From an uncultured Candidatus Saccharibacteria bacterium (GTDB taxonomy: Bacteria; Patescibacteriota; WWE3; 2-01-FULL-39-13), in the NCBI GenBank assembly GCA_965230915.1, contig OZ246395.1:858431-922430 (forward strand): DNA of 64,000 nt. The letters run 5' to 3'. The notes beneath the pieces are model-generated. The model saw only the letters and a list, made by a program, of their open reading frames with translations, did no database searches and was not told the origin of the DNA. The position numbers were made by a program, and so were the translations under genes. This document shows positions 1-64,000 of this stretch, in pieces (within the stretch, counting starts at the first letter, position 1; every line of letters starts with the position of its first letter).

Positions 1-3000
1 AGCAGGATCTGTAATACCAGTTATAGTTCTGGTTGCTTCTGCCCATACATCTGCTGCGGTTAATGTCGACCGACTTGAAACTGCAGCATCCAAGTTATCA
101 CAAACCCTCTTTCCGACAGACCCAGAGGTGTTTAATATCGAACATGCAGAATCCCAAATAGCAGATCTTGAAGCAGAGGTGAGTGCTACTTCACCAGTAA
201 TTGTCCTTGTTCCATATTCCCATACCTGCTGAGCTGTAATATCGTTTAATCCGTCGATATCTGCTTGTGTAGCAAGACTCCCGCTATCTAGATCAGCTGT
301 TGTTAGTGATCTTAATGCATAACTCCAGATATCAGCAGCTGAAGCGCCACCTCCGCCCCCGGTAGAAGACGATGTCGCGGCAAGAATAGCAAATCTGTTA
401 CCATTTGCAGGGGAAAAAGGCAGAGCAGGATCCAAAGTAATTGTTTTACTGGCTCCAGCATAATCAGAAATTCTTCTTACCACTCCCGTATTCTGACCCT
501 CGGTAAAAATTATTACCCCATCATTATAAAAATTGTCGGTAGCCGAAGTTAAATTTGTATTAAATGAAGTTGTTGTAGCAGATGGATCAGATACATTTGC
601 GTAATTTGCAACAAGCGAATCCTGTAATAACTGTCCGAAAGAGCCATCTGTATCGGCAAAATTCGAATATTGTGCAGCCCATACTCCTTCAGCTGTTAGA
701 CCTGTAGATAACCAAGGAGACACAGGCTGACCATCTGCATAAAAGTCGAGCGTTCCAGTATCAACTGACCCCGATAAAATAGATACATCATCTATATAAA
801 CATATGGCGGTTCATATATTACATAATCACCAACAGTGGTCGCTGCAAATGTAGTGCTTCTTAAAAATGGAACAACCGTACCTTTTAAATATAGGATTTG
901 GGATGTATTTCTTACAATATCAAATATTTTTCCATTAGAATCTTTTAATTTATAACCAACCCATTGATTCGGCGTCCAAGATTTATCAACATCTTCGAAC
1001 ATGGGGGGTAGATAGTTTCCGATAGGAAGAGCAATAACTTCGTTTGTTCCAGAGTCGCTGGCAACAAAATTATTTTTAACAGAAATTACTAACTCCGCTA
1101 AAGCCGATTCGGTCGGTGTTCCTGATACAACAAACTGCTGCCATGTACCGGGGTCGTCGCTGGCGGTCCATGTTAAATTATCACCTGTCATCCCAAGTCC
1201 TGATAGTGTAACTGTTGGCAAATTAGAAGAACCATACGCATCATTTACGTAAATATATCCTGTAACAGCGAGTGGCTTTGTTGCAACTCCAACGACTTTA
1301 GCAGTGTAATCCAAAGTAACATCAGCGCTTGTAGGTTCCATTCTCCAGCTATAACCGCCACTCGTTCTTACAGTTGTATCAGATAAGGATTGCCCCGTGG
1401 TTCGCATGTTTCCGAATGTTGTAAAGTTAACAATGTCTTTAGTATTAGTAGAATAAGTACCTCTAATATCAGTCCCGGGGATTGTTGTTCCAAAATAGTG
1501 CTCAGGTATGCGTGACATATTTGTATATCCAGCAGTACCAAATAGCACAGGGCTTAAAAACTGAGTACCAGAACCAGTAAATTGTGCCAACGATTCTGCC
1601 TCAAATGTTGCAGTATTCGGAGATGTATTTATATCTGATTCGTTCCATAATCCGCGACCAAACACGCTGCCGTCATCAGTAATTGCAATCGAAGATGCAG
1701 TCTGAGCAAAACGTATTCCGGACCCATATTCTGAACCGACTGTAACAACATCAGACGATGTGTGCCCGTCAAATACGTTATCTGACATATTAAAGAAAGA
1801 ATTCCCATACAATCTAATACCATAGTTATTTATAGAAAATATATTGTTCGATATAGTTACTTTCGCAACTCCAGAACTAAAGTTTAATGCCCCGCTCGTA
1901 CCGGAACCGGCAACCCCGTTATTGTAAAATTCGCTATTCGAAACAGTATATAGACGACCCGAAAAGAACGCAGCAGCACCATTAGCTGCAGCAGGAGGGA
2001 CTGTAACATAGGCATTACGATTTCCCATAAAAATACTTCCGTCGATTCCAACATTTTGCGATGTACTTGCATTGTATCCGCTACCTATATTCGCAGCGGC
2101 AAAGTTTGTAGTAACAAAGTATGCCCCGACATAATTAGTTCCTTCTGTTTTGCCTGAAACTGTATATGCGCGATCATAAAAGTTATAAAAGACGGAGTTA
2201 GAAACTCGTTGCGTTGGTTTTACAGCCGCTGAAGTATACGGATTTCCGACAATTGAGAAATTGCTGTATTGATTCTCCATAGACACATCCGAAAAATCTA
2301 GCGTGGCTAAACCTGAGAGGCCAACAGCTACAGGCCCAAAACCAAGCCCGGCATTAATAGGTGCACCGGTTGTCGCCCCTGTATAAGAGATATTTTCAGT
2401 CGACCATATATGTGTATTTCTCTTTAAATTCAGGACAGGCGAATAGGTCGGATTATCCTCCGACTCTCTTTTCGCTTTATGATGATATGTGAAATTATTT
2501 GACCAACCTGTAAGTGTGGCGAGCGCAGCATTTTCTAAAAATCCCGACCCAGATTTTATTCTTGCCGATGGAGTATATTTATCACCGGTATTATCGACCC
2601 ATACACGCGTTCTTTGAGGGTATGTAATTACACGAATCCGTTCGTTTCCGGTGTCAGCGCCATTTGTAAAAATTATTGAAGGATTACCAAAAGCATAGTC
2701 GGCCCATACCCATCCCTCGCGAGGGTTCATTGCAGAATCAAAACTCGCCCTAAATATATTTGTCCCCGCAACACCTGAACCCGAGCAAGTGACAGTCTCT
2801 CCGCCTGTCCATGCACTGGATGGTGGAGTAAACGAACCGTAATTACAGCCGGCAGAAGTATCGATATCATCATCAAATATTGCAAATTCATCGATGCTTC
2901 CATCAAACGCGGCATCATATGTATACCTGTTTCCGATAATAACTAACCCTGCATTAGCTCCTCTTGTTCCAACGGTCGAAGCTTGCCCAGTTGTAAATGG

Positions 3001-6000
3001 AGTTCCATCAAGCCATGCACGTTTAGCATTGGCAGTTTCATCCCATGCTAATCTGAAGTGATACCATTGTCCCGCAGTTGGAGAAAAGCTCTGCCTTAAT
3101 AGTGTCCCTTGAGCTGCTGCTGCATAGATCGCAGCCTCTAAATAACCGTCGGGAGTATGTCTTATAAAAAGTCTGTTCGTATCTCCAAGGTTGGCATAGT
3201 CTACAAGGTACGCACCTTTGGGGTTAGAAGGAGAACCTGAATAATTCGCTTTAAACCAGAAATCAATTGTTCCGTTTTGACGTGCACTGGCGGTTCCGCT
3301 CTGACCTTCAATATTATATCTAGTAGCGATACTGCTACTTGTAATTGCATATGTAGGATAAACCAAAACAGCGCTGCCAATACCATTTACACCAGTCCAG
3401 GATCCGTTATTTCTTAAGTAATTATCCTGGAGCAAAAGCATTCTATCCCCGAACTTAGTTGCGGTTGGAGACCCCGATGGAATCCTTAAGCTTATCTCAT
3501 CATCAGGGGAAGTATATGTAGTACCGGGGGTTGCAGTCCCTGAAGATCCGGTTGCACTGCCTGTAACTGTATATTTACTTTGCGTCGGATCCCATTCAAA
3601 ATCCCAAAGTTCATATTTTGTGTCTCCGTTAGAGGTCGTAATTCCCACAGCACTATCTAGTCCCTTATAGCTTCTAATTCCGGTGGAACTTAAATATATT
3701 TTGTCGCCAATTTCCGGAGGAGTTACCCCGTTTCTCCCACCTTTATGCTTAAGGGTGAAGTTGATATAGCTGCTTGTAAAAGGTGTGCCTGGGGTAGCGG
3801 TGCCAATCGAACCTTGAGTTGAACCTACAACATTCCAAGTTCCCGTATCTGTGAATGTGTCCGAAAAGCCTGTGTCTGTTGAAACTGTGTCGAATAAGGC
3901 TTTCATTCCTTGGGACGCAGTTGCAGAACCTGTATAAAGTCCGAATCGGCCTGCGGTATATGTTGCATTTGTTTCAGTTTCATCCCACGAACCCGGCTCA
4001 CCTGAAGAACAATCTGAAGTCGCCCAGAACTTTGCATTAAGAGTTGTTCCACTAACTTGAGCCTTCAAACAGTACCAGGTGTCTTCACTAAAAGCTTTTG
4101 TGGTCGCTGAACCAATTAAAGTCGGAACACCAGCCAAAGTCGTATACCAGCCGATTGTATTAGCCGCATTCGTTTTTGTTATTAAGGCGGCATAACCATT
4201 TCCGTCAAGGTTCTGCCTCATCATTACTCCAACACGTCTAGATGTTGCATCCGCAACCATATCCATTTTTACGAGCGCACTTATTGTGTAATCGGTGCCA
4301 GTTAGCGAACCATTATGCAAAACAAGGTGCTGAACGTTGGTTGCATTAACATTTAATGTTCCACTATCAATATGCCAAATATATGGAGCTGAAGGTAAAG
4401 CCTGAGCACTTGTATATTTTTGGGTTTCTATCCAGCCAGGAGAGTTTCCATATTCAAGAGTCCAAGTTTCATTTGGATCATAAGAAGCTCCCGGAGTGAC
4501 CTCAGATAGTTTTGCCTCTTGTACGCCTGATGAAACAGCAATAGCCCCCGATGATAATCTTTCTATACCGCTCATTCCTATAGGTGTTGTTTGATTAGCC
4601 GGAGAAGTAGTCCACGATGAAAAACTGGAAATTCTTGCTCTGACCCAATACGCATTAACACTGTTAATCGTGGTTTTTGCCGGAGTGCCTGTTAAGTTAG
4701 AAGGCGTCCAGCTAAGTATTTTTCTACCGGTATTCGAACTAAAAACCGATGTGGGATCAACAGAAACCCAATGTCCGCCATTTAATCTTGAGACTCTGGC
4801 GTTCTGAGCCGTTGTATATCCCGATGGAAGCGGCTCCGCAAAAGTCAAAACAGTCGCAGTTGGAGCTGTTGTTCCAAGTCTTCTATATATAGGACTCGAA
4901 TCATCATCGTCAATCATTACGATTTGGTCTAAACCGAAGTTTGCTCCACCTTCAGGGATTGTTATTGTGTAAGAGTTTCTGGTTATATCAGCAGACAACG
5001 GCATCGAGTAATCGGTTCTAGGCTGATATATATACGAATCTCTAGGTGTAAAACTAATCCAGTTAGAACCATTCCAGAATTCCCATACATAACTTGCAGA
5101 TGCAGACATTAATGTTCCAATATTAAATTCCAGCGAATAGAACATACTGTTGCCTTGATCTGCAAAGTACACTGCATCATTTACTTCAGAATTTGCGCTA
5201 TCACCAAAAATCGTCCATGCAGTACTATTCGCATAGTTAGAAGAATAGCTTACAGATCCACCGTTATAGTTGGCATTGTAAATATTTGTTAGAGGAACCG
5301 TACCGATTTCGGAAACCTCCATATTTGGAGCCGGTAAATCATTTTTACCTCCAGCGGTCACACCTCCGGTCCAGAGTGGCATTTGGGCAGCATCATCAAC
5401 GCTTCCCATTTCTAAAGTAGAAATATTATTATCTGGTGGCAGGTTTGTTCCACCGCCGACTGCAATTTCATCTGTGGGCTGCCAGTTTCCAACGACATTG
5501 TCTTCCACATCAACCCAAGTATTGCCTGCATCTGTAAGGTTGTTCCCCAAATAACCGGTATCAATGTTGCCATCGATATCAACGGCCAAATCGCTCTTGC
5601 TTGTTCTAAAATCGCTCGACCCATCTGCATACAAACTAACTCTTCCGGTACGAAAGTTTGTCTGCGTAGAAGCAGCGATAATACCCGTCATTGTAAAAAC
5701 CCCGGCTCTACGATCTGACCCTGTTGGAAGTTCGGTAGTTATGCCTTTTGCGATATAAGCGCCTTGCGCTGTTGTATAACCGGTAACGGCAGCGGCAGTT
5801 AAAGTGATTGATGTCCCGCTTTGAATAGCGGCAATCACACGGGTTATTGCGACAGAATTATTATCATCAAGAATTATAGTATCTCCAACCGCAAACCCTG
5901 TTGTTGATGTAACAGTAAGTGTCGTGGAAGCGGCAGAATCTACAGTAAGAGTAGTCGAAGCTGCCGGGCTTACATTATCAAAATGTATATCCGAATAAGA

Positions 6001-8484
6001 AGAAGCTGGCAAAGCCGCCCCCGGTTTACCGAATGCGACAGAAGCATTAGACTCTACGACAATTTTGCCCGGGATATTTATTCGATAATGTTTGTTGGCT
6101 GAATTATCTATTCCTAGCTGCGAACCGGGGGTAACTAACGCCGAAACCCATCCGCCGTTAGATGTATATGCCGCAAAGTCGGTTCGGCTACCCGCACCAT
6201 CGCCGACCGCACCTGATACATTGCCAGTATATATAAGACCTGCGTCCCAATTACGGTCAATCGTAACAACGTGGCTCTCTTTAGTCGCCCAATTTATATC
6301 ATTTGATAAATTCGAAGAATCATTAGTATCCGGATCGGATTTTCCATTACCAACAATAACCATATCTCCATCTGCGGGCGCAGTAGTATTGGCATCTCCA
6401 TATGCTACAAAGTAAATATGTCTATTAGATAAAAATGGATATCTCGTTGAAGAAGTTGCAACTGCCTCTGATTTGGCATAAGCAAGAACAACACTCGTAG
6501 TACGAGCCAACAAAGTTGAACCTGTAGGGTTTTGAGCGTGATTTATAGAGGTCCACTTTAAAACATTTCCGTTTGAAGGTGTCCCGGTATTAGAAAGGGT
6601 AACCGAAACTTCAGCTATTTTTGCCGATTGATCGGTAGTGTAAGTTCCGTTTCCAGGACTGCTGTTTAATGTTATTGGTTGACCGACACCACAAGAGCCG
6701 GAAAAACTTGAAATCGTTCTAGTTATTATTGGGGAGTTATTATCATAAATGGCTACAGTTCCGCCTGTTGCAAACTTTGTATTGTCCTCGACGCAAATTA
6801 CAGCCGTAGCATCTGTGTTTGCCTGAACAGTCTGATGTGCACCCTGAATTATTCTTTGCTTCCAAATTGATCTAGCCACGCTGGCATTTTTAGAAGTTGT
6901 ATAACCGGTAACCATTGCAGAAGTTGTAACAATGGCAGGGCCGTCCGAACAGCTCGCATGTGATGAAGTCACAGATGCAATAGTTCTTTGTATTGTAGCT
7001 GTATCTGAATCCCAAATATCAATATATTGATTAGCCGCAAAACCGGTAGTAGAAGCTACACAAATTACCGTTGTTGCGGTTGAATTAGCAGTAAGAGTAG
7101 TTAAAGTTGCCCCATCATCAACCCAAGAAGCACCTGTCGCACCGTCAGTAGCGGTTGTCAGTTTTCTTGCTTGAGTTCCTGATACCGAGCCTACAATGGT
7201 CCAATCGCTTGTGGCCGATGAATAGGTCGCGGTCCAGTGCTCATTTTCAGTCCTTCTTGCTGTAGGCAATCCAACTCCCGCGGAAGAATTAGCGACGACC
7301 ATTCCACCTAATAAAGATGCTGAACCGCCAAGCACACTATTTGAAGTCAACGCAGGCGGCATATTCATAGTAGAGGCACTTGTAGCATCAATATCAATTA
7401 CGCCGAGTGTTCTAACAGTTCCATTTACCGAAGCAAAACCATTAGACTGAGGCGATTCGCCCCATACTCCAAGAGCAGTCGTCGCCGGAGCAGTCGCTCC
7501 CATATTTATAATGCGTATTCCATAATGCTTAGTCGTCGAAACGCCCGGATCAACAGCCAAAGGCGGATCAAATCTAAAATCTAGAGTTGCTCTACCAAAA
7601 TTACCCGGCTGGGAATTTTCGCCAGATGTAGCCTGATTAAATTGCCATACAGTTCTTCTTTCGACAACAGTATCCGAAGGGTAAGTATAAGCACCCTGTG
7701 TGCCTGTTACATAATTCGAACACGATGAAGTACAGCTCGCGGATGGAAACCTTAGAAGCTCAACCACAATATCGCTGTTTGAAAGCGAAGTCGATGTAAT
7801 GTTTTCCATGATTATCTGAACACCGGCTATATTGCCGTCATCTGAAGGCGTAAAACCAATAAATTGTGCCGCCGCATAAGTTGCTGTCGCCGCCATAGGA
7901 ACGTATCCGACTGCCAAGCCTCCGGCAGAACCATCGGTCGTACCACCCGGGTGAATTGGGTTAAAGGTTCCCGATTCGGCATCACCGTTAACACCATCGC
8001 CCGAATATGCCATCGCTGTATACCAGTCACCATCAGTAGATAGGGTCGTACTTTGCTTTGATATTTTAACCGCACCTGTAAACGTCGCCGCAAAAGGCTT
8101 TGGCGCAAATAATTTTGACGATACAAATATAAAAATTGCAACAAAAGCTGGAGCTAAAAATACAATCGCCAAGACAAGAGGTAAATGCCTTCGGACATAC
8201 AAAACAATCTTTGCCGGAGTTAGATTTTTTATATCTCTATAAAAATTTTTAATGAGTTTTTTGTAATCGGTAGTTCTGAAAGTTCTGTATAAATTTTTAG
8301 AAAATATAATTATTTCCTTCTTCGAAAACCTGACATTCTTGATTTTTTTAATAAGGAAAATGATTGATGGAATTATTCCCGAAGTCTTTTCTTTTATAGT
8401 TTTAGGTAAGTTCGCTAATAAGGTCTGCCACACAACCATCTTTCGACGGTAAACTGACTTTCGCCTGGGCAGATTAGTTCGCAT
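1..8484 (-). CDS. Giant cell-surface protein, partial (start at 8484, continues past window start; >2820 codons in window). N-terminal TM anchor, parallel beta-helix-like repeats, LamG/concanavalin-like motif, repeated ~65-aa T/S-rich modules
   Basis: Manual translation of the minus strand from ATG (rc of cat at 8482-8484) stays open to position 1 with protein-like composition. The ORF track shows no >=60-aa ORF in this frame and only short ORFs in the other frames, as expected if one frame runs off the edge. TM helix LVLAIVFLAPAFVAIFIFV near the N-terminus; ISNNIFSINNYGIRLYGNSFFNMSDNVF is a PbH1-like beta-helix repeat; GSIDEFAIFDDDID is a LamG-like motif. Confidence 0.85.
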   Translation of the reverse strand, partial: MRTNLPRRKSVYRRKMVVWQTLLANLPKTIKEKTSGIIPSIIFLIKKIKNVRFSKKEIIIFSKNLYRTFRTTDYKKLIKNFYRDIKNLTPAKIVLYVRRHLPLVLAIVFLAPAFVAIFIFVSSKLFAPKPFAATFTGAVKISKQSTTLSTDGDWYTAMAYSGDGVNGDAESGTFNPIHPGGTTDGSAGGLAVGYVPMAATATYAAAQFIGFTPSDDGNIAGVQIIMENITSTSLSNSDIVVELLRFPSASCTSSCSNYVTGTQGAYTYPSDTVVERRTVWQFNQATSGENSQPGNFGRATLDFRFDPPLAVDPGVSTTKHYGIRIINMGATAPATTALGVWGESPQSNGFASVNGTVRTLGVIDIDATSASTMNMPPALTSNSVLGGSASLLGGMVVANSSAGVGLPTARRTENEHWTATYSSATSDWTIVGSVSGTQARKLTTATDGATGASWVDDGATLTTLTANSTATTVICVASTTGFAANQYIDIWDSDTATIQRTIASVTSSHASCSDGPAIVTTSAMVTGYTTSKNASVARSIWKQRIIQGAHQTVQANTDATAVICVEDNTKFATGGTVAIYDNNSPIITRTISSFSGSCGVGQPITLNSSPGNGTYTTDQSAKIAEVSVTLSNTGTPSNGNVLKWTSINHAQNPTGSTLLARTTSVVLAYAKSEAVATSSTRYPFLSNRHIYFVAYGDANTTAPADGDMVIVGNGKSDPDTNDSSNLSNDINWATKESHVVTIDRNWDAGLIYTGNVSGAVGDGAGSRTDFAAYTSNGGWVSALVTPGSQLGIDNSANKHYRINIPGKIVVESNASVAFGKPGAALPASSYSDIHFDNVSPAASTTLTVDSAASTTLTVTSTTGFAVGDTIILDDNNSVAITRVIAAIQSGTSITLTAAAVTGYTTAQGAYIAKGITTELPTGSDRRAGVFTMTGIIAASTQTNFRTGRVSLYADGSSDFRTSKSDLAVDIDGNIDTGYLGNNLTDAGNTWVDVEDNVVGNWQPTDEIAVGGGTNLPPDNNISTLEMGSVDDAAQMPLWTGGVTAGGKNDLPAPNMEVSEIGTVPLTNIYNANYNGGSVSYSSNYANSTAWTIFGDSANSEVNDAVYFADQGNSMFYSLEFNIGTLMSASASYVWEFWNGSNWISFTPRDSYIYQPRTDYSMPLSADITRNSYTITIPEGGANFGLDQIVMIDDDDSSPIYRRLGTTAPTATVLTFAEPLPSGYTTAQNARVSRLNGGHWVSVDPTSVFSSNTGRKILSWTPSNLTGTPAKTTINSVNAYWVRARISSFSSWTTSPANQTTPIGMSGIERLSSGAIAVSSGVQEAKLSEVTPGASYDPNETWTLEYGNSPGWIETQKYTSAQALPSAPYIWHIDSGTLNVNATNVQHLVLHNGSLTGTDYTISALVKMDMVADATSRRVGVMMRQNLDGNGYAALITKTNAANTIGWYTTLAGVPTLIGSATTKAFSEDTWYCLKAQVSGTTLNAKFWATSDCSSGEPGSWDETETNATYTAGRFGLYTGSATASQGMKALFDTVSTDTGFSDTFTDTGTWNVVGSTQGSIGTATPGTPFTSSYINFTLKHKGGRNGVTPPEIGDKIYLSSTGIRSYKGLDSAVGITTSNGDTKYELWDFEWDPTQSKYTVTGSATGSSGTATPGTTYTSPDDEISLRIPSGSPTATKFGDRMLLLQDNYLRNNGSWTGVNGIGSAVLVYPTYAITSSSIATRYNIEGQSGTASARQNGTIDFWFKANYSGSPSNPKGAYLVDYANLGDTNRLFIRHTPDGYLEAAIYAAAAQGTLLRQSFSPTAGQWYHFRLAWDETANAKRAWLDGTPFTTGQASTVGTRGANAGLVIIGNRYTYDAAFDGSIDEFAIFDDDIDTSAGCNYGSFTPPSSAWTGGETVTCSGSGVAGTNIFRASFDSAMNPREGWVWADYAFGNPSIIFTNGADTGNERIRVITYPQRTRVWVDNTGDKYTPSARIKSGSGFLENAALATLTGWSNNFTYHHKAKRESEDNPTYSPVLNLKRNTHIWSTENISYTGATTGAPINAGLGFGPVAVGLSGLATLDFSDVSMENQYSNFSIVGNPYTSAAVKPTQRVSNSVFYNFYDRAYTVSGKTEGTNYVGAYFVTTNFAAANIGSGYNASTSQNVGIDGSIFMGNRNAYVTVPPAAANGAAAFFSGRLYTVSNSEFYNNGVAGSGTSGALNFSSGVAKVTISNNIFSINNYGIRLYGNSFFNMSDNVFDGHTSSDVVTVGSEYGSGIRFAQTASSIAITDDGSVFGRGLWNESDINTSPNTATFEAESLAQFTGSGTQFLSPVLFGTAGYTNMSRIPEHYFGTTIPGTDIRGTYSTNTKDIVNFTTFGNMRTTGQSLSDTTVRTSGGYSWRMEPTSADVTLDYTAKVVGVATKPLAVTGYIYVNDAYGSSNLPTVTLSGLGMTGDNLTWTASDDPGTWQQFVVSGTPTESALAELVISVKNNFVASDSGTNEVIALPIGNYLPPMFEDVDKSWTPNQWVGYKLKDSNGKIFDIVRNTSQILYLKGTVVPFLRSTTFAATTVGDYVIYEPPYVYIDDVSILSGSVDTGTLDFYADGQPVSPWLSTGLTAEGVWAAQYSNFADTDGSFGQLLQDSLVANYANVSDPSATTTSFNTNLTSATDNFYNDGVIIFTEGQNTGVVRRISDYAGASKTITLDPALPFSPANGNRFAILAATSSSTGGGGGASAADIWSYALRSLTTADLDSGSLATQADIDGLNDITAQQVWEYGTRTITGEVALTSASRSAIWDSACSILNTSGSVGKRVCDNLDAAVSSRSTLTAADVWAEATRTITGITDPA

Positions 8485-8525
8485 ATTTTTTGTTGTATTG
8501 CAGGCTTCTTTCTATATTTAACACA

Positions 8526-8553
8526 ATAAAAGAGTTTGGTGGAACTCTTTTAA
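8526..8553 (-). terminator. Rho-independent terminator-like hairpin between the receiver gene and the giant gene
   Basis: AAAAGAGTT-TGGTGG-AACTCTTTT stem-loop. The minus-sense RNA is followed by UUUUAUUGUGUU. Confidence 0.5.
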
Positions 8554-8847
8554 TATATATAAGTTAGACTTAGAAAACAGCCAAATTTAACCTAGAATAG
8601 GTTTTCTCCTGTTAAATATTATCACGTTTAATATCGATTTTGTTGCCTTTTATTACTCTGAAATTTATTGTAACTTGGTGTTTTTTTATCAAATAATTCT
8701 AGTCGGAAACATAGCAAACTGGAGACCAGACCTAATCAATAAAAATATTGGCCACAATAGCTGCCGCGACTTGGACGTAATAAGAATTATGATAACTCGA
8801 TTAATATGAGCTCTCCATAAAAGTGAGACTATGCAGCCCTCACTGTC

Positions 8848-9240
8848 TTAAGGTTGTGCGTTTGAGCGATCCTCTGTCAACAAGTCTTCTATCTTATCAA
8901 GCAATTCCGCGATGGAAATATTGCTCTTAATAAAGTAAAAAGCGGGACGCTCTATTAGAACCGTACTCAAAATGTTTTCATCAGGCTCTAGATTCGTTAG
9001 CATTATAACTTTCGTCTGATTACCGTTTGGCTGCTTTCTCACATCGCCTAAAACGGTAACTCCACTAATGCCTGGTAGCATAATATCTAGAATTATGAGA
9101 TCCGGTTTTTCAAGCTGAGCTAGCTGAAGGCCAATTTCTCCGTCATTTGCTTCAATAACATCGTAACCGGATTCGGTAAGTTTATCTCTAAGTAATCTTG
9201 CATAGGATTTTTCATCCTCGATTATAAGAATTTTTTTCAT
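8848..9240 (-). CDS. Stand-alone response regulator receiver (REC-only, CheY-like)
   Basis: KILIIEDE...DLIILDIMLPGISG receiver motifs and no output domain. Paralog of 12685..13056 (shared C-terminal IMLTNLEP...IE.PA.YF.KS). Followed by hairpin GTGAGGGCTGCATAGTCTCAC + UUUUAU. Confidence 0.85.
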   Translation of the reverse strand: MKKILIIEDEKSYARLLRDKLTESGYDVIEANDGEIGLQLAQLEKPDLIILDIMLPGISGVTVLGDVRKQPNGNQTKVIMLTNLEPDENILSTVLIERPAFYFIKSNISIAELLDKIEDLLTEDRSNAQP

Positions 9241-9244
9241 TTTT

Positions 9245-9628
9245 TTATAAACTATTTGTATACTTTTTTACCTTATTAACAACACTTGAAAGAGATTCAT
9301 CAGATTTTATTATATAGCCGTCTATGCCTATTTTCTGAACCTTTTTAATATCGTCGTCCTGCCCTAAATTTGAAAGCGCTACTACTTTTAAGTCTTTAAA
9401 TTCATTATTTTCTCTGATTTGTTTTAACACTCCGAAGCCATCCATTACCGGCATTATCAAATCAAGTAAAACTAAATCTGGCTTTAGACGCTGCAAACTT
9501 TCTAACAGCTCTGCACCATTACTCACTGATATAATCTTAAATTTTTCCTTTTCCAACGTCGATTGCAAAATTCTCTTATAGGCAACTTCGTCTTCAGCTA
9601 TAAGTATAAGTTTATTACGCATTCTCAC
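9245..9628 (-). CDS. Stand-alone response regulator receiver (REC-only)
   Basis: LILIAEDE...DLVLLDLIMPVMDG; 14-nt overlap with the upstream kinase gene, so operonic. Confidence 0.85.
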   Translation of the reverse strand: MRMRNKLILIAEDEVAYKRILQSTLEKEKFKIISVSNGAELLESLQRLKPDLVLLDLIMPVMDGFGVLKQIRENNEFKDLKVVALSNLGQDDDIKKVQKIGIDGYIIKSDESLSSVVNKVKKYTNSL

Positions 9629-12221
9629 CCTCCTTGCTTATAGGGATAGTAAAAGAAAAGGTCGAACCTTTGCCTTCTACGCTTTCGACACTAATATTCC
9701 CACCCCACGCTTCGATATATGCCTTCGCTACGTATAAACCCAAGCCTGATCCAGTTGTGTTTTGCTTAATTGCTTGTTCAGACCTGTAAAATTTCTTGTA
9801 AATCTTTTTTAAGTCATCAGATGAAATACCAATGCCGTGATCTTTAATGCTAATTTTCAAAAAATTTCCAGATACTTCTGTAAAAAGTTCAACAGTGTTT
9901 GAGGCACTACTATATTGAATAGCATTCATAACAAGATTCTCAATAACTTCTTGTAAGCGCATAGGATCAAGAAAGATTTTTGTATCTGAAATCTCTTTAG
10001 TAACAACAATGTTCATATCAGATTTTTTAGCTATTATGGACAATTGCCCTAATACTGTTTTCATAAATTCTGGCAAATCAACATTCTGAGGAGTGCTTAC
10101 TGCTTTTCCTTGGTCAAGTCGAGAAATTACTAATAAGTCCTTAACGAGCGAAAGCAGCCTATCGTTGCTTTTCTTTATTTCGTTGAAATATTCTTTCCCT
10201 ATTTTTGGTAATTTATTGAAATATTTTTCGGTACTAATAGCTTCTATATACCATTTTGCGATTCCTAAGGGCGTTCTTAATTGATGAGAAGCAAGCGATA
10301 CAAATTCACTTTTTGCACGATCTATCTCTTTTTCACGAGTAACATCATCGAACACACAAATTACAAAAAGTAACTTATTATCCCTACCGAGAACCGGAAC
10401 CCCTATAACGTGTAAATTTAATTTCTTACCTTTAGCATTTCTTACAAAAAGGTCATCTTTTTCTATAGATTTACTTGTATTTAAAACTATATTTACAGGT
10501 AATTCTTCTTCAGGATATTCTTGATCATCCTCACGTATAATTTTGTAGATCTTTGTATAATTGCCGGATTTTGCGGATTCTTTCACCCCTTGGCCAAGAA
10601 GCTCTTCTCCTCTAGGATTTATAATAAGAACTTTGCCCGATGTCCCTTCTACCATAAAGACACCTACAGGCAAATGCTCAAGTAGACCCTCTAGTTTGAA
10701 TTTTTCTTCTTCAATTCTTAACTTAGCTGCTTTTAGATCCTCAACTACTGCAACCATTTCCATACGTGCTTGTTCCTGTTCCTTATTCGACAATTCTAAG
10801 TCTTTTGTTCTTAAAATAAGTTCATCCTGATATTTCTTTCTTTCTGTAACATTTCGAACACTACAGTTAATAATATCCTTCATGCCAACCCTTATAGTGT
10901 TGCATACAACTTCAGTCGTAAGCCTTTGCCCAGATTTTGTTACCAAATGAATATTTTCATAATCGATATGCCCATTTTTGACTAATTTCTCCATTAAATT
11001 CTTTGCCTTTTCTCTATCCTGAAACCAATTGATAGTAATTGGATTCTTGCCAATCAGCTCAGCTTTTGAATATCCAAGCAATTTTTCGAAATACGGATTT
11101 ACATCAATAATTTTGAAATCAGCTGTATCCAAAAGTACTAGTCCGTCCCTAGCCGTTTCGAAAAGACTTTGATATTTTATTTCTGCTTCAGTCACTTTAT
11201 CATCTGATCTTTTAGCCTGAATATATAAGATAAAAAATAATAATAAGCTGAAAATTATACCGCTCGTTAATAATGACGACGATAAAATATCTCCGGAAGC
11301 ATATTCTCCAAATCCATTTGTAGACATATATTTCACGGTCCAAATATGATCCCCGACCCTTAGTGTCTTTATATCAGAGAATTCAGGATTATCACTCACA
11401 CCAACACTGTCTGGCCTATTACTTTCAAAAACAGGCTTAAAATTATGAAGTCCATCTTTATATTCACCATCGTAAACAGCCAATGATAGTCCATTAGCTT
11501 CCGATTGAGATATGATTCCTGTAAGGATATTTTCGGTAAGTAGAACAACATTCACAAATCCACTTACAAATTTAACCCTCTCCTCTGGCTGGGTATCTGA
11601 TACGTCTTTACTATATATAGGGATCGTCATAATAAACCCATCTTTATCATACGGGTGAATATTAATAATATTCGTTGTCGCGGGAATATTATTTTCAGCT
11701 GCTCTTTTTAAGGTTTCTTCTCTATCTTTATCCGTATATAAATCAAACCCATACATCTTCTCTACTTCAGGCGTTTCGGGAACAATATATTTAACCACTG
11801 CCGAAATAGAATTATTAGTATCAGGATATATTTTAAAATCTGGATAGCCACGCCCGTTTATCGAACGATCGTTACGAAACTCATTTGCAAATTGCAATTT
11901 ATTTTGTGCCGGAACGAGTTCGATATAGGAAACAAATTTAATGTCAGGATAGTCTGTGATTTTAGAAATACCGACAAAAGTTCGCCATTCATCTCTATTA
12001 ACTTGTGAACTCGCCTGAAAAAAAGCTTGTGTGGAATATAAAATGTTTTCATAAAACTTAGTCCTATTTTCAAGTGTATATTGAATAATATTTACTTTTG
12101 TATGAAACTCATCCAATCTTCTTTTTGCTGTTATATCAGTAATTTGTAAGTATACAAACAACGTGATACATAGTGAACAAATAAGAACTAAGATGGCAGG
12201 AATTAGTTTTTTGCTTCGCAT
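9615..12221 (-). CDS. Sensor histidine kinase: N-terminal TM, CHASE-like periplasmic sensor, second TM, PAS domains, HisKA, HATPase_c
   Basis: H-box FVSLASHQLRTPL and ATPase G-boxes GSGLGLYVAKAYIEAWGGNISVES...GKGSTFSF. Two hydrophobic segments flank a ~300-aa extracytoplasmic domain. Confidence 0.9.
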   Translation of the reverse strand: MRSKKLIPAILVLICSLCITLFVYLQITDITAKRRLDEFHTKVNIIQYTLENRTKFYENILYSTQAFFQASSQVNRDEWRTFVGISKITDYPDIKFVSYIELVPAQNKLQFANEFRNDRSINGRGYPDFKIYPDTNNSISAVVKYIVPETPEVEKMYGFDLYTDKDREETLKRAAENNIPATTNIINIHPYDKDGFIMTIPIYSKDVSDTQPEERVKFVSGFVNVVLLTENILTGIISQSEANGLSLAVYDGEYKDGLHNFKPVFESNRPDSVGVSDNPEFSDIKTLRVGDHIWTVKYMSTNGFGEYASGDILSSSLLTSGIIFSLLLFFILYIQAKRSDDKVTEAEIKYQSLFETARDGLVLLDTADFKIIDVNPYFEKLLGYSKAELIGKNPITINWFQDREKAKNLMEKLVKNGHIDYENIHLVTKSGQRLTTEVVCNTIRVGMKDIINCSVRNVTERKKYQDELILRTKDLELSNKEQEQARMEMVAVVEDLKAAKLRIEEEKFKLEGLLEHLPVGVFMVEGTSGKVLIINPRGEELLGQGVKESAKSGNYTKIYKIIREDDQEYPEEELPVNIVLNTSKSIEKDDLFVRNAKGKKLNLHVIGVPVLGRDNKLLFVICVFDDVTREKEIDRAKSEFVSLASHQLRTPLGIAKWYIEAISTEKYFNKLPKIGKEYFNEIKKSNDRLLSLVKDLLVISRLDQGKAVSTPQNVDLPEFMKTVLGQLSIIAKKSDMNIVVTKEISDTKIFLDPMRLQEVIENLVMNAIQYSSASNTVELFTEVSGNFLKISIKDHGIGISSDDLKKIYKKFYRSEQAIKQNTTGSGLGLYVAKAYIEAWGGNISVESVEGKGSTFSFTIPISKEGENA

Positions 12222-12313
12222 TTTAAATGTTTCTAATCTGTAACATACCTCCTTTTAAGTATATTGAATCTGCCATCGATGTCAAAATAGTATCTGGTTG
12301 TTAATACTTACTG

Positions 12314-12330
12314 TTGACTCATAGTCAACA
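12314..12330. promoter_or_regulatory. Perfect inverted repeat GTTGACTcatAGTCAAC in the divergent promoter region between the kinase operon and the XRE gene
   Basis: 7-bp arms with a 3-bp spacer, read directly; position fits an XRE-type operator. Confidence 0.45.
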
Positions 12331-12365
12331 TCTTCCTACAATCACACCATACTATTTATCAACTA

Positions 12366-12593
12366 ATGAAATTCGGAGACAGGCTGAAAGCAAAAAGGAA
12401 TAAATTAAATATTACCTCTCAAAATTTGGCAGATCTCTGTGGAATATCACGCAGCTATATAACACTTATCGAAAATAACAAGCGACTCCCCGGAAAAAGT
12501 GTAATTCCAAAACTTGCGAAAGCTTTAGACCTAGAAGTAACTGTAATAATAAATTGGTACCTTGAGACAGTAAGAGAAAGTTTGTCTAAATAA
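12366..12593 (+). CDS. XRE-family helix-turn-helix transcriptional regulator
   Basis: ITSQNLADLCGISRSYITLIENNKRLP is a canonical Cro/C1-type HTH. Confidence 0.8.
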   Translation: MKFGDRLKAKRNKLNITSQNLADLCGISRSYITLIENNKRLPGKSVIPKLAKALDLEVTVIINWYLETVRESLSK

Positions 12594-12684
12594 ATAAACT
12601 GTATTCATTGACTGCCATATAGAATTCCTCTATCTTATAACTTATATAGTTACATATTTGTAACAATATTTATAAACAACCTTT

Positions 12685-13056
12685 ATGACAAAAATTCTTA
12701 TAGTAGAAGATGAATTAGCCTATTTAAAACTACTAGAAAGCCAATTGTCCAAGGCAGGATATAAAATAGTTACTGCCGAGAATGGAAAAGTAGGATTAGA
12801 AAAATTCAAAAAAGAAAATCCCGACTTAGTTTTGCTAGATATAAAAATGCCAATTATGGACGGCATTGCAATGCTCGATGAAGTAAGGAAATTCGAAGGA
12901 ACCACAGACACTAAAGTTATAATGCTTACGAATCTGGAACCAAACGACCAGATAATTTCCGAAATTGTGATAGAACAACCCGCCTATTATTTTGTAAAAA
13001 GCGACATTAATATTTCAGATCTACTTAAAAAAATAAAGGAGCTAACTAAAAGTTAA
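12685..13056 (+). CDS. Stand-alone response regulator receiver (REC-only), paralog of 8848..9240
   Basis: KILIVEDE...DLVLLDIKMPIMDG. Preceded by palindrome GTTACATATTTGTAAC (12641-12656). Confidence 0.85.
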   Translation: MTKILIVEDELAYLKLLESQLSKAGYKIVTAENGKVGLEKFKKENPDLVLLDIKMPIMDGIAMLDEVRKFEGTTDTKVIMLTNLEPNDQIISEIVIEQPAYYFVKSDINISDLLKKIKELTKS

Positions 13057-13121
13057 TTACCTGTTATTTTAATGGGGCTTTTACGCTTAATTAAGGTTAC
13101 ATAACAGTAACATTACTAACG

Positions 13122-16100
13122 ATGGATTATTTTTCGGCAGAACAAACTGCAAAATTATTAGGAATCACAACGGATAAATTGAGCATTTTGGAACGTCAAG
13201 GCATCCTACATCCGTTAAAAACTGCAAACGGTAATATTCAATATCCAAAATCAGACATAGTGCAAATCAAATCTCACAATAGACATTCAATTTCTGAAGA
13301 AGCTGAGTTAATGGGCTCTGTTATACAAAAAGATCTTGTTAAATCAACATCTCTAATGAAGAAATCATTATATGTGGCAGGGAGTTTTATAGCTGTTTAT
13401 ATCTTATTAGTAATAATTTTTATTATTTCATTTAGTAGTAACCCGATCCAAACCGCCAAATGGCTTGGAATAATAAGAAATTCAGAAGCCACATCTACTT
13501 TAGCTCTGAATTCTAACGGCGGCAACGTTCTTGGAGCAAGTACTATAGAGAACGAAAAAGATTCCGTAGTACAAACAATTTTACAGCCAGTAGGCAAAGT
13601 CTCTTTAAAATTAGTCAAAAATATAAAACCCGATGCTTACGCGGAAGTTTCAGAAGTTACAATTCTCGACCCTAATGATGTTTTAAAATTAAATACAGAC
13701 GGGAATATGGTGCCTGAAAAACCAATAGATATCGCCGATAGCTCATTACTAAAAGTTAGAGAAAGCGATCTTGTCGAAAATTTAAACTCACAATATGTTC
13801 AAGGAAGACAACCTGGAACAAACCCCGGCGATTTAGCTATTGTTGGAGATAATAGCCAAGAAGTGGCTGCACCTATTATAGTGCAAGACAATACTTTGGC
13901 AGAAAAAATATCCGAACTCACCAATGATAATTTTTCGGGTAACGCAGCGATCTCGAATAGTAATCTGGCAAACTCAAGTATTACAATAAATACTTCAGGA
14001 CCGATTTCAGGTGGAGATACCATTGCCCTAGGAGGGGCCATAGACATTGACTGCCCTACATGTATAACCGATGATTCCGACTTTGTGACAGAAGGCAGCA
14101 CTAATACCTTCATAAATAAAAGTATAAACGCGACCGACAATACCATAACAGGTCTTAATTCGATTAATCTGGAGGCCGGCGATTATTCAAGTAAAATCAC
14201 AAGCGGAACATATTCAATAAATATAACCGGCACGGTTGATACAGCAATAAATTTTTCAGGACAACTTTTAGGAGACGTAACGGGAACCCAAACCGCAACA
14301 AGTGTAGAAAAAATAAAAGGACAATCCCTCGGGAATGTTTTACCGACATCGGGAAATATTCTTATCGGAAACGGTAGCGAATGGAACTCAGAGCTTTTAA
14401 GCGGAGATGCGACCATCGATGCGTCCGGCGTTATAACTTTAAAAAATACTGGAACCGCTGGCATTTTTGGCTCATCTAATTCAATTCCAATCATCACAAC
14501 CGACGCACAAGGTAGAGTTCTATCTGCATCAACTACATTAATCACAGGTTTAGGTCCATCAAGTCTTTCATCGGGTGATTATTCGTCCGTTATCAATTCA
14601 GGAATTTATAATATAGATATTTCGGGAAACGCTTCAACCGCTACTTCAGCCACTTCTGCAAATACAGCTACAACCGCAAATTCCGCGACTAATTTTACAG
14701 GGAACTTATTGGGCGATGTAACAGGTACACAAAGTTCAACAATCGTCGAAAAAATAAATGGCGAAAATTTAGGAATAGTTACACCTACTTCCGGAAATTT
14801 GTTAATTGGTAGTGGAACCGAATGGGTAACAAAATCTTTAAGCGGAGATGCAACAGTAAACTCTTCCGGTCTAGTTTCATTAGTAAACACAGGCACGGCA
14901 GGAACGTATGGCTCATCTAGCGAAATACCAGTTATTATAACCGATTCAAAAGGAAGAGTTACCGGAGTTGCTAATACATCAATAGCAAACTTAAGCGTTT
15001 CGAATTTTATATCTCAAAACATTTCGCAATGGACAAATGATTCATCTTTTATTACCAACTCATCCATTAATAACTTAACAAATAAAACTATCTCGGGAAT
15101 TACAAATACATTATCTGATATATCAAACTCTTCGCTTTCGAATTCTTCAATAACATTTGCGGGCAATGTCGGTTCTGGCAATATTTCACTTGGAAGCACA
15201 ATAAATATTCTTGGCGGAGGAATAAATTCAACATCTTATTCATCTGGAACGTTAACAATTACCGGCACCGAAGCCGATACTTTAAGTTCTGTTACCGGTC
15301 GTGGATCTTCAACAAACAATACACTCACTTTAAACGGAGGAATTAATACAACTACAACAACAAACTTAAATCTAGATACCGGAACCACAGGTTCAATATT
15401 AATAGGCACAGGTTTTAATTCCAAAAATATAGGAGTCGGAAACACATTCGGATCAACCAGCTTAAATCTTTTTTCAGGTACGGGAAATATAAATTTAGTG
15501 GCAGGTCCGACGAGTTCAAGTGAAAAAGTACAAATCGGGAATAGCGCATCGGCTACTCCCGACATACTTGTATTAGATAATGGAACAGCCGACCCATCAG
15601 GCATAAATGGTGCTATGTACTACAATACTGCTACAAATAAATTTAGGTGCTATCAAAATGGTTGGACTAATTGTATCAGTAATGTTGGAGCTGATATTCA
15701 AAACGCAGTTTCATATGACACCTCACAAGACTTAACAAATATTGGATCCGCACAAGTCACAGTCACGTCGGTAACGGTAACTCCAACGACGGCAACCGGA
15801 GATGTTTATGTTAGAGCAAAAGCTGAAATATTAAGCAGTAATGGAACAGATCAAACTCTAGTACTTTCGATAGAAGATAACGCAACTTGTACGGGATCAA
15901 CACTTACATCAAACCCGATAACAATAACTTCTGCTTCGGGAACAGTTATTGGAGATTTTGAATTGTCTGCAGTCGAAGTCGATGCTGGAACATCGCCGCA
16001 GTCTTATTCTTTATGCGCGTCTACAGCAACAGGAGATACCGACATCAGACTTTATCAAATGTTTGCAACTGTAATTGATACCGGATCGGACTTAGCAGAA

Positions 16101-16787
16101 ATTTACACAACAAAAGATGAAGATTTAGAAACCGGGGATATAGTTTCAATTGACCCTGACTTATCGACAGGTGTAATGAAAAGCTCCAAACCTTACGATA
16201 AAAGTGTTATTGGAATAGTCTCCACAAGTCCCGGAGTCGTAATCGGTTCAGTACAAAAAGAAGGCGTCAAAGCCATGCCTATTGCTTTAAGTGGACGCGT
16301 ACCGACCAAAGTGTCGACAGAAAACGGATCAATATACCCAGGAGACTACCTTACAACTTCATCTATTCCCGGTGTCGCTATGAAATCTACGAAAGCTGGT
16401 CCGATTATTGGAACCGCAATAAATTCATTCGATGACGATAAAGTTGGAAAAATTTTAGTCTTTGTTAAAAATGGATCTTCAAATATAGATTCGGGCGAGA
16501 ATGAATTTGTTAATTCCTTCGGAAAAACCACAGTTAAATCAGGTGAGTCCGAAGCTCAGATTGATTTCTCTGACGAATACAAAAAACAATTAGCAGATAC
16601 AAAAGTAAGTCCATTCATAAATATAAGCCCGAGTCTGAATGATGAAGATGAAATTGAGGACTTACCTCAATATGCCGTATTCGACATCTCTAAAGAAGGT
16701 TTTAAAATAAAAATTTCTAAGACAACAGGGTTTGATATTGATTTTTCGTGGGTCGCTGTTTCACCAAATTCCAAAAACCATGAGTGA
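13122..16787 (+). CDS. 1221-aa membrane-anchored protein: N-terminal MerR-type HTH, single TM, large S/T/N/G-rich extracellular region with a tandem ~135-aa repeat and a conserved C-terminal domain
   Basis: AEQTAKLLGITTDKLSILERQGILHPLKTANGNIQY matches the MerR HTH pattern. TM segment SLYVAGSFIAVYILLVIIFIISF. Internal tandem duplication ~14170-14990. Upstream palindrome GTTACataacaGTAAC at 13091-13106. Confidence 0.8.
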   Translation: MDYFSAEQTAKLLGITTDKLSILERQGILHPLKTANGNIQYPKSDIVQIKSHNRHSISEEAELMGSVIQKDLVKSTSLMKKSLYVAGSFIAVYILLVIIFIISFSSNPIQTAKWLGIIRNSEATSTLALNSNGGNVLGASTIENEKDSVVQTILQPVGKVSLKLVKNIKPDAYAEVSEVTILDPNDVLKLNTDGNMVPEKPIDIADSSLLKVRESDLVENLNSQYVQGRQPGTNPGDLAIVGDNSQEVAAPIIVQDNTLAEKISELTNDNFSGNAAISNSNLANSSITINTSGPISGGDTIALGGAIDIDCPTCITDDSDFVTEGSTNTFINKSINATDNTITGLNSINLEAGDYSSKITSGTYSINITGTVDTAINFSGQLLGDVTGTQTATSVEKIKGQSLGNVLPTSGNILIGNGSEWNSELLSGDATIDASGVITLKNTGTAGIFGSSNSIPIITTDAQGRVLSASTTLITGLGPSSLSSGDYSSVINSGIYNIDISGNASTATSATSANTATTANSATNFTGNLLGDVTGTQSSTIVEKINGENLGIVTPTSGNLLIGSGTEWVTKSLSGDATVNSSGLVSLVNTGTAGTYGSSSEIPVIITDSKGRVTGVANTSIANLSVSNFISQNISQWTNDSSFITNSSINNLTNKTISGITNTLSDISNSSLSNSSITFAGNVGSGNISLGSTINILGGGINSTSYSSGTLTITGTEADTLSSVTGRGSSTNNTLTLNGGINTTTTTNLNLDTGTTGSILIGTGFNSKNIGVGNTFGSTSLNLFSGTGNINLVAGPTSSSEKVQIGNSASATPDILVLDNGTADPSGINGAMYYNTATNKFRCYQNGWTNCISNVGADIQNAVSYDTSQDLTNIGSAQVTVTSVTVTPTTATGDVYVRAKAEILSSNGTDQTLVLSIEDNATCTGSTLTSNPITITSASGTVIGDFELSAVEVDAGTSPQSYSLCASTATGDTDIRLYQMFATVIDTGSDLAEIYTTKDEDLETGDIVSIDPDLSTGVMKSSKPYDKSVIGIVSTSPGVVIGSVQKEGVKAMPIALSGRVPTKVSTENGSIYPGDYLTTSSIPGVAMKSTKAGPIIGTAINSFDDDKVGKILVFVKNGSSNIDSGENEFVNSFGKTTVKSGESEAQIDFSDEYKKQLADTKVSPFINISPSLNDEDEIEDLPQYAVFDISKEGFKIKISKTTGFDIDFSWVAVSPNSKNHE
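14170..14990 (+). repeat. In-frame tandem duplication (~135 aa x2) inside the 1221-aa gene
   Basis: SGDYSSKITSGTYSINITG...GDVTGTQTATSVEKIKGQSLGNV...TGTAGIFGSSNSIPIITTDAQGRV repeats as SGDYSSVINSGIYNIDISG...GDVTGTQSSTIVEKINGENLGIV...TGTAGTYGSSSEIPVIITDSKGRV. Confidence 0.8.
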
Positions 16788-17865
16788 GAATAATTTTTAT
16801 GATGATGGCCCGGACTTCGGCCCAGATTCACTTGTAAATGAAATAAATTCTTTGGCACATAAATATTATCCCGCCGAAAACCCAAGCGAAATTCCTGAAA
16901 ATAACTTCACTCATCTGACTAGAAATATATACATTCAAGCCGGAGTTCCAGTCTTGGCTTTAACTTACTTAATGTTATTTAGCAATTCGCAAAACACGAG
17001 TGCTCAAAGCACTGTTGAAATTCATGTGGAACCCTCAACAATTGCGAATGCTGCGTGCTATCCGGATGAACTAGAATTCCAAATTACAAATGTAAATGAA
17101 GATAATGCTCCCGGAACAATTTGGGTCAGCTGGAACGACGAAACTTTACAAATTGAAATCTTTGCAGTAGATCAAAACGGTACTGCAATATATCACGTTA
17201 CTGATCCCGACTTGCTCGATGGAATATTGGAAGACTCATGGACAGAAATATTTGCACAATGGATAGGACAATTTGTAGTCAAAGGGTGTGCCACTCCAAC
17301 ACCAACATTCACTGCAACCTCAACGGAAACTCCAACACAAACCTATACAGCTACGGCAACTGAAACATCTACCGAGATGGCTACTTCGACTTCCACGTCT
17401 ACATCTACAGCAACGGCTACTTCGACCTCGACCCCAACTTTTACTGAGACACCTAACCCAACAGCGACAGCAACAGATACGTCAACAGCGACCCAAACTC
17501 CTAGCCCAAGTACAACATCAACTCCCAGCACAACCTCAACGCCAATTCCAAGCTCGACTTCTACATCAACGGAGACTCCAACTGTAACTTCTACAAATAC
17601 ACCAAATGCTACGACAACAGAAACTCCAACTCAAACCTTTACCAGTACTCCATCACCGACACAAACACGCACCAATACCCCTACTAATACTCCTGTTGAA
17701 TTGGTAGAAACTAACACTCCTACTTTTACGCCAGATCCATCGCCTACAGCCCCAACCCATACTGGCTCCCCCACACCAACAGATATAACGCCAAAACCTA
17801 CGGCGACAATAGAACCGACAGCTACGAAACCTAAAATATATGCCCCTGAAATCGAAAAAAACTAG
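16780..17865 (+). CDS. Secreted/surface protein with a long Thr/Pro/Ser-rich mucin-like C-terminal linker (start placed at the ATG overlapping the upstream stop in ATGAGTGA)
   Basis: Hydrophobic N-terminal segment VPVLALTYLMLF; ~170-aa TPT/TST low-complexity tract (17290-17800). The track start at 16732 overlaps the upstream gene, and the internal ATG at 16780 gives a 4-8-nt overlap typical of coupled genes. Confidence 0.65.
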   Translation: MSENNFYDDGPDFGPDSLVNEINSLAHKYYPAENPSEIPENNFTHLTRNIYIQAGVPVLALTYLMLFSNSQNTSAQSTVEIHVEPSTIANAACYPDELEFQITNVNEDNAPGTIWVSWNDETLQIEIFAVDQNGTAIYHVTDPDLLDGILEDSWTEIFAQWIGQFVVKGCATPTPTFTATSTETPTQTYTATATETSTEMATSTSTSTSTATATSTSTPTFTETPNPTATATDTSTATQTPSPSTTSTPSTTSTPIPSSTSTSTETPTVTSTNTPNATTTETPTQTFTSTPSPTQTRTNTPTNTPVELVETNTPTFTPDPSPTAPTHTGSPTPTDITPKPTATIEPTATKPKIYAPEIEKN

Positions 17866-17942
17866 TTGAGGGAGAAAAGGTAGTTAATAACGCTTGATAA
17901 AGGATACTGGTTAAAGTGGTTAATCTGTGAAAATTATATGTC

Positions 17943-17982
17943 TCCGCGGGCTGGACGTTATCAGAACTGAGGTTTTAGAATT
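17943..17982. repeat. att-like direct repeat, copy 1: the 14-nt 3' end of tRNA-Asn (TCCGCGGGCTGGAC) plus 26 nt identical to copy 2. Left boundary of the tRNA-Asn island
   Basis: 40/40 identity with 18645-18684. The first 14-15 nt equal the 3' acceptor/T-arm end of the tRNA at 19228-19302. Confidence 0.85.
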
Positions 17983-17984
17983 TA

Positions 17985-18046
17985 TTGAAGTTGTTTCGAC
18001 TTGACCTTCCCAAATCTCATCAGACACTAAGTGTAACAACTTGCAA
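17985..18046 (-). ncRNA. Type III hammerhead ribozyme (HHR-1), immediately 3' of gene 18131..18532
   Basis: Minus-sense 5'-UUGCAAGUUGUU^ACAC-UUA-GUGU-CUGAUGA-GAUUUG-GGAAGGU-CAAGUC-GAAA-CAACUUCAA. Conserved CUGAUGA and GAAA cores. Stem I is 4 bp with a triloop, stem II 6 bp with loop GGAAGGU, stem III 7 bp including A15.1:U16.1. Cleavage triplet GUU. Two paralogs covary. Confidence 0.85.
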
Positions 18047-18130
18047 GAATAAAGTATGACTGAGATTTCGGTATTTGAAACCGATTGAAGTGTAGCGCTA
18101 GGCTAAACTCTATTAATCTCAAGCAATACT

Positions 18131-18532
18131 CTACCCTTGCCTCTTGTGTGCTACTTTAAACTTGACCATACCGGCGCTCGTCATGAGCATCCATGATCCT
18201 GGGATAAACTGCACCCAGCCGTCGATCTCAATCTCATCGCCACCATTCCCTCGGTAAACCGAAGCTATTATGTTCAGGACTTTATCCCTGAACTCATCAG
18301 CAACAGTTTCCACAACCTCGCCAGGATTCGTCTGAATCTCGACATACAAATGTGCCGCATCTGGATCCACACTCAAAATCTCTAATCCAAACGCATTCAC
18401 GATTATATCGTCACTTGGCAAGCCATAATCCGTACCCGCCATAACCTTTACTTCACGGCGAATTTTATCTGTGGAATCAATCAAAAATGTCTTAACTCCA
18501 AGATCCATAGCTAACAGTTTAATCAGTGGCAT
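18131..18532 (-). CDS. Hypothetical 133-aa protein, GC-richer cassette gene P1
   Basis: Own promoter (TTTAAA-17-TATAAT) and SD AAGGAG 9 nt before the ATG; followed by HHR-1. No recognisable domain. Confidence 0.7.
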   Translation of the reverse strand: MPLIKLLAMDLGVKTFLIDSTDKIRREVKVMAGTDYGLPSDDIIVNAFGLEILSVDPDAAHLYVEIQTNPGEVVETVADEFRDKVLNIIASVYRGNGGDEIEIDGWVQFIPGSWMLMTSAGMVKFKVAHKRQG

Positions 18533-18585
18533 GGCTTTCGACTCCTTTTGCCATTTCTAAAACATACCTATTCGGAATTAATAGG

Positions 18586-18623
18586 ATTGTGCATGATTAT
18601 ACTATAAATACAGGTCGATTTAA
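18586..18623 (-). promoter_or_regulatory. Sigma70-type promoter of cassette P1 (TTTAAA-17-TATAAT) with upstream CCCATAGTATTT motif
   Basis: rc of 18586-18591 is TATAAT, rc of 18609-18614 is TTTAAA, spacer 17. Motif CCCCATAGTATTT directly upstream, next to the att repeat. Confidence 0.6.
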
Positions 18624-18644
18624 ATACTATGGGGCATAAATGGG

Positions 18645-18684
18645 TCCGCGGGCTGGACGTTATCAGAACTGAGGTTTTAGAATT
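18645..18684. repeat. att-like direct repeat, copy 2 (identical 40 nt), separating cassettes P1 and P2
   Basis: TCCGCGGGCTGGACGTTATCAGAACTGAGGTTTTAGAATT is identical to 17943-17982, 703 bp away. Confidence 0.85.
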
Positions 18685-18694
18685 AGTTAATTGG

Positions 18695-18760
18695 AAATAA
18701 AAAAACCGCCTCATGATTTTGATTGTCGTAATGACTTTCGCGTCATAAAGCGGGTTAATC
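18695..18760 (-). terminator. Terminator-like structured region 3' of cassette gene P2 (nested hairpins, then UUUUUUUAUUU), where P1 has a hammerhead instead
   Basis: Minus-sense CCGCUUUAUGACGCGAAAGUCAUUACGAC...CAUGAGGCGGUUUUUUUAUUU; the inner AUGAC-GCGAAA-GUCAU hairpin sits inside a longer imperfect stem. Confidence 0.4.
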
Positions 18761-18785
18761 TAAACAGGTTAAGGGTTAGATTCCC

Positions 18786-19139
18786 TTACTTGAGGAGCTT
18801 TAGCTCAGATAGAGGGGGATATGCTGATCCCCAAAAGAAATACTTATCCGAAAATCCAGAACCACTCAATAGTAAGTAGCTAACCGAGGCCATAGGTGTC
18901 GAAGTAAATCGATATTGGTTCCTATCAATTTCCGTCAAGCCAACTCGCCCGTTTCCCCAGACCATAACGCCTGCTAACAGCTGAGGTAAGTATGTTTTCC
19001 GATGTTCTCCTAAATAGGAGTACACTGGGAACATCATTTGGATCAACTCTTCATCCGAGTTGCTAAATACAGGAATCCGCCCCTCTGCTAGAGTCTTTGC
19101 CCAACCACTTACGATAGCATTTAAATCGTCGGTGATCAT
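18786..19139 (-). CDS. Hypothetical 117-aa protein, cassette gene P2, first gene after tRNA-Asn
   Basis: ORF directly downstream of a consensus promoter abutting the tRNA; visibly higher G+C than flanks; no recognisable domain. Confidence 0.65.
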   Translation of the reverse strand: MITDDLNAIVSGWAKTLAEGRIPVFSNSDEELIQMMFPVYSYLGEHRKTYLPQLLAGVMVWGNGRVGLTEIDRNQYRFTSTPMASVSYLLLSGSGFSDKYFFWGSAYPPLSELKLLK

Positions 19140-19186
19140 TATGTCCTCTTTCTTTGTGGATGAACCTTCTAATGAGAATTTGTGAG

Positions 19187-19215
19187 ATTTTAACAGTTTA
19201 CGACAAGCCTGTCAA
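19187..19215 (-). promoter_or_regulatory. Consensus sigma70 promoter (TTGACA-17-TAAAAT) immediately 3' of tRNA-Asn, reading into P2
   Basis: rc of 19210-19215 is TTGACA, rc of 19187-19192 is TAAAAT, spacer 17. Preceded by CCTATAGTG. Confidence 0.65.
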
Positions 19216-19227
19216 CACTATAGGATA

Positions 19228-19302
19228 CGTGGCTCCGCGGGCTGGACTCGAACCAGCAACCTCGAAGTTAACAGCTTCTTGCTCCACCATTGAGCTACCG
19301 CG
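19228..19302 (-). tRNA. tRNA-Asn (anticodon GTT), CCA encoded
   Basis: rc gives TCCGCGG-TA-GCTC-AATGGTG-GAGC-A-AGAAG-CTGTTAA-CTTCG-AGGTT-GCTGG-TTCGAGT-CCAGC-CCGCGGA-G-CCA, a cloverleaf with 7-bp acceptor stem, U33 and anticodon GUU. Confidence 0.9.
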
Positions 19303-19319
19303 GAATATTGGTGCTGCAG

Positions 19320-19348
19320 AGATTTTACTATAGAAACCAGGATTTTCC
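19320..19348 (-). promoter_or_regulatory. Promoter of tRNA-Asn (TTGGAA-17-TAAAAT)
   Basis: Minus-sense CGTTGGAAAATCCTGGTTTCTATAGTAAAATCTCTGCAGC, ending ~15 nt before the tRNA 5' end. Confidence 0.6.
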
Positions 19349-19413
19349 AACGAGAATAAAGCTATTTTGAACATCTTAATGAACAAATCTTCAAATTAAT
19401 ATATCCTTAATTT

Positions 19414-19950
19414 ATGTTCTTTAGACGAACAAAAAATCGAAATACCGGTTCATACATCCGCGACGGCGTATTTGCTGCAAATGACGGCATTATTACCACC
19501 TTTGCAGTTATAGCCGGGTCACAAGGTGCGGGCATTACAGCCGCAGTTGTCATTATTTTAGGCTTTGCAAACCTTTTCGCCGACGGCTTTTCTATGGCCA
19601 GTGGAAACTACCAAGGTATAGAAAGCGAAGAAGCGTACAACAGAGCAAAACACCTCTTTATTCCTCGCGAATCAGAGCCGGCACTTTTGCTACACCCGAT
19701 AATTACCTTCTTATCTTTTATAGTAGCCGGGCTAGCACCACTTTTGCCATATATTTTAGGGCTAGAAAATGAATTCGAGCTTTCTATGGCACTTGTCGCA
19801 GTTTCACTTTTTGCAGTCGGATGTGTTCGAGGATACTATTCAAACAAGGCATTTTTCAGATGCGGATTAGAAAGCCTGGCCATCGGAGGAATTGCAGCAG
19901 CAACTGCTTATTTCATAGGTTACTTTATAGAAACCTACGTTATTAAATAA
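19414..19950 (+). CDS. VIT1/CCC1-family (DUF125) membrane protein, putative Fe/Mn transporter
   Basis: ANDGIITTFAVIAGSQGAG signature plus multiple TM segments. Confidence 0.75.
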   Translation: MFFRRTKNRNTGSYIRDGVFAANDGIITTFAVIAGSQGAGITAAVVIILGFANLFADGFSMASGNYQGIESEEAYNRAKHLFIPRESEPALLLHPIITFLSFIVAGLAPLLPYILGLENEFELSMALVAVSLFAVGCVRGYYSNKAFFRCGLESLAIGGIAAATAYFIGYFIETYVIK

Positions 19951-19955
19951 TCAAA

Positions 19956-20330
19956 TTACCAAGATTTTAAAAAACTTTCTTTAGAATAATCAGTCTTAGA
20001 ATCTTCAAAATAACTATCTTTATTGTTTGCTAAAAAATTGTCCACAGCGCTTTTGTTAAAAACTCTAAATAAAATTGCAATCGGAGTTAGGAACACATAA
20101 AAAACTATAGACAGAATAACTTTCGACATTACCTTGCCCATTGCTTCAGAAAATTGCAGCCAGTAGGTCGAAATTACTCGATTTAATTTAAAATAAATTA
20201 TGTCGTTAATTAAAAGCCAAGCAGCGACTAATATAAAAATTTTGTTTTCTGTAAAGTAAAATAAAACCAAAAAAAATAGTAGAAGCGCATTTATTGTTTT
20301 ATAAACCTCTGAGTCAGAAAGTTTTTTCAT
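19956..20330 (-). CDS. Small polytopic membrane protein (SxtJ-like partner of the carbamoyltransferase). Start moved to the internal ATG MKKLSD...
   Basis: The track ORF starts at a TTG that overlaps the DUF5989 gene; the internal ATG at 20328-20330 sits 2 nt after the DUF5989 stop. 3-4 hydrophobic helices. Confidence 0.6.
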   Translation of the reverse strand: MKKLSDSEVYKTINALLLFFLVLFYFTENKIFILVAAWLLINDIIYFKLNRVISTYWLQFSEAMGKVMSKVILSIVFYVFLTPIAILFRVFNKSAVDNFLANNKDSYFEDSKTDYSKESFLKSW

Positions 20331-20331
20331 T

Positions 20332-20484
20332 TTAAAACAATGTATAAATAAATGGCGAAAGTGCGGTGCCTGAAGTTGACACAATTAACAACCCAACTAT
20401 TAATAAAATAATAATGATTGGCAACAACCACCATTTTTTATTTTGTATTAAAAAGTCGAATAAATCTTTTAAAGTTTCTAGCAT
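20332..20484 (-). CDS. DUF5989-family (SxtK-like) 50-aa membrane mini-protein; absent from the ORF track because it is <60 aa
   Basis: Manual translation gives MLETLKDLFDFLIQNKKWWLLPIIIILLIVGLLIVSTSGTALSPFIYTLF*. The KKWWLLPI...PFIYTLF pattern is typical of small proteins found next to NodU/CmcH carbamoyltransferases. 2-nt gap to the upstream stop. Confidence 0.7.
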   Translation of the reverse strand: MLETLKDLFDFLIQNKKWWLLPIIIILLIVGLLIVSTSGTALSPFIYTLF

Positions 20485-20485
20485 A

Positions 20486-22351
20486 TTAATCAGTTCCTGC
20501 CCTACTAATCATATCGTATTTTTCGACAAATTCTGGCTGCGAATTTTTGTCGAAAAAAAAGTTTCCCATCACTAAATAGTCCATATCAGTTTTCATAAAG
20601 CACAAATATGCTTCATGTGGAGAACAAACGATAGGCTCTCCCCGAACGTTAAAACTTGTATTTACGATTACTCCATAGCCGGTCTTCTCTTTAAATGCAC
20701 TTATTAGCTCCCAATATTTTGGATTTGTATCTTTATTTACCGTTTGTAAACGAGCCGAATAATCTAAATGCGTAATTGCCGGTAAATTCGACCTTTGAAA
20801 ATATAATTTCGGTTGAACATCTAATGCATGATAATTTTGGGGCAACGGTTTGCGAAGTTCTTTGACAATATCAGCGACCAACAGCATATATGGCGATGTA
20901 ATATTTATATCAAAATATTTTTGCGTATCCTCTTGCAGAACCGACGGAGCAAATGGACGAAACCCTTCGCGAAATTTTATTTTTAAGTTTAGCTTTTTTT
21001 GCATTTCAGGATTTCTGGCATCACCTAAAATGCTGCGATTGCCAAGTGCACGAGGTCCCCATTCCATTCTGCCTTGAAACCAACCAACGACATTTCCTTC
21101 AGATAAAAGCTCGGCTGCTTTTTTGGTTAAATCATTAAAATTTTCATAGTATTTAAATTGAGCGTTAAAATTTTTTGCAACGCTTTTAATTTGTGAATCA
21201 CTAAATTCCGGGCCCAAATAACTGCCTTGCATCGAATCATTTTCATTTACTTTTCTATTGCCACCAAAATATAGATAGTATGCTGCGAGCGCGGCGCCTA
21301 AAGCTCCTCCAGCGTCGCCGGCGGCGGGTTGAATCCAGATATTTTTAAATAATTTTTCTTTTACAATTTTGCTGGTAGAAACACAATTTAGGGCGACGCC
21401 TCCCGCTAAACATAAATTTTCTGAACCGGTTAAAGCTTTTGTAGTACGTGCCATTTTTACAACGACTTCATCTGTAATTTGCTGAATAGCCAGAGCTAAA
21501 TTACAATGGCACTGTTCCAAATTTTGTTCAGGATCACGAGTTTTAAATCCAAATAATTTCTGCCATTTATCTTCGTTTATCATTCGTTCACCAATACAAT
21601 AATCAAAATATTCTTGATTTAAGTATATTGATCCATCACTCTTTATATCTACAATTTCTTGTTTAATAATTTCTTTATACTTTTTGATATCGGGCGATTG
21701 AGGATTTCCATATGGAGCCAAACCCATTAATTTATATTCACCCGAATTTACTTTGAATCCAAGAAAATATGTGAATGACGAATATAAAAACCCTAAAGAA
21801 TTTGGGAAATTCATTTCCTTTATATTTGTTATCTTATTGCTGACACCGTGTGAAATAGAAGCCGTTGCCCATTCACCAACGCCATCAATTGTTAAAATTG
21901 CAGCTTCTTCAAAAGGTGATGGATAAAATGCACTCGCAGCGTGCGACAGGTGATGGTCAGAAAATAAAATTTTATTTAACTTTGCGTCACTATCAATTTT
22001 TTTCAGTTCCTTTTTTATTTCTTCTTTTAAAAATAATTTTTCTTTAATCCAAACCGGAATTGCATTTAAAAATGAAACTAATCCACGCGGGGCAAAAATA
22101 TAATATGTTTCAATTAATCTTTCGAATTTTTTGAATGGCTTATCATAAAAAACAACGTTATCTATTTCGTTTAAACTAATATCGGCAAATTCCAAACAAA
22201 ATTTAATTGCATTAGTAGGAAATAATGCGTCTTGTTTTTTTCGTGTAAATCTTTCTTCTTGTGCCGCCGCAATAATTTCCCCATTTTTTATAAGTGCCGC
22301 TGCTGAATCGTGGTAAAAGGCTGAAATTCCAAGTATATATTTATCGTTCAT
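20486..22351 (-). CDS. Carbamoyltransferase, NodU/CmcH family (621 aa)
   Basis: YILGISAFYHDSAAALIKNGEIIAAAQEERFTRKK N-terminus and HHLSHAASAF motif. Confidence 0.85.
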   Translation of the reverse strand: MNDKYILGISAFYHDSAAALIKNGEIIAAAQEERFTRKKQDALFPTNAIKFCLEFADISLNEIDNVVFYDKPFKKFERLIETYYIFAPRGLVSFLNAIPVWIKEKLFLKEEIKKELKKIDSDAKLNKILFSDHHLSHAASAFYPSPFEEAAILTIDGVGEWATASISHGVSNKITNIKEMNFPNSLGFLYSSFTYFLGFKVNSGEYKLMGLAPYGNPQSPDIKKYKEIIKQEIVDIKSDGSIYLNQEYFDYCIGERMINEDKWQKLFGFKTRDPEQNLEQCHCNLALAIQQITDEVVVKMARTTKALTGSENLCLAGGVALNCVSTSKIVKEKLFKNIWIQPAAGDAGGALGAALAAYYLYFGGNRKVNENDSMQGSYLGPEFSDSQIKSVAKNFNAQFKYYENFNDLTKKAAELLSEGNVVGWFQGRMEWGPRALGNRSILGDARNPEMQKKLNLKIKFREGFRPFAPSVLQEDTQKYFDINITSPYMLLVADIVKELRKPLPQNYHALDVQPKLYFQRSNLPAITHLDYSARLQTVNKDTNPKYWELISAFKEKTGYGVIVNTSFNVRGEPIVCSPHEAYLCFMKTDMDYLVMGNFFFDKNSQPEFVEKYDMISRAGTD

Positions 22352-22395
22352 TACAAAGTATTTATATAGTGAAGAAGTTTTTTGAGCAATAGAAT

Positions 22396-23607
22396 CTATT
22401 TAGAAAATACTTTGTTTTGTATTATCTTTGAAACAAATTCGTGGCCAAGTTTATTCCAATGCGCATCTTTTATATAATAAAATTTTTGCCAATCACTTTC
22501 ATTCATGAAATCTTCGGACAAATTTATAATATGACTTTCTTCATAACCTGCAGAAATAATTGCGTTTTTGAAAGTATTAAGTGGGAGGTCTCCATCAATA
22601 TCTGAACCTTCATAAGGCGCTTTATAACTATCTTCTTTTATTTTTAAATTTAACCTAGAAGGAATCACCACAAAATACATATCGATACCTTTTTCATCTG
22701 AAATCTTTTTTGCTTCAATTAAAACCTGCTTTAATTTTTCGTATACTGCATCGCGGTCCGGCTGAAAAGTTTTATTTACATCATCAAAACTTGTGTATTT
22801 ATTATTTGAAATATTTTTATCGTACAAAATTATTTCCTTAGTCTCATAACAGTTTTTATATACACGTACACCTTTATTGTCTGACTCAACTCGGACTACG
22901 TTTGCTCGCGCTTTTAAATAAGTCCCAAAAGAAGAATGTTCTATAAGTGGAACAACCGTACTTTCTACTAGTGGCCTTAATAAACTAGAGATAGGGGAAT
23001 TATCTGAGAAATAACTTTTATCACCCGGACAATTTTTAGACCATTCGCCAGGCATCATAGTTACAATATGCGACGGATAAAAACTCCATACAACTTTTTT
23101 TGGACTTAGCAATTCTACGTCTCGTTTAAAAGCTGCTAATTGTACATCGAAAGGACCACCCCAAATTCCAGCATTATTCATATTTAAAAGTGCAGGAAAA
23201 CTTTCATTATCATTTACCCCAAACCCAAATGTAAATGAATCACCAACAGCTAAAGGTCTACCAACTTCTGAGTCTATAGAGGTTTTACGCAAACCGTATT
23301 GATCAATATGATAAATATATTCCCATTCGGGGCCGCAATGAACCACATAACTATTCTGAGGATAACTATTATAGACAAGTGAATAACCGAATGAAGAGAT
23401 CAGAGTATTCTGTTCTACATCGCCACATTTTTCTTTCATTAAATTATCTTTTGTTGCGTTTATATTGTAGAAAATGGTTTCTGAAATAAACCAAGTCACT
23501 AAAATAGTAATAATTAAAATTGAAATTTTTCCAAAAATTGATTTTGAGGAAGATTTTTTAGGATTCTCGGAATTTATAAATTGAGCATTTTCTTGATCGA
23601 ATTCCAC
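22396..23607 (-). CDS. Membrane-anchored SGNH/GDSL-family hydrolase-like protein (AlgX/AlgJ-like, possible polysaccharide O-acetylation or esterase role)
   Basis: N-terminal TM; block I AVGDSFTFGFG; block V DAHWNKLGH (DxxH). Confidence 0.6.
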   Translation of the reverse strand: MEFDQENAQFINSENPKKSSSKSIFGKISILIITILVTWFISETIFYNINATKDNLMKEKCGDVEQNTLISSFGYSLVYNSYPQNSYVVHCGPEWEYIYHIDQYGLRKTSIDSEVGRPLAVGDSFTFGFGVNDNESFPALLNMNNAGIWGGPFDVQLAAFKRDVELLSPKKVVWSFYPSHIVTMMPGEWSKNCPGDKSYFSDNSPISSLLRPLVESTVVPLIEHSSFGTYLKARANVVRVESDNKGVRVYKNCYETKEIILYDKNISNNKYTSFDDVNKTFQPDRDAVYEKLKQVLIEAKKISDEKGIDMYFVVIPSRLNLKIKEDSYKAPYEGSDIDGDLPLNTFKNAIISAGYEESHIINLSEDFMNESDWQKFYYIKDAHWNKLGHEFVSKIIQNKVFSK

Positions 23608-23623
23608 TTTTCAAGTCTAGATT

Positions 23624-23935
23624 TTAGAAAGCATATTTGCAAACACCCATTTGGTCGGGATAAGTCGGTTCGGGATAAACACATTTTTGTCCAATCGGAC
23701 AACTTTTACCTGTGAAACCTCCACATTTAATTTCTGATGGCATTAGCACATTTTTATCTGCAAAATTTAGCTGATAGAAAAAAATAACGATAATTCCGAG
23801 GGTCATCAATATTCCTAATAACAACAAAAAGGATTGTGTAGCGTTGTAGGTTTCTTTAGCCATATTATAGGATTCCCAATGAATAATTTGTTCGCGTCTA
23901 TATTTATTGTATAGCGGTATTAATATAAGCGTCAA
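23624..23935 (-). CDS. Small membrane protein with Cys-rich C-terminus (likely starts at internal MAKETY..., ~80 aa)
   Basis: One TM helix (LLLLGILMTLGIIVIFF) then CGGFTGKSCPIGQKCVYPEPTYPDQMGVC with 5 Cys. Confidence 0.45.
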   Translation of the reverse strand: MTLILIPLYNKYRREQIIHWESYNMAKETYNATQSFLLLLGILMTLGIIVIFFYQLNFADKNVLMPSEIKCGGFTGKSCPIGQKCVYPEPTYPDQMGVCKYAF

Positions 23936-23948
23936 TAAAACAGAAAAA

Positions 23949-23973
23949 GGCGGAGTTAATCTCCGCCTTTTTT
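23949..23973 (-). terminator. rpoD terminator (GGCGGAG-TTAAT-CTCCGCC flanked by A/T tracts, bidirectional type)
   Basis: Hairpin directly after the rpoD stop; minus-sense U-tract UUUUUCUGUUUUAUU. Confidence 0.75.
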
Positions 23974-23976
23974 AGA

Positions 23977-25260
23977 TTAGTTTAAGTAATCTCTTAGCTT
24001 TCTACTTCGAGATGGATGTCTTAGCTTTCTTAAGGCCTTCGCTTCGATCTGTCTGATACGTTCGCGTGTAACACCAAATACTTTTCCGACTTCTTCTAAG
24101 GTTCTTGGCTTATGATCTTTTAGACCAAAGCGCAATTCTAAAACTTTGCGTTCGCGTTCACTTAAAGTATCTAAAACACCTTCAATATGGCCTTTTAGTA
24201 ATTCATATGAAGCCATATCTTCTGGAGTTTCAGCATCTTCATCGTGAATGAATTCAGCAAGTTCCGTATCTCCTTCTGTACCAACTTTAGCTTGCAAGCT
24301 TGATGGTTCTTGAGAAATTTTTAGAATTTCTTCGACTTTTGCAGGTTCAATTTTTAGAACACGACCAATTTCTTTCGCGGTTGGCTCTCTTTCGTATTTT
24401 TGCTCAAGTTCACGTTGTACACGTTTTAACTTATTGATTGTTTCAATCATATGAACAGGAATACGAATTGTTCTAGCCTGATCAGCAATTGCGCGTGTAA
24501 TGGCTTGTCGAATCCACCATGTTGCATATGTTGAGAATTTAAATCCTCTTCTCCAATCAAACTTGTCGACAGCACGCATTAAACCGATATTCCCTTCTTG
24601 AATTAAATCAGAGAAAGTTAACCCACGATTCATATAACGTTTTGCGATAGAAACAACAAGTCTCAAGTTTGAATTGATCAACTTTTCGCGAGCTTTTTTC
24701 ATTTTGAAAGTCTTGCCGTTTTTTGTGAAATCTTCTAATTGCTGTTTCGCTTCTTCGACTCTATCTTTTTGCTGCTTATCGGTCATTTCGTTTTCGATCA
24801 TTAACTTCGCAATGTGTTTATAAGTTGGATGTTTTAATCCCTGCTTAGTTAATGTTTCCATGGCTTCTTTGTAACCTATGGCTTCGATCATTTTTGCAAG
24901 TTCGATTTCTTCTTTACCTGTTAACAAAGTTTCGCGTCCAATTTCTCGTAAATACATGCGAACTGGATCTCCAGTTATTGCGCGGTCTAATGTTGACTGT
25001 AAAGTCGTATCGTTTAATTCTTTTTCTAAATCAGCTAGTTCTTGATCAGAAACAAGTTCTACTTGCTCGACATCAGTAACTTCGATTTTTTCGTCGGCAA
25101 AAGTTGAATATAATGCATCAAGCAAATCAACATCTTCTTCAGCCTCTGGAACTGCGGCCATAACTTCTTTATAGGTTACATAACCTTTACTTCGACCTTT
25201 GGTCACAAGGTTTTTGATTTTTGGATTGCCTTCTAGGCGTTTCTGAATTTCTTCTGACAT
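23977..25260 (-). CDS. rpoD: RNA polymerase sigma-70 factor RpoD
   Basis: Regions 2-4 conserved: [37 protein letters not shown]...[25 protein letters not shown]; C-terminal HTH. Confidence 0.95.
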
Positions 25261-25266
25261 GAATTA

Positions 25267-27111
25267 TTATGAAGATAGCTCTGCAAGTTCGTGAGTATAT
25301 ACTTTGACCTGATCCTGGTAAGCATCTAGCTTACTATTGTCGGACATGGCTTCTGCTTGTTTAATGGCTTTTGATAGTTCTTTAAGCTTTCGTTTTAGAA
25401 AGTCCACTTTTAGCCTACGTATAACAGAAGCGATTTCAGCGTCAAAATCCTCACTTTCCTCCAGATCATCTTCGGAATCAATTAAACGATTCTCGCCCAA
25501 TCTCGCATCGGCGAGGTAAATCTTTTCAAATAAGCTGTGTAGTTCGGGCTGATTATCCGATAGTTTATCATAAAAAGCCTTGATATCAACGCTTTTTTTA
25601 CTATCAGCAGCCTTTTTCAGGTCTACAAAGAGTGCCTTTGTATGATCATTAGTAAACAGCTCATCTTCTATAGAATTTGTATAAAATGGCAGGTTGGTCT
25701 TATTCCCTTTTAATAATAGGGAAAGTAAATATACCTCTAGTTGAGGATATTCAGATAGGCCAATTATGTTCTTATTAACGAGGCTATCCCCTTTTTCGTC
25801 ACGTTTTTGCTCAAATTGCTCAAAACTGGTGGCTTTTACCTTTTGTAACTGGGTTTTAACCTCATTTTCGTCCATATCAAAAGCATCGACAAATTTCTTG
25901 ATATATTCGGATTTAACCACCTCATCATCGATTCCTTTTATCATTTGTAAAAGAAATTGCCCCGCGTCTTTCTTGCCGAAAATATCTTCCATATTGTATT
26001 TCTTACTAGCATATATAAAGTAGTAATCCCATAAAGGAACGGCGTCCTTTACTATTTTTTTGAGGGCCTTCGGATCTTTTTTAATAAGCTCATCAGGATC
26101 TTTTACATCGGCTGGCATTATCGCAATTTTTAGATTAAGACCAGCGTTTTTGATAATGTCTATTCCGCGAATTGATGCGTCGGCGCCAGCGACATCATTA
26201 TCAAAAATTAAAATAGCAGCTGGCGCATAGCGTTTTAGTAAATCAATTTGGCCTAAAGTTAATGCTGTTCCTTTTGACGCAACTATATTTTGATAACCAG
26301 CCTGATATGGAGAAATCATATCGAATTCACCTTCGACAATAATTGCTTCCTTTTCTGAGCGGATATGTGCTTTTGCATGATTTAACCCAAACAAAAATTT
26401 TTCTTTATGAAATAGTGGAGTCTCAGGCGTATTTATATATTTCGGTTCCTGATCCGGAAAAAGTGCACGACCTGCAAAACCGACGACGCGGTCCATATGG
26501 TCATAAAGCGGAAACATTAATCTTCCACGAAACATATCGTAAGCATCAGTTCCACTTTTACGTTTTTTACCAAGTCCAGCTCTCTCAATTTCATCGGCTG
26601 TATAACCTGACTTTATTAAAAAATTCGATAAACTATCCCAAGAATTTGGAGCATAACCTAAGCTGAATTCTTTTGCGGTTTCTTTTTTAATTCCGCGCTT
26701 TTTAAGATATTCCCGCGCAGCTTCACCGAATTTATGTTCCATTAAAAGTTTCGAATAAAATTTTTCTGCGATTTTATTCATTTCTAAAATTTTCTCGTTG
26801 AGACCTTTTTCTTTCTTATCAAATTTCGATAGGTCCAATTTCACCCCAGCTTTATCAGCAAGAATTTTTAAAGCTTCGTTAAAATCGACGCCTTCATAAT
26901 CCATAATAAAGTTAAAAATGTCTCCACTTTTAGCACAGCCGAAACATCGGTATCTTTGAATATCTTCTGAAACTATAAATGAGGGAGTTTTTTCGTTATG
27001 AAATGGGCATCTACCTTTGTGATTCTTTCCAGCCTTTTTAAGTGGTACATACTGGCCAATCAGATCTACAATATTCAATTTTTCTTTTATCTGGGTGACT
27101 GCGTCGGACAT
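25267..27111 (-). CDS. dnaG: DNA primase DnaG
   Basis: Zinc-ribbon CPFHNEKTPSF...CFGC, TOPRIM region; upstream of rpoD as in the classic operon. Confidence 0.95.
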   Translation of the reverse strand: MSDAVTQIKEKLNIVDLIGQYVPLKKAGKNHKGRCPFHNEKTPSFIVSEDIQRYRCFGCAKSGDIFNFIMDYEGVDFNEALKILADKAGVKLDLSKFDKKEKGLNEKILEMNKIAEKFYSKLLMEHKFGEAAREYLKKRGIKKETAKEFSLGYAPNSWDSLSNFLIKSGYTADEIERAGLGKKRKSGTDAYDMFRGRLMFPLYDHMDRVVGFAGRALFPDQEPKYINTPETPLFHKEKFLFGLNHAKAHIRSEKEAIIVEGEFDMISPYQAGYQNIVASKGTALTLGQIDLLKRYAPAAILIFDNDVAGADASIRGIDIIKNAGLNLKIAIMPADVKDPDELIKKDPKALKKIVKDAVPLWDYYFIYASKKYNMEDIFGKKDAGQFLLQMIKGIDDEVVKSEYIKKFVDAFDMDENEVKTQLQKVKATSFEQFEQKRDEKGDSLVNKNIIGLSEYPQLEVYLLSLLLKGNKTNLPFYTNSIEDELFTNDHTKALFVDLKKAADSKKSVDIKAFYDKLSDNQPELHSLFEKIYLADARLGENRLIDSEDDLEESEDFDAEIASVIRRLKVDFLKRKLKELSKAIKQAEAMSDNSKLDAYQDQVKVYTHELAELSS

Positions 27112-27180
27112 ATTAAAAATTCAAAATGAAAATATTAGTTTCACTATAGCAGAATATTTTATTTATAAATTTAATACTGT

Positions 27181-27230
27181 GCTTAGCAACCATTAGTTTA
27201 TCCAATTTGGATTCTTTATGGTTGCTAAGC
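27181..27230. repeat. Perfect 13-bp inverted repeat (GCTTAGCAACCAT...ATGGTTGCTAAGC) between islet gene A and dnaG; insulating hairpin/terminator
   Basis: Read directly; 24-nt loop; no strong U-tract. Confidence 0.5.
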
Positions 27231-27253
27231 AACGCAATGTTCGATAACTTTTC

Positions 27254-27871
27254 TTACCGAATAATAAAACCGCCGAAATCAGTGTACCTGAGTGGCTGGC
27301 TTTCCTCACTACCAGCGGGAACCATTACGCGACAGTGGCGTAATCGAGTAAGTACAAGAACTTCTCCCCAGAAGGTTTGTAAATACAGCATTTCCTCGGT
27401 ATGGCGATAAAGCACATGTCTTCCAGTAGTCATGTCTAGCATACTGCAAACTTCAATCTGTCCCGATAGACTGTCTGAATAGGTTATGGTCGCCCCCATT
27501 GTTTCTTCTTTGCCATACCATTTTTCTGGTTTCTCTATCGCTTCGTTTATTGCAAACTCAGAAATATGGTCAGACTGCTCATTCCAGAGTGGCAGGCCGC
27601 GAGACTCATCTGGAATTGTCTCGTATCTGACTAATTGCCCCTTGAGGTCTGTGACTTCACGCACAACTCTGAAGTAAGGCTGAACTCGACCAGTTAGGAT
27701 TTCCTGCATGTTCCTGCCATAAGACTTCACGTACGGCGACATCTCTAAAACAAACTGATCCCGGTCAGAGTTTAATTTCCGGCTTATGGTTACTTCTGTT
27801 CCATCGTTTGTCTGTCCAACCAAGAACCCGTTAGACATCCTAAGTGCTACGGAAAGTAACAAAGGATACAT
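27254..27871 (-). CDS. Hypothetical protein, GC-richer islet gene A (start at internal ATG MYPLLL...)
   Basis: Extended -10 TGGTATAAT (rc of 27924-27932) places the transcript start downstream of the track TTG start at 27922. N-terminal hydrophobic segment; no recognisable domain. Confidence 0.6.
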   Translation of the reverse strand: MYPLLLSVALRMSNGFLVGQTNDGTEVTISRKLNSDRDQFVLEMSPYVKSYGRNMQEILTGRVQPYFRVVREVTDLKGQLVRYETIPDESRGLPLWNEQSDHISEFAINEAIEKPEKWYGKEETMGATITYSDSLSGQIEVCSMLDMTTGRHVLYRHTEEMLYLQTFWGEVLVLTRLRHCRVMVPAGSEESQPLRYTDFGGFIIR

Positions 27872-28022
27872 AAAAACCCGTCTCTTTCTTCTATTGAACA
27901 CTGTGCAGCAATTCTGCGGCAATATTATACCACCCCATAGTATCTACTGCCCTTTTAATAACCTATCTAGTGCTTTTTTATATTTTCACCGGACAATAAA
28001 ACTGTTACCATTAAATTACAAA

Positions 28023-28721
28023 ATGAAAAAAAGAAATTTAATACTAACCATAGTACTTTTCATTCTCTTTCTTATCGGAACCTATTCCAGTCAATTCTTA
28101 TATAAAAATTTTTCTAACCAAGCTGCATTAGATATAGATGGATTAACCGGAGAATATGACCCTCTTCATACAACAGCCATTTTTAATAATGAAATGGTTT
28201 TCGTACCATCGCAACAATTTGCAGACGCGCATGTATTGGGCGATGACGACTCAGAAGATATAGAAGATCCAGATTATAAACGCATTGAAGTCGATTTAAC
28301 TAATCAAAAATTATATGCATTCGAAGGCGATAAAAAAGTTATGGAATTTTTAGTATCAACAGGAAAATGGGGAAAAACTCCAACGGGTGAATTTAGAATT
28401 TGGACAAAACTTCGCTACACAAGAATGTCAGGAGGAAGCAAAGAGCTACGAACCTATTACAATTTACCGAATGTTCCATTTACAATGTTTTTTTCTAATG
28501 CTGAAATTCCTGCATCTCGCGGATTTGGAATTCACGGAACTTATTGGCACGATAACTTCGGACACCCTATGAGTCACGGATGTGTAAATATGAAAACCGA
28601 AGAAGTTGAACAATTATACTATTGGGCAAACCCTGAACTTGGGGAAGAAAAATCTATTCGGGCAACGAAAGATAATCCTGGAACAAAAATTATTATCTAC
28701 GGAAAAGCTCCCAATTATTAA
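28023..28721 (+). CDS. L,D-transpeptidase (YkuD domain) with N-terminal signal/TM
   Basis: GIHGTYWHDNFGHPMSHGCVNM catalytic His/Cys motif. Start placed at MKKRNLILTIVLFILFLIG because the upstream track start overlaps the convergent gene. Confidence 0.8.
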   Translation: MKKRNLILTIVLFILFLIGTYSSQFLYKNFSNQAALDIDGLTGEYDPLHTTAIFNNEMVFVPSQQFADAHVLGDDDSEDIEDPDYKRIEVDLTNQKLYAFEGDKKVMEFLVSTGKWGKTPTGEFRIWTKLRYTRMSGGSKELRTYYNLPNVPFTMFFSNAEIPASRGFGIHGTYWHDNFGHPMSHGCVNMKTEEVEQLYYWANPELGEEKSIRATKDNPGTKIIIYGKAPNY

Positions 28722-28791
28722 AAATTTGAAGGTATAGCAGAAGACAAACTTAACATTGTATGCACAATGAAAGCTCGCCTTCTGCGTCAAC

Positions 28792-29613
28792 CTAGTTACT
28801 AAACAAGTATGGAATCAACAACTGTCGTTGTGGCGCGGGTTCATCCAAAAATCGGATTACTTTGGAGTTTCCAATTTTCAGAGAATAGATGTCGACTGCT
28901 TTATCGATCGTCATAGGAATACTTACAGCAGTCGCACCGCCGTCGGCGTTAAGCGCGAAGCCACTGATCAGATTTCCATTCTGCTCGATGCTCCAGCCGG
29001 AAACTTCTTGCGCAGTGAAATCTATTTCACCTGAGACCTTGAGTTCAAATGAAGTAAAAACTTTCGAATCTACGATCTCGATGAAATCACGATCGCCAAA
29101 ATACTGAGCGGTTGGCAGAATTCTGAATTCGCCGTCCTGCAGTTGAAAGTTAGGCTCTTTGCCTTTCCCAAACGAGAAATGGTTGAGGTCAATAAGGCCA
29201 ATCTGACCGGCTTCGCCTGTTACAGTGTATTGAACCGCAAACAAAATACGCGTTCCTTGGGCCGTAATGGTATAAGGATTATCGAACCTCAAATCAATCT
29301 GTGATGTACGCAGATTTTGATCGATAGACCCACCCGCAAATCCGAGTATAGATGCTGCAGTCATTGTTATATTACTGAACTGCAAAATCTTAGGATCTGC
29401 TCTCAAACCGACCTCAATATTAGTGACTTCGTAATCACTTATATCGGATGCGTAAATGGGAATGGTAACAAGCGTGCCTGGAGCACCCTTGAACGGACTA
29501 ACCGTGACGACAACGTCTGAAAGTTGGGCATTAACAATTGACCAACCTACAAGCATCGCAACTACTGCCAAAAGTAGCGGAATTACAAGCATAATCCAGC
29601 GGCGGATATACAT
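28792..29613 (-). CDS. Secreted hypothetical protein (signal peptide, beta-rich), islet gene B
   Basis: MYIRRWIMLVIPLLLAVVAMLVGWSIVNAQ signal; strong SD GGAGGA 7 nt before the ATG; upstream CCCATAGTTAT motif. Confidence 0.65.
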   Translation of the reverse strand: MYIRRWIMLVIPLLLAVVAMLVGWSIVNAQLSDVVVTVSPFKGAPGTLVTIPIYASDISDYEVTNIEVGLRADPKILQFSNITMTAASILGFAGGSIDQNLRTSQIDLRFDNPYTITAQGTRILFAVQYTVTGEAGQIGLIDLNHFSFGKGKEPNFQLQDGEFRILPTAQYFGDRDFIEIVDSKVFTSFELKVSGEIDFTAQEVSGWSIEQNGNLISGFALNADGGATAVSIPMTIDKAVDIYSLKIGNSKVIRFLDEPAPQRQLLIPYLFSN

Positions 29614-29854
29614 CGGGTTCCTCCATATATAAACAAAACCATCTCGGGGTAACTAGGTTATCAATGTTCTAACGAACAAGATAATTCTACATTTTTATAA
29701 GCGCTTTGGCTATAACTATGGGTTTCGTATTTAATTTTGATAATTGGGAAAAATTGAATTTTCCAGGACGTCACTAATTGTTTCTTTAAAGGCTTTTGGC
29801 CCTTCATTGCAATTGCAATGAGAAACATTTAGTGACGCCTGGTCTTGCACGAAC

Positions 29855-30478
29855 TTAGAGAGCTAACGTGACAAAGTCGTAGTTGGTTTTGCCAGCCTCA
29901 GAATATCCACTTTGGATATCTTTGGTGCCGGCTTTGACCACAAGGCGCTTCACAACATCGAACTCGACGACAGAGTCGCGAGTTTCGGTCTCGAGCGGAA
30001 GCTCGATCGTCACGATCTCACCGACCATGATGCGGCCGGAATAGGCGACTTGCTTCATGAACTTGCGCTGGCTTTCCTTCAGCAAGTAATACTTGCTGCC
30101 GCCATCGTCACGGTACTCTGACCATTCGGAATCCGGAATTAACGCTATTACACCTAGCTGAGTCTTCAAACGAGCGTCTTCCCAGCGGGCAGAACCGCCT
30201 TTCGGGAAATCAGCAAACACATGCCCAACGGGGCGCTGCGGCTTTACGTTATCCGGGTCGGCAACGATAATACCGACGCGCGTAAACGCTAGGTCGTAAG
30301 TCAAATCCCCCGTCGGAATATAGCACGGCAACATTTCGATGCGCCGGCGGCGATCTGCCTCCTCGTACATCTTAATTGTGACCGGCATAAGTTTCGGCTC
30401 GCCAGCTTTCACAGGCACAGTCAATTCGACGCCGACCAACAACTCTTCCTCAGTGTACATACGCATAAGACCTGTCAT
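29855..30478 (-). CDS. Hypothetical protein, GC-rich islet gene C (start at internal ATG MTGLMRMY)
   Basis: Promoter TTGGAA-16-TATAAT (-10 is rc of 30534-30539) lies inside the longer track ORF, so M20 is used with purine-rich RBS AGAAAGAGAGAC. Visibly GC-rich. Confidence 0.6.
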   Translation of the reverse strand: MTGLMRMYTEEELLVGVELTVPVKAGEPKLMPVTIKMYEEADRRRRIEMLPCYIPTGDLTYDLAFTRVGIIVADPDNVKPQRPVGHVFADFPKGGSARWEDARLKTQLGVIALIPDSEWSEYRDDGGSKYYLLKESQRKFMKQVAYSGRIMVGEIVTIELPLETETRDSVVEFDVVKRLVVKAGTKDIQSGYSEAGKTNYDFVTLAL

Positions 30479-30533
30479 TTTTGTCTCTCTTTCTATAGTG
30501 TGCAATATATCCTGCCTTTGCAAGAATGGCTGC

Positions 30534-30576
30534 ATTATACCTCATTTTAGGGGATTTTCCAAATACTATGGGATGG
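30534..30576 (-). promoter_or_regulatory. Promoter of islet gene C: CCATCCCATAGTATT-TTGGAAAATCC-...-TATAAT-GCAGCC, sharing TTGGAAAATCC and GCAGC with the tRNA-Asn promoter
   Basis: Direct comparison with 19320-19348 (minus sense). Confidence 0.55.
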
Positions 30577-30652
30577 AACCAGGGGAATATTAGCCTGTAA
30601 CAGCGCAATTGCTGCACCATCGGCTCCAGGCATATGTTGTAATAAAAATTAT

Positions 30653-31855
30653 CTACAAATCCTCAATAGCTGAAACCTCGATATTTAAACCCCTAGAGGC
30701 GACCATACTTTTTGCTTCATCAATTCTATCTTTTGGTACAAAAATAATTCGAATCCCTTCGATCGGAACACCATCTTTTAAACAAATCTCAGATTTATAG
30801 TCACTCTGTGGAATAATAACTTCAGAGGTAATTCCAGAATATTCTCCGGTAGTTTTATCTTGCTGTCTCCAGCTAACATCGCTGCCTGTCTGGATATCAG
30901 CCCCCACAAAATATAAAACAGGAAAGCTTTCTCTGATAAGCTGTTCGTGTTCTTTTTCTTTGTCATTTTTATCCGGTTTTTGTAAAAAAGCTAAGGTGTC
31001 TTGTAAATCTCTGATTTTTATTTGTATCGACTCGTAAAAAACATTTTCTTCACCCATTTTTTGTGCGCGTTCAGTAAACTCTCTTAAATCCCTTCTAATT
31101 GATTCTTCTGAAACACCCCCGTCACCTCTTTTAGCATATCCTACTGCATCTTTATAGTCATTCAACTTAGCTAAACTTATGTATTTATTATTTAAATTTG
31201 CACTCCCAAAAACGCCTTCCCCGGAAGCGATCGGCATTTTGTCACGAAGAAATTCTTGAGGCCTTAAACCATGATCAAGAACACCTTGTAATGATGCGCT
31301 GGTTGAACCATGCGCGCCAAAAACCCCATTTTCAAAGATGGATAAAGCTAAGTCTGGGTTATCAGCATACAACTCTGCATATAGCTGGCGATCTTCAAGA
31401 AAATCTGTATAGTTCCATTTACCTAATCTTTCTTCAGGGCTTACAGAACGGCCCAATAATTCGCCATCAAAGACAATTTTATTTATAGCTTCCAGTCTTC
31501 TTCTTTTCTCTTCTTCATTAATCGGTAAATATTCAAGTTTAGCCAAACAACTTTGATAAGAATTAAATAAATTTTGATAACCCCAACCAGCAATGAACTG
31601 GTCAACTTCTGAAAGATTGCTCATAAACTCATCTTTTAGGCCTTCTTCGTCTGGCTGTTCTGTTGATTGTGGAACTTCTTGAGGTTGTGGCTTTTGCTCT
31701 TGGGTTATCGAATAGATACCACTATGGGTATTAATTAGGTTTGGATTAATACTAAAATAGCCCTTTTCATCGCCGGCTTGATCGGACAATTTAAATTCTT
31801 CAGGTGTAGGATCATTTATGCCTTCTATAGCATAAATCGAGTCTGAGCTTGGCAT
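30653..31855 (-). CDS. Hypothetical 400-aa protein abutting the left att repeat of the tRNA-Arg island
   Basis: Long ORF, AT-rich like the host; no recognisable motifs; ATG 27 nt downstream (minus sense) of the att fragment, with no SD. Confidence 0.65.
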   Translation of the reverse strand: MPSSDSIYAIEGINDPTPEEFKLSDQAGDEKGYFSINPNLINTHSGIYSITQEQKPQPQEVPQSTEQPDEEGLKDEFMSNLSEVDQFIAGWGYQNLFNSYQSCLAKLEYLPINEEEKRRRLEAINKIVFDGELLGRSVSPEERLGKWNYTDFLEDRQLYAELYADNPDLALSIFENGVFGAHGSTSASLQGVLDHGLRPQEFLRDKMPIASGEGVFGSANLNNKYISLAKLNDYKDAVGYAKRGDGGVSEESIRRDLREFTERAQKMGEENVFYESIQIKIRDLQDTLAFLQKPDKNDKEKEHEQLIRESFPVLYFVGADIQTGSDVSWRQQDKTTGEYSGITSEVIIPQSDYKSEICLKDGVPIEGIRIIFVPKDRIDEAKSMVASRGLNIEVSAIEDL

Positions 31856-31881
31856 TACTTAAATAATATCATTAGAAGTTA

Positions 31882-31894
31882 TGGTGCACCCAAG
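31882..31894. repeat. att-like direct repeat: 13-nt copy of the tRNA-Arg 3' end (TGGTGCACCCAAG); left boundary of the tRNA-Arg island
   Basis: Identical to 34142-34154 (the 3' end of the tRNA at 34142-34218). Confidence 0.7.
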
Positions 31895-31944
31895 TGATGT
31901 TAATTGGAATCGGGTTTTTGAATTTATATTGAAATTTTAGGAAA

Positions 31945-31998
31945 GTAGTTTCGACTTGATCTTCCCAAGTCTCATCAGGGACTATGTCCGACTAGAAC
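31945..31998 (-). ncRNA. Type III hammerhead ribozyme (HHR-2), 3' of gene 32105..32845
   Basis: Minus-sense 5'-GUUCUAGUC^GGAC-AUA-GUCC-CUGAUGA-GACUUG-GGAAGAU-CAAGUC-GAAA-CUACU. Canonical GUC cleavage triplet. Stem I and II covary with HHR-1 and HHR-3. Confidence 0.85.
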
Positions 31999-32104
31999 AC
32001 CGGAAAGAGAGGTTGAAGAAAAAATTGCAACGATTACTCGCGCAGCTTCAACATCTTCCGATGTTCGGTTGATCTACAAAATTCAAAATGAAATTCGCCG
32101 AAAA

Positions 32105-32845
32105 CTAGGCAGACTTCTCAATCCTCTTGAGTGCCAAAGCCTTCTGGCCAAATGGATTGACTTCCAACTGCTCATTATACTTGGGCAAGGCGTTTATTAG
32201 AGGCAAATGCTGATCCTCCATATATCCAAGCCCTATAAAACGATCCGCCAAAGCCTCATCGCGAAGATACATTCCCCGAGAATGAATCGCCTGCCTAAAC
32301 AGGGCAATATCATCATGACTGAGAGCTTCAACATCTGAATTCTCGAGGAGAAATCCCCACTTTTTAGCGAAACCTTGAAGGCCTTTTGCATCCATAGACG
32401 AAATCGCCTGATGTGAGTATTTAACTCTTAGGCCGGCCACGAAATCAGCGAATGGCATGTACCAAAACTCTTCAGTTCGTAAACGAACTTCTTCTGGTTC
32501 CCATTCATAACCTGTGGCAAAAATACCTAGAGCCACAACTCGATCATTCAGTTCTTCAGTCCACCCGCGGTGGCGGATAGTTTCGCGAAGATAAGGCGTG
32601 TCCTCGATCCCCGAAATATCTTCCTCCGTCACATCAAAGAGCCAACCCTGCAGGTACTGCAATAGGCTGACCTCCGTTGTTCCGAACATCATTAATCCGG
32701 TCAGCCCACCATTGGCAGAGTGCGCCTTGTTCGTTGGCCGAGCAGGTATACTGGGAACTGCTTCCTGTGCGACTTGCTCTTCGACCTTTGAAAAAGGAAA
32801 CAAATTAACAACAAACGATACGAAGGTGTTGATAATGTTTTGCAT
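32105..32845 (-). CDS. Hypothetical 246-aa protein, GC-rich cassette gene P3
   Basis: SD AGGAGA 10 nt before the ATG; followed by HHR-2. Confidence 0.7.
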   Translation of the reverse strand: MQNIINTFVSFVVNLFPFSKVEEQVAQEAVPSIPARPTNKAHSANGGLTGLMMFGTTEVSLLQYLQGWLFDVTEEDISGIEDTPYLRETIRHRGWTEELNDRVVALGIFATGYEWEPEEVRLRTEEFWYMPFADFVAGLRVKYSHQAISSMDAKGLQGFAKKWGFLLENSDVEALSHDDIALFRQAIHSRGMYLRDEALADRFIGLGYMEDQHLPLINALPKYNEQLEVNPFGQKALALKRIEKSA

Positions 32846-32881
32846 GGTAGAAGTTTCTCCTGCTTACTGAAAGTTTTTATA

Positions 32882-32925
32882 TTGCTCGAAGTAACTTTCG
32901 ATTACTCAAAAACTAATTCGAGCAA
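32882..32925. repeat. Inverted repeat TTGCTCGAA-(26 nt)-TTCGAGCAA between cassettes P4 and P3
   Basis: Perfect 9-bp arms read directly; lies between HHR-3 and the P3 start. Confidence 0.45.
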
Positions 32926-32953
32926 TATATTTGTAGATCAATTTTTAATGTAC

Positions 32954-33010
32954 AAAACTGTTTTCGATCTGAGCTTCCCAGATCTCATCAGGCGCTATGC
33001 GCGAACAGCG
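32954..33010 (-). ncRNA. Type III hammerhead ribozyme (HHR-3), ~270 nt 3' of gene 33281..33838
   Basis: Minus-sense 5'-CGCUGUUC^GCGC-AUA-GCGC-CUGAUGA-GAUCUG-GGAAGCU-CAGAUC-GAAA-ACAGUUUU. Stem I GCGC/GCGC and stem II GAUCUG/CAGAUC; both covary against the paralogs. Confidence 0.85.
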
Positions 33011-33280
33011 GGCAAAAGTGAAGCGGAAAGCAAAAGATTAGATAATGATCGAAATGATCATCAAATTCTCATGCTTTAAAAACATGCTTCACTGCCCGTC
33101 TGGCAAACTTTGAAACGAATCCAATGTAGAATTCCCTGAGCTAGTATTTGACACTTTAAGCTATTCCTAGGTAAGTATCTTTCGATCTTACACACTATCA
33201 ATAGCGCCGTACCTTGCGGTCTTGGCAGTCTTGAGCTTTTCATCGGGCTCGTGTTGGATTTACAAACTTCTTACTACCAC

Positions 33281-33838
33281 CTACTTGGGTTCGTATATCC
33301 ACTCGATGTGGTCGAATACGAATGGGCGCGGCGCTTCAACAGAGACGATGGCTTTTAGGCCAGCCTCTTCGATTTTCGCCTTTGGATTGGCGAAGGAGAT
33401 GATCTCCTGCAAAGCGCTTTCCCTCGTCCCATCACGGCCTTCCTGGTGATACCAGACAGGAATTTCCTTCGTCTGAGGACCACTCGGCATAGCCGAAGGA
33501 ACAGAAACCACGACACCCATCCGCGGAAGCGGAACTAGATCTCTCGCGAAATCAGCGGAGGTAAAACCTTCCCATGGAAGTCGTACTAAATCCTTCACAC
33601 CTTCCTGCCAAACCACTACTTTCAGTAGTGCCGATGCCAACGGCGCCGGTACATTCTGAAACAACAAAACTGCATCCTTCTCGACAGCCTTTTTTGCCAA
33701 ATCCAAAAGGACTGGCTTTGTCTCCTCGCCCGTTGCGGGGAAGGTGACATTGATGGTTTCGACAACCTCAACTTGGAGTGTGCCGAAGTCTGGGGCGTGC
33801 CGACCAATAACAATAGCGCGAATCGTTGCATTTTGCAT
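33281..33838 (-). CDS. Hypothetical 185-aa protein, GC-rich cassette gene P4
   Basis: RBS GAAAGGG; ~250-nt leader from a consensus promoter next to tRNA-Arg; followed by HHR-3. Confidence 0.7.
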   Translation of the reverse strand: MQNATIRAIVIGRHAPDFGTLQVEVVETINVTFPATGEETKPVLLDLAKKAVEKDAVLLFQNVPAPLASALLKVVVWQEGVKDLVRLPWEGFTSADFARDLVPLPRMGVVVSVPSAMPSGPQTKEIPVWYHQEGRDGTRESALQEIISFANPKAKIEEAGLKAIVSVEAPRPFVFDHIEWIYEPK

Positions 33839-34095
33839 GGTGCTTTCAACCCTTTCAAGATTGAAACTTACATCAGTTTCTAAGCTCCCATTGGAGTTAG
33901 CTTCAGATCACCTGAAGAAACAACCTACGTTTTTCCATCGTAAGCTGATTCCTCAGGCAATCTTCAATTAGTTTGCCAAATTTTTAATGTACTTTTTGAG
34001 ACTTTTTGTGGGGTATAGCCTTTAGGGCCTTGCCGTTAAAAAAGCTCAGAAATCAATGGACTTTTTGATATCCGAACCTTTCAACTTAATGGCTA

Positions 34096-34124
34096 CATTA
34101 TATTACGAAAAGGCTAGCCTGTCA
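34096..34124 (-). promoter_or_regulatory. Perfect consensus sigma70 promoter (TTGACA-17-TATAAT) immediately 3' of tRNA-Arg, reading into the island
   Basis: rc of 34119-34124 is TTGACA, rc of 34096-34101 is TATAAT; preceded by CCTATAGTA. Confidence 0.7.
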
Positions 34125-34141
34125 ATACTATAGGCTAGTGT

Positions 34142-34218
34142 GGTGCACCCAAGAGGATTCGAACCTCTGGCCTCAACTTCCGCAAAGTTGCGCTCTATCC
34201 AGCTGAGCTATGGGTGCT
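34142..34218 (-). tRNA. tRNA-Arg (anticodon GCG), CCA encoded
   Basis: rc gives GCACCCA-TA-GCTC-AGCTGGATA-GAGC-G-CAACT-TTGCGGA-AGTTG-AGGCC-AGAGG-TTCGAAT-CCTCT-TGGGTGC-A-CCA. Arg-type D and T arms; anticodon loop UUGCGGA. Confidence 0.85.
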
Positions 34219-34288
34219 TAATGGTAGCGGGAATACAAAACATCAATATTATATACAAAAACCGCGCTATTTGCTTAAATTAATCTAT

Positions 34289-34780
34289 ATGAGAAAAGTA
34301 GTTCTAGCGGTAATCGGTATAATCCTCTTTGCAATTTTGCTATTTGTCGGCCAGGTAGTCTGGGGATTTTACACAGCTGTTCAAGATTACAATTCACCTG
34401 TAAACCCCCAAACTACTACTGAAACTGATCCTGACAAATTATTAGAAGAAGCAAGCCCTCAACAAAGATCAAAATATGCGACTATTAAATCTCAAATTTC
34501 TTCGATTTCTCGCATGATGGCGATTTATTATGTCGAGCATCAAACTTATCCGCCATGCGACGCTACTGCAATCGACATAGCGGGATTAAGTGCAAAAACA
34601 AATGCTAGTGGGCAATGTATTTTGACAGATCAATTGGGCACCGAATATATCTATTCAAATAAAGGTGAGTGCGCAAAATTATCCACAAAATCTAACCTAA
34701 GCGACAATATGTATATAAATGAAAATGTGGCTAAACCAATAGGCAATAAAGATTTTGCGAATATGGATCTTTGTGAATAG
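34289..34780 (+). CDS. Secreted/membrane-anchored hypothetical protein with several Cys (start at MRKVVLAV... since the track start overlaps the tRNA)
   Basis: N-terminal hydrophobic helix VLAVIGIILFAILLFVGQVVWGF; Cys in C-terminal half. Confidence 0.55.
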   Translation: MRKVVLAVIGIILFAILLFVGQVVWGFYTAVQDYNSPVNPQTTTETDPDKLLEEASPQQRSKYATIKSQISSISRMMAIYYVEHQTYPPCDATAIDIAGLSAKTNASGQCILTDQLGTEYIYSNKGECAKLSTKSNLSDNMYINENVAKPIGNKDFANMDLCE

Positions 34781-34781
34781 T

Positions 34782-36203
34782 TTAGTTTTCTACCCTTTGA
34801 AAAAGTATTCTTGAAGGTTTAACTTCGACATTATCAAAAGTTGATCTGATTTCTTGCGCTGCTTCTGGAATAATTGGCCCAGCCAAAACAGCAATCGTCA
34901 AAATTCTATTAATAACATCTCGTAAAATAATATCCTTGTCTTCTCCTGTTTTTTTCCATGGTTCCTGCGCACTTAAATATTCGTTTGCTTCGACGACTAG
35001 TCTATGTATTTCAGCAATTACATCTTGAAGTCTGAAATTTTCGTAAGCATCTTTTAACTCGGCGTATTGAGCTATCAAATCTTTGAATGGAACATCGAAT
35101 AAAGCATTTTCAAAAGTTCTACCTTCAGCTAATTTTGAAACTCTTGATACAAGATTTCCGAGTCCATTTGCTAAATCAGCATTATATTTTTCTGTAAACC
35201 ATTTAAAGCTGACATCACTGTCATCACTGTATGGCATGCTGGCTGCAATTAAATAACGTGTACCGTCGATTCCATATTTATCCATTAATTCTTGTGGTGA
35301 AATCACATTTCCCAAAGATTTACCCATTTTCTTGCCTTCAACATTGTAATGACCATGAACGTAAACTTTTTTTGGAAGCGGCAAATCGAGCGCCAACAAC
35401 AATGATGGCCAAATTACCGTGTGAAACCAATTGATTCCCTTTCCAACAAAATGAACATCTGCCGGCCAGAAATCTTCTTTATCCCAAATTTTTGTAGCCG
35501 AGTAGTAGTTCATTAAGGCTTCGGTCCAAACATAAGTTGTGTGTGATGGATCCCAAGGCAATGGAATTCCCCACGCAATATTTTTTCGAGAAATTGATAA
35601 GTTGCGAACTTCGTCTTGTAAACGAGCCAGCATTTCGTTTTTCTTATTTTCAGGAACAACCGGAAATTCCCCGCTTTCGATTAATCTCTTAACCTCTGGA
35701 ATATATTTTGAAATATTAAAGAAATAACTTTCTTCTTCTCGATAAACGATCTGATCTGGTCGGTGCTCAGGACATTTTCCGTCTACTAAATCTTTATCTG
35801 CTTTGAATTCTTCGCAGCCAATACAGTACATACCTTTATATAAGTCTTTATATATATCCCCTTTGTCGTAAAGTTTTTCCAAAAGTTCTGAAGCTACTTT
35901 TTTGTGACCATCAGAAGAAGTTCGCATAAATTGATCGTTTGATATATTTAATTTTTCCCAGTATTCCTGCCATTTTTTAGCTAAATCATCAACAAAAACC
36001 TGCGGGGTTAAACCTGCTTTTTCTGCTGATAAGGCAACTTTTTCACCATGTTCGTCGGTTCCGGTTAGAAAAAACACATCACGTCCTAAGGCCCTTTGGT
36101 ATCTGGCGACAATGTCTGCAAAGACAGTCGTTCCCGTATGCCCAATATGGGGAACATCATTTGCGTAATAAATTGGAGTTGTTATGTAAAATTTGGTTGC
36201 CAT
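34782..36203 (-). CDS. metG: Methionyl-tRNA synthetase (short form)
   Basis: FYITTPIYYANDVPHIGH (HIGH) and KMGKSLGNV (KMSKS) motifs; length fits minimal MetRS. Confidence 0.85.
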   Translation of the reverse strand: MATKFYITTPIYYANDVPHIGHTGTTVFADIVARYQRALGRDVFFLTGTDEHGEKVALSAEKAGLTPQVFVDDLAKKWQEYWEKLNISNDQFMRTSSDGHKKVASELLEKLYDKGDIYKDLYKGMYCIGCEEFKADKDLVDGKCPEHRPDQIVYREEESYFFNISKYIPEVKRLIESGEFPVVPENKKNEMLARLQDEVRNLSISRKNIAWGIPLPWDPSHTTYVWTEALMNYYSATKIWDKEDFWPADVHFVGKGINWFHTVIWPSLLLALDLPLPKKVYVHGHYNVEGKKMGKSLGNVISPQELMDKYGIDGTRYLIAASMPYSDDSDVSFKWFTEKYNADLANGLGNLVSRVSKLAEGRTFENALFDVPFKDLIAQYAELKDAYENFRLQDVIAEIHRLVVEANEYLSAQEPWKKTGEDKDIILRDVINRILTIAVLAGPIIPEAAQEIRSTFDNVEVKPSRILFQRVEN

Positions 36204-36262
36204 TGCGCTAATTATACGCTATCGACTATTTTTTTCAAAAAGACATATACAGTAAAGAAAAT

Positions 36263-36958
36263 CTACTGCTGCGGCATTTGTGGGTTCTGAGGCATCTGAC
36301 TTGGATCAGCAAAAGGGTTAACCCCCAATTGTGTGTTGTACCCAGGATTAACTCCAGGCCTTAATGCATTAGGATAATTAATATCAGTTTTTACATTCAT
36401 AGAAGACTGCTTTAAATTCTTAAATACTTCATAAGGATCTTTTACACTATCTAATTCGTAAGGCTTGGCATATGTGCCACCTTTAGAAGTAGTTCCATAA
36501 GTGCCTGCCGTAGAAATCAAAATTGATCCCGTACCTTGAGCAAAAATCATATCAAAAAAGTCGATGTTTACTGATGCATTTGAAATTTGGTCGAAATCTA
36601 CCATATTAAAATCACGACCTATTAATCCTTGCTGAATCAGAACCCTTTTATCAGTTATTGCGTAATGGGTGTGACGGTGAACAAGTAACCTGTAGATAGG
36701 ACCCGAAAACATCATTAAAGGGCCGATATAAATATGCGGTATAAAAAGCACATACCAGAAGCTTGATATATCGGTGGTTTGCCAGTCTACGGAACCTACA
36801 AAAGCCCCTCCGAATGCACCAAATATTATAACTGACCAAAAAAGTCCAAAAATAAAAGTACCGCACCCGGCTAAGTTAAATACAAAGGGTAAAAATGCTG
36901 GTCGGCCTTCCCACAATACTTTTTCATTTGGATCTATTACTTTTGCTAATTCGTTCAT
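36263..36958 (-). CDS. Membrane protein with bacterial PH (bPH_2/YdbS-like) domain and Pro/Gln-rich C-terminus
   Basis: Two TM helices, then YAITDKRVLIQQGLIGRDFNMVDFDQISNASV typical of bPH_2. Confidence 0.6.
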   Translation of the reverse strand: MNELAKVIDPNEKVLWEGRPAFLPFVFNLAGCGTFIFGLFWSVIIFGAFGGAFVGSVDWQTTDISSFWYVLFIPHIYIGPLMMFSGPIYRLLVHRHTHYAITDKRVLIQQGLIGRDFNMVDFDQISNASVNIDFFDMIFAQGTGSILISTAGTYGTTSKGGTYAKPYELDSVKDPYEVFKNLKQSSMNVKTDINYPNALRPGVNPGYNTQLGVNPFADPSQMPQNPQMPQQ

Positions 36959-36968
36959 TGTGTAAATT

Positions 36969-37265
36969 TTATATTAAATTGAAGAATTTCTGTATTAGCA
37001 AAATAACAACAGCTAAAAGGCCAATAATAATAGATTTCTTAAATTGCCTTCTATACATATCTCGCGGAGTTTCAAAACTTCGCAACTTTGAAAAGCTGTA
37101 AAAAACGATTGAAGCAATTAGGGTCGCAATTATTCCGATTAAAACGATCATTAGTACGACCCAAAAAATGTTTGGCTCTATATTTAAAAGCAAATATAAA
37201 GTTGCTGTAAGCAAAGCTAAAGTTATCGCAATGATTGTAATAATAAAATTACCTCGTGAGGTCAT
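36969..37265 (-). CDS. Small 2-TM membrane protein
   Basis: 98-aa ORF with two long hydrophobic helices. Confidence 0.5.
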   Translation of the reverse strand: MTSRGNFIITIIAITLALLTATLYLLLNIEPNIFWVVLMIVLIGIIATLIASIVFYSFSKLRSFETPRDMYRRQFKKSIIIGLLAVVILLIQKFFNLI

Positions 37266-37337
37266 AAGAGAATTTTAGCATTCTGCCGGAATCGTATCCT
37301 CTAGACATTTTCGGGTTTTTGAGGGATATTACCGTCT

Positions 37338-38471
37338 ATGGATCCTACCCTATTATTCATACTCTCAATATTCGTCACTGTCGCCCTATTCGGGTTTTTG
37401 ATCTATTTCATCAGCACTCAATTTAAAAAGCTTTCTGAAAAAGAAGTAGATAGCAAAAAAGATGAGATGCTAAACGAATTCTTGCGAGGCATGCAAACTA
37501 ATTTGAACGACCGTTTGCAAGGCGTTCAAGGCACAATGGACGAACGTTTGAAACATGTTACAGACCAACTTTATACAACCACAGATGTGTTAAATAAACG
37601 TGTCGATGAATCCTCAAGAAATATGAATGATAGGCTAGATAATGCAGCTAGAGTAATTCAAGGCGTACAAAAAGAGCTTGGATCAATGAGTGAAATTGGA
37701 CGTGGCATGAAAGATTTACAGGACTTCTTAAAATCTCCTAAATTACGTGGAAATATTGGTGAAGAAGTTCTAAAAGATATTCTGCAACAAATGTTACCCG
37801 CAGAAAATTTTGCACTTCAACATACGTTTAGAACTGGCGATCGTGTTGATGCCATATTAAAGGTTCATGAAGGTCTAATTTGTGTAGACTCAAAATTTCC
37901 ATTAGAAAATTTTAATGCGATGATTCAATCTGAAACCGCAGAAGAGCGCGAGTCTTCAAGAAAAGAATTTACAAAAAATGTAAAAAAACATATCGATGAT
38001 ATTTCCAAAAAATATATTTTGCCGGACGAAGGCACCGTCGATTTTGCTTTAATGTATATTCCGAGCGAAGCAATTTATTATGAAGTTGTTGTTAACAATG
38101 ATGAACTCGGAAAACACGCTCGTAATAAACGAGTCATTCCAGTTTCCCCGAATGTTATTTATTCTTATTTTAAAGCGATATTAATTGGACTTGAAGGTAA
38201 AAAAATTGAATCACGCGCAAAAGAAATTTTGTCGACTCTTCGAAGTATTAAAGAGGATTCAAATAGATTTAGCGAATCGTTACGCGTTATGTCTAAGCAT
38301 TTAACAAATGCAAAAAATTCCGCAGACGAAGTTAATAAAACATTTGAGAAATTAGATAATCGTATCGGATCACTAAACAAAATTGGTGAACTTGCTGCCG
38401 ATGTTAAAGAATCGTCAGAAATTATTTCTGATGTTGCCGAATCAGATGATGGCGTTCAAAGATTAATCTGA
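37338..38471 (+). CDS. rmuC: DNA recombination protein RmuC
   Basis: N-terminal TM plus coiled coil; conserved RmuC core GEEVLKDILQQMLP...RTGDRVDAILKVHEGLICVDSKFPLENF. Confidence 0.8.
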   Translation: MDPTLLFILSIFVTVALFGFLIYFISTQFKKLSEKEVDSKKDEMLNEFLRGMQTNLNDRLQGVQGTMDERLKHVTDQLYTTTDVLNKRVDESSRNMNDRLDNAARVIQGVQKELGSMSEIGRGMKDLQDFLKSPKLRGNIGEEVLKDILQQMLPAENFALQHTFRTGDRVDAILKVHEGLICVDSKFPLENFNAMIQSETAEERESSRKEFTKNVKKHIDDISKKYILPDEGTVDFALMYIPSEAIYYEVVVNNDELGKHARNKRVIPVSPNVIYSYFKAILIGLEGKKIESRAKEILSTLRSIKEDSNRFSESLRVMSKHLTNAKNSADEVNKTFEKLDNRIGSLNKIGELAADVKESSEIISDVAESDDGVQRLI

Positions 38472-38566
38472 GATGCCTTCGCATAGCTACGGCTACCTTT
38501 TTAAAACAATTGATGATATAGATATATAAAGTTCAATTGTTTTAAAAAGTAGATTAAACTATTCAT

Positions 38567-39397
38567 ATGGATATTTCAAAATTACAAAATAAAAATGGCT
38601 TTATAAAAATTGCAGCCATGGACCACCGCGATTCTCTTAAAAAATTAATTCCCGAAGAAAAATTACCAGATTTTAAAGAACTATTAACCAAAACATTTGC
38701 TCCATACAGTACTGCTATTTTAGTTGACCCGGAATATGGAATACCAGCAATTAGAGCAGCCGAAGAAGCAAAAATTGCGGTAATGTTAACACGCGAGAAA
38801 ACCGGATATGTTGATAACCCAGATGGACGCGTTACAGAATTATATACAGATTATGATTCGAAAATTTTAAAAGAAATGGGAGCCGATGCAGTTAAAATTC
38901 TCTTATACTACAGCTCGAAATCCCCGAATAAGAGTGCACAACTTGATGTTATAAAAAAAGTCAGGGAAGAAACTATTGCTGAAAATTTGCCATTTTTGAT
39001 CGAACCAATTACGTACGAGGTAAAAGGCCAGTCATACAATAAAGCTGACGAAACAATTAATGCTGTGAAAGATTTAACAGGCTTTTGCGATATTTTGAAA
39101 TTAGAATTTCCTATCGAGGTCGCAGAAGACGGATCAAATATAGAAGAAGCCAAAGAAATATTACAAAAAATTAAAGATACGACTACAGTTCCTTGGGTTT
39201 TATTAAGTCGGGGAATGAAATACGAAAATTACAAAAAAGCGCTAGAACTATGCAAAGAATATGGATGCGTCGGTTTTGCCGTAGGGCGAGCGGTATGGCA
39301 AGAAGTTAATGATCAACCAAACTGGGTTGCTATCGAAAATTTTGTAAAAACAACAGCAACCGAACGTATGAAAGAGTTAAGCGGAATTTATTCATGA
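38567..39397 (+). CDS. Class I aldolase (LacD/DhnA-like fructose/tagatose-bisphosphate aldolase family)
   Basis: IAAMDHRDSLKKL resembles the LacD/DhnA N-terminal motif; TIM-barrel size; adjacent to pgk. Confidence 0.55.
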   Translation: MDISKLQNKNGFIKIAAMDHRDSLKKLIPEEKLPDFKELLTKTFAPYSTAILVDPEYGIPAIRAAEEAKIAVMLTREKTGYVDNPDGRVTELYTDYDSKILKEMGADAVKILLYYSSKSPNKSAQLDVIKKVREETIAENLPFLIEPITYEVKGQSYNKADETINAVKDLTGFCDILKLEFPIEVAEDGSNIEEAKEILQKIKDTTTVPWVLLSRGMKYENYKKALELCKEYGCVGFAVGRAVWQEVNDQPNWVAIENFVKTTATERMKELSGIYS

Positions 39398-40599
39398 TAC
39401 TAACACATAAAAAACAACTCAGACAATTAAAAGATTTTGATATTAACGGCAAAACAATTTTGTACCGTTCTCCATATGACATTGGGGCGAAAGAAGTTGA
39501 TGGAGAATTTGTAATAAAAGATGATTCGCGAATTGTCGCAACACTTCCAACTTTAAATTATTTGCTTGAACAAAACTGTAAAATTGTAATTATTACTTAT
39601 GTTAAAAGACCTGAAGGGTATGATCCATCAATGTCGACTGCTCCACACGCAATTGCGCTATCAAAATTATTAGATCATCCAGTAAAACACATTTCAGATT
39701 GTATCGGAGAAAAACGCAAAGAAGCAATCTCTAAAATGCAGCCAAAAGATATTTTAATGTTAGAAAATGTTCGTTTTTATGCTGAAGAAGATGAAGCCGA
39801 TGTTGATTTTGCTAAAAGATTAACAGAAGATTGTGACTTTATTGTATTTGACGGATTTCCACAAGCCCATCGCGTAAATGCTTCTACAACTGGAATTTTA
39901 GAATACTTGCCATCGTGCGCAGGGTTTTATTTTGAATCAGAATATACCGCGCTGCATAATTTATTAGACAAATATAAACATCCATTCACTTTAGTGATTG
40001 GCGGAGCGAAAGTCTCAGATAAAACCGAAGCGATTTATAACTTATATTCTAGTGTCGATGAAATCTTAGTCGGAGGAGGACCAGCAAATGTTTTTTTAAG
40101 CGCACGGGGGATTGATATGTCCGCTTCATTAACTGAGAATTTTCAAATAGATGAAACAAAAATCGAAAAAATAAAAGTTCCAGATGATTTAGTTATCGGA
40201 AACGGCCTAGAAAATCCGACCGAATCAGAAATATTTTCTACGCAAAGTTCAATTGTTCCAAGCGGATGGGCTGCTTTAGATATCGGACCGGAAACCGCAA
40301 ATGAATATGCTGAAATAATAAAAAAATCAAAAACTGTTTTTTGGGCAGGCCCAATGGGAATGTTCGAAAACGATTTATTTGCAGGAGGGTCTAAGGTAAT
40401 CGCACAAGCAATGTGTGAGACTTCAGCTCAAACAATAGTTGGCGGGGGCGACACAATCGAAGCACTAAATAAATTTGGAGACACATCAAAAATTGATCAT
40501 GTAAGCTTAGCAGGTGGAGCAACCCTAGATTTTCTTGCAGGCAAAACCCTTGCAGTTATAGAATTACTACAAGGCGATAATAAAATCGCCTCACAATAA
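39394..40599 (+). CDS. pgk: Phosphoglycerate kinase
   Basis: LVIGGAKVSDKTEAIYNL and VGGGDTIEALNKFG PGK signatures. Confidence 0.9.
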   Translation: MILTHKKQLRQLKDFDINGKTILYRSPYDIGAKEVDGEFVIKDDSRIVATLPTLNYLLEQNCKIVIITYVKRPEGYDPSMSTAPHAIALSKLLDHPVKHISDCIGEKRKEAISKMQPKDILMLENVRFYAEEDEADVDFAKRLTEDCDFIVFDGFPQAHRVNASTTGILEYLPSCAGFYFESEYTALHNLLDKYKHPFTLVIGGAKVSDKTEAIYNLYSSVDEILVGGGPANVFLSARGIDMSASLTENFQIDETKIEKIKVPDDLVIGNGLENPTESEIFSTQSSIVPSGWAALDIGPETANEYAEIIKKSKTVFWAGPMGMFENDLFAGGSKVIAQAMCETSAQTIVGGGDTIEALNKFGDTSKIDHVSLAGGATLDFLAGKTLAVIELLQGDNKIASQ

Positions 40600-40600
40600 T

Positions 40601-41422
40601 ATGAACATAGTAATCGATATGGGTGGCACAAATACAAGAATAGGTTTTACAAAAGATTCGGTTGAATTCGAAGCGATTGAACGTTTCCCTACGCCACAAA
40701 CTCAAGAAGATACTCACGCAAAAATTACGCAAACGCTTAATAAAATCGATGAAAATATAAATTCCGTAATACTAGGCGTCGCTGGAGTTGTAGATTATAC
40801 GAGCAACAGAATTGTGAACGCGACAAACATTGCTTGGATCGAAAACATGACCCCCGAAGAAGTAACCGGAATCAAAAATGTGAGGGTCACTCCATTTAAT
40901 GACGCTGAACTTGCCGGGCTTGCCGAATCGTATCAACCTTACGCCACAAATTATCGACATGTTGTTTATATAACACTCAGCACCGGAGTCGGTGGCACTC
41001 TTATAAAAGGCAAAAAGCCTGCTCGCGCAAATTTCACCTATGAGCCAGGTCATATGATCATAGATAAATCTTTTATTATTGATAATCCGCCAGATAAAAT
41101 TCAAGGATCATTCGAAAACTTATGTTCGGGAACTGCATTCATGAAACGATATAACCTACCGCCGGAAAGCTGTAACAAACAAGATATTTGGAACGAATAT
41201 GGAACAAATGTTGCATGCGGATTACACAATCTAATTCTGCTTTGGCAACCTGATGCAATCGTTATTGGCGGAAGCATGACCAAACAATGGGACAAATTCT
41301 ATAATGCACTTATACAAAAATTAAATTCATTCCCAACCTATGCTATGCGACCAAAAATTATTAGGTCAGAGCTTGATGATACTAATGGTTTACAAGGTGG
41401 ATTGAAAATTTTAAATGGATAA
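40601..41422 (+). CDS. ROK-family sugar kinase (glucokinase-like)
   Basis: N-terminal IDMGGTNTRIG ATPase motif; ~270 aa. Confidence 0.55.
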   Translation: MNIVIDMGGTNTRIGFTKDSVEFEAIERFPTPQTQEDTHAKITQTLNKIDENINSVILGVAGVVDYTSNRIVNATNIAWIENMTPEEVTGIKNVRVTPFNDAELAGLAESYQPYATNYRHVVYITLSTGVGGTLIKGKKPARANFTYEPGHMIIDKSFIIDNPPDKIQGSFENLCSGTAFMKRYNLPPESCNKQDIWNEYGTNVACGLHNLILLWQPDAIVIGGSMTKQWDKFYNALIQKLNSFPTYAMRPKIIRSELDDTNGLQGGLKILNG

Positions 41423-41915
41423 TCTACATGCAAAATACAATTTACCTTTTACAATCTGCTTCTGCACAAATGGCAATAAAGTTTTGATGTTATATAGAAA
41501 TAAAAGGCCAAACGCAAATAAATGGAATGGCGTAGGGGGAAAACTAGACGAAGGTGAAAGCCCCGAAGAATGCATAATTAGAGAAGTTGAAGAAGAAACT
41601 GGTATAAAACTATTAACAAATGAAGTCTCGTTTCGAGGAATAGTCACATTCTCAAATGGTGGAGGGATGTATGCATACGTTGCAGATCTGAATAGCGATG
41701 GATCTGTATTTGAAGATCAATTAGAAACCCGTGAAGGTCAACTCGAATGGAAAGATATCGAATGGGCACGTGATTTAGAAAATACTGAAGTTGTTTCCAA
41801 TATACCCTACTTCTTACCACTGATGCTAAACCAAACTGTAGCTGAATATAAATGCGTTTATGATGAAGATGGTAAGTTAGAAGATTTTACAGTTTCAGAA
41901 TTAGATTTTAGATAA
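41415..41915 (+). CDS. NUDIX hydrolase
   Basis: Nudix box GGKLDEGESPEECIIREVEEETGI. Confidence 0.85.
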   Translation: MDNLHAKYNLPFTICFCTNGNKVLMLYRNKRPNANKWNGVGGKLDEGESPEECIIREVEEETGIKLLTNEVSFRGIVTFSNGGGMYAYVADLNSDGSVFEDQLETREGQLEWKDIEWARDLENTEVVSNIPYFLPLMLNQTVAEYKCVYDEDGKLEDFTVSELDFR

Positions 41916-41916
41916 T

Positions 41917-43020
41917 TTAATTATCGGCTGAAGTCTCGTACAATGCTCTCGCCGTATCCCAGAAATATGGATTATTGTTGTGTTCTTTTTCCCATAACCA
42001 CCATTCAGCTCCCCATAAATACAAACGCTTAAAACCGGCACTTTGCGCATAACTTAATGTGGCATAAAAATCAGACTTCGACATTGTTTTGTTTTTTTCT
42101 TCTTCAGATAAAACAGAGTTTATACCAGGTCCCCATGGTTCAGCTTGAAGTTCAGTCACAAAAACTTTTTCATATGGAATTCCAAGTGTTGCAGCTTTTA
42201 TTTTGTAAGACCAGAAAGGTAGTGGATATTGAAAGTAAATAAATTTACCGCCAAAAATTCCCCAGAAGTCGTACCAGATTCGACGATACATCGAAATTGA
42301 AAGGTAGTCACCGGTGTGATAGCTCGGATACCAAAGTCCGCCTTCTCCACTATCTTGAATAAGAATTGGTCGCGAATCTAAGTTTCTAACAATTTGTACC
42401 TCATGGTCGACTTCGGCTTTCTGAATATCTTTTTGGCATTCTCCAAATGGAAAATATGGCTCATTTTCAACCTGCCAAATTTCGATATTATCGTACTGCT
42501 TTAATTCGGTCACAGTTTGCTCAATGTATTCATACAGCTCTAATTGGCGAGTTTCACGATCAGGAATATCTTTCCACCATTGAGGTTCAAAACACTCTGG
42601 CCAGCGCGGAGCTTTACGCCCAAATGCCAAAATAACTTTAGCGTTACGTTTCTGCGCTTCTTCGACCTGCCATTTAATCATTGAGTAATCGTATTTATCT
42701 CGGCTCGGCTCGACTTCGTCCCAATAAGCAGTTAAGCGCAAATTTCGGACCTTTAAGTCATCTAACATCTTTATATAGGTATCGCGCCAGTCCATACCTA
42801 GTTCTTCGGCATATTTATTGCTAAAGGTTGTTCCATATTTAATATCAGTTTGTACTTTTGGAAAGAAAAAGAAAAGAAAAATAGTGGGGATAATAGCCAG
42901 GATCAAGATTACACCTATTATGATCTTAACTATACCTAGGCTTAGAATTTGTTTAATTAAATTCCACAGATTTCTAAACTGATCAGAAACAGTGGCAGGT
43001 TTTTTTCTAAAGAATTTCAT
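41917..43020 (-). CDS. Membrane-anchored TIM-barrel glycoside hydrolase (GH5-like)
   Basis: N-terminal TM; WQVENEPY (NEP acid/base motif); Trp/Tyr-rich barrel. Confidence 0.55.
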   Translation of the reverse strand: MKFFRKKPATVSDQFRNLWNLIKQILSLGIVKIIIGVILILAIIPTIFLFFFFPKVQTDIKYGTTFSNKYAEELGMDWRDTYIKMLDDLKVRNLRLTAYWDEVEPSRDKYDYSMIKWQVEEAQKRNAKVILAFGRKAPRWPECFEPQWWKDIPDRETRQLELYEYIEQTVTELKQYDNIEIWQVENEPYFPFGECQKDIQKAEVDHEVQIVRNLDSRPILIQDSGEGGLWYPSYHTGDYLSISMYRRIWYDFWGIFGGKFIYFQYPLPFWSYKIKAATLGIPYEKVFVTELQAEPWGPGINSVLSEEEKNKTMSKSDFYATLSYAQSAGFKRLYLWGAEWWLWEKEHNNNPYFWDTARALYETSADN

Positions 43021-43065
43021 GTGCTTAAAACATTATATTGGCTTTTTGAGAAACTTAAAAGCGGG

Positions 43066-44277
43066 CTAACTCGCATCGGCTACAGCGTTTTCTTTGCAAA
43101 TCTCGCCATAGTAATAACCTGATGGTCTTATTTCTCTGTCGAGGTTATGGTGACGTTTAATATGAACCAACCCAAATCTTGGCCAGAAACCGTGGTGCCA
43201 CTCATAATTATCAATAAGTGACCAATAGAAATATCCTTTTAATGGAACACCTTTCTCTATCGCTCTATGTGCTGCTGTTAACATATCCCTTAAAAATTCT
43301 TCTCTTAAAGCATCTTTGGAATCGGCGATTCCATTTTCAGTTATATATATGGGAACTTTATACTTTCTTAAAGTTAACAAAACGTCTTCCAGCCCAAGGG
43401 CATTAACCCACCATGTCAGGTCGCTTAATTTATCATTTGGATTATCTACTTTTAGATGCTTTAACCTATTGGTGAAATAATAATTTAATCCGATAAAATC
43501 ATTTTTCTTACCCAATGGCCATAAGAAAAATTCATTATTTAGGAAATATAAAATCCTACATGCAATTTTGTCGATCCAATGAAATTTATGTGTTCTAGAT
43601 TCATACCAAGCAATGTGCTTCACAATTCCGACTTTATATTTTTTATTTACTGATTTAATCGCATCATAAGCTTTACGATGAGAAAGCATCATTATTATTT
43701 GTGCAAAGAATGAATAGAATGGGTTAGTTTTATTCGGAGGCCACATTCCGCGCACATATGATTGCAAAACTAAAACCTGCGGTTCATTGATGGTCATATA
43801 AAAATCGATAGAATCTCCAAATTCTTTAGCACATTTTTTTGCGTATTTTGCAAAATAGTCAGGAGCCATTGGACTTATCCAACCGCCCTTTTTTGCAAAC
43901 CACAATGGATTTGTAAAATGATGTAATGTTACAAAAGTTTTTAAACCACGATCACGCGCAGCTTGAATCATTTTTTTATAGTGCTCGATTTCTTTTTCGT
44001 CGAACTTTCCTTCTTCTGGTTCGATACGTGCCCACTCTACAGAAAATCGTGTTGCGTTGTTATTTAGTTGTTTTGCAATATCAAAATCCTCTTCATAACG
44101 ATTATATGAATCGCAAGCTAAACCTGATGGCTCAAGTGGATATTCACGATTGTTAGTTTCATAGTCTTTACTGTATTCCCATTCCCACCAGTCTGAATTT
44201 TTGTTATTTCCTTCTATTTGATGTGCAGATGTTGCAGCTCCCCAGAAAAATCCCTCTGGAAATGTTAATTTTGGCAT
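43066..44277 (-). CDS. Glycoside hydrolase family 1 (beta-glucosidase / 6-phospho-beta-glucosidase)
   Basis: FPEGFFWGAATSAHQIEG, TINEP and YITENG signatures. Confidence 0.9.
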   Translation of the reverse strand: MPKLTFPEGFFWGAATSAHQIEGNNKNSDWWEWEYSKDYETNNREYPLEPSGLACDSYNRYEEDFDIAKQLNNNATRFSVEWARIEPEEGKFDEKEIEHYKKMIQAARDRGLKTFVTLHHFTNPLWFAKKGGWISPMAPDYFAKYAKKCAKEFGDSIDFYMTINEPQVLVLQSYVRGMWPPNKTNPFYSFFAQIIMMLSHRKAYDAIKSVNKKYKVGIVKHIAWYESRTHKFHWIDKIACRILYFLNNEFFLWPLGKKNDFIGLNYYFTNRLKHLKVDNPNDKLSDLTWWVNALGLEDVLLTLRKYKVPIYITENGIADSKDALREEFLRDMLTAAHRAIEKGVPLKGYFYWSLIDNYEWHHGFWPRFGLVHIKRHHNLDREIRPSGYYYGEICKENAVADAS

Positions 44278-45467
44278 TAGATTTCTTTTAATACTTCTTT
44301 ATAAACTTCTTCGACCTGCTGGGCTTTTGTGCTCCAACTATATAGGTCTTTTATGATAACTTTAGTAGATTCATAGTTAGATGGCCTTTTGTTAACCTCG
44401 ACTATTTTTTCTGCAATTGAATCGGCGCTTATTTTATCTAGAAAAACTAAGTTTGGCATTTCGTGTGCAACCTCAAAACCACTTGCGATAACTTTGCATC
44501 CTGATGATAAAGCTTCTAAAACAACTTTTGGCAAACCTTCATATGAAGATGGCAATGCAAAAATTCCGGCAGATCTGAAATATTTATCTATATCAAAATA
44601 AGAAACCTTCCCTATATATTTAATACGATCTTCTAGTGCATATTTTTTTATCATTTCTTCTACCTTATGCTTAAAATTAGGATCCCATTCTCCACACAAC
44701 ACTAATTTATATTCGGTTGGTAACTTTGCAATCGCCTCGACTAAGACATCTATATTCTTTCGTTTACTTAGCCTTCCGATATTTAACGTGACAACTGAAT
44801 CTGCGCTAAACCCAAAGTCTACCTTTTCACCGTGATCAGTAAAACGTTCGGCATCAACACCACTTTCTACAACATGAATATATTTGCTGTTTATATTATA
44901 AAATTCTTCTAATTCTTCAGCCAAACCTTTGCTTACTACAATAATTTCCTTGCAAACTTTTGTCATTAAATAATCAGAAAATTTATGGATCGGATATTCT
45001 ACAAATTTTGTTAAGAATGAAATTCTCGTATTTTGTTCTTTTATTGCGCGCTCTCTACCTTTTGCAACAATATGAAAATGACCGACTACAGGAGTTTTAT
45101 CAATAAATCCAAAAATATATTTATATAATAAAAACCAAACTCCTAAATGTCCATGATTATGAACAATATCAATTTTATTTTTTAGTTTTAGATAGAAATA
45201 ATATGGAACAACAAAAAGTGATGTTGTAAAAAAGGGGCCAATTCCACCAATCGCCCGTGGAAGATTAAACACTTCTATAAAATGTTCTTTTATGAAAATT
45301 CTTAACCGACCTGCTTTTAAGTTTTTGCCGTTTAAATTTCCGCACAAAACAAAAACAAAATGTCCGAGTTTAGTTTGTGCCTTCGAAAGCTCAAAAGGAG
45401 CCGGCGCCAAACCTTCAGTTATAACATTTTGATCGGGCCAATCATAAACAATTCTTAATATATTCAT
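44277..45467 (-). CDS. Glycosyltransferase family 4 (GT-B)
   Basis: C-terminal EGLPKVVLEALSSGCKVIAS (E-x7-E region). Confidence 0.8.
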   Translation of the reverse strand: MNILRIVYDWPDQNVITEGLAPAPFELSKAQTKLGHFVFVLCGNLNGKNLKAGRLRIFIKEHFIEVFNLPRAIGGIGPFFTTSLFVVPYYFYLKLKNKIDIVHNHGHLGVWFLLYKYIFGFIDKTPVVGHFHIVAKGRERAIKEQNTRISFLTKFVEYPIHKFSDYLMTKVCKEIIVVSKGLAEELEEFYNINSKYIHVVESGVDAERFTDHGEKVDFGFSADSVVTLNIGRLSKRKNIDVLVEAIAKLPTEYKLVLCGEWDPNFKHKVEEMIKKYALEDRIKYIGKVSYFDIDKYFRSAGIFALPSSYEGLPKVVLEALSSGCKVIASGFEVAHEMPNLVFLDKISADSIAEKIVEVNKRPSNYESTKVIIKDLYSWSTKAQQVEEVYKEVLKEI

Positions 45468-46402
45468 TTTTGGTTAACCTCATCCTCTGGAATATTAAAC
45501 ATAATCAAAAATCCGCCAATCAAGCTCATAAGCAGCCTTACTACATGAAGCATAACAGAAACAACTATAGAAAATTCCGGGGTTACTCCAGCGTTTTGGA
45601 ATAAAAATGCAAAAACTGTTTCTTGGGTTCCGAATCCATTAAAAGATGGTATTAACGCAGATAATGATGCGATCGGCATAAATGCGATTACACTCCATAA
45701 AGGTAATTCAATATCTATTCCTAAAAATAAAAGATATACACCCAAAAACGAAATTGCCTGAACTACAAAAGATAAGACAACAATTTGAATAGCTTCTTTT
45801 TTATTTTGTAAAAGCAATGTTGTTGCTTCTTCGAACTTCTGAAAGAATTTTATTTTTTTAGAAAGCAATCTTAATACCGGAAAATACAAAAAGAATCCTA
45901 CAAACAAAAGTACGATCGCAGCTATTACCCAAAGTGGACCAAATAAAGAAGCAATTCCAAAAAAACCTAAAATTAATAAGGCGATTAATCCGCCGAATCG
46001 ATCCATAAAAACACTAAAAAAACCTATCGATTTATCTTGGATAATGGACCCCACTGCGATTGCTTTATAAACATCTCCACCCATTTGTGTCGGCAAAAAA
46101 TTATTGTAAAAATATCCTTTTATATAGATATAAAAAAGTTTAAATCGGCTAACATCTTTGCCCGAAGTTTTTAATATTAAACCCCATCTTAGCGCCGAGA
46201 CATAAGTACCAAGAATCGAAGCCGCCAATGCAGATACTAAAAACCACAAATCAAATTGCTTCAAGTTCTCAATTATTAAAGGAATATCTTGTGTACTTAC
46301 TAAATACCAGATTAATAGTGCGCTAATTAATACTCGCACACCAATTTTTATATATTTATTGGAATTATAAATTTCTTTACCTCGAGAAATTACCTGTTTC
46401 AT
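45464..46402 (-). CDS. Flippase-like polytopic membrane protein (UPF0104 / LPG-synthase TM family)
   Basis: ~8 TM helices; WFLVSALAASILGTYVSALRWGLIL pattern; operonic with GT2. Confidence 0.55.
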   Translation of the reverse strand: MKQVISRGKEIYNSNKYIKIGVRVLISALLIWYLVSTQDIPLIIENLKQFDLWFLVSALAASILGTYVSALRWGLILKTSGKDVSRFKLFYIYIKGYFYNNFLPTQMGGDVYKAIAVGSIIQDKSIGFFSVFMDRFGGLIALLILGFFGIASLFGPLWVIAAIVLLFVGFFLYFPVLRLLSKKIKFFQKFEEATTLLLQNKKEAIQIVVLSFVVQAISFLGVYLLFLGIDIELPLWSVIAFMPIASLSALIPSFNGFGTQETVFAFLFQNAGVTPEFSIVVSVMLHVVRLLMSLIGGFLIMFNIPEDEVNQK

Positions 46403-47385
46403 GAAATCTTTTCAGATATAATGTATGCCTTGCGTCCGCTTGATTCGAAGTAAATGCGCATTAACAATTCACCTAGAAGTCCGGTCATGATTAATTGAAT
46501 CCCAACAATTACAAAGATTAATCCGGTCATAAAAAGAGGGCGATTTCCAATATCTTCATTTGAAAATATTTTTAAAAGGAGCATGTATATAACGATTGTA
46601 TCGCCAATTAAGAATGTAATTATTCCGGTTGTTCCGAAAATTCTTCCCGGCATCATAGTGAAAGGTTTTGTTGCAAATGACAACATAAATTTCATCGACA
46701 ATAGATCCAAGAAAACAGTGAAAGTTCGCATTAATGATCCATATGCTGGGGTTCCATAAGTTCTTTCTTGATACTTAACTGGAATCTCTTTTATTTTCTT
46801 TGTGTATAAACTTGAATATGCAGGTAAAAATCTGTGCATATCTCCGTAAATTTTTAAATTTTCGATTACAAACCTTCGGAAGCCTTTTAATCCAGAACCT
46901 GTGTCTTTAACTGCAACCCCAGAAATTTTTTCGATCATTCCATTTGCAATATTTGAAGGGACTCTTCGAATCAAAGAACCTTTTAATGATTCTTTCCAAC
47001 GACCTTCGCGGTATGTATTTACTAAATCAGCTCCTTTATCGAGTTCAGCAACAACATCTAAAATAGACTCTGCTGGAATTTCTAAATCAGATGAAAATGT
47101 AATTACATATTTTCCTTTTGATTCGTCAAATCCGCTTTGGTAAGCGCCGCCCATTCCATAATTTCTTGAATGTTTAATGGCTTTAAATTCTTTGAACTTC
47201 ATTGCCATTTGTTGCAAAACTTCCCATGTTCTATCTTTTGTAGACCCGTCATCGATAGCAATAACTTCATAAGATCTTCCACTTTTATCAAGAACAGCTA
47301 ACAATTCGGTCGGAAACCTTTCAATATTTTTTTCTTCGTTATAGCAGGGGATAATTACGGAAATTTCTGGATGTTCTTCTGGCAT
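46399..47385 (-). CDS. Glycosyltransferase family 2 with C-terminal TM helices (polyprenyl-phosphate sugar transferase-like; start at MPEEHPEIS)
   Basis: ISVIIPCYNEEKNI and AIDDGSTKD motifs; the track start overlaps the upstream gene, and the internal ATG abuts it. Confidence 0.8.
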   Translation of the reverse strand: MPEEHPEISVIIPCYNEEKNIERFPTELLAVLDKSGRSYEVIAIDDGSTKDRTWEVLQQMAMKFKEFKAIKHSRNYGMGGAYQSGFDESKGKYVITFSSDLEIPAESILDVVAELDKGADLVNTYREGRWKESLKGSLIRRVPSNIANGMIEKISGVAVKDTGSGLKGFRRFVIENLKIYGDMHRFLPAYSSLYTKKIKEIPVKYQERTYGTPAYGSLMRTFTVFLDLLSMKFMLSFATKPFTMMPGRIFGTTGIITFLIGDTIVIYMLLLKIFSNEDIGNRPLFMTGLIFVIVGIQLIMTGLLGELLMRIYFESSGRKAYIISEKIS

Positions 47386-47387
47386 AA

Positions 47388-48359
47388 TTAGTACTCTCCT
47401 TTGCGGTACCATTCGGGCTGAGATAAAAACCAACTATAGTAGATTTTAACCATTTCATCTAATTTTGTCGACGGATTGTAGCCTAATAAATCGCGTGCTT
47501 TCGATATATCTGCGAACGTAATATCCATTTGGCCAGCTCGTGGCTCTTCTACTGTTTTTATTTTTTTACCTGTAACTTTTTCGAATGTATCAATCATTTC
47601 AACGATTGAAACCGGGTTGGCGTTACCTAAATTAATAATTTCATACTTAAATGGCTTTTTTATCGCAGCTTCGATTGCTTCCATCATATTACCTATATAA
47701 GTGTAGTCACGCTTTGATGATTCAGGGTTTTGATAAATGCCAAAATCAGTTCCATATTCTGCCGCGCGTGCTAGTTTTGGAAACGCCATATCAGGTCGCA
47801 ACTTTGGACCAATTGGATTAAAAAATCTCAAAACTGTTACGCCCATGTTTGTATTTAGCGAATATGTATAAAGCAAAACCTCTCCGCCTTTTTTACTTGC
47901 GGGATAAGGTGCAGCTGGATAACTTGTATCCATATCTTCTTTGAATGGAGTTTTGTTGTTGTTTCCATAGACTGAAGAAGTTGAAGCGAAAATAAAATTT
48001 TTCACATTATTTTGCGAAGCAAACTCGGCTAAGTTATTTGTTCCCACATAATTTGCTTCAGCATAAATTGAAGGGCGTTTTACAGACGGGGTAACCCCAG
48101 CCCAAGCTGCTAAATGTACAACCGATTCAATGGCTTCAGTTTTAAATAACTCTTCGATAATATTTCTATCTGTGATATCTGCTCTATACAATTTAAATTT
48201 GGGATTATTGGCAAAACTTTCGATATTAAATTCTTTAATCTTTGGGGAATAATAATCGTTAAAATTATCGAGGCCAACAACCTCATAGCCTTTTTGCAAC
48301 AGATACTCACACAAATTCGAACCAATAAAACCCGCTGCACCCGTGACTAGAATTTTCAT
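47388..48359 (-). CDS. NAD-dependent epimerase/dehydratase (SDR; UDP-sugar 4-epimerase-like)
   Basis: MKILVTGAAGFIGSNL Rossmann motif; YxxxK region. Confidence 0.8.
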   Translation of the reverse strand: MKILVTGAAGFIGSNLCEYLLQKGYEVVGLDNFNDYYSPKIKEFNIESFANNPKFKLYRADITDRNIIEELFKTEAIESVVHLAAWAGVTPSVKRPSIYAEANYVGTNNLAEFASQNNVKNFIFASTSSVYGNNNKTPFKEDMDTSYPAAPYPASKKGGEVLLYTYSLNTNMGVTVLRFFNPIGPKLRPDMAFPKLARAAEYGTDFGIYQNPESSKRDYTYIGNMMEAIEAAIKKPFKYEIINLGNANPVSIVEMIDTFEKVTGKKIKTVEEPRAGQMDITFADISKARDLLGYNPSTKLDEMVKIYYSWFLSQPEWYRKGEY

Positions 48360-48424
48360 ATATCAATATATATACCAAATTTGGTTTAAGCACTAGTGCT
48401 AGTGTTAGCGTATAATCCAGCTAT

Positions 48425-49174
48425 ATGGCTGAAATCAAAATAAATGATTCCTTTGACGAAATATTCAAAGATAAAAATAATATTTTAGTTGTAACAGCAC
48501 ATCCTGATGACAACGAAATAATATGTGGAGGATTAGTCGCAAGGCTTATCGATAAAGGCAAAAAAATTCGTTTAATTGTAACAACCACTGGCGGAAAAGG
48601 ATTCCAAAATAGAACTGACATAACCGAAGATGAATTCGCAAAGTTAAGATTTACAGAACAAATAAATGCTGGCTTAGAATTGGGAATTTCTAAAGATCAA
48701 AACTTCAACCTAGGTATTCCAGATGGCGAAATGGAAAATTCTCTTTCTAACATAGAAAAGCTAGTAAAACATATAAGAGAATTTAAACCAGACATAATCA
48801 TTACACATAACCCACAAGATATGATTAATAGTTTCTCTGAGGATATTAAATGGGTAAATCACCGCGACCATAGGAACACAGCCATGACAGTTTTAGATGC
48901 TGCTTATCCGTATTCTCGCGACAGAGGCTTTTTCCCAGAACATTTTTCAAAACATGGACTAACACCGCATCAAGTCGGAACATTCTTATTCTCGGATTAC
49001 TTTATGAATCCAAAAGTAAGTTATTTCGATATCACCAATTATAGGTCTCAAAAAGAAGCTTCGCTGCGCAGTCATAAAAATGCATTAGGTGACGAAATTG
49101 ATGCTTTTATGGAAGAAGGTATAATGGGTGACGGTAAAACATACGAGCGTTTATTATTAGTTAAAACAGATTAA
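48425..49174 (+). CDS. PIG-L/LmbE-family N-acetylglucosaminyl deacetylase
   Basis: VVTAHPDDNEIICGG motif. Confidence 0.8.
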   Translation: MAEIKINDSFDEIFKDKNNILVVTAHPDDNEIICGGLVARLIDKGKKIRLIVTTTGGKGFQNRTDITEDEFAKLRFTEQINAGLELGISKDQNFNLGIPDGEMENSLSNIEKLVKHIREFKPDIIITHNPQDMINSFSEDIKWVNHRDHRNTAMTVLDAAYPYSRDRGFFPEHFSKHGLTPHQVGTFLFSDYFMNPKVSYFDITNYRSQKEASLRSHKNALGDEIDAFMEEGIMGDGKTYERLLLVKTD

Positions 49175-49179
49175 TTTAT

Positions 49180-49845
49180 ATGGCAAATTTGGAAGAAGCA
49201 AAAGTATTATTAGAAGAAGGTTGGAAAGCCCGAGAAAACTTAGATTTACCTACGGCTAGAGTTAAACTTCAAGAATCTCAACGAGTTTTCGAAGAGGCTG
49301 GGGAATTTAGACTTGTAACTGAATCACTAAATCATCAGGCCTATACAGAAAAATTAGACGCAACTCAGCATGCAGCTTTGGCATTGGAACTAGCTATGGA
49401 ATCGGAACAGGTCGCCCTAGAAAATGGCACCGAGCTAGTTTTAATTTACCGCGCAGTAATGTCATGTGCAGAAACCGCAGGACTATATGAAATCGGGTTA
49501 CAATACGCAAATAAAATGCTCCCACTTTTAGAAAAACCCGTATTACAAGGAGATTTATACTCACATATCGCAACATTTGAAATGCGAACCGGTAATTTAG
49601 AACAAGCCAAGCAAACAATCGAAAAAGGCTTGGCGCTTCTTCAGGAAGGCTGGGAAACCGAGCGCGAACCACACAGAACTATTTGGCTTCTTCGCGCACA
49701 CATGGCAAAAGCCCTTATCACTTACAATAGCGGAAACCGCGACGAGGCAGTTAGCATACTGCAAAAAGCAAAAGAAAGCGTTAAAGACCGCGAAGATCTT
49801 AAGCCAAGAGTGCAGCAAATCGAAATGCTTTTGAAATACTTATAA
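49180..49845 (+). CDS. Hypothetical all-helical (TPR-like) protein
   Basis: 221-aa ORF, helix-forming composition, no catalytic motif seen. Confidence 0.5.
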   Translation: MANLEEAKVLLEEGWKARENLDLPTARVKLQESQRVFEEAGEFRLVTESLNHQAYTEKLDATQHAALALELAMESEQVALENGTELVLIYRAVMSCAETAGLYEIGLQYANKMLPLLEKPVLQGDLYSHIATFEMRTGNLEQAKQTIEKGLALLQEGWETEREPHRTIWLLRAHMAKALITYNSGNRDEAVSILQKAKESVKDREDLKPRVQQIEMLLKYL

Positions 49846-49886
49846 GCCACTATTTTCATGGATTTAAAAGTGCTAATATTTTTATA

Positions 49887-50831
49887 ATGAATCTTATTGA
49901 GTGGGTTAAAAATAATAAATTTACAACTGTATTACTTTTAATTGTTTTATACTTCGTATTTCTCAGAAATAACATCAACTTACCTAGAATGATAGTGAAC
50001 CAAGAAGGTGTGGATACATTTAGTTATTCAACAATGCCTTCTCCTGCTATTAATATGCAGATGGGCAAAATGGCTGTGCCAACAATGGGAATGCCGGCTC
50101 AAGATATGTACTATGGAGAAAGCGTTACAACTGGATCTACAAGAATGGTTGTTACAGAAAACTTCGTTTCTCTTCAGGTTGCTGATGTTCCAGCTTCAAT
50201 CGATGGCATAAATTCACAAGTCGAAAAACTAGGCGGGTTTATGGTTTCTTCAAATGTTTCAAGACCAGAAGAATCGGCAAGCGGATCAATAACTGTTAGA
50301 GTTCCAAAAGATAAATCTGAAATGTTCTTAACTTCTATTAGAACTAACGCAATTAAAGTAGTAACCGAAAGCATTCAAGGCCGAGATGTTACAGATCAAT
50401 ATAAAGATATTGAAAGCCGCTTAAATACACTCCAGTCAAATAAATCCAGATTAGAAACCATAATGGCCGAAGCTAACACGGCTGAAGAACTATTAAAAGT
50501 TCAGAACTACATATTTCAATTACAGGATCAGATTGATTCATTGGTCGGCCAGCGTGACTACTTAAAGAGCACTACAGATACTGTAAAAATCACCGTTTAT
50601 TTAGCAACTGACGAATTCGCCTTGCCATACGTTCCGAGTACAAGCTGGAGACCCGATGTTGTCTTTAAACAAGCCGTAAGATCATTAATAATGGATATTC
50701 GCGGCTTAGCAAATAAAATAATATGGTTAGCCGTTTATGCTGTAATCTGGATCCCTGCTCTATTATTGGTTCTCTGGGGGATAAAAACCTGGAAACACCG
50801 AAAAGCTAAATCCGCTGTCAGAAAAAAATAG
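49887..50831 (+). CDS. DUF4349-like membrane-anchored protein (N- and C-terminal TM, central coiled coil)
   Basis: Architecture and LNTLQSNKSRLETIMAEANTAEELLKVQNYIFQLQDQIDSL coiled coil. Confidence 0.5.
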   Translation: MNLIEWVKNNKFTTVLLLIVLYFVFLRNNINLPRMIVNQEGVDTFSYSTMPSPAINMQMGKMAVPTMGMPAQDMYYGESVTTGSTRMVVTENFVSLQVADVPASIDGINSQVEKLGGFMVSSNVSRPEESASGSITVRVPKDKSEMFLTSIRTNAIKVVTESIQGRDVTDQYKDIESRLNTLQSNKSRLETIMAEANTAEELLKVQNYIFQLQDQIDSLVGQRDYLKSTTDTVKITVYLATDEFALPYVPSTSWRPDVVFKQAVRSLIMDIRGLANKIIWLAVYAVIWIPALLLVLWGIKTWKHRKAKSAVRKK

Positions 50832-50919
50832 CCAATAGAAATTTCCAATAAGTCATTTATAATTACGCCAAGCTAGGTACAAGTTTTGCTTTTACTTCTA
50901 AAGAAAGGAGGAAACGCCT

Positions 50920-51141
50920 TTGAGACTGACAGCGGTGCGCAATCCAATAGATCAAACGGCGAAGTTTGATCGAGTAGTTTTGCCAATCCGTCCAGGCCAA
51001 ATCGGCATTGGGCGAGATCGTTGGTTTCTTGACCCAGAGACCGGAGAGTATGTTTTTATCTCTGGGGAAGAGCTTCCAACGGTTACTGCAATTCCTGAAG
51101 TAACACCGTTCACTCCAGGTTATATTGTTCGTGTGTTTTAA
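50920..51141 (+). CDS. Small (73-aa) GC-rich hypothetical protein with TTG start and perfect SD
   Basis: AAAGGAGG 9 nt upstream of the TTG; G+C visibly above flanks; followed by hairpin 51247-51289. Confidence 0.55.
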   Translation: MRLTAVRNPIDQTAKFDRVVLPIRPGQIGIGRDRWFLDPETGEYVFISGEELPTVTAIPEVTPFTPGYIVRVF

Positions 51142-51246
51142 ATTAGCTGGGCTACGACGACCTTAGCAAAAAGGACTAGTCGAGCCTAATCTGGAAACGA
51201 GTTTGAAGTGTGAAGACTTTGTGTTGTACCTATTACCTAGCCAACA

Positions 51247-51289
51247 GGGCTGGAATTTATTGATGATTTTTATCAAGAAATTCCAGCCC
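51247..51289. terminator. Perfect 12-bp inverted repeat GGGCTGGAATTT...AAATTCCAGCCC between convergent genes (bidirectional terminator-like)
   Basis: Read directly; no clear U-tract on either strand. Confidence 0.45.
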
Positions 51290-51298
51290 GAGATTTAC

Positions 51299-51718
51299 CT
51301 ACGATTGTTCTTCCCACCATCTTTTTATAATTAACCCAGCAGCAATTGCATGATCGGCTTTTCTGGATTTTTGGGAAATCCCAGCATCAATTGCAATATC
51401 TAAACTTTCTTTTGAAGTTGAAGATTCGTCTACAAATTGAATTTTTACAGTATCAAAAATATTTTGTCGGAGTTTTTGAGCAAAATGACGAATTTGTTTG
51501 GAGTGCCCTGCTTCTTTTCCATCTCGGTAAGGCATTCCGATTACAACCAGATCAACACCTTCGATATCAACAATTTTTGCAATTTCTTTTATCGCATCAT
51601 CTTCAACTTTATGATTTGGAATATTCGGAAGTATTTTTAAAGGCTGTACAGTCGAGGCAATTCCCAATGCAAGGCCAATATTGTGTTGACCATAGTCGAC
51701 ACCTAAAATTCTACTCAT
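51299..51718 (-). CDS. ruvX: Holliday-junction resolvase-like YqgF/RuvX (pre-16S rRNA nuclease)
   Basis: MSRILGVDYGQHNIGLALG N-terminal motif; ~139 aa. Confidence 0.85.
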   Translation of the reverse strand: MSRILGVDYGQHNIGLALGIASTVQPLKILPNIPNHKVEDDAIKEIAKIVDIEGVDLVVIGMPYRDGKEAGHSKQIRHFAQKLRQNIFDTVKIQFVDESSTSKESLDIAIDAGISQKSRKADHAIAAGLIIKRWWEEQS

Positions 51719-51742
51719 TGGCAGATTATACTCAAAACTAAG

Positions 51743-52336
51743 TTAAAATATCTCGACGTTTTTTGAATAAAAATCAGAAGTTATTATATATAAAACTCCA
51801 TCTTTATTTATTATGACCTCGTCAATATTATCAGGAAGTGGAGCGGTCTTGCCTTCTTTAATAGTCCCTTTAACTCTTAAACCTTTCACATCTGAAATCG
51901 TGTATTCTTCGGTCGTGTAGTTATAATAATCTCGAACCAATGAATTTACAATTTCAGTAGGCGTTTTTAATTGGCTATTATCATAATTTTTCTTAATCAC
52001 ATTAATTTCTTCAAGAGAACCGCCACTATCACAGCTTATGCCACTTGATTCACCTTTTATAATTACATATACACTAGCAGCATCAGTATTTTCGTTTTTG
52101 TTTTCACATAAGATAGCTTCCTCTTGTGAATCTAATTTAAAAGAAAATCCATACTCTTCATTTACATATCTGTTTTCATCTTTTTTGCTAGACATCATAG
52201 CCAGTTCATCCATCTTTGGTTTTAAATACATGAAGAAAAAAGAAGTAGCAACGACACCAACGATCAAGAAAACTAAAGGAAGCAATATGTTTTTTGTATT
52301 CATAAAGTTAATTAAATAACTACTTGTTAACTTCAA
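51743..52336 (-). CDS. Membrane-anchored hypothetical protein
   Basis: TM near N-terminus; no motifs. Confidence 0.5.
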   Translation of the reverse strand: MKLTSSYLINFMNTKNILLPLVFLIVGVVATSFFFMYLKPKMDELAMMSSKKDENRYVNEEYGFSFKLDSQEEAILCENKNENTDAASVYVIIKGESSGISCDSGGSLEEINVIKKNYDNSQLKTPTEIVNSLVRDYYNYTTEEYTISDVKGLRVKGTIKEGKTAPLPDNIDEVIINKDGVLYIITSDFYSKNVEIF

Positions 52337-53930
52337 TATATATATTTTCCGGTCTTTGAGGCATTCGCAAAAAGACTCCTGGTAAATTTGGGGAAACCGA
52401 AATTTCGAATCCGGTCACATCATTTAGATTATCCAAATAACTTTGTGCTTGATCAATCGACATTCCAGATAAATCATCTTTAATTTTTGCTTCGTCTAAA
52501 CGTGGAGTAATCGAGCTGTTTAATTTAACCTGCAGGTTCACATCTGTTCCGTTACTTACACTTGTAGCTGCGACTTCATATTCTGGCGCATCGTCGTTTA
52601 GGTTAAACGATTCTGGCACAACTGTTTTTACAACTTCTTTCATTAGTGAATCTAGAGAAGCATCATCATAAGCTAAAACTTTTCCTGACATTGTCATGTT
52701 TAATGTGACTTCTTCGGCTTCTTCATCTATTTGATTTGAATAAGTTGCATTTGTTGTAGCAAATTCGATCGACGATTCTTGCATGACCTGCCCGGCAACA
52801 AGCTTTTGAGATAAAGCTCGTTTAACCTTATCTTTCATGAAATCTTCTGTTGTGCGTTTTAAGGAATCTAAATCTGCTTGAGCAACTACCTGCACTTCTT
52901 TTGAAGATCCACCAGTAATATCTTCGTCTTTATTTTCTGCAACGACTTCGTCTGTATCGTAGTCATCAACTTCAAAAGTTTCATCGTCATCTAGGTTGTA
53001 ATCGTCACCGTATGTGGAAGCTTCGATTTCGACTGTTTTGCTATTGAACTTTTTCTCATTAGTTCCGCTATCAACCGAATATCCATCAATTTCGACTTTG
53101 TCTGTTGTTACGTAAATTAAATTATCTTTGTCTGATGAAATCAATTTAAGCTGCTTTCCTTTGTTTACAGTTACTTTTTTATCTGTCTTGTTTGTAATAG
53201 TTACTTTTCCGCTAGCTTTGTCTCCCACTTCTTTTTTCCCTGTTGTAGCGATTTTTTGTGAATCTGTTTCGGATGTTTCTACCGAAAAAGCAGGAATCGC
53301 TTTTGCGTCTACCGATATTTCCGACTGATTTGTTGAAGCTTTAACATCTACTAATTTAATTAGACCTTTTGTATCAACATTAATTTTTACGGTAGCAGTT
53401 GGAACATAATAAAAAAACGCCCAAACAGTTGTACCAAGTAAACCCAAAACTAAAGCTGCAATAATTCCAAACTTAACCATTTTATTTTTCTTTGTAACTG
53501 GCTTTGTATCGTCGTCATCATAAATCGAAGTACTTTCTACTTCAACAGGTTCATCACCTTCTTCTATTGATGTGTAGGTAGATTTATCGGCCGGTTTAAA
53601 TTTATTAAAAAATCCCATTACTCCACCAAGAGCTGAAGCTTTTGCAATATTTTGATTCGAGCTTTCTAGGTTAACTTCTTCGTCGTTGTATTCTAAATAA
53701 TCTCCATTTACAGCTTCTATGTAATCTTTGTGTTTTGGATTTTCCACTTCGAACTTGAGTGTTTTGCCTTTATCTTCGGCTAATTTTTTTAAAGTCTTTA
53801 GGTTAAGTGAATTTTTGTAAACTTCGGACTCAGGGGAAAACTTCAATACAAGATCTTTAGATTCATCGGAATCAATAAGTCTCATTAAAGAATATAAATT
53901 TTGATTTGAATTAATGGTATATTTACTCAT
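52320..53930 (-). CDS. 536-aa single-pass membrane hypothetical protein (acidic N-terminal region, Lys/Thr-rich extracellular region)
   Basis: TM VKFGIIAALVLGLLGTTVWAFFYYV; overlaps the FtsA/PilM-like gene by 8 nt, so operonic. Confidence 0.6.
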   Translation of the reverse strand: MSKYTINSNQNLYSLMRLIDSDESKDLVLKFSPESEVYKNSLNLKTLKKLAEDKGKTLKFEVENPKHKDYIEAVNGDYLEYNDEEVNLESSNQNIAKASALGGVMGFFNKFKPADKSTYTSIEEGDEPVEVESTSIYDDDDTKPVTKKNKMVKFGIIAALVLGLLGTTVWAFFYYVPTATVKINVDTKGLIKLVDVKASTNQSEISVDAKAIPAFSVETSETDSQKIATTGKKEVGDKASGKVTITNKTDKKVTVNKGKQLKLISSDKDNLIYVTTDKVEIDGYSVDSGTNEKKFNSKTVEIEASTYGDDYNLDDDETFEVDDYDTDEVVAENKDEDITGGSSKEVQVVAQADLDSLKRTTEDFMKDKVKRALSQKLVAGQVMQESSIEFATTNATYSNQIDEEAEEVTLNMTMSGKVLAYDDASLDSLMKEVVKTVVPESFNLNDDAPEYEVAATSVSNGTDVNLQVKLNSSITPRLDEAKIKDDLSGMSIDQAQSYLDNLNDVTGFEISVSPNLPGVFLRMPQRPENIYIEVNK

Positions 53931-55107
53931 CTTCCGATTCCAATTCTAACTTTATAACTGCCAAACTTGCCGGTGGAAACATTCTCGGACCATTTAGTGC
54001 TCCTAAATCGTCTGACAAATAATTACCCCAAGATTCTTTCGAAGTTGTATGAACTTCTAATTCTCCTGCAAACGGTAAGGCTTTTTTCCAGTCATCTTCA
54101 TACAAAAGTTCTTGAATAACCGGCATTGCTGCGCTTCCACCTGTTAAATAAATTGATTTTGGAAAACTTTTAATTCCTGATATCGAAGACAGTGCAGTAA
54201 TTAATGCTGTTCTCCAATCCTTTCCGGCTTCGTAAATATAGTCGCTAATTTTGTCGACTTCCTCATCAGAAAGTTTTCCGGCAGAATAGTCTTCCTTTTT
54301 ATCGTTTGCATGACTGCGATCTAGACGAGCGCTATCAATTAAATGTTCAGTAAAGTATGATCCTCCCAAATCAAATGATCTTGTTTGAATAATATTTTTT
54401 CCGAATATCACAGCAACATCGGTGTGATCTTTTCCGATATCAATTAACAAAAAGTTTTTATCTTTTTCTGCGAGTAACTTCGACTGCGAATAAACCGTCG
54501 TTGTTACCGTTACGGTTGAAAATTTTAACTCATCTAAATTTTTTGTCACCCACTTATAATATTCGCGTTCGGCGTATGAACAATAAACAGTAATTTGAAT
54601 TTGCCGACCGGTTAAGCCTTCTGCGGCATCGACTTGGCTGTCATCAACATGAATTGAAGTTATAACAACATCTAGTGGTTCAAAATCTACGGATTCGGCA
54701 AAAAACATTTCCCATCTTTGTTTAGCTTGGGCATACGCGCTGTCTCGAATTTTTTCATACAGTTGATTCATTTCTTTTTCAGAAATTACTTCATGTGGAT
54801 TATCCCGCTCTGATTTTGCAATTAGTATAAAGCCCATAACTTTAGGCCCGCTGAGACCAATTATTACTTCATCGGCTTCGAGTCCGGTTTGGTCAAAACA
54901 CTCTGTAACTACAGATTTTAGAGCTTCACTTCGAAGTGGAGCATTATGGCTATCACGAGTAGAAATACCTTTAACTTTTAATTCTTCTTGTGTTTTTTTG
55001 ACGAGTAAAGCTTTTGCTGAAGTAGCGGTTAAATCTAGAACTACAAAGTTATCCGAATTCTGAGGGGAAGATTTAGGTTTTTTTGCAAAGAAGTTGGGCA
55101 GTTTCAC
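53923..55107 (-). CDS. FtsA/PilM-family actin-like ATPase
   Basis: NFVVLDLTATSAKALLV phosphate-1 region and SIYLTGGSAAMPVI adenosine motif. Confidence 0.65.
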   Translation of the reverse strand: MKLPNFFAKKPKSSPQNSDNFVVLDLTATSAKALLVKKTQEELKVKGISTRDSHNAPLRSEALKSVVTECFDQTGLEADEVIIGLSGPKVMGFILIAKSERDNPHEVISEKEMNQLYEKIRDSAYAQAKQRWEMFFAESVDFEPLDVVITSIHVDDSQVDAAEGLTGRQIQITVYCSYAEREYYKWVTKNLDELKFSTVTVTTTVYSQSKLLAEKDKNFLLIDIGKDHTDVAVIFGKNIIQTRSFDLGGSYFTEHLIDSARLDRSHANDKKEDYSAGKLSDEEVDKISDYIYEAGKDWRTALITALSSISGIKSFPKSIYLTGGSAAMPVIQELLYEDDWKKALPFAGELEVHTTSKESWGNYLSDDLGALNGPRMFPPASLAVIKLELESEDE

Positions 55108-55116
55108 ATCCCGATT

Positions 55117-55602
55117 TTACCATATTACAAACATGGCCCATATAAACATTATTATGGTGATCATAAGTTTTGCCAGCAAGCCTATAAAATATCCCAGAGT
55201 CGTTCCTACCCCTGATTTTAATGCAATCTTTAAATCAGGATTCACTATTAACTCTAAAGCAATTGCTCCAGCTATCGGGCCAATAATAATTCCAATTGGG
55301 CCAAAGAAAAGGCCGACTATTCCGCCGATTGCTGCGCCGAACATTCCCCATTTTGTTCCGCCATATTTTTTTGCACCCAAGATCATCGCTAGGTTATCGA
55401 TCCAAAGTGAAAGAAAGGCTATTACACCAGCAATTATTAATGCGGTTGTTGAAGGATCAGTAAACCCCGTTGACCAGGCATACATGAAAACTGCAACGAA
55501 AACTAAAATTACGCCGGGAAAATTTAGGAATGAGATTCCGATTCCGGCAACTGCGAGTATTGTTAAGAAAATTTTGAGTAGATCAGGGTCCAATTCAGAC
55601 AT
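55117..55602 (-). CDS. DUF456-family membrane protein
   Basis: Gly-rich repeats AKKYGGTKWGMFGAAIGGIVGLFFGPIGIIIGPIAGAI. Confidence 0.65.
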   Translation of the reverse strand: MSELDPDLLKIFLTILAVAGIGISFLNFPGVILVFVAVFMYAWSTGFTDPSTTALIIAGVIAFLSLWIDNLAMILGAKKYGGTKWGMFGAAIGGIVGLFFGPIGIIIGPIAGAIALELIVNPDLKIALKSGVGTTLGYFIGLLAKLMITIIMFIWAMFVIW

Positions 55603-55645
55603 AAACTTATCATACTAACAATAAAAATTAATGTAAAATTAATAC

Positions 55646-55864
55646 ATGATAGAAAACCTCGAAATGGTCTTAATAGGCTTTTTATTTCTGACTATAGGAA
55701 TTGGTCTTTCATTTAGCACATGGTTCGCAACACTAATTTTAGATCTAACTATGGGTAGTTCTATATATTGGCCAGAATCCTTGAAGTTTAAAAGAACAAA
55801 AAAGTTGAGGATAATAGGTATTGCGGTATTTTTAGCTGGAATATATTTAATATACAAAAGCTAA
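55646..55864 (+). CDS. Small 2-TM membrane protein
   Basis: 72-aa ORF with two hydrophobic helices in an otherwise gene-free gap. Confidence 0.4.
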   Translation: MIENLEMVLIGFLFLTIGIGLSFSTWFATLILDLTMGSSIYWPESLKFKRTKKLRIIGIAVFLAGIYLIYKS

Positions 55865-55871
55865 ATTAGAA

Positions 55872-57704
55872 TTACTCCAATACAGCCTTAATTCTTCTAA
55901 CACCTTTACCGACAGCTTCCTCTTTTTGAATCTTAAAGTGGCCGAGTTCGCTGGTATTTTCAACATGTGGGCCTCCACAAAATTCTTTTGACCAGGCGTT
56001 TTCTAAAGTCTCGCCCACAAAATAAATTTTTACCATATCAGGATATTTTTCTTTAAAAAAGTGTAATGCTCCACTTTGCTCTGCTTCTGTTTTGGGCAAA
56101 GTTACATTTTGAACTGGTAAACTTTCAGAAATTTTTTCGTTAACAATGTCTTCGACGCGCTGAACTTGTTCAGCCGTTAATTTATCATCGTGAGAAAAAT
56201 CAAAACGTAATCTTTCCGGTGTGATATTACTTCCCATTTGTTGAACGTGTGATCCCAATATTTCGCGCAAGGCTTTGTGCAATAAATGTGTTGCAGTATG
56301 CAAACGTGTCGTTTCTTCTGAATGGTCGCCTAATCCGCCTTTGAATTTTTGCCCTGCGCCTGCTCGTGACAATTCTTGGTGAGCTTTAACGTGTTCTTCA
56401 AAATTTGTAAAATCGACTTCTAAATTTTGTTCTTCTGCAATTGATGCAATTAAATCTTGGCTTGCTCCGGTTGATTGGTAAATATCAAACGGACTATTAA
56501 TTTTTGTTTCGCCTTTTTTAACGTAATTTTGTGTTATGAATTTTCGGGCATTGTCTGAAATTTGTTTCCAAAGATCGTGTTCAGCCGTAAACATTTCCTG
56601 AACTTTTGAAGCCTCGCCCATTTCAGGATAAACATCTTTATACATTTCAAAAACTTCCGGAATTGCTTCAACTACTCGTTTTGAATCGATGCTTAATTTC
56701 CAAACACAATCATTTAATGCAGTTCGAACAAGTCTGCGAACGACATAGCCCTGGTCTTTGTTTGCAGGGTAAACTCCTTCAGACATTAACATTGTCGAAG
56801 ATTTAATGTGCTCAGCAGCTCGGCGCAATGCAAATTTTTGTTCGTCGTCGTTAGTGTCGATTTTTCCGTTTGAAAAACTTATTAATTTATTAATTATCGG
56901 CAAAAACAAATCGGTTTCATAAACAGAATCGACTTTATTTAAAACAACGGTAAATCTTTCAAGACCGGCTCCGGTATCAACACTCAAAAATGGGAGTTCA
57001 TGCAATTGGCCTTCGTTATCGCGGTTGTATTGCATAAAAACGCCGGCGTTCCAAATCTCTAAATATCTTGGGTTATCTGTTAAACCCGGGGTTTCTTCTT
57101 CGGGACCAAAATCAGGGCCACGATCATATAAAACTTCAGTACAAGGTCCGCATGGGCCAGGGCCGCTTAAACCTGCGGGTGCCCACCAGTTTTCGCTAGC
57201 AGGTAAACGAGAAATTCTAGATTCTGGAATTCCCATTTTTTGCCAAGCCATAAAAGTTTCTGTGTCTTCAGGTGCTTCGTCGTTTCCGCCAAAGATAGTC
57301 GGGATTAATTTTTCGGCTTTTAACCCAAATCCGTATTCTTCGTTTGTTAATAAATCGAAAGCAAATTCGACAGCTTTGGTTTTTCCGTAATCGCCGATCG
57401 ACCAGCTTCCAAGCATCTCAAAAAATACTAAATGGTATTTGGATTTCCCGACGATATCTAAATCTCCGGTACGAATACATTTCTGTACCGAACACAACCT
57501 TTTTGATCCGAAATCAGTTTGTGGGCTTTTCTCCCCCAAAAAGTATGGAGTAAACTGCACCATCCCTGAATTTGTAAAAAGTAATGTCGGGTGTCTTTCC
57601 GGAACTAAATTGCTTGAATGAACTTCTACATGTGCTTCGTTTCGTTCAGCCAATTTTGTTGTGAAGTAATTTATAAACCTGCTTCGTATTTCGCTTGAAT
57701 TCAT
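55872..57704 (-). CDS. alaS: Alanyl-tRNA synthetase, short form (catalytic + editing domains, no C-Ala/DHHA1 domain)
   Basis: N-terminal IRSRFINYF...HPTLLFTNSGMVQF; editing HTATHLLHKALREILGSHVQQMGSNI and CGGPHV. 610 aa against ~870 in typical bacteria. Confidence 0.85.
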   Translation of the reverse strand: MNSSEIRSRFINYFTTKLAERNEAHVEVHSSNLVPERHPTLLFTNSGMVQFTPYFLGEKSPQTDFGSKRLCSVQKCIRTGDLDIVGKSKYHLVFFEMLGSWSIGDYGKTKAVEFAFDLLTNEEYGFGLKAEKLIPTIFGGNDEAPEDTETFMAWQKMGIPESRISRLPASENWWAPAGLSGPGPCGPCTEVLYDRGPDFGPEEETPGLTDNPRYLEIWNAGVFMQYNRDNEGQLHELPFLSVDTGAGLERFTVVLNKVDSVYETDLFLPIINKLISFSNGKIDTNDDEQKFALRRAAEHIKSSTMLMSEGVYPANKDQGYVVRRLVRTALNDCVWKLSIDSKRVVEAIPEVFEMYKDVYPEMGEASKVQEMFTAEHDLWKQISDNARKFITQNYVKKGETKINSPFDIYQSTGASQDLIASIAEEQNLEVDFTNFEEHVKAHQELSRAGAGQKFKGGLGDHSEETTRLHTATHLLHKALREILGSHVQQMGSNITPERLRFDFSHDDKLTAEQVQRVEDIVNEKISESLPVQNVTLPKTEAEQSGALHFFKEKYPDMVKIYFVGETLENAWSKEFCGGPHVENTSELGHFKIQKEEAVGKGVRRIKAVLE

Positions 57705-57939
57705 GGGGTTATTTTACGATAAATTTGTTTATCTGACCAGAAATCAAGTAAAATTAAAAAATATGGATCGTTACACAATTGGAAGAATTATAGCTTTGGG
57801 AATTGCCATAGCTTCAATCATTATGGGATTTGTTGCGCGCCGTAAAGGTGAAAATACAACGTTTCCACCCCCAAGTTTTATGATTGGGACGGGCACCATA
57901 ATAGCAGCTAACCTTATATACTTAATGCTTACAGATTAA
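57703..57939 (+). CDS. Small membrane protein (hypothetical)
   Basis: 78-aa ORF with two hydrophobic helices; 2-nt overlap with the alaS start. Confidence 0.35.
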   Translation: MGLFYDKFVYLTRNQVKLKNMDRYTIGRIIALGIAIASIIMGFVARRKGENTTFPPPSFMIGTGTIIAANLIYLMLTD

Positions 57940-57988
57940 CAGCTATAGCGATTGGCTATTCAAAGGGATTCACATCAAAAGTTAAATT

Positions 57989-58528
57989 TTATGTAAGAGT
58001 GCGTACTTCGTCGATCGATTTATTATATTTTTCAGAATATAAGACGGTTATACCTTTTAGCGATCGTTCTTCCCAATTAAGGCCAAGTTCTTGAACCAGA
58101 TTTTTTATGTCTTCTTCCGATTCAGATTTAGATTCGACCTCGACATAAGTTTCCATAAAAGGGCGAGTATCAATCATTATATAGACATTTCCTTTTTGCC
58201 AAGTTTCACGTAACGATTCTTGAGTTGAAGTTAAATTTAATCCGGAGTTTTTTAAGATATTTACTGTGTCGTCAAAATTACTGACTTCGACCTCGGTTTC
58301 GTCAGGAAAACCATCTGCATTTGGAACGCCCTTGTGAGTCAACATTATCTTTCCAAATTCCTTTCGAACACGTGTATTTCGACCTTTCATTTGAGGATTG
58401 GTACTTTGGTGAAAAACACAGCGTACCATTTTGAATTCTTCATGAACTAATTCAGCTCCAATTTCTTTTAGCTTTTCGCGGATTTCATCTTTATTTATAT
58501 TTAGGAATTTGTATTCGACTTCAATCAT
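57989..58528 (-). CDS. CYTH-domain protein (CyaB/thiamine triphosphatase-like)
   Basis: N-terminal EVEYKF motif and size. Confidence 0.7.
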   Translation of the reverse strand: MIEVEYKFLNINKDEIREKLKEIGAELVHEEFKMVRCVFHQSTNPQMKGRNTRVRKEFGKIMLTHKGVPNADGFPDETEVEVSNFDDTVNILKNSGLNLTSTQESLRETWQKGNVYIMIDTRPFMETYVEVESKSESEEDIKNLVQELGLNWEERSLKGITVLYSEKYNKSIDEVRTLT

Positions 58529-58638
58529 GGCTCGATTTTATATTAAATATTAATGTAATAAAGGTGTTAAAGTTTAAGGATTTATTAAGATAAATTTTTT
58601 CAACGGTTGTAATCAAAGTCTCTCATCGTTCTAAAATA

Positions 58639-59562
58639 CTAAACACCTGCTGCGTCTAGCATAAATTGTGGAATCTCCCTAGATTTATTTGTTGCTTTAG
58701 AATACTCGTCAATCCAATTTATACCGTCATCGTCTCGGGGATCAAATTTATTTTCAGATTTTTTATATACACCACTTTTGACATTATCTTCTATAATAAA
58801 TGGCAACGACTCAAGCTCTCTTCCTAACTTTTCATCGTAAGAATAAGGCTGAGAATAAAAATAGATTAGTAATGCGGTTGCTAAGTCACATCGGGGATCC
58901 TTTACAATATACTCAAGGTTTTCTAAACCGTCATCCCAATTGTATTTTTTTGCATAATTAAATAAGACCTTATGGTCATCTAGTTTTTTATCTAGTGTTT
59001 TATTTACCTTTTGTGGGATTTTATCTGCTAATTCTTTTAAGTACTTAACGTAATTTGAAAGCCACTCTTCAAAACTTTCGGCAATTTTAACCGGAGGAAT
59101 TTTTGCGGTGCCAGGATTTCCACGAATGTAATCTTTCATATAAAATACTTTTCCAGATGTTAGATTTAACAATAGATATTTATCCTGACGTGTACCGGTA
59201 TTTTCATCTACGACACACATAGCAAAAAGCACATAATCGTTTTTCTGAATCCAATCTATATCTTTATTCTCACGCTTGAGAATTTTTGAGTGAAGTAATG
59301 AAAAATGAGCGTCCAGAAAGCCAAACCATTCCGCTCTTTCAAAAACAGGGCCTTGTGGAATATTTAGGCCGTGTAGATACCTAACCGTACCCCATTCCAT
59401 AAAACTTTTAATTTCGTCCAGAATTTCAACATCCAAACTTGCCCATAATTCATCAAGATCTGAGAGCTTTTCGACTCTCAAATTCGCATTATTTTCTCTA
59501 TAGTATTTATTTAGTTTACTAAATAATTTATCAAGCTGGGAAGTGTAAATTGATGTATCCAT
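58639..59562 (-). CDS. Hypothetical 307-aa protein
   Basis: Clean ORF, no motifs recognised. Confidence 0.55.
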   Translation of the reverse strand: MDTSIYTSQLDKLFSKLNKYYRENNANLRVEKLSDLDELWASLDVEILDEIKSFMEWGTVRYLHGLNIPQGPVFERAEWFGFLDAHFSLLHSKILKRENKDIDWIQKNDYVLFAMCVVDENTGTRQDKYLLLNLTSGKVFYMKDYIRGNPGTAKIPPVKIAESFEEWLSNYVKYLKELADKIPQKVNKTLDKKLDDHKVLFNYAKKYNWDDGLENLEYIVKDPRCDLATALLIYFYSQPYSYDEKLGRELESLPFIIEDNVKSGVYKKSENKFDPRDDDGINWIDEYSKATNKSREIPQFMLDAAGV

Positions 59563-59576
59563 AATCGGATTATATA

Positions 59577-60668
59577 TTAATTATGAAGTTCTATCATGGT
59601 TGACTTATCCTTAATATCTTGTGGAACCATATTAATATCAGCGGTAGTAATAAGAGTTTGTCGGTTTTCTAAAATCGTCTTGACCGCCGCACGATACTCT
59701 TCATCTAACTCAGAAAAAATATCGTCTAGTAATAATATAGGATTTTCGCCCGACTCTTCTTGAATATATTGAATTTCTAAAATTTTTAGCGCCAAAACTC
59801 CTGTGCGTTGCTGACCACGCGAACCGTATCCTTTTAAATCATAGTGATGTTTATTGTTCATAATAAAATCGTAATCATCGCGGTGCGGACCAATCTGGGT
59901 TGTTCCATAAAACAGTTCGCGCTGCTTTATGCCTCGTAATCGTCCTTCGTTTAGTTCACTTTTTAAATATATAAGTGACAGAAAAGCATCTTTATATAAT
60001 TGACTGCTTATTTTTTCTAAATGTGTCTCGGCAAAAGCGAAAAATTTGTTACGGTAATTTTGTACAACCTGACCTGAATCTAATAATTGTGTGTCCCAAA
60101 TATCAAATTGAGCTTGGTGCAATTCTTTTAAAATCTGCCCTTTAATACTTTCAAGAAATTTGTTGCGTTGCTTTAGAACACGATTGTATTTACTCAAACT
60201 AACACGATATTCACGATGAACCTGCGATAATATTCGGTCTAAATAATCGCGCCGGCGCGACGGAGACCCGGCAACTAAACGAATATCTTCAGGTGCAAAC
60301 ATTACGCTTTTAATTCGGCCAACAAAATCAGTTGAAGTTTTTTGAGCGTTATTAATTCTATAAATTTTTTGAACACGTCGGCTTTCAGATTTGCGCGCAA
60401 TAACCACTTCCAATTTATCGTTTTCGTCGGTGTATCCAATTACTCTGGCGATTTGAGAATCTAAGTTTATTAACTCTTGTTCTAAACTTGCGCGCGGAGA
60501 TTTTCCGGTACTCAAAACCATTACCGATTCTAAAATATTGGTTTTGCCTACTCCATTTGACCCAACAATCACAGTCGTCCCATTTGGAAATTCAAAACTG
60601 GCATTTGGATAATTTCTAAAATTGGCGAATTCAACTTTTGAGATTTGCATATAGTAAGTCTTTTTCAT
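59577..60668 (-). CDS. recF: DNA replication/repair protein RecF (true start possibly MQISK at ~60650)
   Basis: Walker A GSNGVGKTNILES; conserved SMC-like C-terminal LLLDDIFSELD. Confidence 0.9.
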   Translation of the reverse strand: MKKTYYMQISKVEFANFRNYPNASFEFPNGTTVIVGSNGVGKTNILESVMVLSTGKSPRASLEQELINLDSQIARVIGYTDENDKLEVVIARKSESRRVQKIYRINNAQKTSTDFVGRIKSVMFAPEDIRLVAGSPSRRRDYLDRILSQVHREYRVSLSKYNRVLKQRNKFLESIKGQILKELHQAQFDIWDTQLLDSGQVVQNYRNKFFAFAETHLEKISSQLYKDAFLSLIYLKSELNEGRLRGIKQRELFYGTTQIGPHRDDYDFIMNNKHHYDLKGYGSRGQQRTGVLALKILEIQYIQEESGENPILLLDDIFSELDEEYRAAVKTILENRQTLITTADINMVPQDIKDKSTMIELHN

Positions 60669-60727
60669 ATTAAGGCTTTAAATTAGAAAAAACTACTGAG
60701 CATTTTTATCTTTTTAGATCTATAATA

Positions 60728-61051
60728 ATGGCAAGAATCGTTTTGTATCAAACCATTAGAATAAGAGGCAAACGTATGTTACCAGTAGATCTATCCGTAG
60801 AAGATATAACCATACGGGTATTATCAGGACAAACAAAGTTGATCCATTTCGGACGCACCACGCACGAAGGCGAGGCAGCGATACTTTTAACTTTCTGCCC
60901 TGAGAGCAAATATGAGAAGAGCAGTTTTATTGTGCAAGGGACGAAAGTCTTCAACCTAAGCGGTAAAAAACCTGGGTTTGTAATGGGGTTTCTCACAAAA
61001 ACAGGTTCCCATGTAACAATAGAACCAGCAAAAGCTCCAAACATAAATTAG
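60728..61051 (+). CDS. Small hypothetical protein (107 aa), first gene of GC-richer islet; probably leaderless
   Basis: TATAAT at 60716-60721 lies only 6 nt before the ATG. The overlapping antisense ORF 60748..61044 cannot be excluded. Confidence 0.4.
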   Translation: MARIVLYQTIRIRGKRMLPVDLSVEDITIRVLSGQTKLIHFGRTTHEGEAAILLTFCPESKYEKSSFIVQGTKVFNLSGKKPGFVMGFLTKTGSHVTIEPAKAPNIN

Positions 61052-61223
61052 CCTTTGGCAATTGCCGCAGGCTAAGGTTTTATAACTCCGACGGGAACGT
61101 GGAAGCTAGAATGGCTCGCCATTCTACCCTGAAATCTTGCTTCCACAGTTTTACCCACTTTTACCTATAGTTATTGTATAATTTTGCCACGCTAAGATTC
61201 GCACACTGAAAGGAGCCTTTATA

Positions 61224-61529
61224 ATGATCCTAAGACTTGAGGTTGAACTGCTCGTTGTTGAATTCAATCCAGATAAAATTGGCCTACCTCGAATATGGTC
61301 CGGATACCGTCCAGATATCTGGACAAGCAACCAAAATCCAAGTGCCGCCAGGCTATCTTGGCGCTGGGGACACAAAGACAGATGGGGAGCGATTGTTGAG
61401 ATTGCAAACGACAGGGTCCTTTTCATAGACCAAAGTCACAGACGCATAAGAATACTGACTAAAGACAATGTCGACATCACTCCTCCAAGTACACCCGCAG
61501 AAAAACGGGCTCGCCAACAAGGCCCATAG
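61224..61529 (+). CDS. Small hypothetical protein (101 aa), GC-rich islet
   Basis: Promoter CCTATAGTTATTGTATAAT (TGnTATAAT-like) and SD GAAAGGAG 9 nt before the ATG. Confidence 0.6.
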   Translation: MILRLEVELLVVEFNPDKIGLPRIWSGYRPDIWTSNQNPSAARLSWRWGHKDRWGAIVEIANDRVLFIDQSHRRIRILTKDNVDITPPSTPAEKRARQQGP

Positions 61530-61618
61530 TGTATTGACCCGCTTAATATAATGTTGTATATTAACGCCAAGTTTTAGGCAGTTAATCGAGTTTTTAGGCT
61601 TAGAAAGGCGATTTAGCC

Positions 61619-61837
61619 ATGTTTGGTAAAAAGAATAGTAAGGGAACCACAAGTTCCCATGTGGAGAAGAACAGCATTTGTCCAAAAAACCCTGGGAATC
61701 CCCAAGGAAGCCATATCTTTGGCGACGGCGTACCAGAGACTCATGACAACACCGCGGTCTATGTGTTCACCTGCGAAAACTGCGGGGGAACGTACACGGA
61801 ACACGCACAGGTTCGGCCTGATCCGAATACGGTATAG
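61619..61837 (+). CDS. Small hypothetical protein (72 aa) with CxxC pair, GC-rich islet
   Basis: ...FTCENCGG...; terminator hairpin immediately downstream favours this frame over the overlapping 61623..61922. Confidence 0.5.
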   Translation: MFGKKNSKGTTSSHVEKNSICPKNPGNPQGSHIFGDGVPETHDNTAVYVFTCENCGGTYTEHAQVRPDPNTV

Positions 61838-61858
61838 AGTTTATCTCTGTACCAAAAG

Positions 61859-61896
61859 CCGGAGTGCTAATCTCAAAAAGATTCAGCACTCCGGCC
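61859..61896 (+). terminator. Long hairpin terminator after the 72-aa gene
   Basis: GCCGGAGTGCTAATC-tcaaaaa-GATTCAGCACTCCGGC, ~15-bp stem with one bulge, then CTAACTTTAAATTCTT. Confidence 0.55.
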
Positions 61897-61984
61897 TAAC
61901 TTTAAATTCTTCGAATTTATAATATAATACTGCAAGGTTATAGGTCTTATTGAGCGAAATGCATTTAGAAAGGGTAGGCTTACA

Positions 61985-62329
61985 GTGCAAAATACAAACA
62001 AACCGTTGTTGAGCATGCGTATTGGCAGAAACTTCGTAATCGTATGGGAAGCTGCCATGGGGCAACCTACCATATGGCCCATGGTTGCACAGTACGAAGA
62101 CGGAACTGTAAAATCTGCTATAAATTTTGTCTGGTCGGTAGACCTAGAGGCCGCCAGTATCAACTTAGCATCTGTTACGTTTCACGAAGACGAAATCGTC
62201 TCGTTCGATGAAGAAGGGATCGGTCGTATCTGGATATATACCGAAGAAATCGAGGATGTAACTCCTACGACCCAGATTCGTTCCTATTCTGACCTCAAAG
62301 GCCAGGATTTCTCGTATCTTTCGTCGTAA
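61985..62329 (+). CDS. Small hypothetical protein (114 aa, GTG start), GC-rich islet
   Basis: RBS AAGGG ~10 nt before the GTG; canonical terminator follows. Confidence 0.55.
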   Translation: MQNTNKPLLSMRIGRNFVIVWEAAMGQPTIWPMVAQYEDGTVKSAINFVWSVDLEAASINLASVTFHEDEIVSFDEEGIGRIWIYTEEIEDVTPTTQIRSYSDLKGQDFSYLSS

Positions 62330-62351
62330 CAAAGGAAAGGTTAAGACCCTT

Positions 62352-62396
62352 GGAAGTCTGAATGGTTAACGCCACAAATTCAGACTTCCGTTTTTT
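62352..62396 (+). terminator. Canonical rho-independent terminator
   Basis: GGAAGTCTGAAT-(14 nt)-ATTCAGACTTCC followed by GTTTTTT. Confidence 0.8.
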
Positions 62397-62434
62397 AAAA
62401 CTCATAACTTAAATCTTCTGTTAAAATCAAAATA

Positions 62435-63091
62435 ATGATAACCAGAGACGAAAAGTCTGCGGCACTTGAAAAAATCGCAGCACAGGTTAGAATATGTGAG
62501 AAATGCAGGTTATGTAAGACCGCTACTAATGGAGTCCCCGGAGAAGGAAATCCCTATTCAGAGATTATATTTGTTGGAGAAGCACCAGGTGCCAACGAAG
62601 ACCAACAGGGTAGACCATTCGTAGGAAGAGCAGGAATGCTGTTAGAATTCATGCTCAATCAAATTGGATATAAAAGAGAAGACGTTTGGATAGGGAATAT
62701 TGTTAAGCATCGTCCACCAGAAAACAGAGATCCCCTTCCCGATGAAATCGAGGCTTGTAAGCCTTATCTGACAAATCAGATAGAAATAATTTCTCCTAAA
62801 TTAATCGTTACTCTAGGTAGATTTTCGATGAATTATTTTTTGCCAGACGCCAAAATCACACAGGCACATGGTCAACCTTACAATCTTGGGAACTTCTATA
62901 TTTATCCCGTTTATCACCCTGCAGCAGGACTTAGAAATCCGCAAATGAAGACTACTTTAATTGCCGATTTTCTAAAAATACCTGAAGTCTTAAAAGAAAT
63001 TAGTCTTAAAAAAACTCATTTGGCGGAAGAAAAGATTGCGCAGAATATTCCACCAAAGAATGAAAAAGACACACAAGTAAAATTAATTTAG
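62435..63091 (+). CDS. Uracil-DNA glycosylase, family 4
   Basis: [23 protein letters not shown] motif A and C-terminal HPAAGLRN region. Confidence 0.85.
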
Positions 63092-63124
63092 AAACTGGAG
63101 AACAGGAGTTCTCCAAAAAATATA

Positions 63125-64000
63125 ATGAACGAAGAAAACAATAATGATAAACCAGTAATTGAAATTACCCGACCAGGAGGTTGGTTTTTTAATCGCCAGG
63201 ATAAGTCAAGCAAAAAACAAAGTAAAACAAATGAATTAGCTACAAAAAAGCCCGAGCCAAAAGCCGAGGATTTTATGAAGCAAAATGAAAATAAAGAAAA
63301 CAGAAAAGGCCAGCCAAATAGAAATAGAGGCCGAGGTGAAAACAGAAATCGCAGACCACAGCGAGATAATTCTCAAAATAGAAATCAAAATGCAAATACA
63401 AGCATGGCACCATTAAAGCCACTTCAATTGCCACCTTTTAATAAAGAAGGTATGGCTCCTCTTAAAATAATTCCAATTGGAGGAACAACCACCGTACAAA
63501 AAAATATGTACGTTTACGAATGTGGTAATGACATCATAGTTATGGATTGCGGAGTCGGATTCCCGGATATATTCACACCAGGGGTCGACGTCATCATTCC
63601 AGACTTTACATACGTCTTAGAAAACCGCGAAAGAGTTCGAGGAGTTGTTATAACTCACGGTCATGACGACCACCGAAGCTCTCTTCCATATTTGCTAAAG
63701 GAATATGCATTTGATGTATACGCTATGCCTTTTGTTAAAGCATTAATTGAAAATGCATTAGAAGAACATACAAATTTAAAGACACACACAATTCATGCAA
63801 TGGATCCTGATAAATCTTTGCAGCTTGGAGTTTTTAAATTGACCCCATTCAGAGTTAATCACTCAATCCCGGACACAATGGGATTTGCGATCGACACTCC
63901 ACAGGGACGTGTATTTCATAATGCAGACTATAAATTCGATTGGACTCCGGTTATGGATAAACCATTCGATGTACAAAAAGCTGCTAGATTAGCGAGCGAA
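63125..64000 (+). CDS. rnj: Ribonuclease J (metallo-beta-lactamase/beta-CASP), 5' partial; continues past window end
   Basis: Manual translation from the ATG at 63125 is open to the window end. Lys/Arg/Asn-rich N-terminal extension, then GVVITHGHDDH beta-lactamase motif, VNHSIPDTMGFAI and HNADYKFDWTP, as in RNase J. Absent from the track because it has no stop in the window. Confidence 0.75.
   Translation, partial: MNEENNNDKPVIEITRPGGWFFNRQDKSSKKQSKTNELATKKPEPKAEDFMKQNENKENRKGQPNRNRGRGENRNRRPQRDNSQNRNQNANTSMAPLKPLQLPPFNKEGMAPLKIIPIGGTTTVQKNMYVYECGNDIIVMDCGVGFPDIFTPGVDVIIPDFTYVLENRERVRGVVITHGHDDHRSSLPYLLKEYAFDVYAMPFVKALIENALEEHTNLKTHTIHAMDPDKSLQLGVFKLTPFRVNHSIPDTMGFAIDTPQGRVFHNADYKFDWTPVMDKPFDVQKAARLASE

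Follow-up and report, generated by a model that had tools for sequence, protein, structure and literature searches.

Between recF and udg, two divergently transcribed core DNA-repair genes of a small Saccharibacteria (TM7) genome, lies a 1.8-kb slot (positions 60669–62434 of the window, i.e. of the whole 64-kb stretch of DNA analysed) occupied by four small ORFs on the same strand, g1–g4. These ORFs are orphans, they differ from the core genes in their SD and promoter signals, and they are absent from related genomes. We lean towards the view that this islet is made of moron-like, horizontally acquired accessory genes that have accreted in a permissive, lineage-variable gap; we infer the horizontal origin of g1–g4, as well as their expression and any function they may have. 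Although real, the islet is a rather ordinary object: its hypothetical genes are specific to a strain or species, and its significance, taken alone, is limited.

A first-pass annotation of the sequence had placed the four ORFs at 60728..61051, 61224..61529, 61619..61837 and 61985..62329, coordinates that are exact, and had described them as a G+C-richer islet, which composition bears out. In 300-nt windows, the G+C content is 0.41–0.47 over 60750–62400, versus 0.32–0.39 in recF and 0.34–0.40 in udg; gene by gene, the values range from 0.41 to 0.50 (g1, 0.41; g2, 0.48; g3, 0.50; g4, 0.46), versus 0.36 for recF and 0.38 for udg. Note that a G+C content of ~0.44 is not confined to islands in the 64-kb window, the giant ORF at 1–8511 also having a value of ~0.43. 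A replication origin was considered and rejected: the islet contains one copy of TTATCCACA with 1 mismatch, the window-wide count (23 versus 18.3) corresponds to chance, there is no DnaA-box cluster, and the region is G+C-richer, not AT-rich.

The left end of the slot is a divergent promoter spacer (60651..60727) separating g1 from the start of recF, which we place at ATG 60650 on the minus strand (MQISKVEF) from the RecF start of the related locus L004 (MQITKLEF). The TATAAT box at 60721–60726 faces g1; read on the opposite strand it is TATTAT, oriented towards recF. Gene g1 had been described as leaderless, with this box 6 nt ahead of ATG 60728; the box actually ends 1 nt before that codon, a spacing so short that a leaderless start there is unlikely. 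Judging from the sequence, translation more likely begins at ATG 60776, which is preceded by an SD (AAGAGG, 60763–60768, 7 nt upstream); g1 would then span 60776..61051 on the plus strand and encode an orphan protein of 91 aa (pI 8.9), the alternative plus-strand starts being 60728, as called by NCBI (107 aa), and TTG 60743, as called by Logan (102 aa). The hairpin that overlaps the g1 stop codon and precedes GGUUUUAU / GGTTTTAT (61048..61075, plus strand; −15.5 kcal/mol, z = −2.7) is the probable g1 terminator, and a second long plus-strand hairpin, followed by AGTTTTA (61093..61152; −25.6 kcal/mol, z = −4.9; stems 61099–61110 with 61135–61146, inner stem 61107–61126), could be either a second terminator in tandem or the surviving 3′ end of a unit that has disappeared.

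The g2 promoter (61164..61189, plus strand) comprises (i) CCTATAGT (61164–61171), (ii) an extended −10 box, TGTATAAT (61175–61182), and (iii) an N3-GCCA element (61186–61189). It is followed by the plus-strand SD GAAAGGAG (61208–61215) and by g2 (61224..61529, plus strand), which encodes a basic orphan protein of 101 aa (pI 10.1) with five Trp. The g2 stop codon, TAG, sits within the CCCATAGT motif (61523–61530) that opens the g3 unit. The g3 promoter (61523..61569, plus strand) further contains TTGACC (61534–61539), TATATT (61557–61562), separated from it by 17 nt, and N3-GCCA (61566–61569). Downstream of the SD (GAAAGG, 61603–61608, plus strand), g3 (61619..61837, plus strand) is the least certain frame, overlapped at +1 by the frame 61623..61922; its product (72 aa, with Cys21, a CxxC motif at 52–55 and several His) is possibly a small zinc-ribbon-like protein. 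Two hairpins lie 3′ of g3 (61831..61895), at 61831–61853 and at 61858–61895, the latter with a 16-bp stem containing one bulged base; the segment that holds this hairpin, 61825–61925, folds with −41.8 kcal/mol (z = −10). The last unit consists of a TTTAAA-16-TATAAT promoter (61901..61928), an SD (GAAAGGG, 61968–61974), g4 (61985..62329, GTG start), which encodes an acidic orphan protein of 114 aa (pI 4.2; 104 aa if it starts at ATG 62015), and an intrinsic terminator (62352..62396), all on the plus strand. A −10 box and an SD, the latter within a leader, can be seen at all four genes, the first-pass annotation having likewise given each gene its own promoter and SD, and the SD-to-start distance is 8–10 nt at g2, g3 and g4. 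Hairpins are present after g1, g3 and g4, with none after g2. Of the two hairpins that had been singled out earlier, the g4 terminator is as described, with a perfect 12-bp stem (62352–62389) followed by GTTTTTT (GUUUUUU in the transcript); the g3 hairpin exists but lacks a plus-strand U-tract, its TTTT run lying on the minus-strand side. A separate observation concerns the hairpin-tip palindrome GCAATTGC, which occurs seven times in the window versus 1.6 expected and is not island-specific.

The gene order RNase J–udg↔recF–alaS is kept in L004, L005 and L006, three related Saccharibacteria loci whose RecF proteins are 77%, 49% and 44% identical, respectively, to that of this genome, and in all three udg and recF lie next to each other in divergent orientation. 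The gap between them measures ~730 bp in L004, ~420 bp in L005 and ~270 bp in L006 and contains unrelated small ORFs; alignment is limited to the very beginning of recF and to the segment from the terminator to udg. Comparing this gap between relatives, as had been suggested, showed that L004, L005 and L006 lack g1–g4 at the corresponding position; the same genes with a host-like composition, which would have pointed to core genes, occur in none of these loci. A metagenome scan with RecF retrieved a single close relative, whose contig ends short of the gap, and the g1–g4 copies found in two samples are 100% identical. L004 retains the terminator that precedes udg, two of its base pairs having changed in a compensatory manner (G-C versus A-T and T-A versus C-G); this conserved element would delimit the variable slot on its right and insulate udg.

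The orphan status of g1–g4 was established by several types of searches. Among 5.8 billion proteins, the sole match of g1 was itself, and the protein search with g2 also returned g2 alone. An exhaustive HMMER search of 1.84 billion representatives with g4 gave g4 itself and repeat proteins, the latter being judged spurious, as short matches summed over repeats. For g3, no match was found in family, PDB or phage searches, the billion-scale protein search having covered g1, g2 and g4 only. The lack of recognisable domains reported by the first-pass annotation is confirmed: scans of g1–g4 against Pfam, PHROG (E < 0.01), PADLOC-DB 2.0 (E up to 1) and NCBIfam gave nothing above noise, the similarity of g3 to Pfam Zn_ribbon_8 (E = 0.035) lying below the cut-off. 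A PHROG 'polymerase' match (E = 6e-4) was discounted, as it falls on the part of the alternative frame 61623..61922 that translates the hairpins. PDB sequence searches gave no credible match, and the similarity of g4 to a Roco leucine-rich repeat, which covers just 28 residues, was judged spurious. Structure prediction, another check proposed at the outset, was applied to g2 and g4: the single-sequence AF2 models have a pLDDT of 46 and 41, respectively, too low to use, and Foldseek comparison of these models with the PDB gave E > 0.1 and TM ≤ 0.31, values that are equally unusable. Two candidate kinships, g2–g4 paralogy (P = 0.013) and a relationship of g3 to a 39-aa zinc-ribbon ORF of L004 (P = 0.016), were lost upon correction for the number of pairs tested. 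Searches of viral contigs, phage records and plasmid records with the islet found no protein or DNA match and indicate no donor lineage; the motif CCYATAGTRTTGACAGRC matched four stretches of viral-contig DNA, which is about chance level. The lack of a homologue for any of the four proteins in these searches weighs against the reading favoured here. Inspection of the sequences reveals no obvious signal peptide and no obvious membrane segment, and the proteins appear to be small, soluble and cytoplasmic.

These searches also bear on the suggestion, made in the first-pass annotation, of a toxin–antitoxin, addiction, anti-phage defence or host-interaction mini-locus. Accessory islets frequently carry toxin–antitoxin, addiction or defence systems, and the small size of the genes, the combination of a basic g2 with an acidic g4 and the location in a variable region would all be in keeping with such a locus. 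However, there is no PADLOC, Pfam, NCBIfam or PHROG match, g2 and g4 are non-adjacent and have separate promoters rather than forming an operon-like pair, and neither a nuclease, kinase or membrane domain nor any structural support was found, so that we regard this suggestion as improbable. We would guess, with low confidence, that g1–g4 play a role in mobile-element conflicts rather than in housekeeping.

Are g1–g4 genes at all? On the plus strand, 72% of the sequence lies in ORFs of 60 aa or more, versus 14% ± 12% in 500 dinucleotide shuffles, and each strand has four ORFs of 90 aa or more, versus 0.16 expected; no shuffle reached either the coverage or the count. All four genes were predicted by independent gene callers, g3 being absent from the NCBI gene calls. 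RNA folding indicates that the ORF bodies are free of excess structure and that the spacers are strongly folded. Altogether, ORF coverage, SDs, unstructured bodies and gene callers suggest that g1–g4 are real genes rather than chance ORFs. Base composition is uneven in this respect: g2 and g4 display GC1 > GC2, i.e. a coding pattern, and the codon score is positive for g4, the best of the four; the scores of g1–g3 are near zero or negative, with a slim margin over the antisense frames. The weak codon scores of g1–g3, the lack of homologues, the pLDDT values of 41 and 46, the long minus-strand ORFs and the omission of g3 by NCBI would be expected if the islet were non-functional, decaying or largely non-coding DNA, either the remnant of an old insertion or a spacer that has expanded, some or all of its ORFs (especially g3 and g1) being untranslated and its promoters and hairpins alone being of importance, for example as small RNAs or as insulation of recF from udg. 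We consider this unlikely in view of the 72% coverage (14% in shuffles), the correctly spaced SDs before four starts out of four, the restriction of excess RNA structure to the spacers and the lack of any Rfam family match. A large structured RNA was rejected, as the spacers alone are structured and no Rfam family matches.

Both alternative frames noted previously, 60748..61044 on the minus strand and 61623..61922 on the plus strand, are present. The former belongs to a series of four minus-strand ORFs of 91–110 aa (62163..61873, 61685..61353, 61426..61151 and 61044..60748) that tile the islet in order and co-directionally with recF, minus-strand ORF coverage being 70%. With the T-run of the g3 hairpin lying on that strand, these ORFs could be viewed as fragments of a frame-shifted gene located upstream of recF, for instance a dnaN-like pseudogene, the plus-strand ORFs being antisense artefacts. 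We give this view very little credence: nine minus-strand ORFs were tested and gave no Pfam match at E < 0.1, tblastx detected no similarity in any of the fetched loci or elsewhere in the window, the minus-strand frames display the non-coding pattern GC2 > GC1, lower codon scores and, in two cases out of four, a TTG start, and the relatives have no gene at this position.

The contrast between the islet and the core genes is clearest at translation starts. An SD-like motif precedes the start of four islet genes out of four and of five out of six tRNA-island cassettes, versus 2 of 31 core genes (Fisher p = 1.5e-6), the background frequency of the motif being 0.19 per position. The core genes thus look SD-poor and often leaderless-like, a −10-like box ending 5–9 nt before the start in 13 of the 31. 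The SD-poor pattern is also found in L005 and L006 and not in three control loci from other bacterial groups; we found no literature on leaderless genes or hammerheads in Saccharibacteria. The contrast hints that the donors, be they phages, plasmids or other bacteria, initiate translation in a different mode, and an SD-led start combined with a higher G+C content may offer an inexpensive, sequence-based way of spotting genes recently imported into these reduced epibiont genomes.

The resemblance to tRNA-island cassettes pointed out by the first-pass annotation, including a shared promoter motif, holds in part: all four islet genes have SD-led starts, and the motifs CCYATAGT and TATAWT-N3-GCCA are present at g2 and g3 but absent at g1 and g4. 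CCYATAGT occurs 11 times in the 64-kb window versus 2.1 expected, and seven copies lie upstream of promoters of G+C-rich genes, two of them upstream of g2 and g3. It ends 24–27 nt before the −10 box in the tRNA-island promoters and 26 nt before it at g3; the g2 copy is just 5 nt from the −10 box, out of register. Taking as features of a cassette an SD-led start and a CCYATAGT 24–27 nt upstream of the −10 box, g3 displays both, g2 has the motif out of register, and g1 and g4 display the SD only. TATAWT-N3-GCCA occurs five times versus 0.45 expected, in two Arg-island cassettes, at g2, at g3 and at 50858, in a solitary unit (50.85–51.29 kb). A full-length profile of the island promoters hits the islet promoters with non-significant E values of 2.5 and 44. 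The only tRNAs of the window lie at 19230–19304 and 34141–34217, and in the tRNA islands hammerhead copies are visible, one scoring 28.3 bits against Hammerhead_3. The lack of hammerheads and att repeats in the islet, reported earlier, is borne out by an Rfam scan of 60500–62600 (E up to 10), which found no hammerhead or other ribozyme, no tRNA-like match and no family, and by the failure to find att-type, boundary or target-duplication repeats in the islet. Pfam scans covering ~45 window ORFs as well as the ORFs on either side of the islet detected no recombinase. The lack of a recombinase, att repeat or ribozyme marking the arrival of the DNA, in the islet or among the scanned window ORFs, runs counter to an import.

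These motifs raise the question of whether the islet is an array of undescribed mobile, promoter-bearing cassettes, the same elements as those at tRNA-Asn and tRNA-Arg, which a site-specific recombinase encoded elsewhere would insert on or close to CCYATAGT, in this case at a secondary site away from tRNAs. Seven G+C-rich units begin with the enriched CCYATAGT motif at their 5′ edge, it lies 5–10 nt past the tRNA 3′ end or a repeat thereof in the tRNA islands, the g2 stop codon is inside the copy that begins the g3 unit, most units are closed by long hairpins, and the L004 gap, which opens with CCCATAGTATTGACAG, near-identical to a tRNA-Arg island promoter, has different genes behind the same motif. 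On the other hand, the islet displays no att repeats, hammerhead or target duplication, g1 and g4 lack CCYATAGT, the scanned window ORFs include no recombinase, and no islet gene was seen in another context. Moreover, the fixed distance of CCYATAGT to the −10 box makes a promoter element no less plausible than a crossover site. We therefore consider such an array doubtful, and equally so its extension, whereby one undescribed Saccharibacteria cassette system would have produced the islet, the unit at 50.85–51.29 kb and both tRNA islands, its short, SD-led ORFan cassettes, each with a promoter and with CCYATAGT at the 5′ edge, inserting at tRNA 3′ ends (with hammerheads) and at secondary intergenic sites such as the recF–udg gap. 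Through CCYATAGT and TATAWT-N3-GCCA, the islet is nevertheless connected with the tRNA islands that bear hammerheads, themselves the more remarkable loci, and if all belonged to one mobile cassette system, strain comparisons would find in the recF–udg gap its simplest insertion site and the one with the clearest limits.

According to the accretion model that we favour, the recF–udg spacer would be a lineage-variable accessory-gene slot in this Saccharibacteria group, where units accreted between the divergently transcribed recF and udg and where insertions would be harmless. In this genome, the slot would hold four tandem, co-oriented and self-contained expression units, each comprising a predicted sigma-70-type promoter, an SD leader of ~35–50 nt and an ORFan of 72–114 aa, and drawn from the same foreign gene pool as the tRNA-Asn/tRNA-Arg cassettes and the unit at 50.85–51.29 kb. 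Every unit would be transcribed from its own promoter, translation would begin via SD pairing, unlike that of the mostly leaderless or SD-less core genes, and the conserved intrinsic terminator would block read-through into udg.

Among known systems, phage morons, a concept that arose from comparisons of lambdoid phages, are autonomous promoter–gene–terminator units located between prophage genes. Like them, the islet units have their own promoter and mostly their own terminator, differ in composition from their neighbours, are present or absent between syntenic genomes and encode small proteins. They differ from morons in that they are flanked by recF and udg, core and not phage genes, and in that four units stand in tandem; no phage genes were found among the scanned window ORFs. 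With integron cassette arrays, the islet shares tandem, co-oriented, ORFan-rich units of ~350–500 bp with hairpins between most of them. It departs from these arrays by the −10 box upstream of each gene, integron cassettes being mostly promoterless and expressed from Pc, by the lack of an intI-type integrase among the scanned window ORFs, and by its hairpins, which share no sequence, are missing after g2 and provide no common attC-type site; of the RYYYAAC and GTTRRRY cores that characterise the imperfect inverted repeat of attC, a single GCCTAAC adjoins the g3 hairpin without a partner. Compared to type II toxin–antitoxin systems, the islet genes have separate promoters instead of forming an adjacent co-transcribed pair, and they match no toxin or antitoxin family. 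Also close are tRNA-linked integrative islands and tandem cargo arrays, such as the tycheposons of Prochlorococcus (bioRxiv 10.1101/2020.12.28.424599). The tRNA-Asn and tRNA-Arg islands of the window resemble the islet in their G+C-richer ORFans, SD-led starts, CCYATAGT and TATAWT-N3-GCCA signatures and hairpins after genes. In contrast with tRNA-targeting islands, the islet is not located beside a tRNA and carries no repeated copy of a tRNA 3′ end, and it differs from the hammerhead-bearing cassettes in lacking a hammerhead-like core (CUGAUGA...GAAA). Finally, hypervariable genomic islets occur between core genes in streamlined genomes. The recF–udg slot is similar to these in its syntenic flanks, its short hypothetical genes and the swapping of its content between relatives, and is set apart by its very small size (1.8 kb) and by the fact that every gene has its own SD-led expression signals, unlike the core genome.

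The G+C-richer islet lies between two core genes: recF (59577-60668, minus strand), which encodes a RecF/SMC_N protein and probably starts at ATG 60650, as judged from the MQITKLEF start of a relative, and udg (62435-63091, plus strand), which encodes a family-4-type UDG. An ORF scan recovered the four plus-strand ORFs at the positions proposed in the first-pass annotation, namely g1 (60728..61051, or from 60776), g2 (61224..61529), g3 (61619..61837) and g4 (61985..62329, GTG start). The higher G+C content ascribed to them also holds: it amounts to 0.41-0.47 over 60750-62400, compared with 0.32-0.39 in the flanks, and the individual genes (0.41, 0.48, 0.50 and 0.46 for g1 to g4) exceed both recF (0.36) and udg (0.38). 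Note that the islands are not alone in their higher G+C: a giant protein gene at 1-8511 (minus strand), whose frame is free of stops over at least 2837 aa and extends past the left end of the window, has a G+C content of about 0.43. The ORF density of the islet is not due to chance: 72% of the plus strand is covered by ORFs of 60 aa or more, versus 14% ± 12% in 500 dinucleotide-preserving shuffles, each strand holds four ORFs of 90 aa or longer where 0.16 are expected, and neither the coverage nor the count was attained in any of the 500 shuffles. Minus is very improbable as the coding strand: the ORFs tiling it give no family match and no tblastx match, and their position-specific G+C pattern is non-coding. 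For the same reasons, there is no support for a disrupted gene preceding recF.

A -10 box and a purine-rich Shine-Dalgarno (SD) site, 7-10 nt upstream of the start, were found for all four genes, in keeping with the idea that each has its own signals. The -10 boxes are TATAAT at 60721-60726 for g1 and TGTATAAT at 61175-61182 for g2; the promoters of g3 and g4 are TTGACC-17-TATATT (61534-61562) and TTTAAA-16-TATAAT (61901-61928), all on the plus strand. The proposal that g1 is leaderless did not survive: TATAAT ends 1 nt before ATG 60728, whereas 5-9 nt separate the -10 box from the ATG in the leaderless-looking core genes of the window, which makes such a start unlikely. The alternative ATG 60776 has AAGAGG 7 nt upstream and would yield a 91-aa product. 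The least secure of the four genes is g3: its codon score is the worst, a 99-aa frame at +1 overlaps it, and only one pipeline predicted it. That the islet as a whole is decaying or partly non-coding DNA seems to us unlikely.

RNA-folding z-scores are unremarkable within the ORFs and strongly negative only in spacers (61000-61180, 61780-61960 and 62320-62440), where the hairpins lie, a pattern that fits protein genes with 3' hairpins. One large structured RNA was also considered and rejected, strong folding being confined to the spacers. Of the two strong terminators originally called, that of g4 (62352-62396) is canonical, with a stem of 12 perfectly paired bp and then GUUUUUU; the 16-bp hairpin of g3 (61858-61895) has no U-tract 3' of it on the plus strand and a T-run on the minus strand, and is not a classic plus-strand terminator. 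The palindrome GCAATTGC occurs seven times (24485, 29809, 30605, 39649, 51342, 55259 and 61058; 1.6 expected), forming the tip of a hairpin after a gene at 61058 in the islet and at 29809 in a tRNA island, with the other copies within ordinary genes.

Among the 31 confident core genes of the window, two have an SD-like 4-mer at -18 to -7, and 13 show the hallmark of leaderless mRNAs, a -10-like hexamer whose end lies 5-9 nt upstream of the start codon. Two loci from related Saccharibacteria (L005 and L006) are likewise SD-poor, with -10-like boxes close to the starts, and three loci from other bacterial groups show the opposite. The sequences suggest that leaderless mRNAs are widespread among the core genes of this Saccharibacteria lineage; a literature search found no paper describing widespread leaderless mRNAs or SD-poor core genes in Saccharibacteria. 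In contrast to the core genes, all four islet genes and five of the six G+C-rich genes of the tRNA islands are SD-led (Fisher p = 1.5e-6), the background chance of an SD-like motif before a random islet position being 0.19. The islet genes therefore carry start signals for a kind of translation initiation that is alien to the core genome, which adds to the compositional evidence for their import.

Copies of the genome were found in two Logan assemblies, 100% identical over the islet. The closest relatives found, ranked by RecF identity, are L004 (77%, with L020 as a short copy alongside it), L005 (49%) and L006 (44%). All three have udg and recF side by side in divergent orientation, with alaS immediately after recF; RNase J lies beyond udg in L005 and L006, and the short L004 contig stops before that point. 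Their recF-udg gaps, of about 730, 420 and 270 bp, respectively, hold other small genes: Cys-rich ORFs of 39 and 76 aa in L004, an ORF for a membrane peptide of about 46 aa in L005 and a small ORF whose N-terminus is a hydrophobic stretch in L006. In this presence-or-absence comparison, which the first-pass annotation had proposed, g1-g4 are missing from all three relatives and so are not core genes. At the DNA level, the window and L004 align only at the recF start and from the terminator hairpin into udg. Two paired changes in the hairpin stem (G-C versus A-T and T-A versus C-G) show that the structure is conserved; it marks the right edge of the slot, whose contents have been replaced.

In the L004 gap (870-1457, minus strand of the locus), the 39-aa ORF displays a Cys/His...CxxC arrangement and the 76-aa ORF a CxxC...CxxC arrangement, with a CCCATAGTATTGACAG promoter ahead; the SD is better placed for an Arg-rich GTG frame that overlaps the 39-aa one, an ambiguity that parallels that between g3 and its +1 frame. 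Between recF and alaS (57989-59562), the window carries two genes absent from the three relatives: a DUF4274 gene, whose N-terminus gives a weak match to SUKH-1 (immunity-protein-like), and a gene of CYTH/class IV adenylate-cyclase-like type. As their G+C content and leaderless-type starts are host-like, they were excluded from the islet.

The islet proteins are orphans. Only g1 and g2 themselves were retrieved with these queries among 5.8 billion clustered proteins, and a HMMER search with g4 against all 1.84 billion representatives returned itself and repeat proteins, the latter rejected as a short motif match summed over many repeats. In agreement with the initial impression that the proteins have no recognizable domains, no credible match was found in Pfam, PHROGs, PADLOC, NCBIfam or the PDB sequence set; phage, plasmid and viral-contig collections gave no match to the islet. 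Single-sequence AlphaFold models of g4 and g2 (pLDDT 41 and 46) gave meaningless Foldseek matches. Paralogy of the four proteins with each other or with other ORFans of the window was not detectable, allowing for 55 pairwise tests, and no signal peptide or membrane segment was seen on reading their sequences. The g2 protein is basic (pI 10.1) and the g4 protein acidic (pI 4.2); in g3, cysteines are spaced as Cys...CxxC and the zinc-ribbon score stays below threshold. The addiction or defence role suggested at first, in the form of a toxin-antitoxin or defence locus, is improbable: positive evidence is lacking and the gene arrangement speaks against it.

The window has 11 copies of the motif CCYATAGT, where 2.1 are expected. 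Seven of them immediately precede promoters of G+C-rich genes and share the orientation of these genes; the tRNA-Asn and tRNA-Arg islands account for five, and g2 and g3 for one each. The number of chance copies on the islet plus strand is about 0.03, as estimated from the window counts. The distance from the end of the motif to the -10 box is fixed at 24-27 nt in the five island promoters and the L004 gap promoter, and is 26 nt at g3 but only 5 nt at g2. A second signature, TATAWT-N3-GCCA, has five copies (0.45 expected), at two tRNA-Arg island genes, g2, g3 and 50858, and the L004 gap begins with CCCATAGTATTGACAG, nearly identical to the tRNA-Arg island promoter of the window. The match at 50858 (TATAAT-N3-GCCA) revealed a solitary islet-like unit (50845-51290) between a DUF4349 gene and ruvX, comprising the SD GAAAGGAGG, a 73-aa ORF (TTG 50920..51141) and a hairpin (51248-51289). 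The promoter motif said to be shared with the tRNA islands is thus real but narrow: it stands at g2 and g3, but g1 and g4 lack CCYATAGT and the islet promoters are not significant against a full-length island-promoter profile (E = 2.5 and 44). As first noted, the islet has neither a hammerhead-like core nor a boundary repeat; it also lacks any tRNA fragment, and none of the window ORFs that were scanned proved to be a recombinase. We give little credence to a reading of the islet as arrayed mobile cassettes of a novel type, with CCYATAGT as the common edge.

Downstream of tRNA-Asn (17900-19304, minus strand) are two G+C-rich single-gene cassettes (genes 19139..18786 and 18532..18131). The tRNA-Asn 3'-end repeat tccagcccgcgga, with ttctaaaacctcagttctgataacg ahead, follows the first gene (~18640-18680) and the second (~17940-17975). 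Around 17990-18025 there is a hammerhead-like core (ctgatgag...cgaaac), and the island looks like a tandem integration of tiny elements. An adjoining 377-aa ORF (16732-17865) has a long Thr/Ser/Pro-rich low-complexity tail (TPT/STS repeats) and no Pfam match. Downstream of tRNA-Arg (28790-34217, minus strand), cassettes 33838..33281 and 32845..32105 are each followed by a hammerhead-like core, that at 31943-31997 scoring 28.3 bits against Rfam Hammerhead_3 (E = 0.018, under the gathering score), and the tRNA-Arg 3'-end repeat cttgggtgcacca occurs near 31895. Next come a low-G+C 400-aa gene and two more units with CCCATAGT promoters (30478..29855 and 29613..28792, the latter with a weak cohesin match); no family was found for any protein of this island.

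The anatomy of the islet, its absence from the relatives, the orphan status of its proteins and the contrast in expression signals are established. We consider it somewhat better than an even bet that the gap between recF and udg is a permissive slot with contents that vary by lineage, in which small foreign genes would have accreted, each bringing a promoter and an SD site and in most cases a hairpin. The islet genes would then act as autonomous 'moron-like' units, and the conserved terminator would shield udg against read-through; we infer their horizontal origin, and likewise their actual expression and any function. The islet belongs to a familiar class, that of small hypervariable islets made up of ORFan accessory genes, and no new mechanism emerges from the recF-udg locus; the tRNA islands with hammerheads, elsewhere in the window, are more unusual objects. 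Useful side results are that accessory genes are SD-led in a genome of the leaderless type and that promoter signatures link accessory loci. Compared to known systems, the islet has signals in common with tRNA-linked islands but not their defining tRNA repeat and ribozyme; it looks like an integron array, although its units have their own promoters, with no attC and no integrase; and while it lies outside any prophage, its units behave like phage morons.
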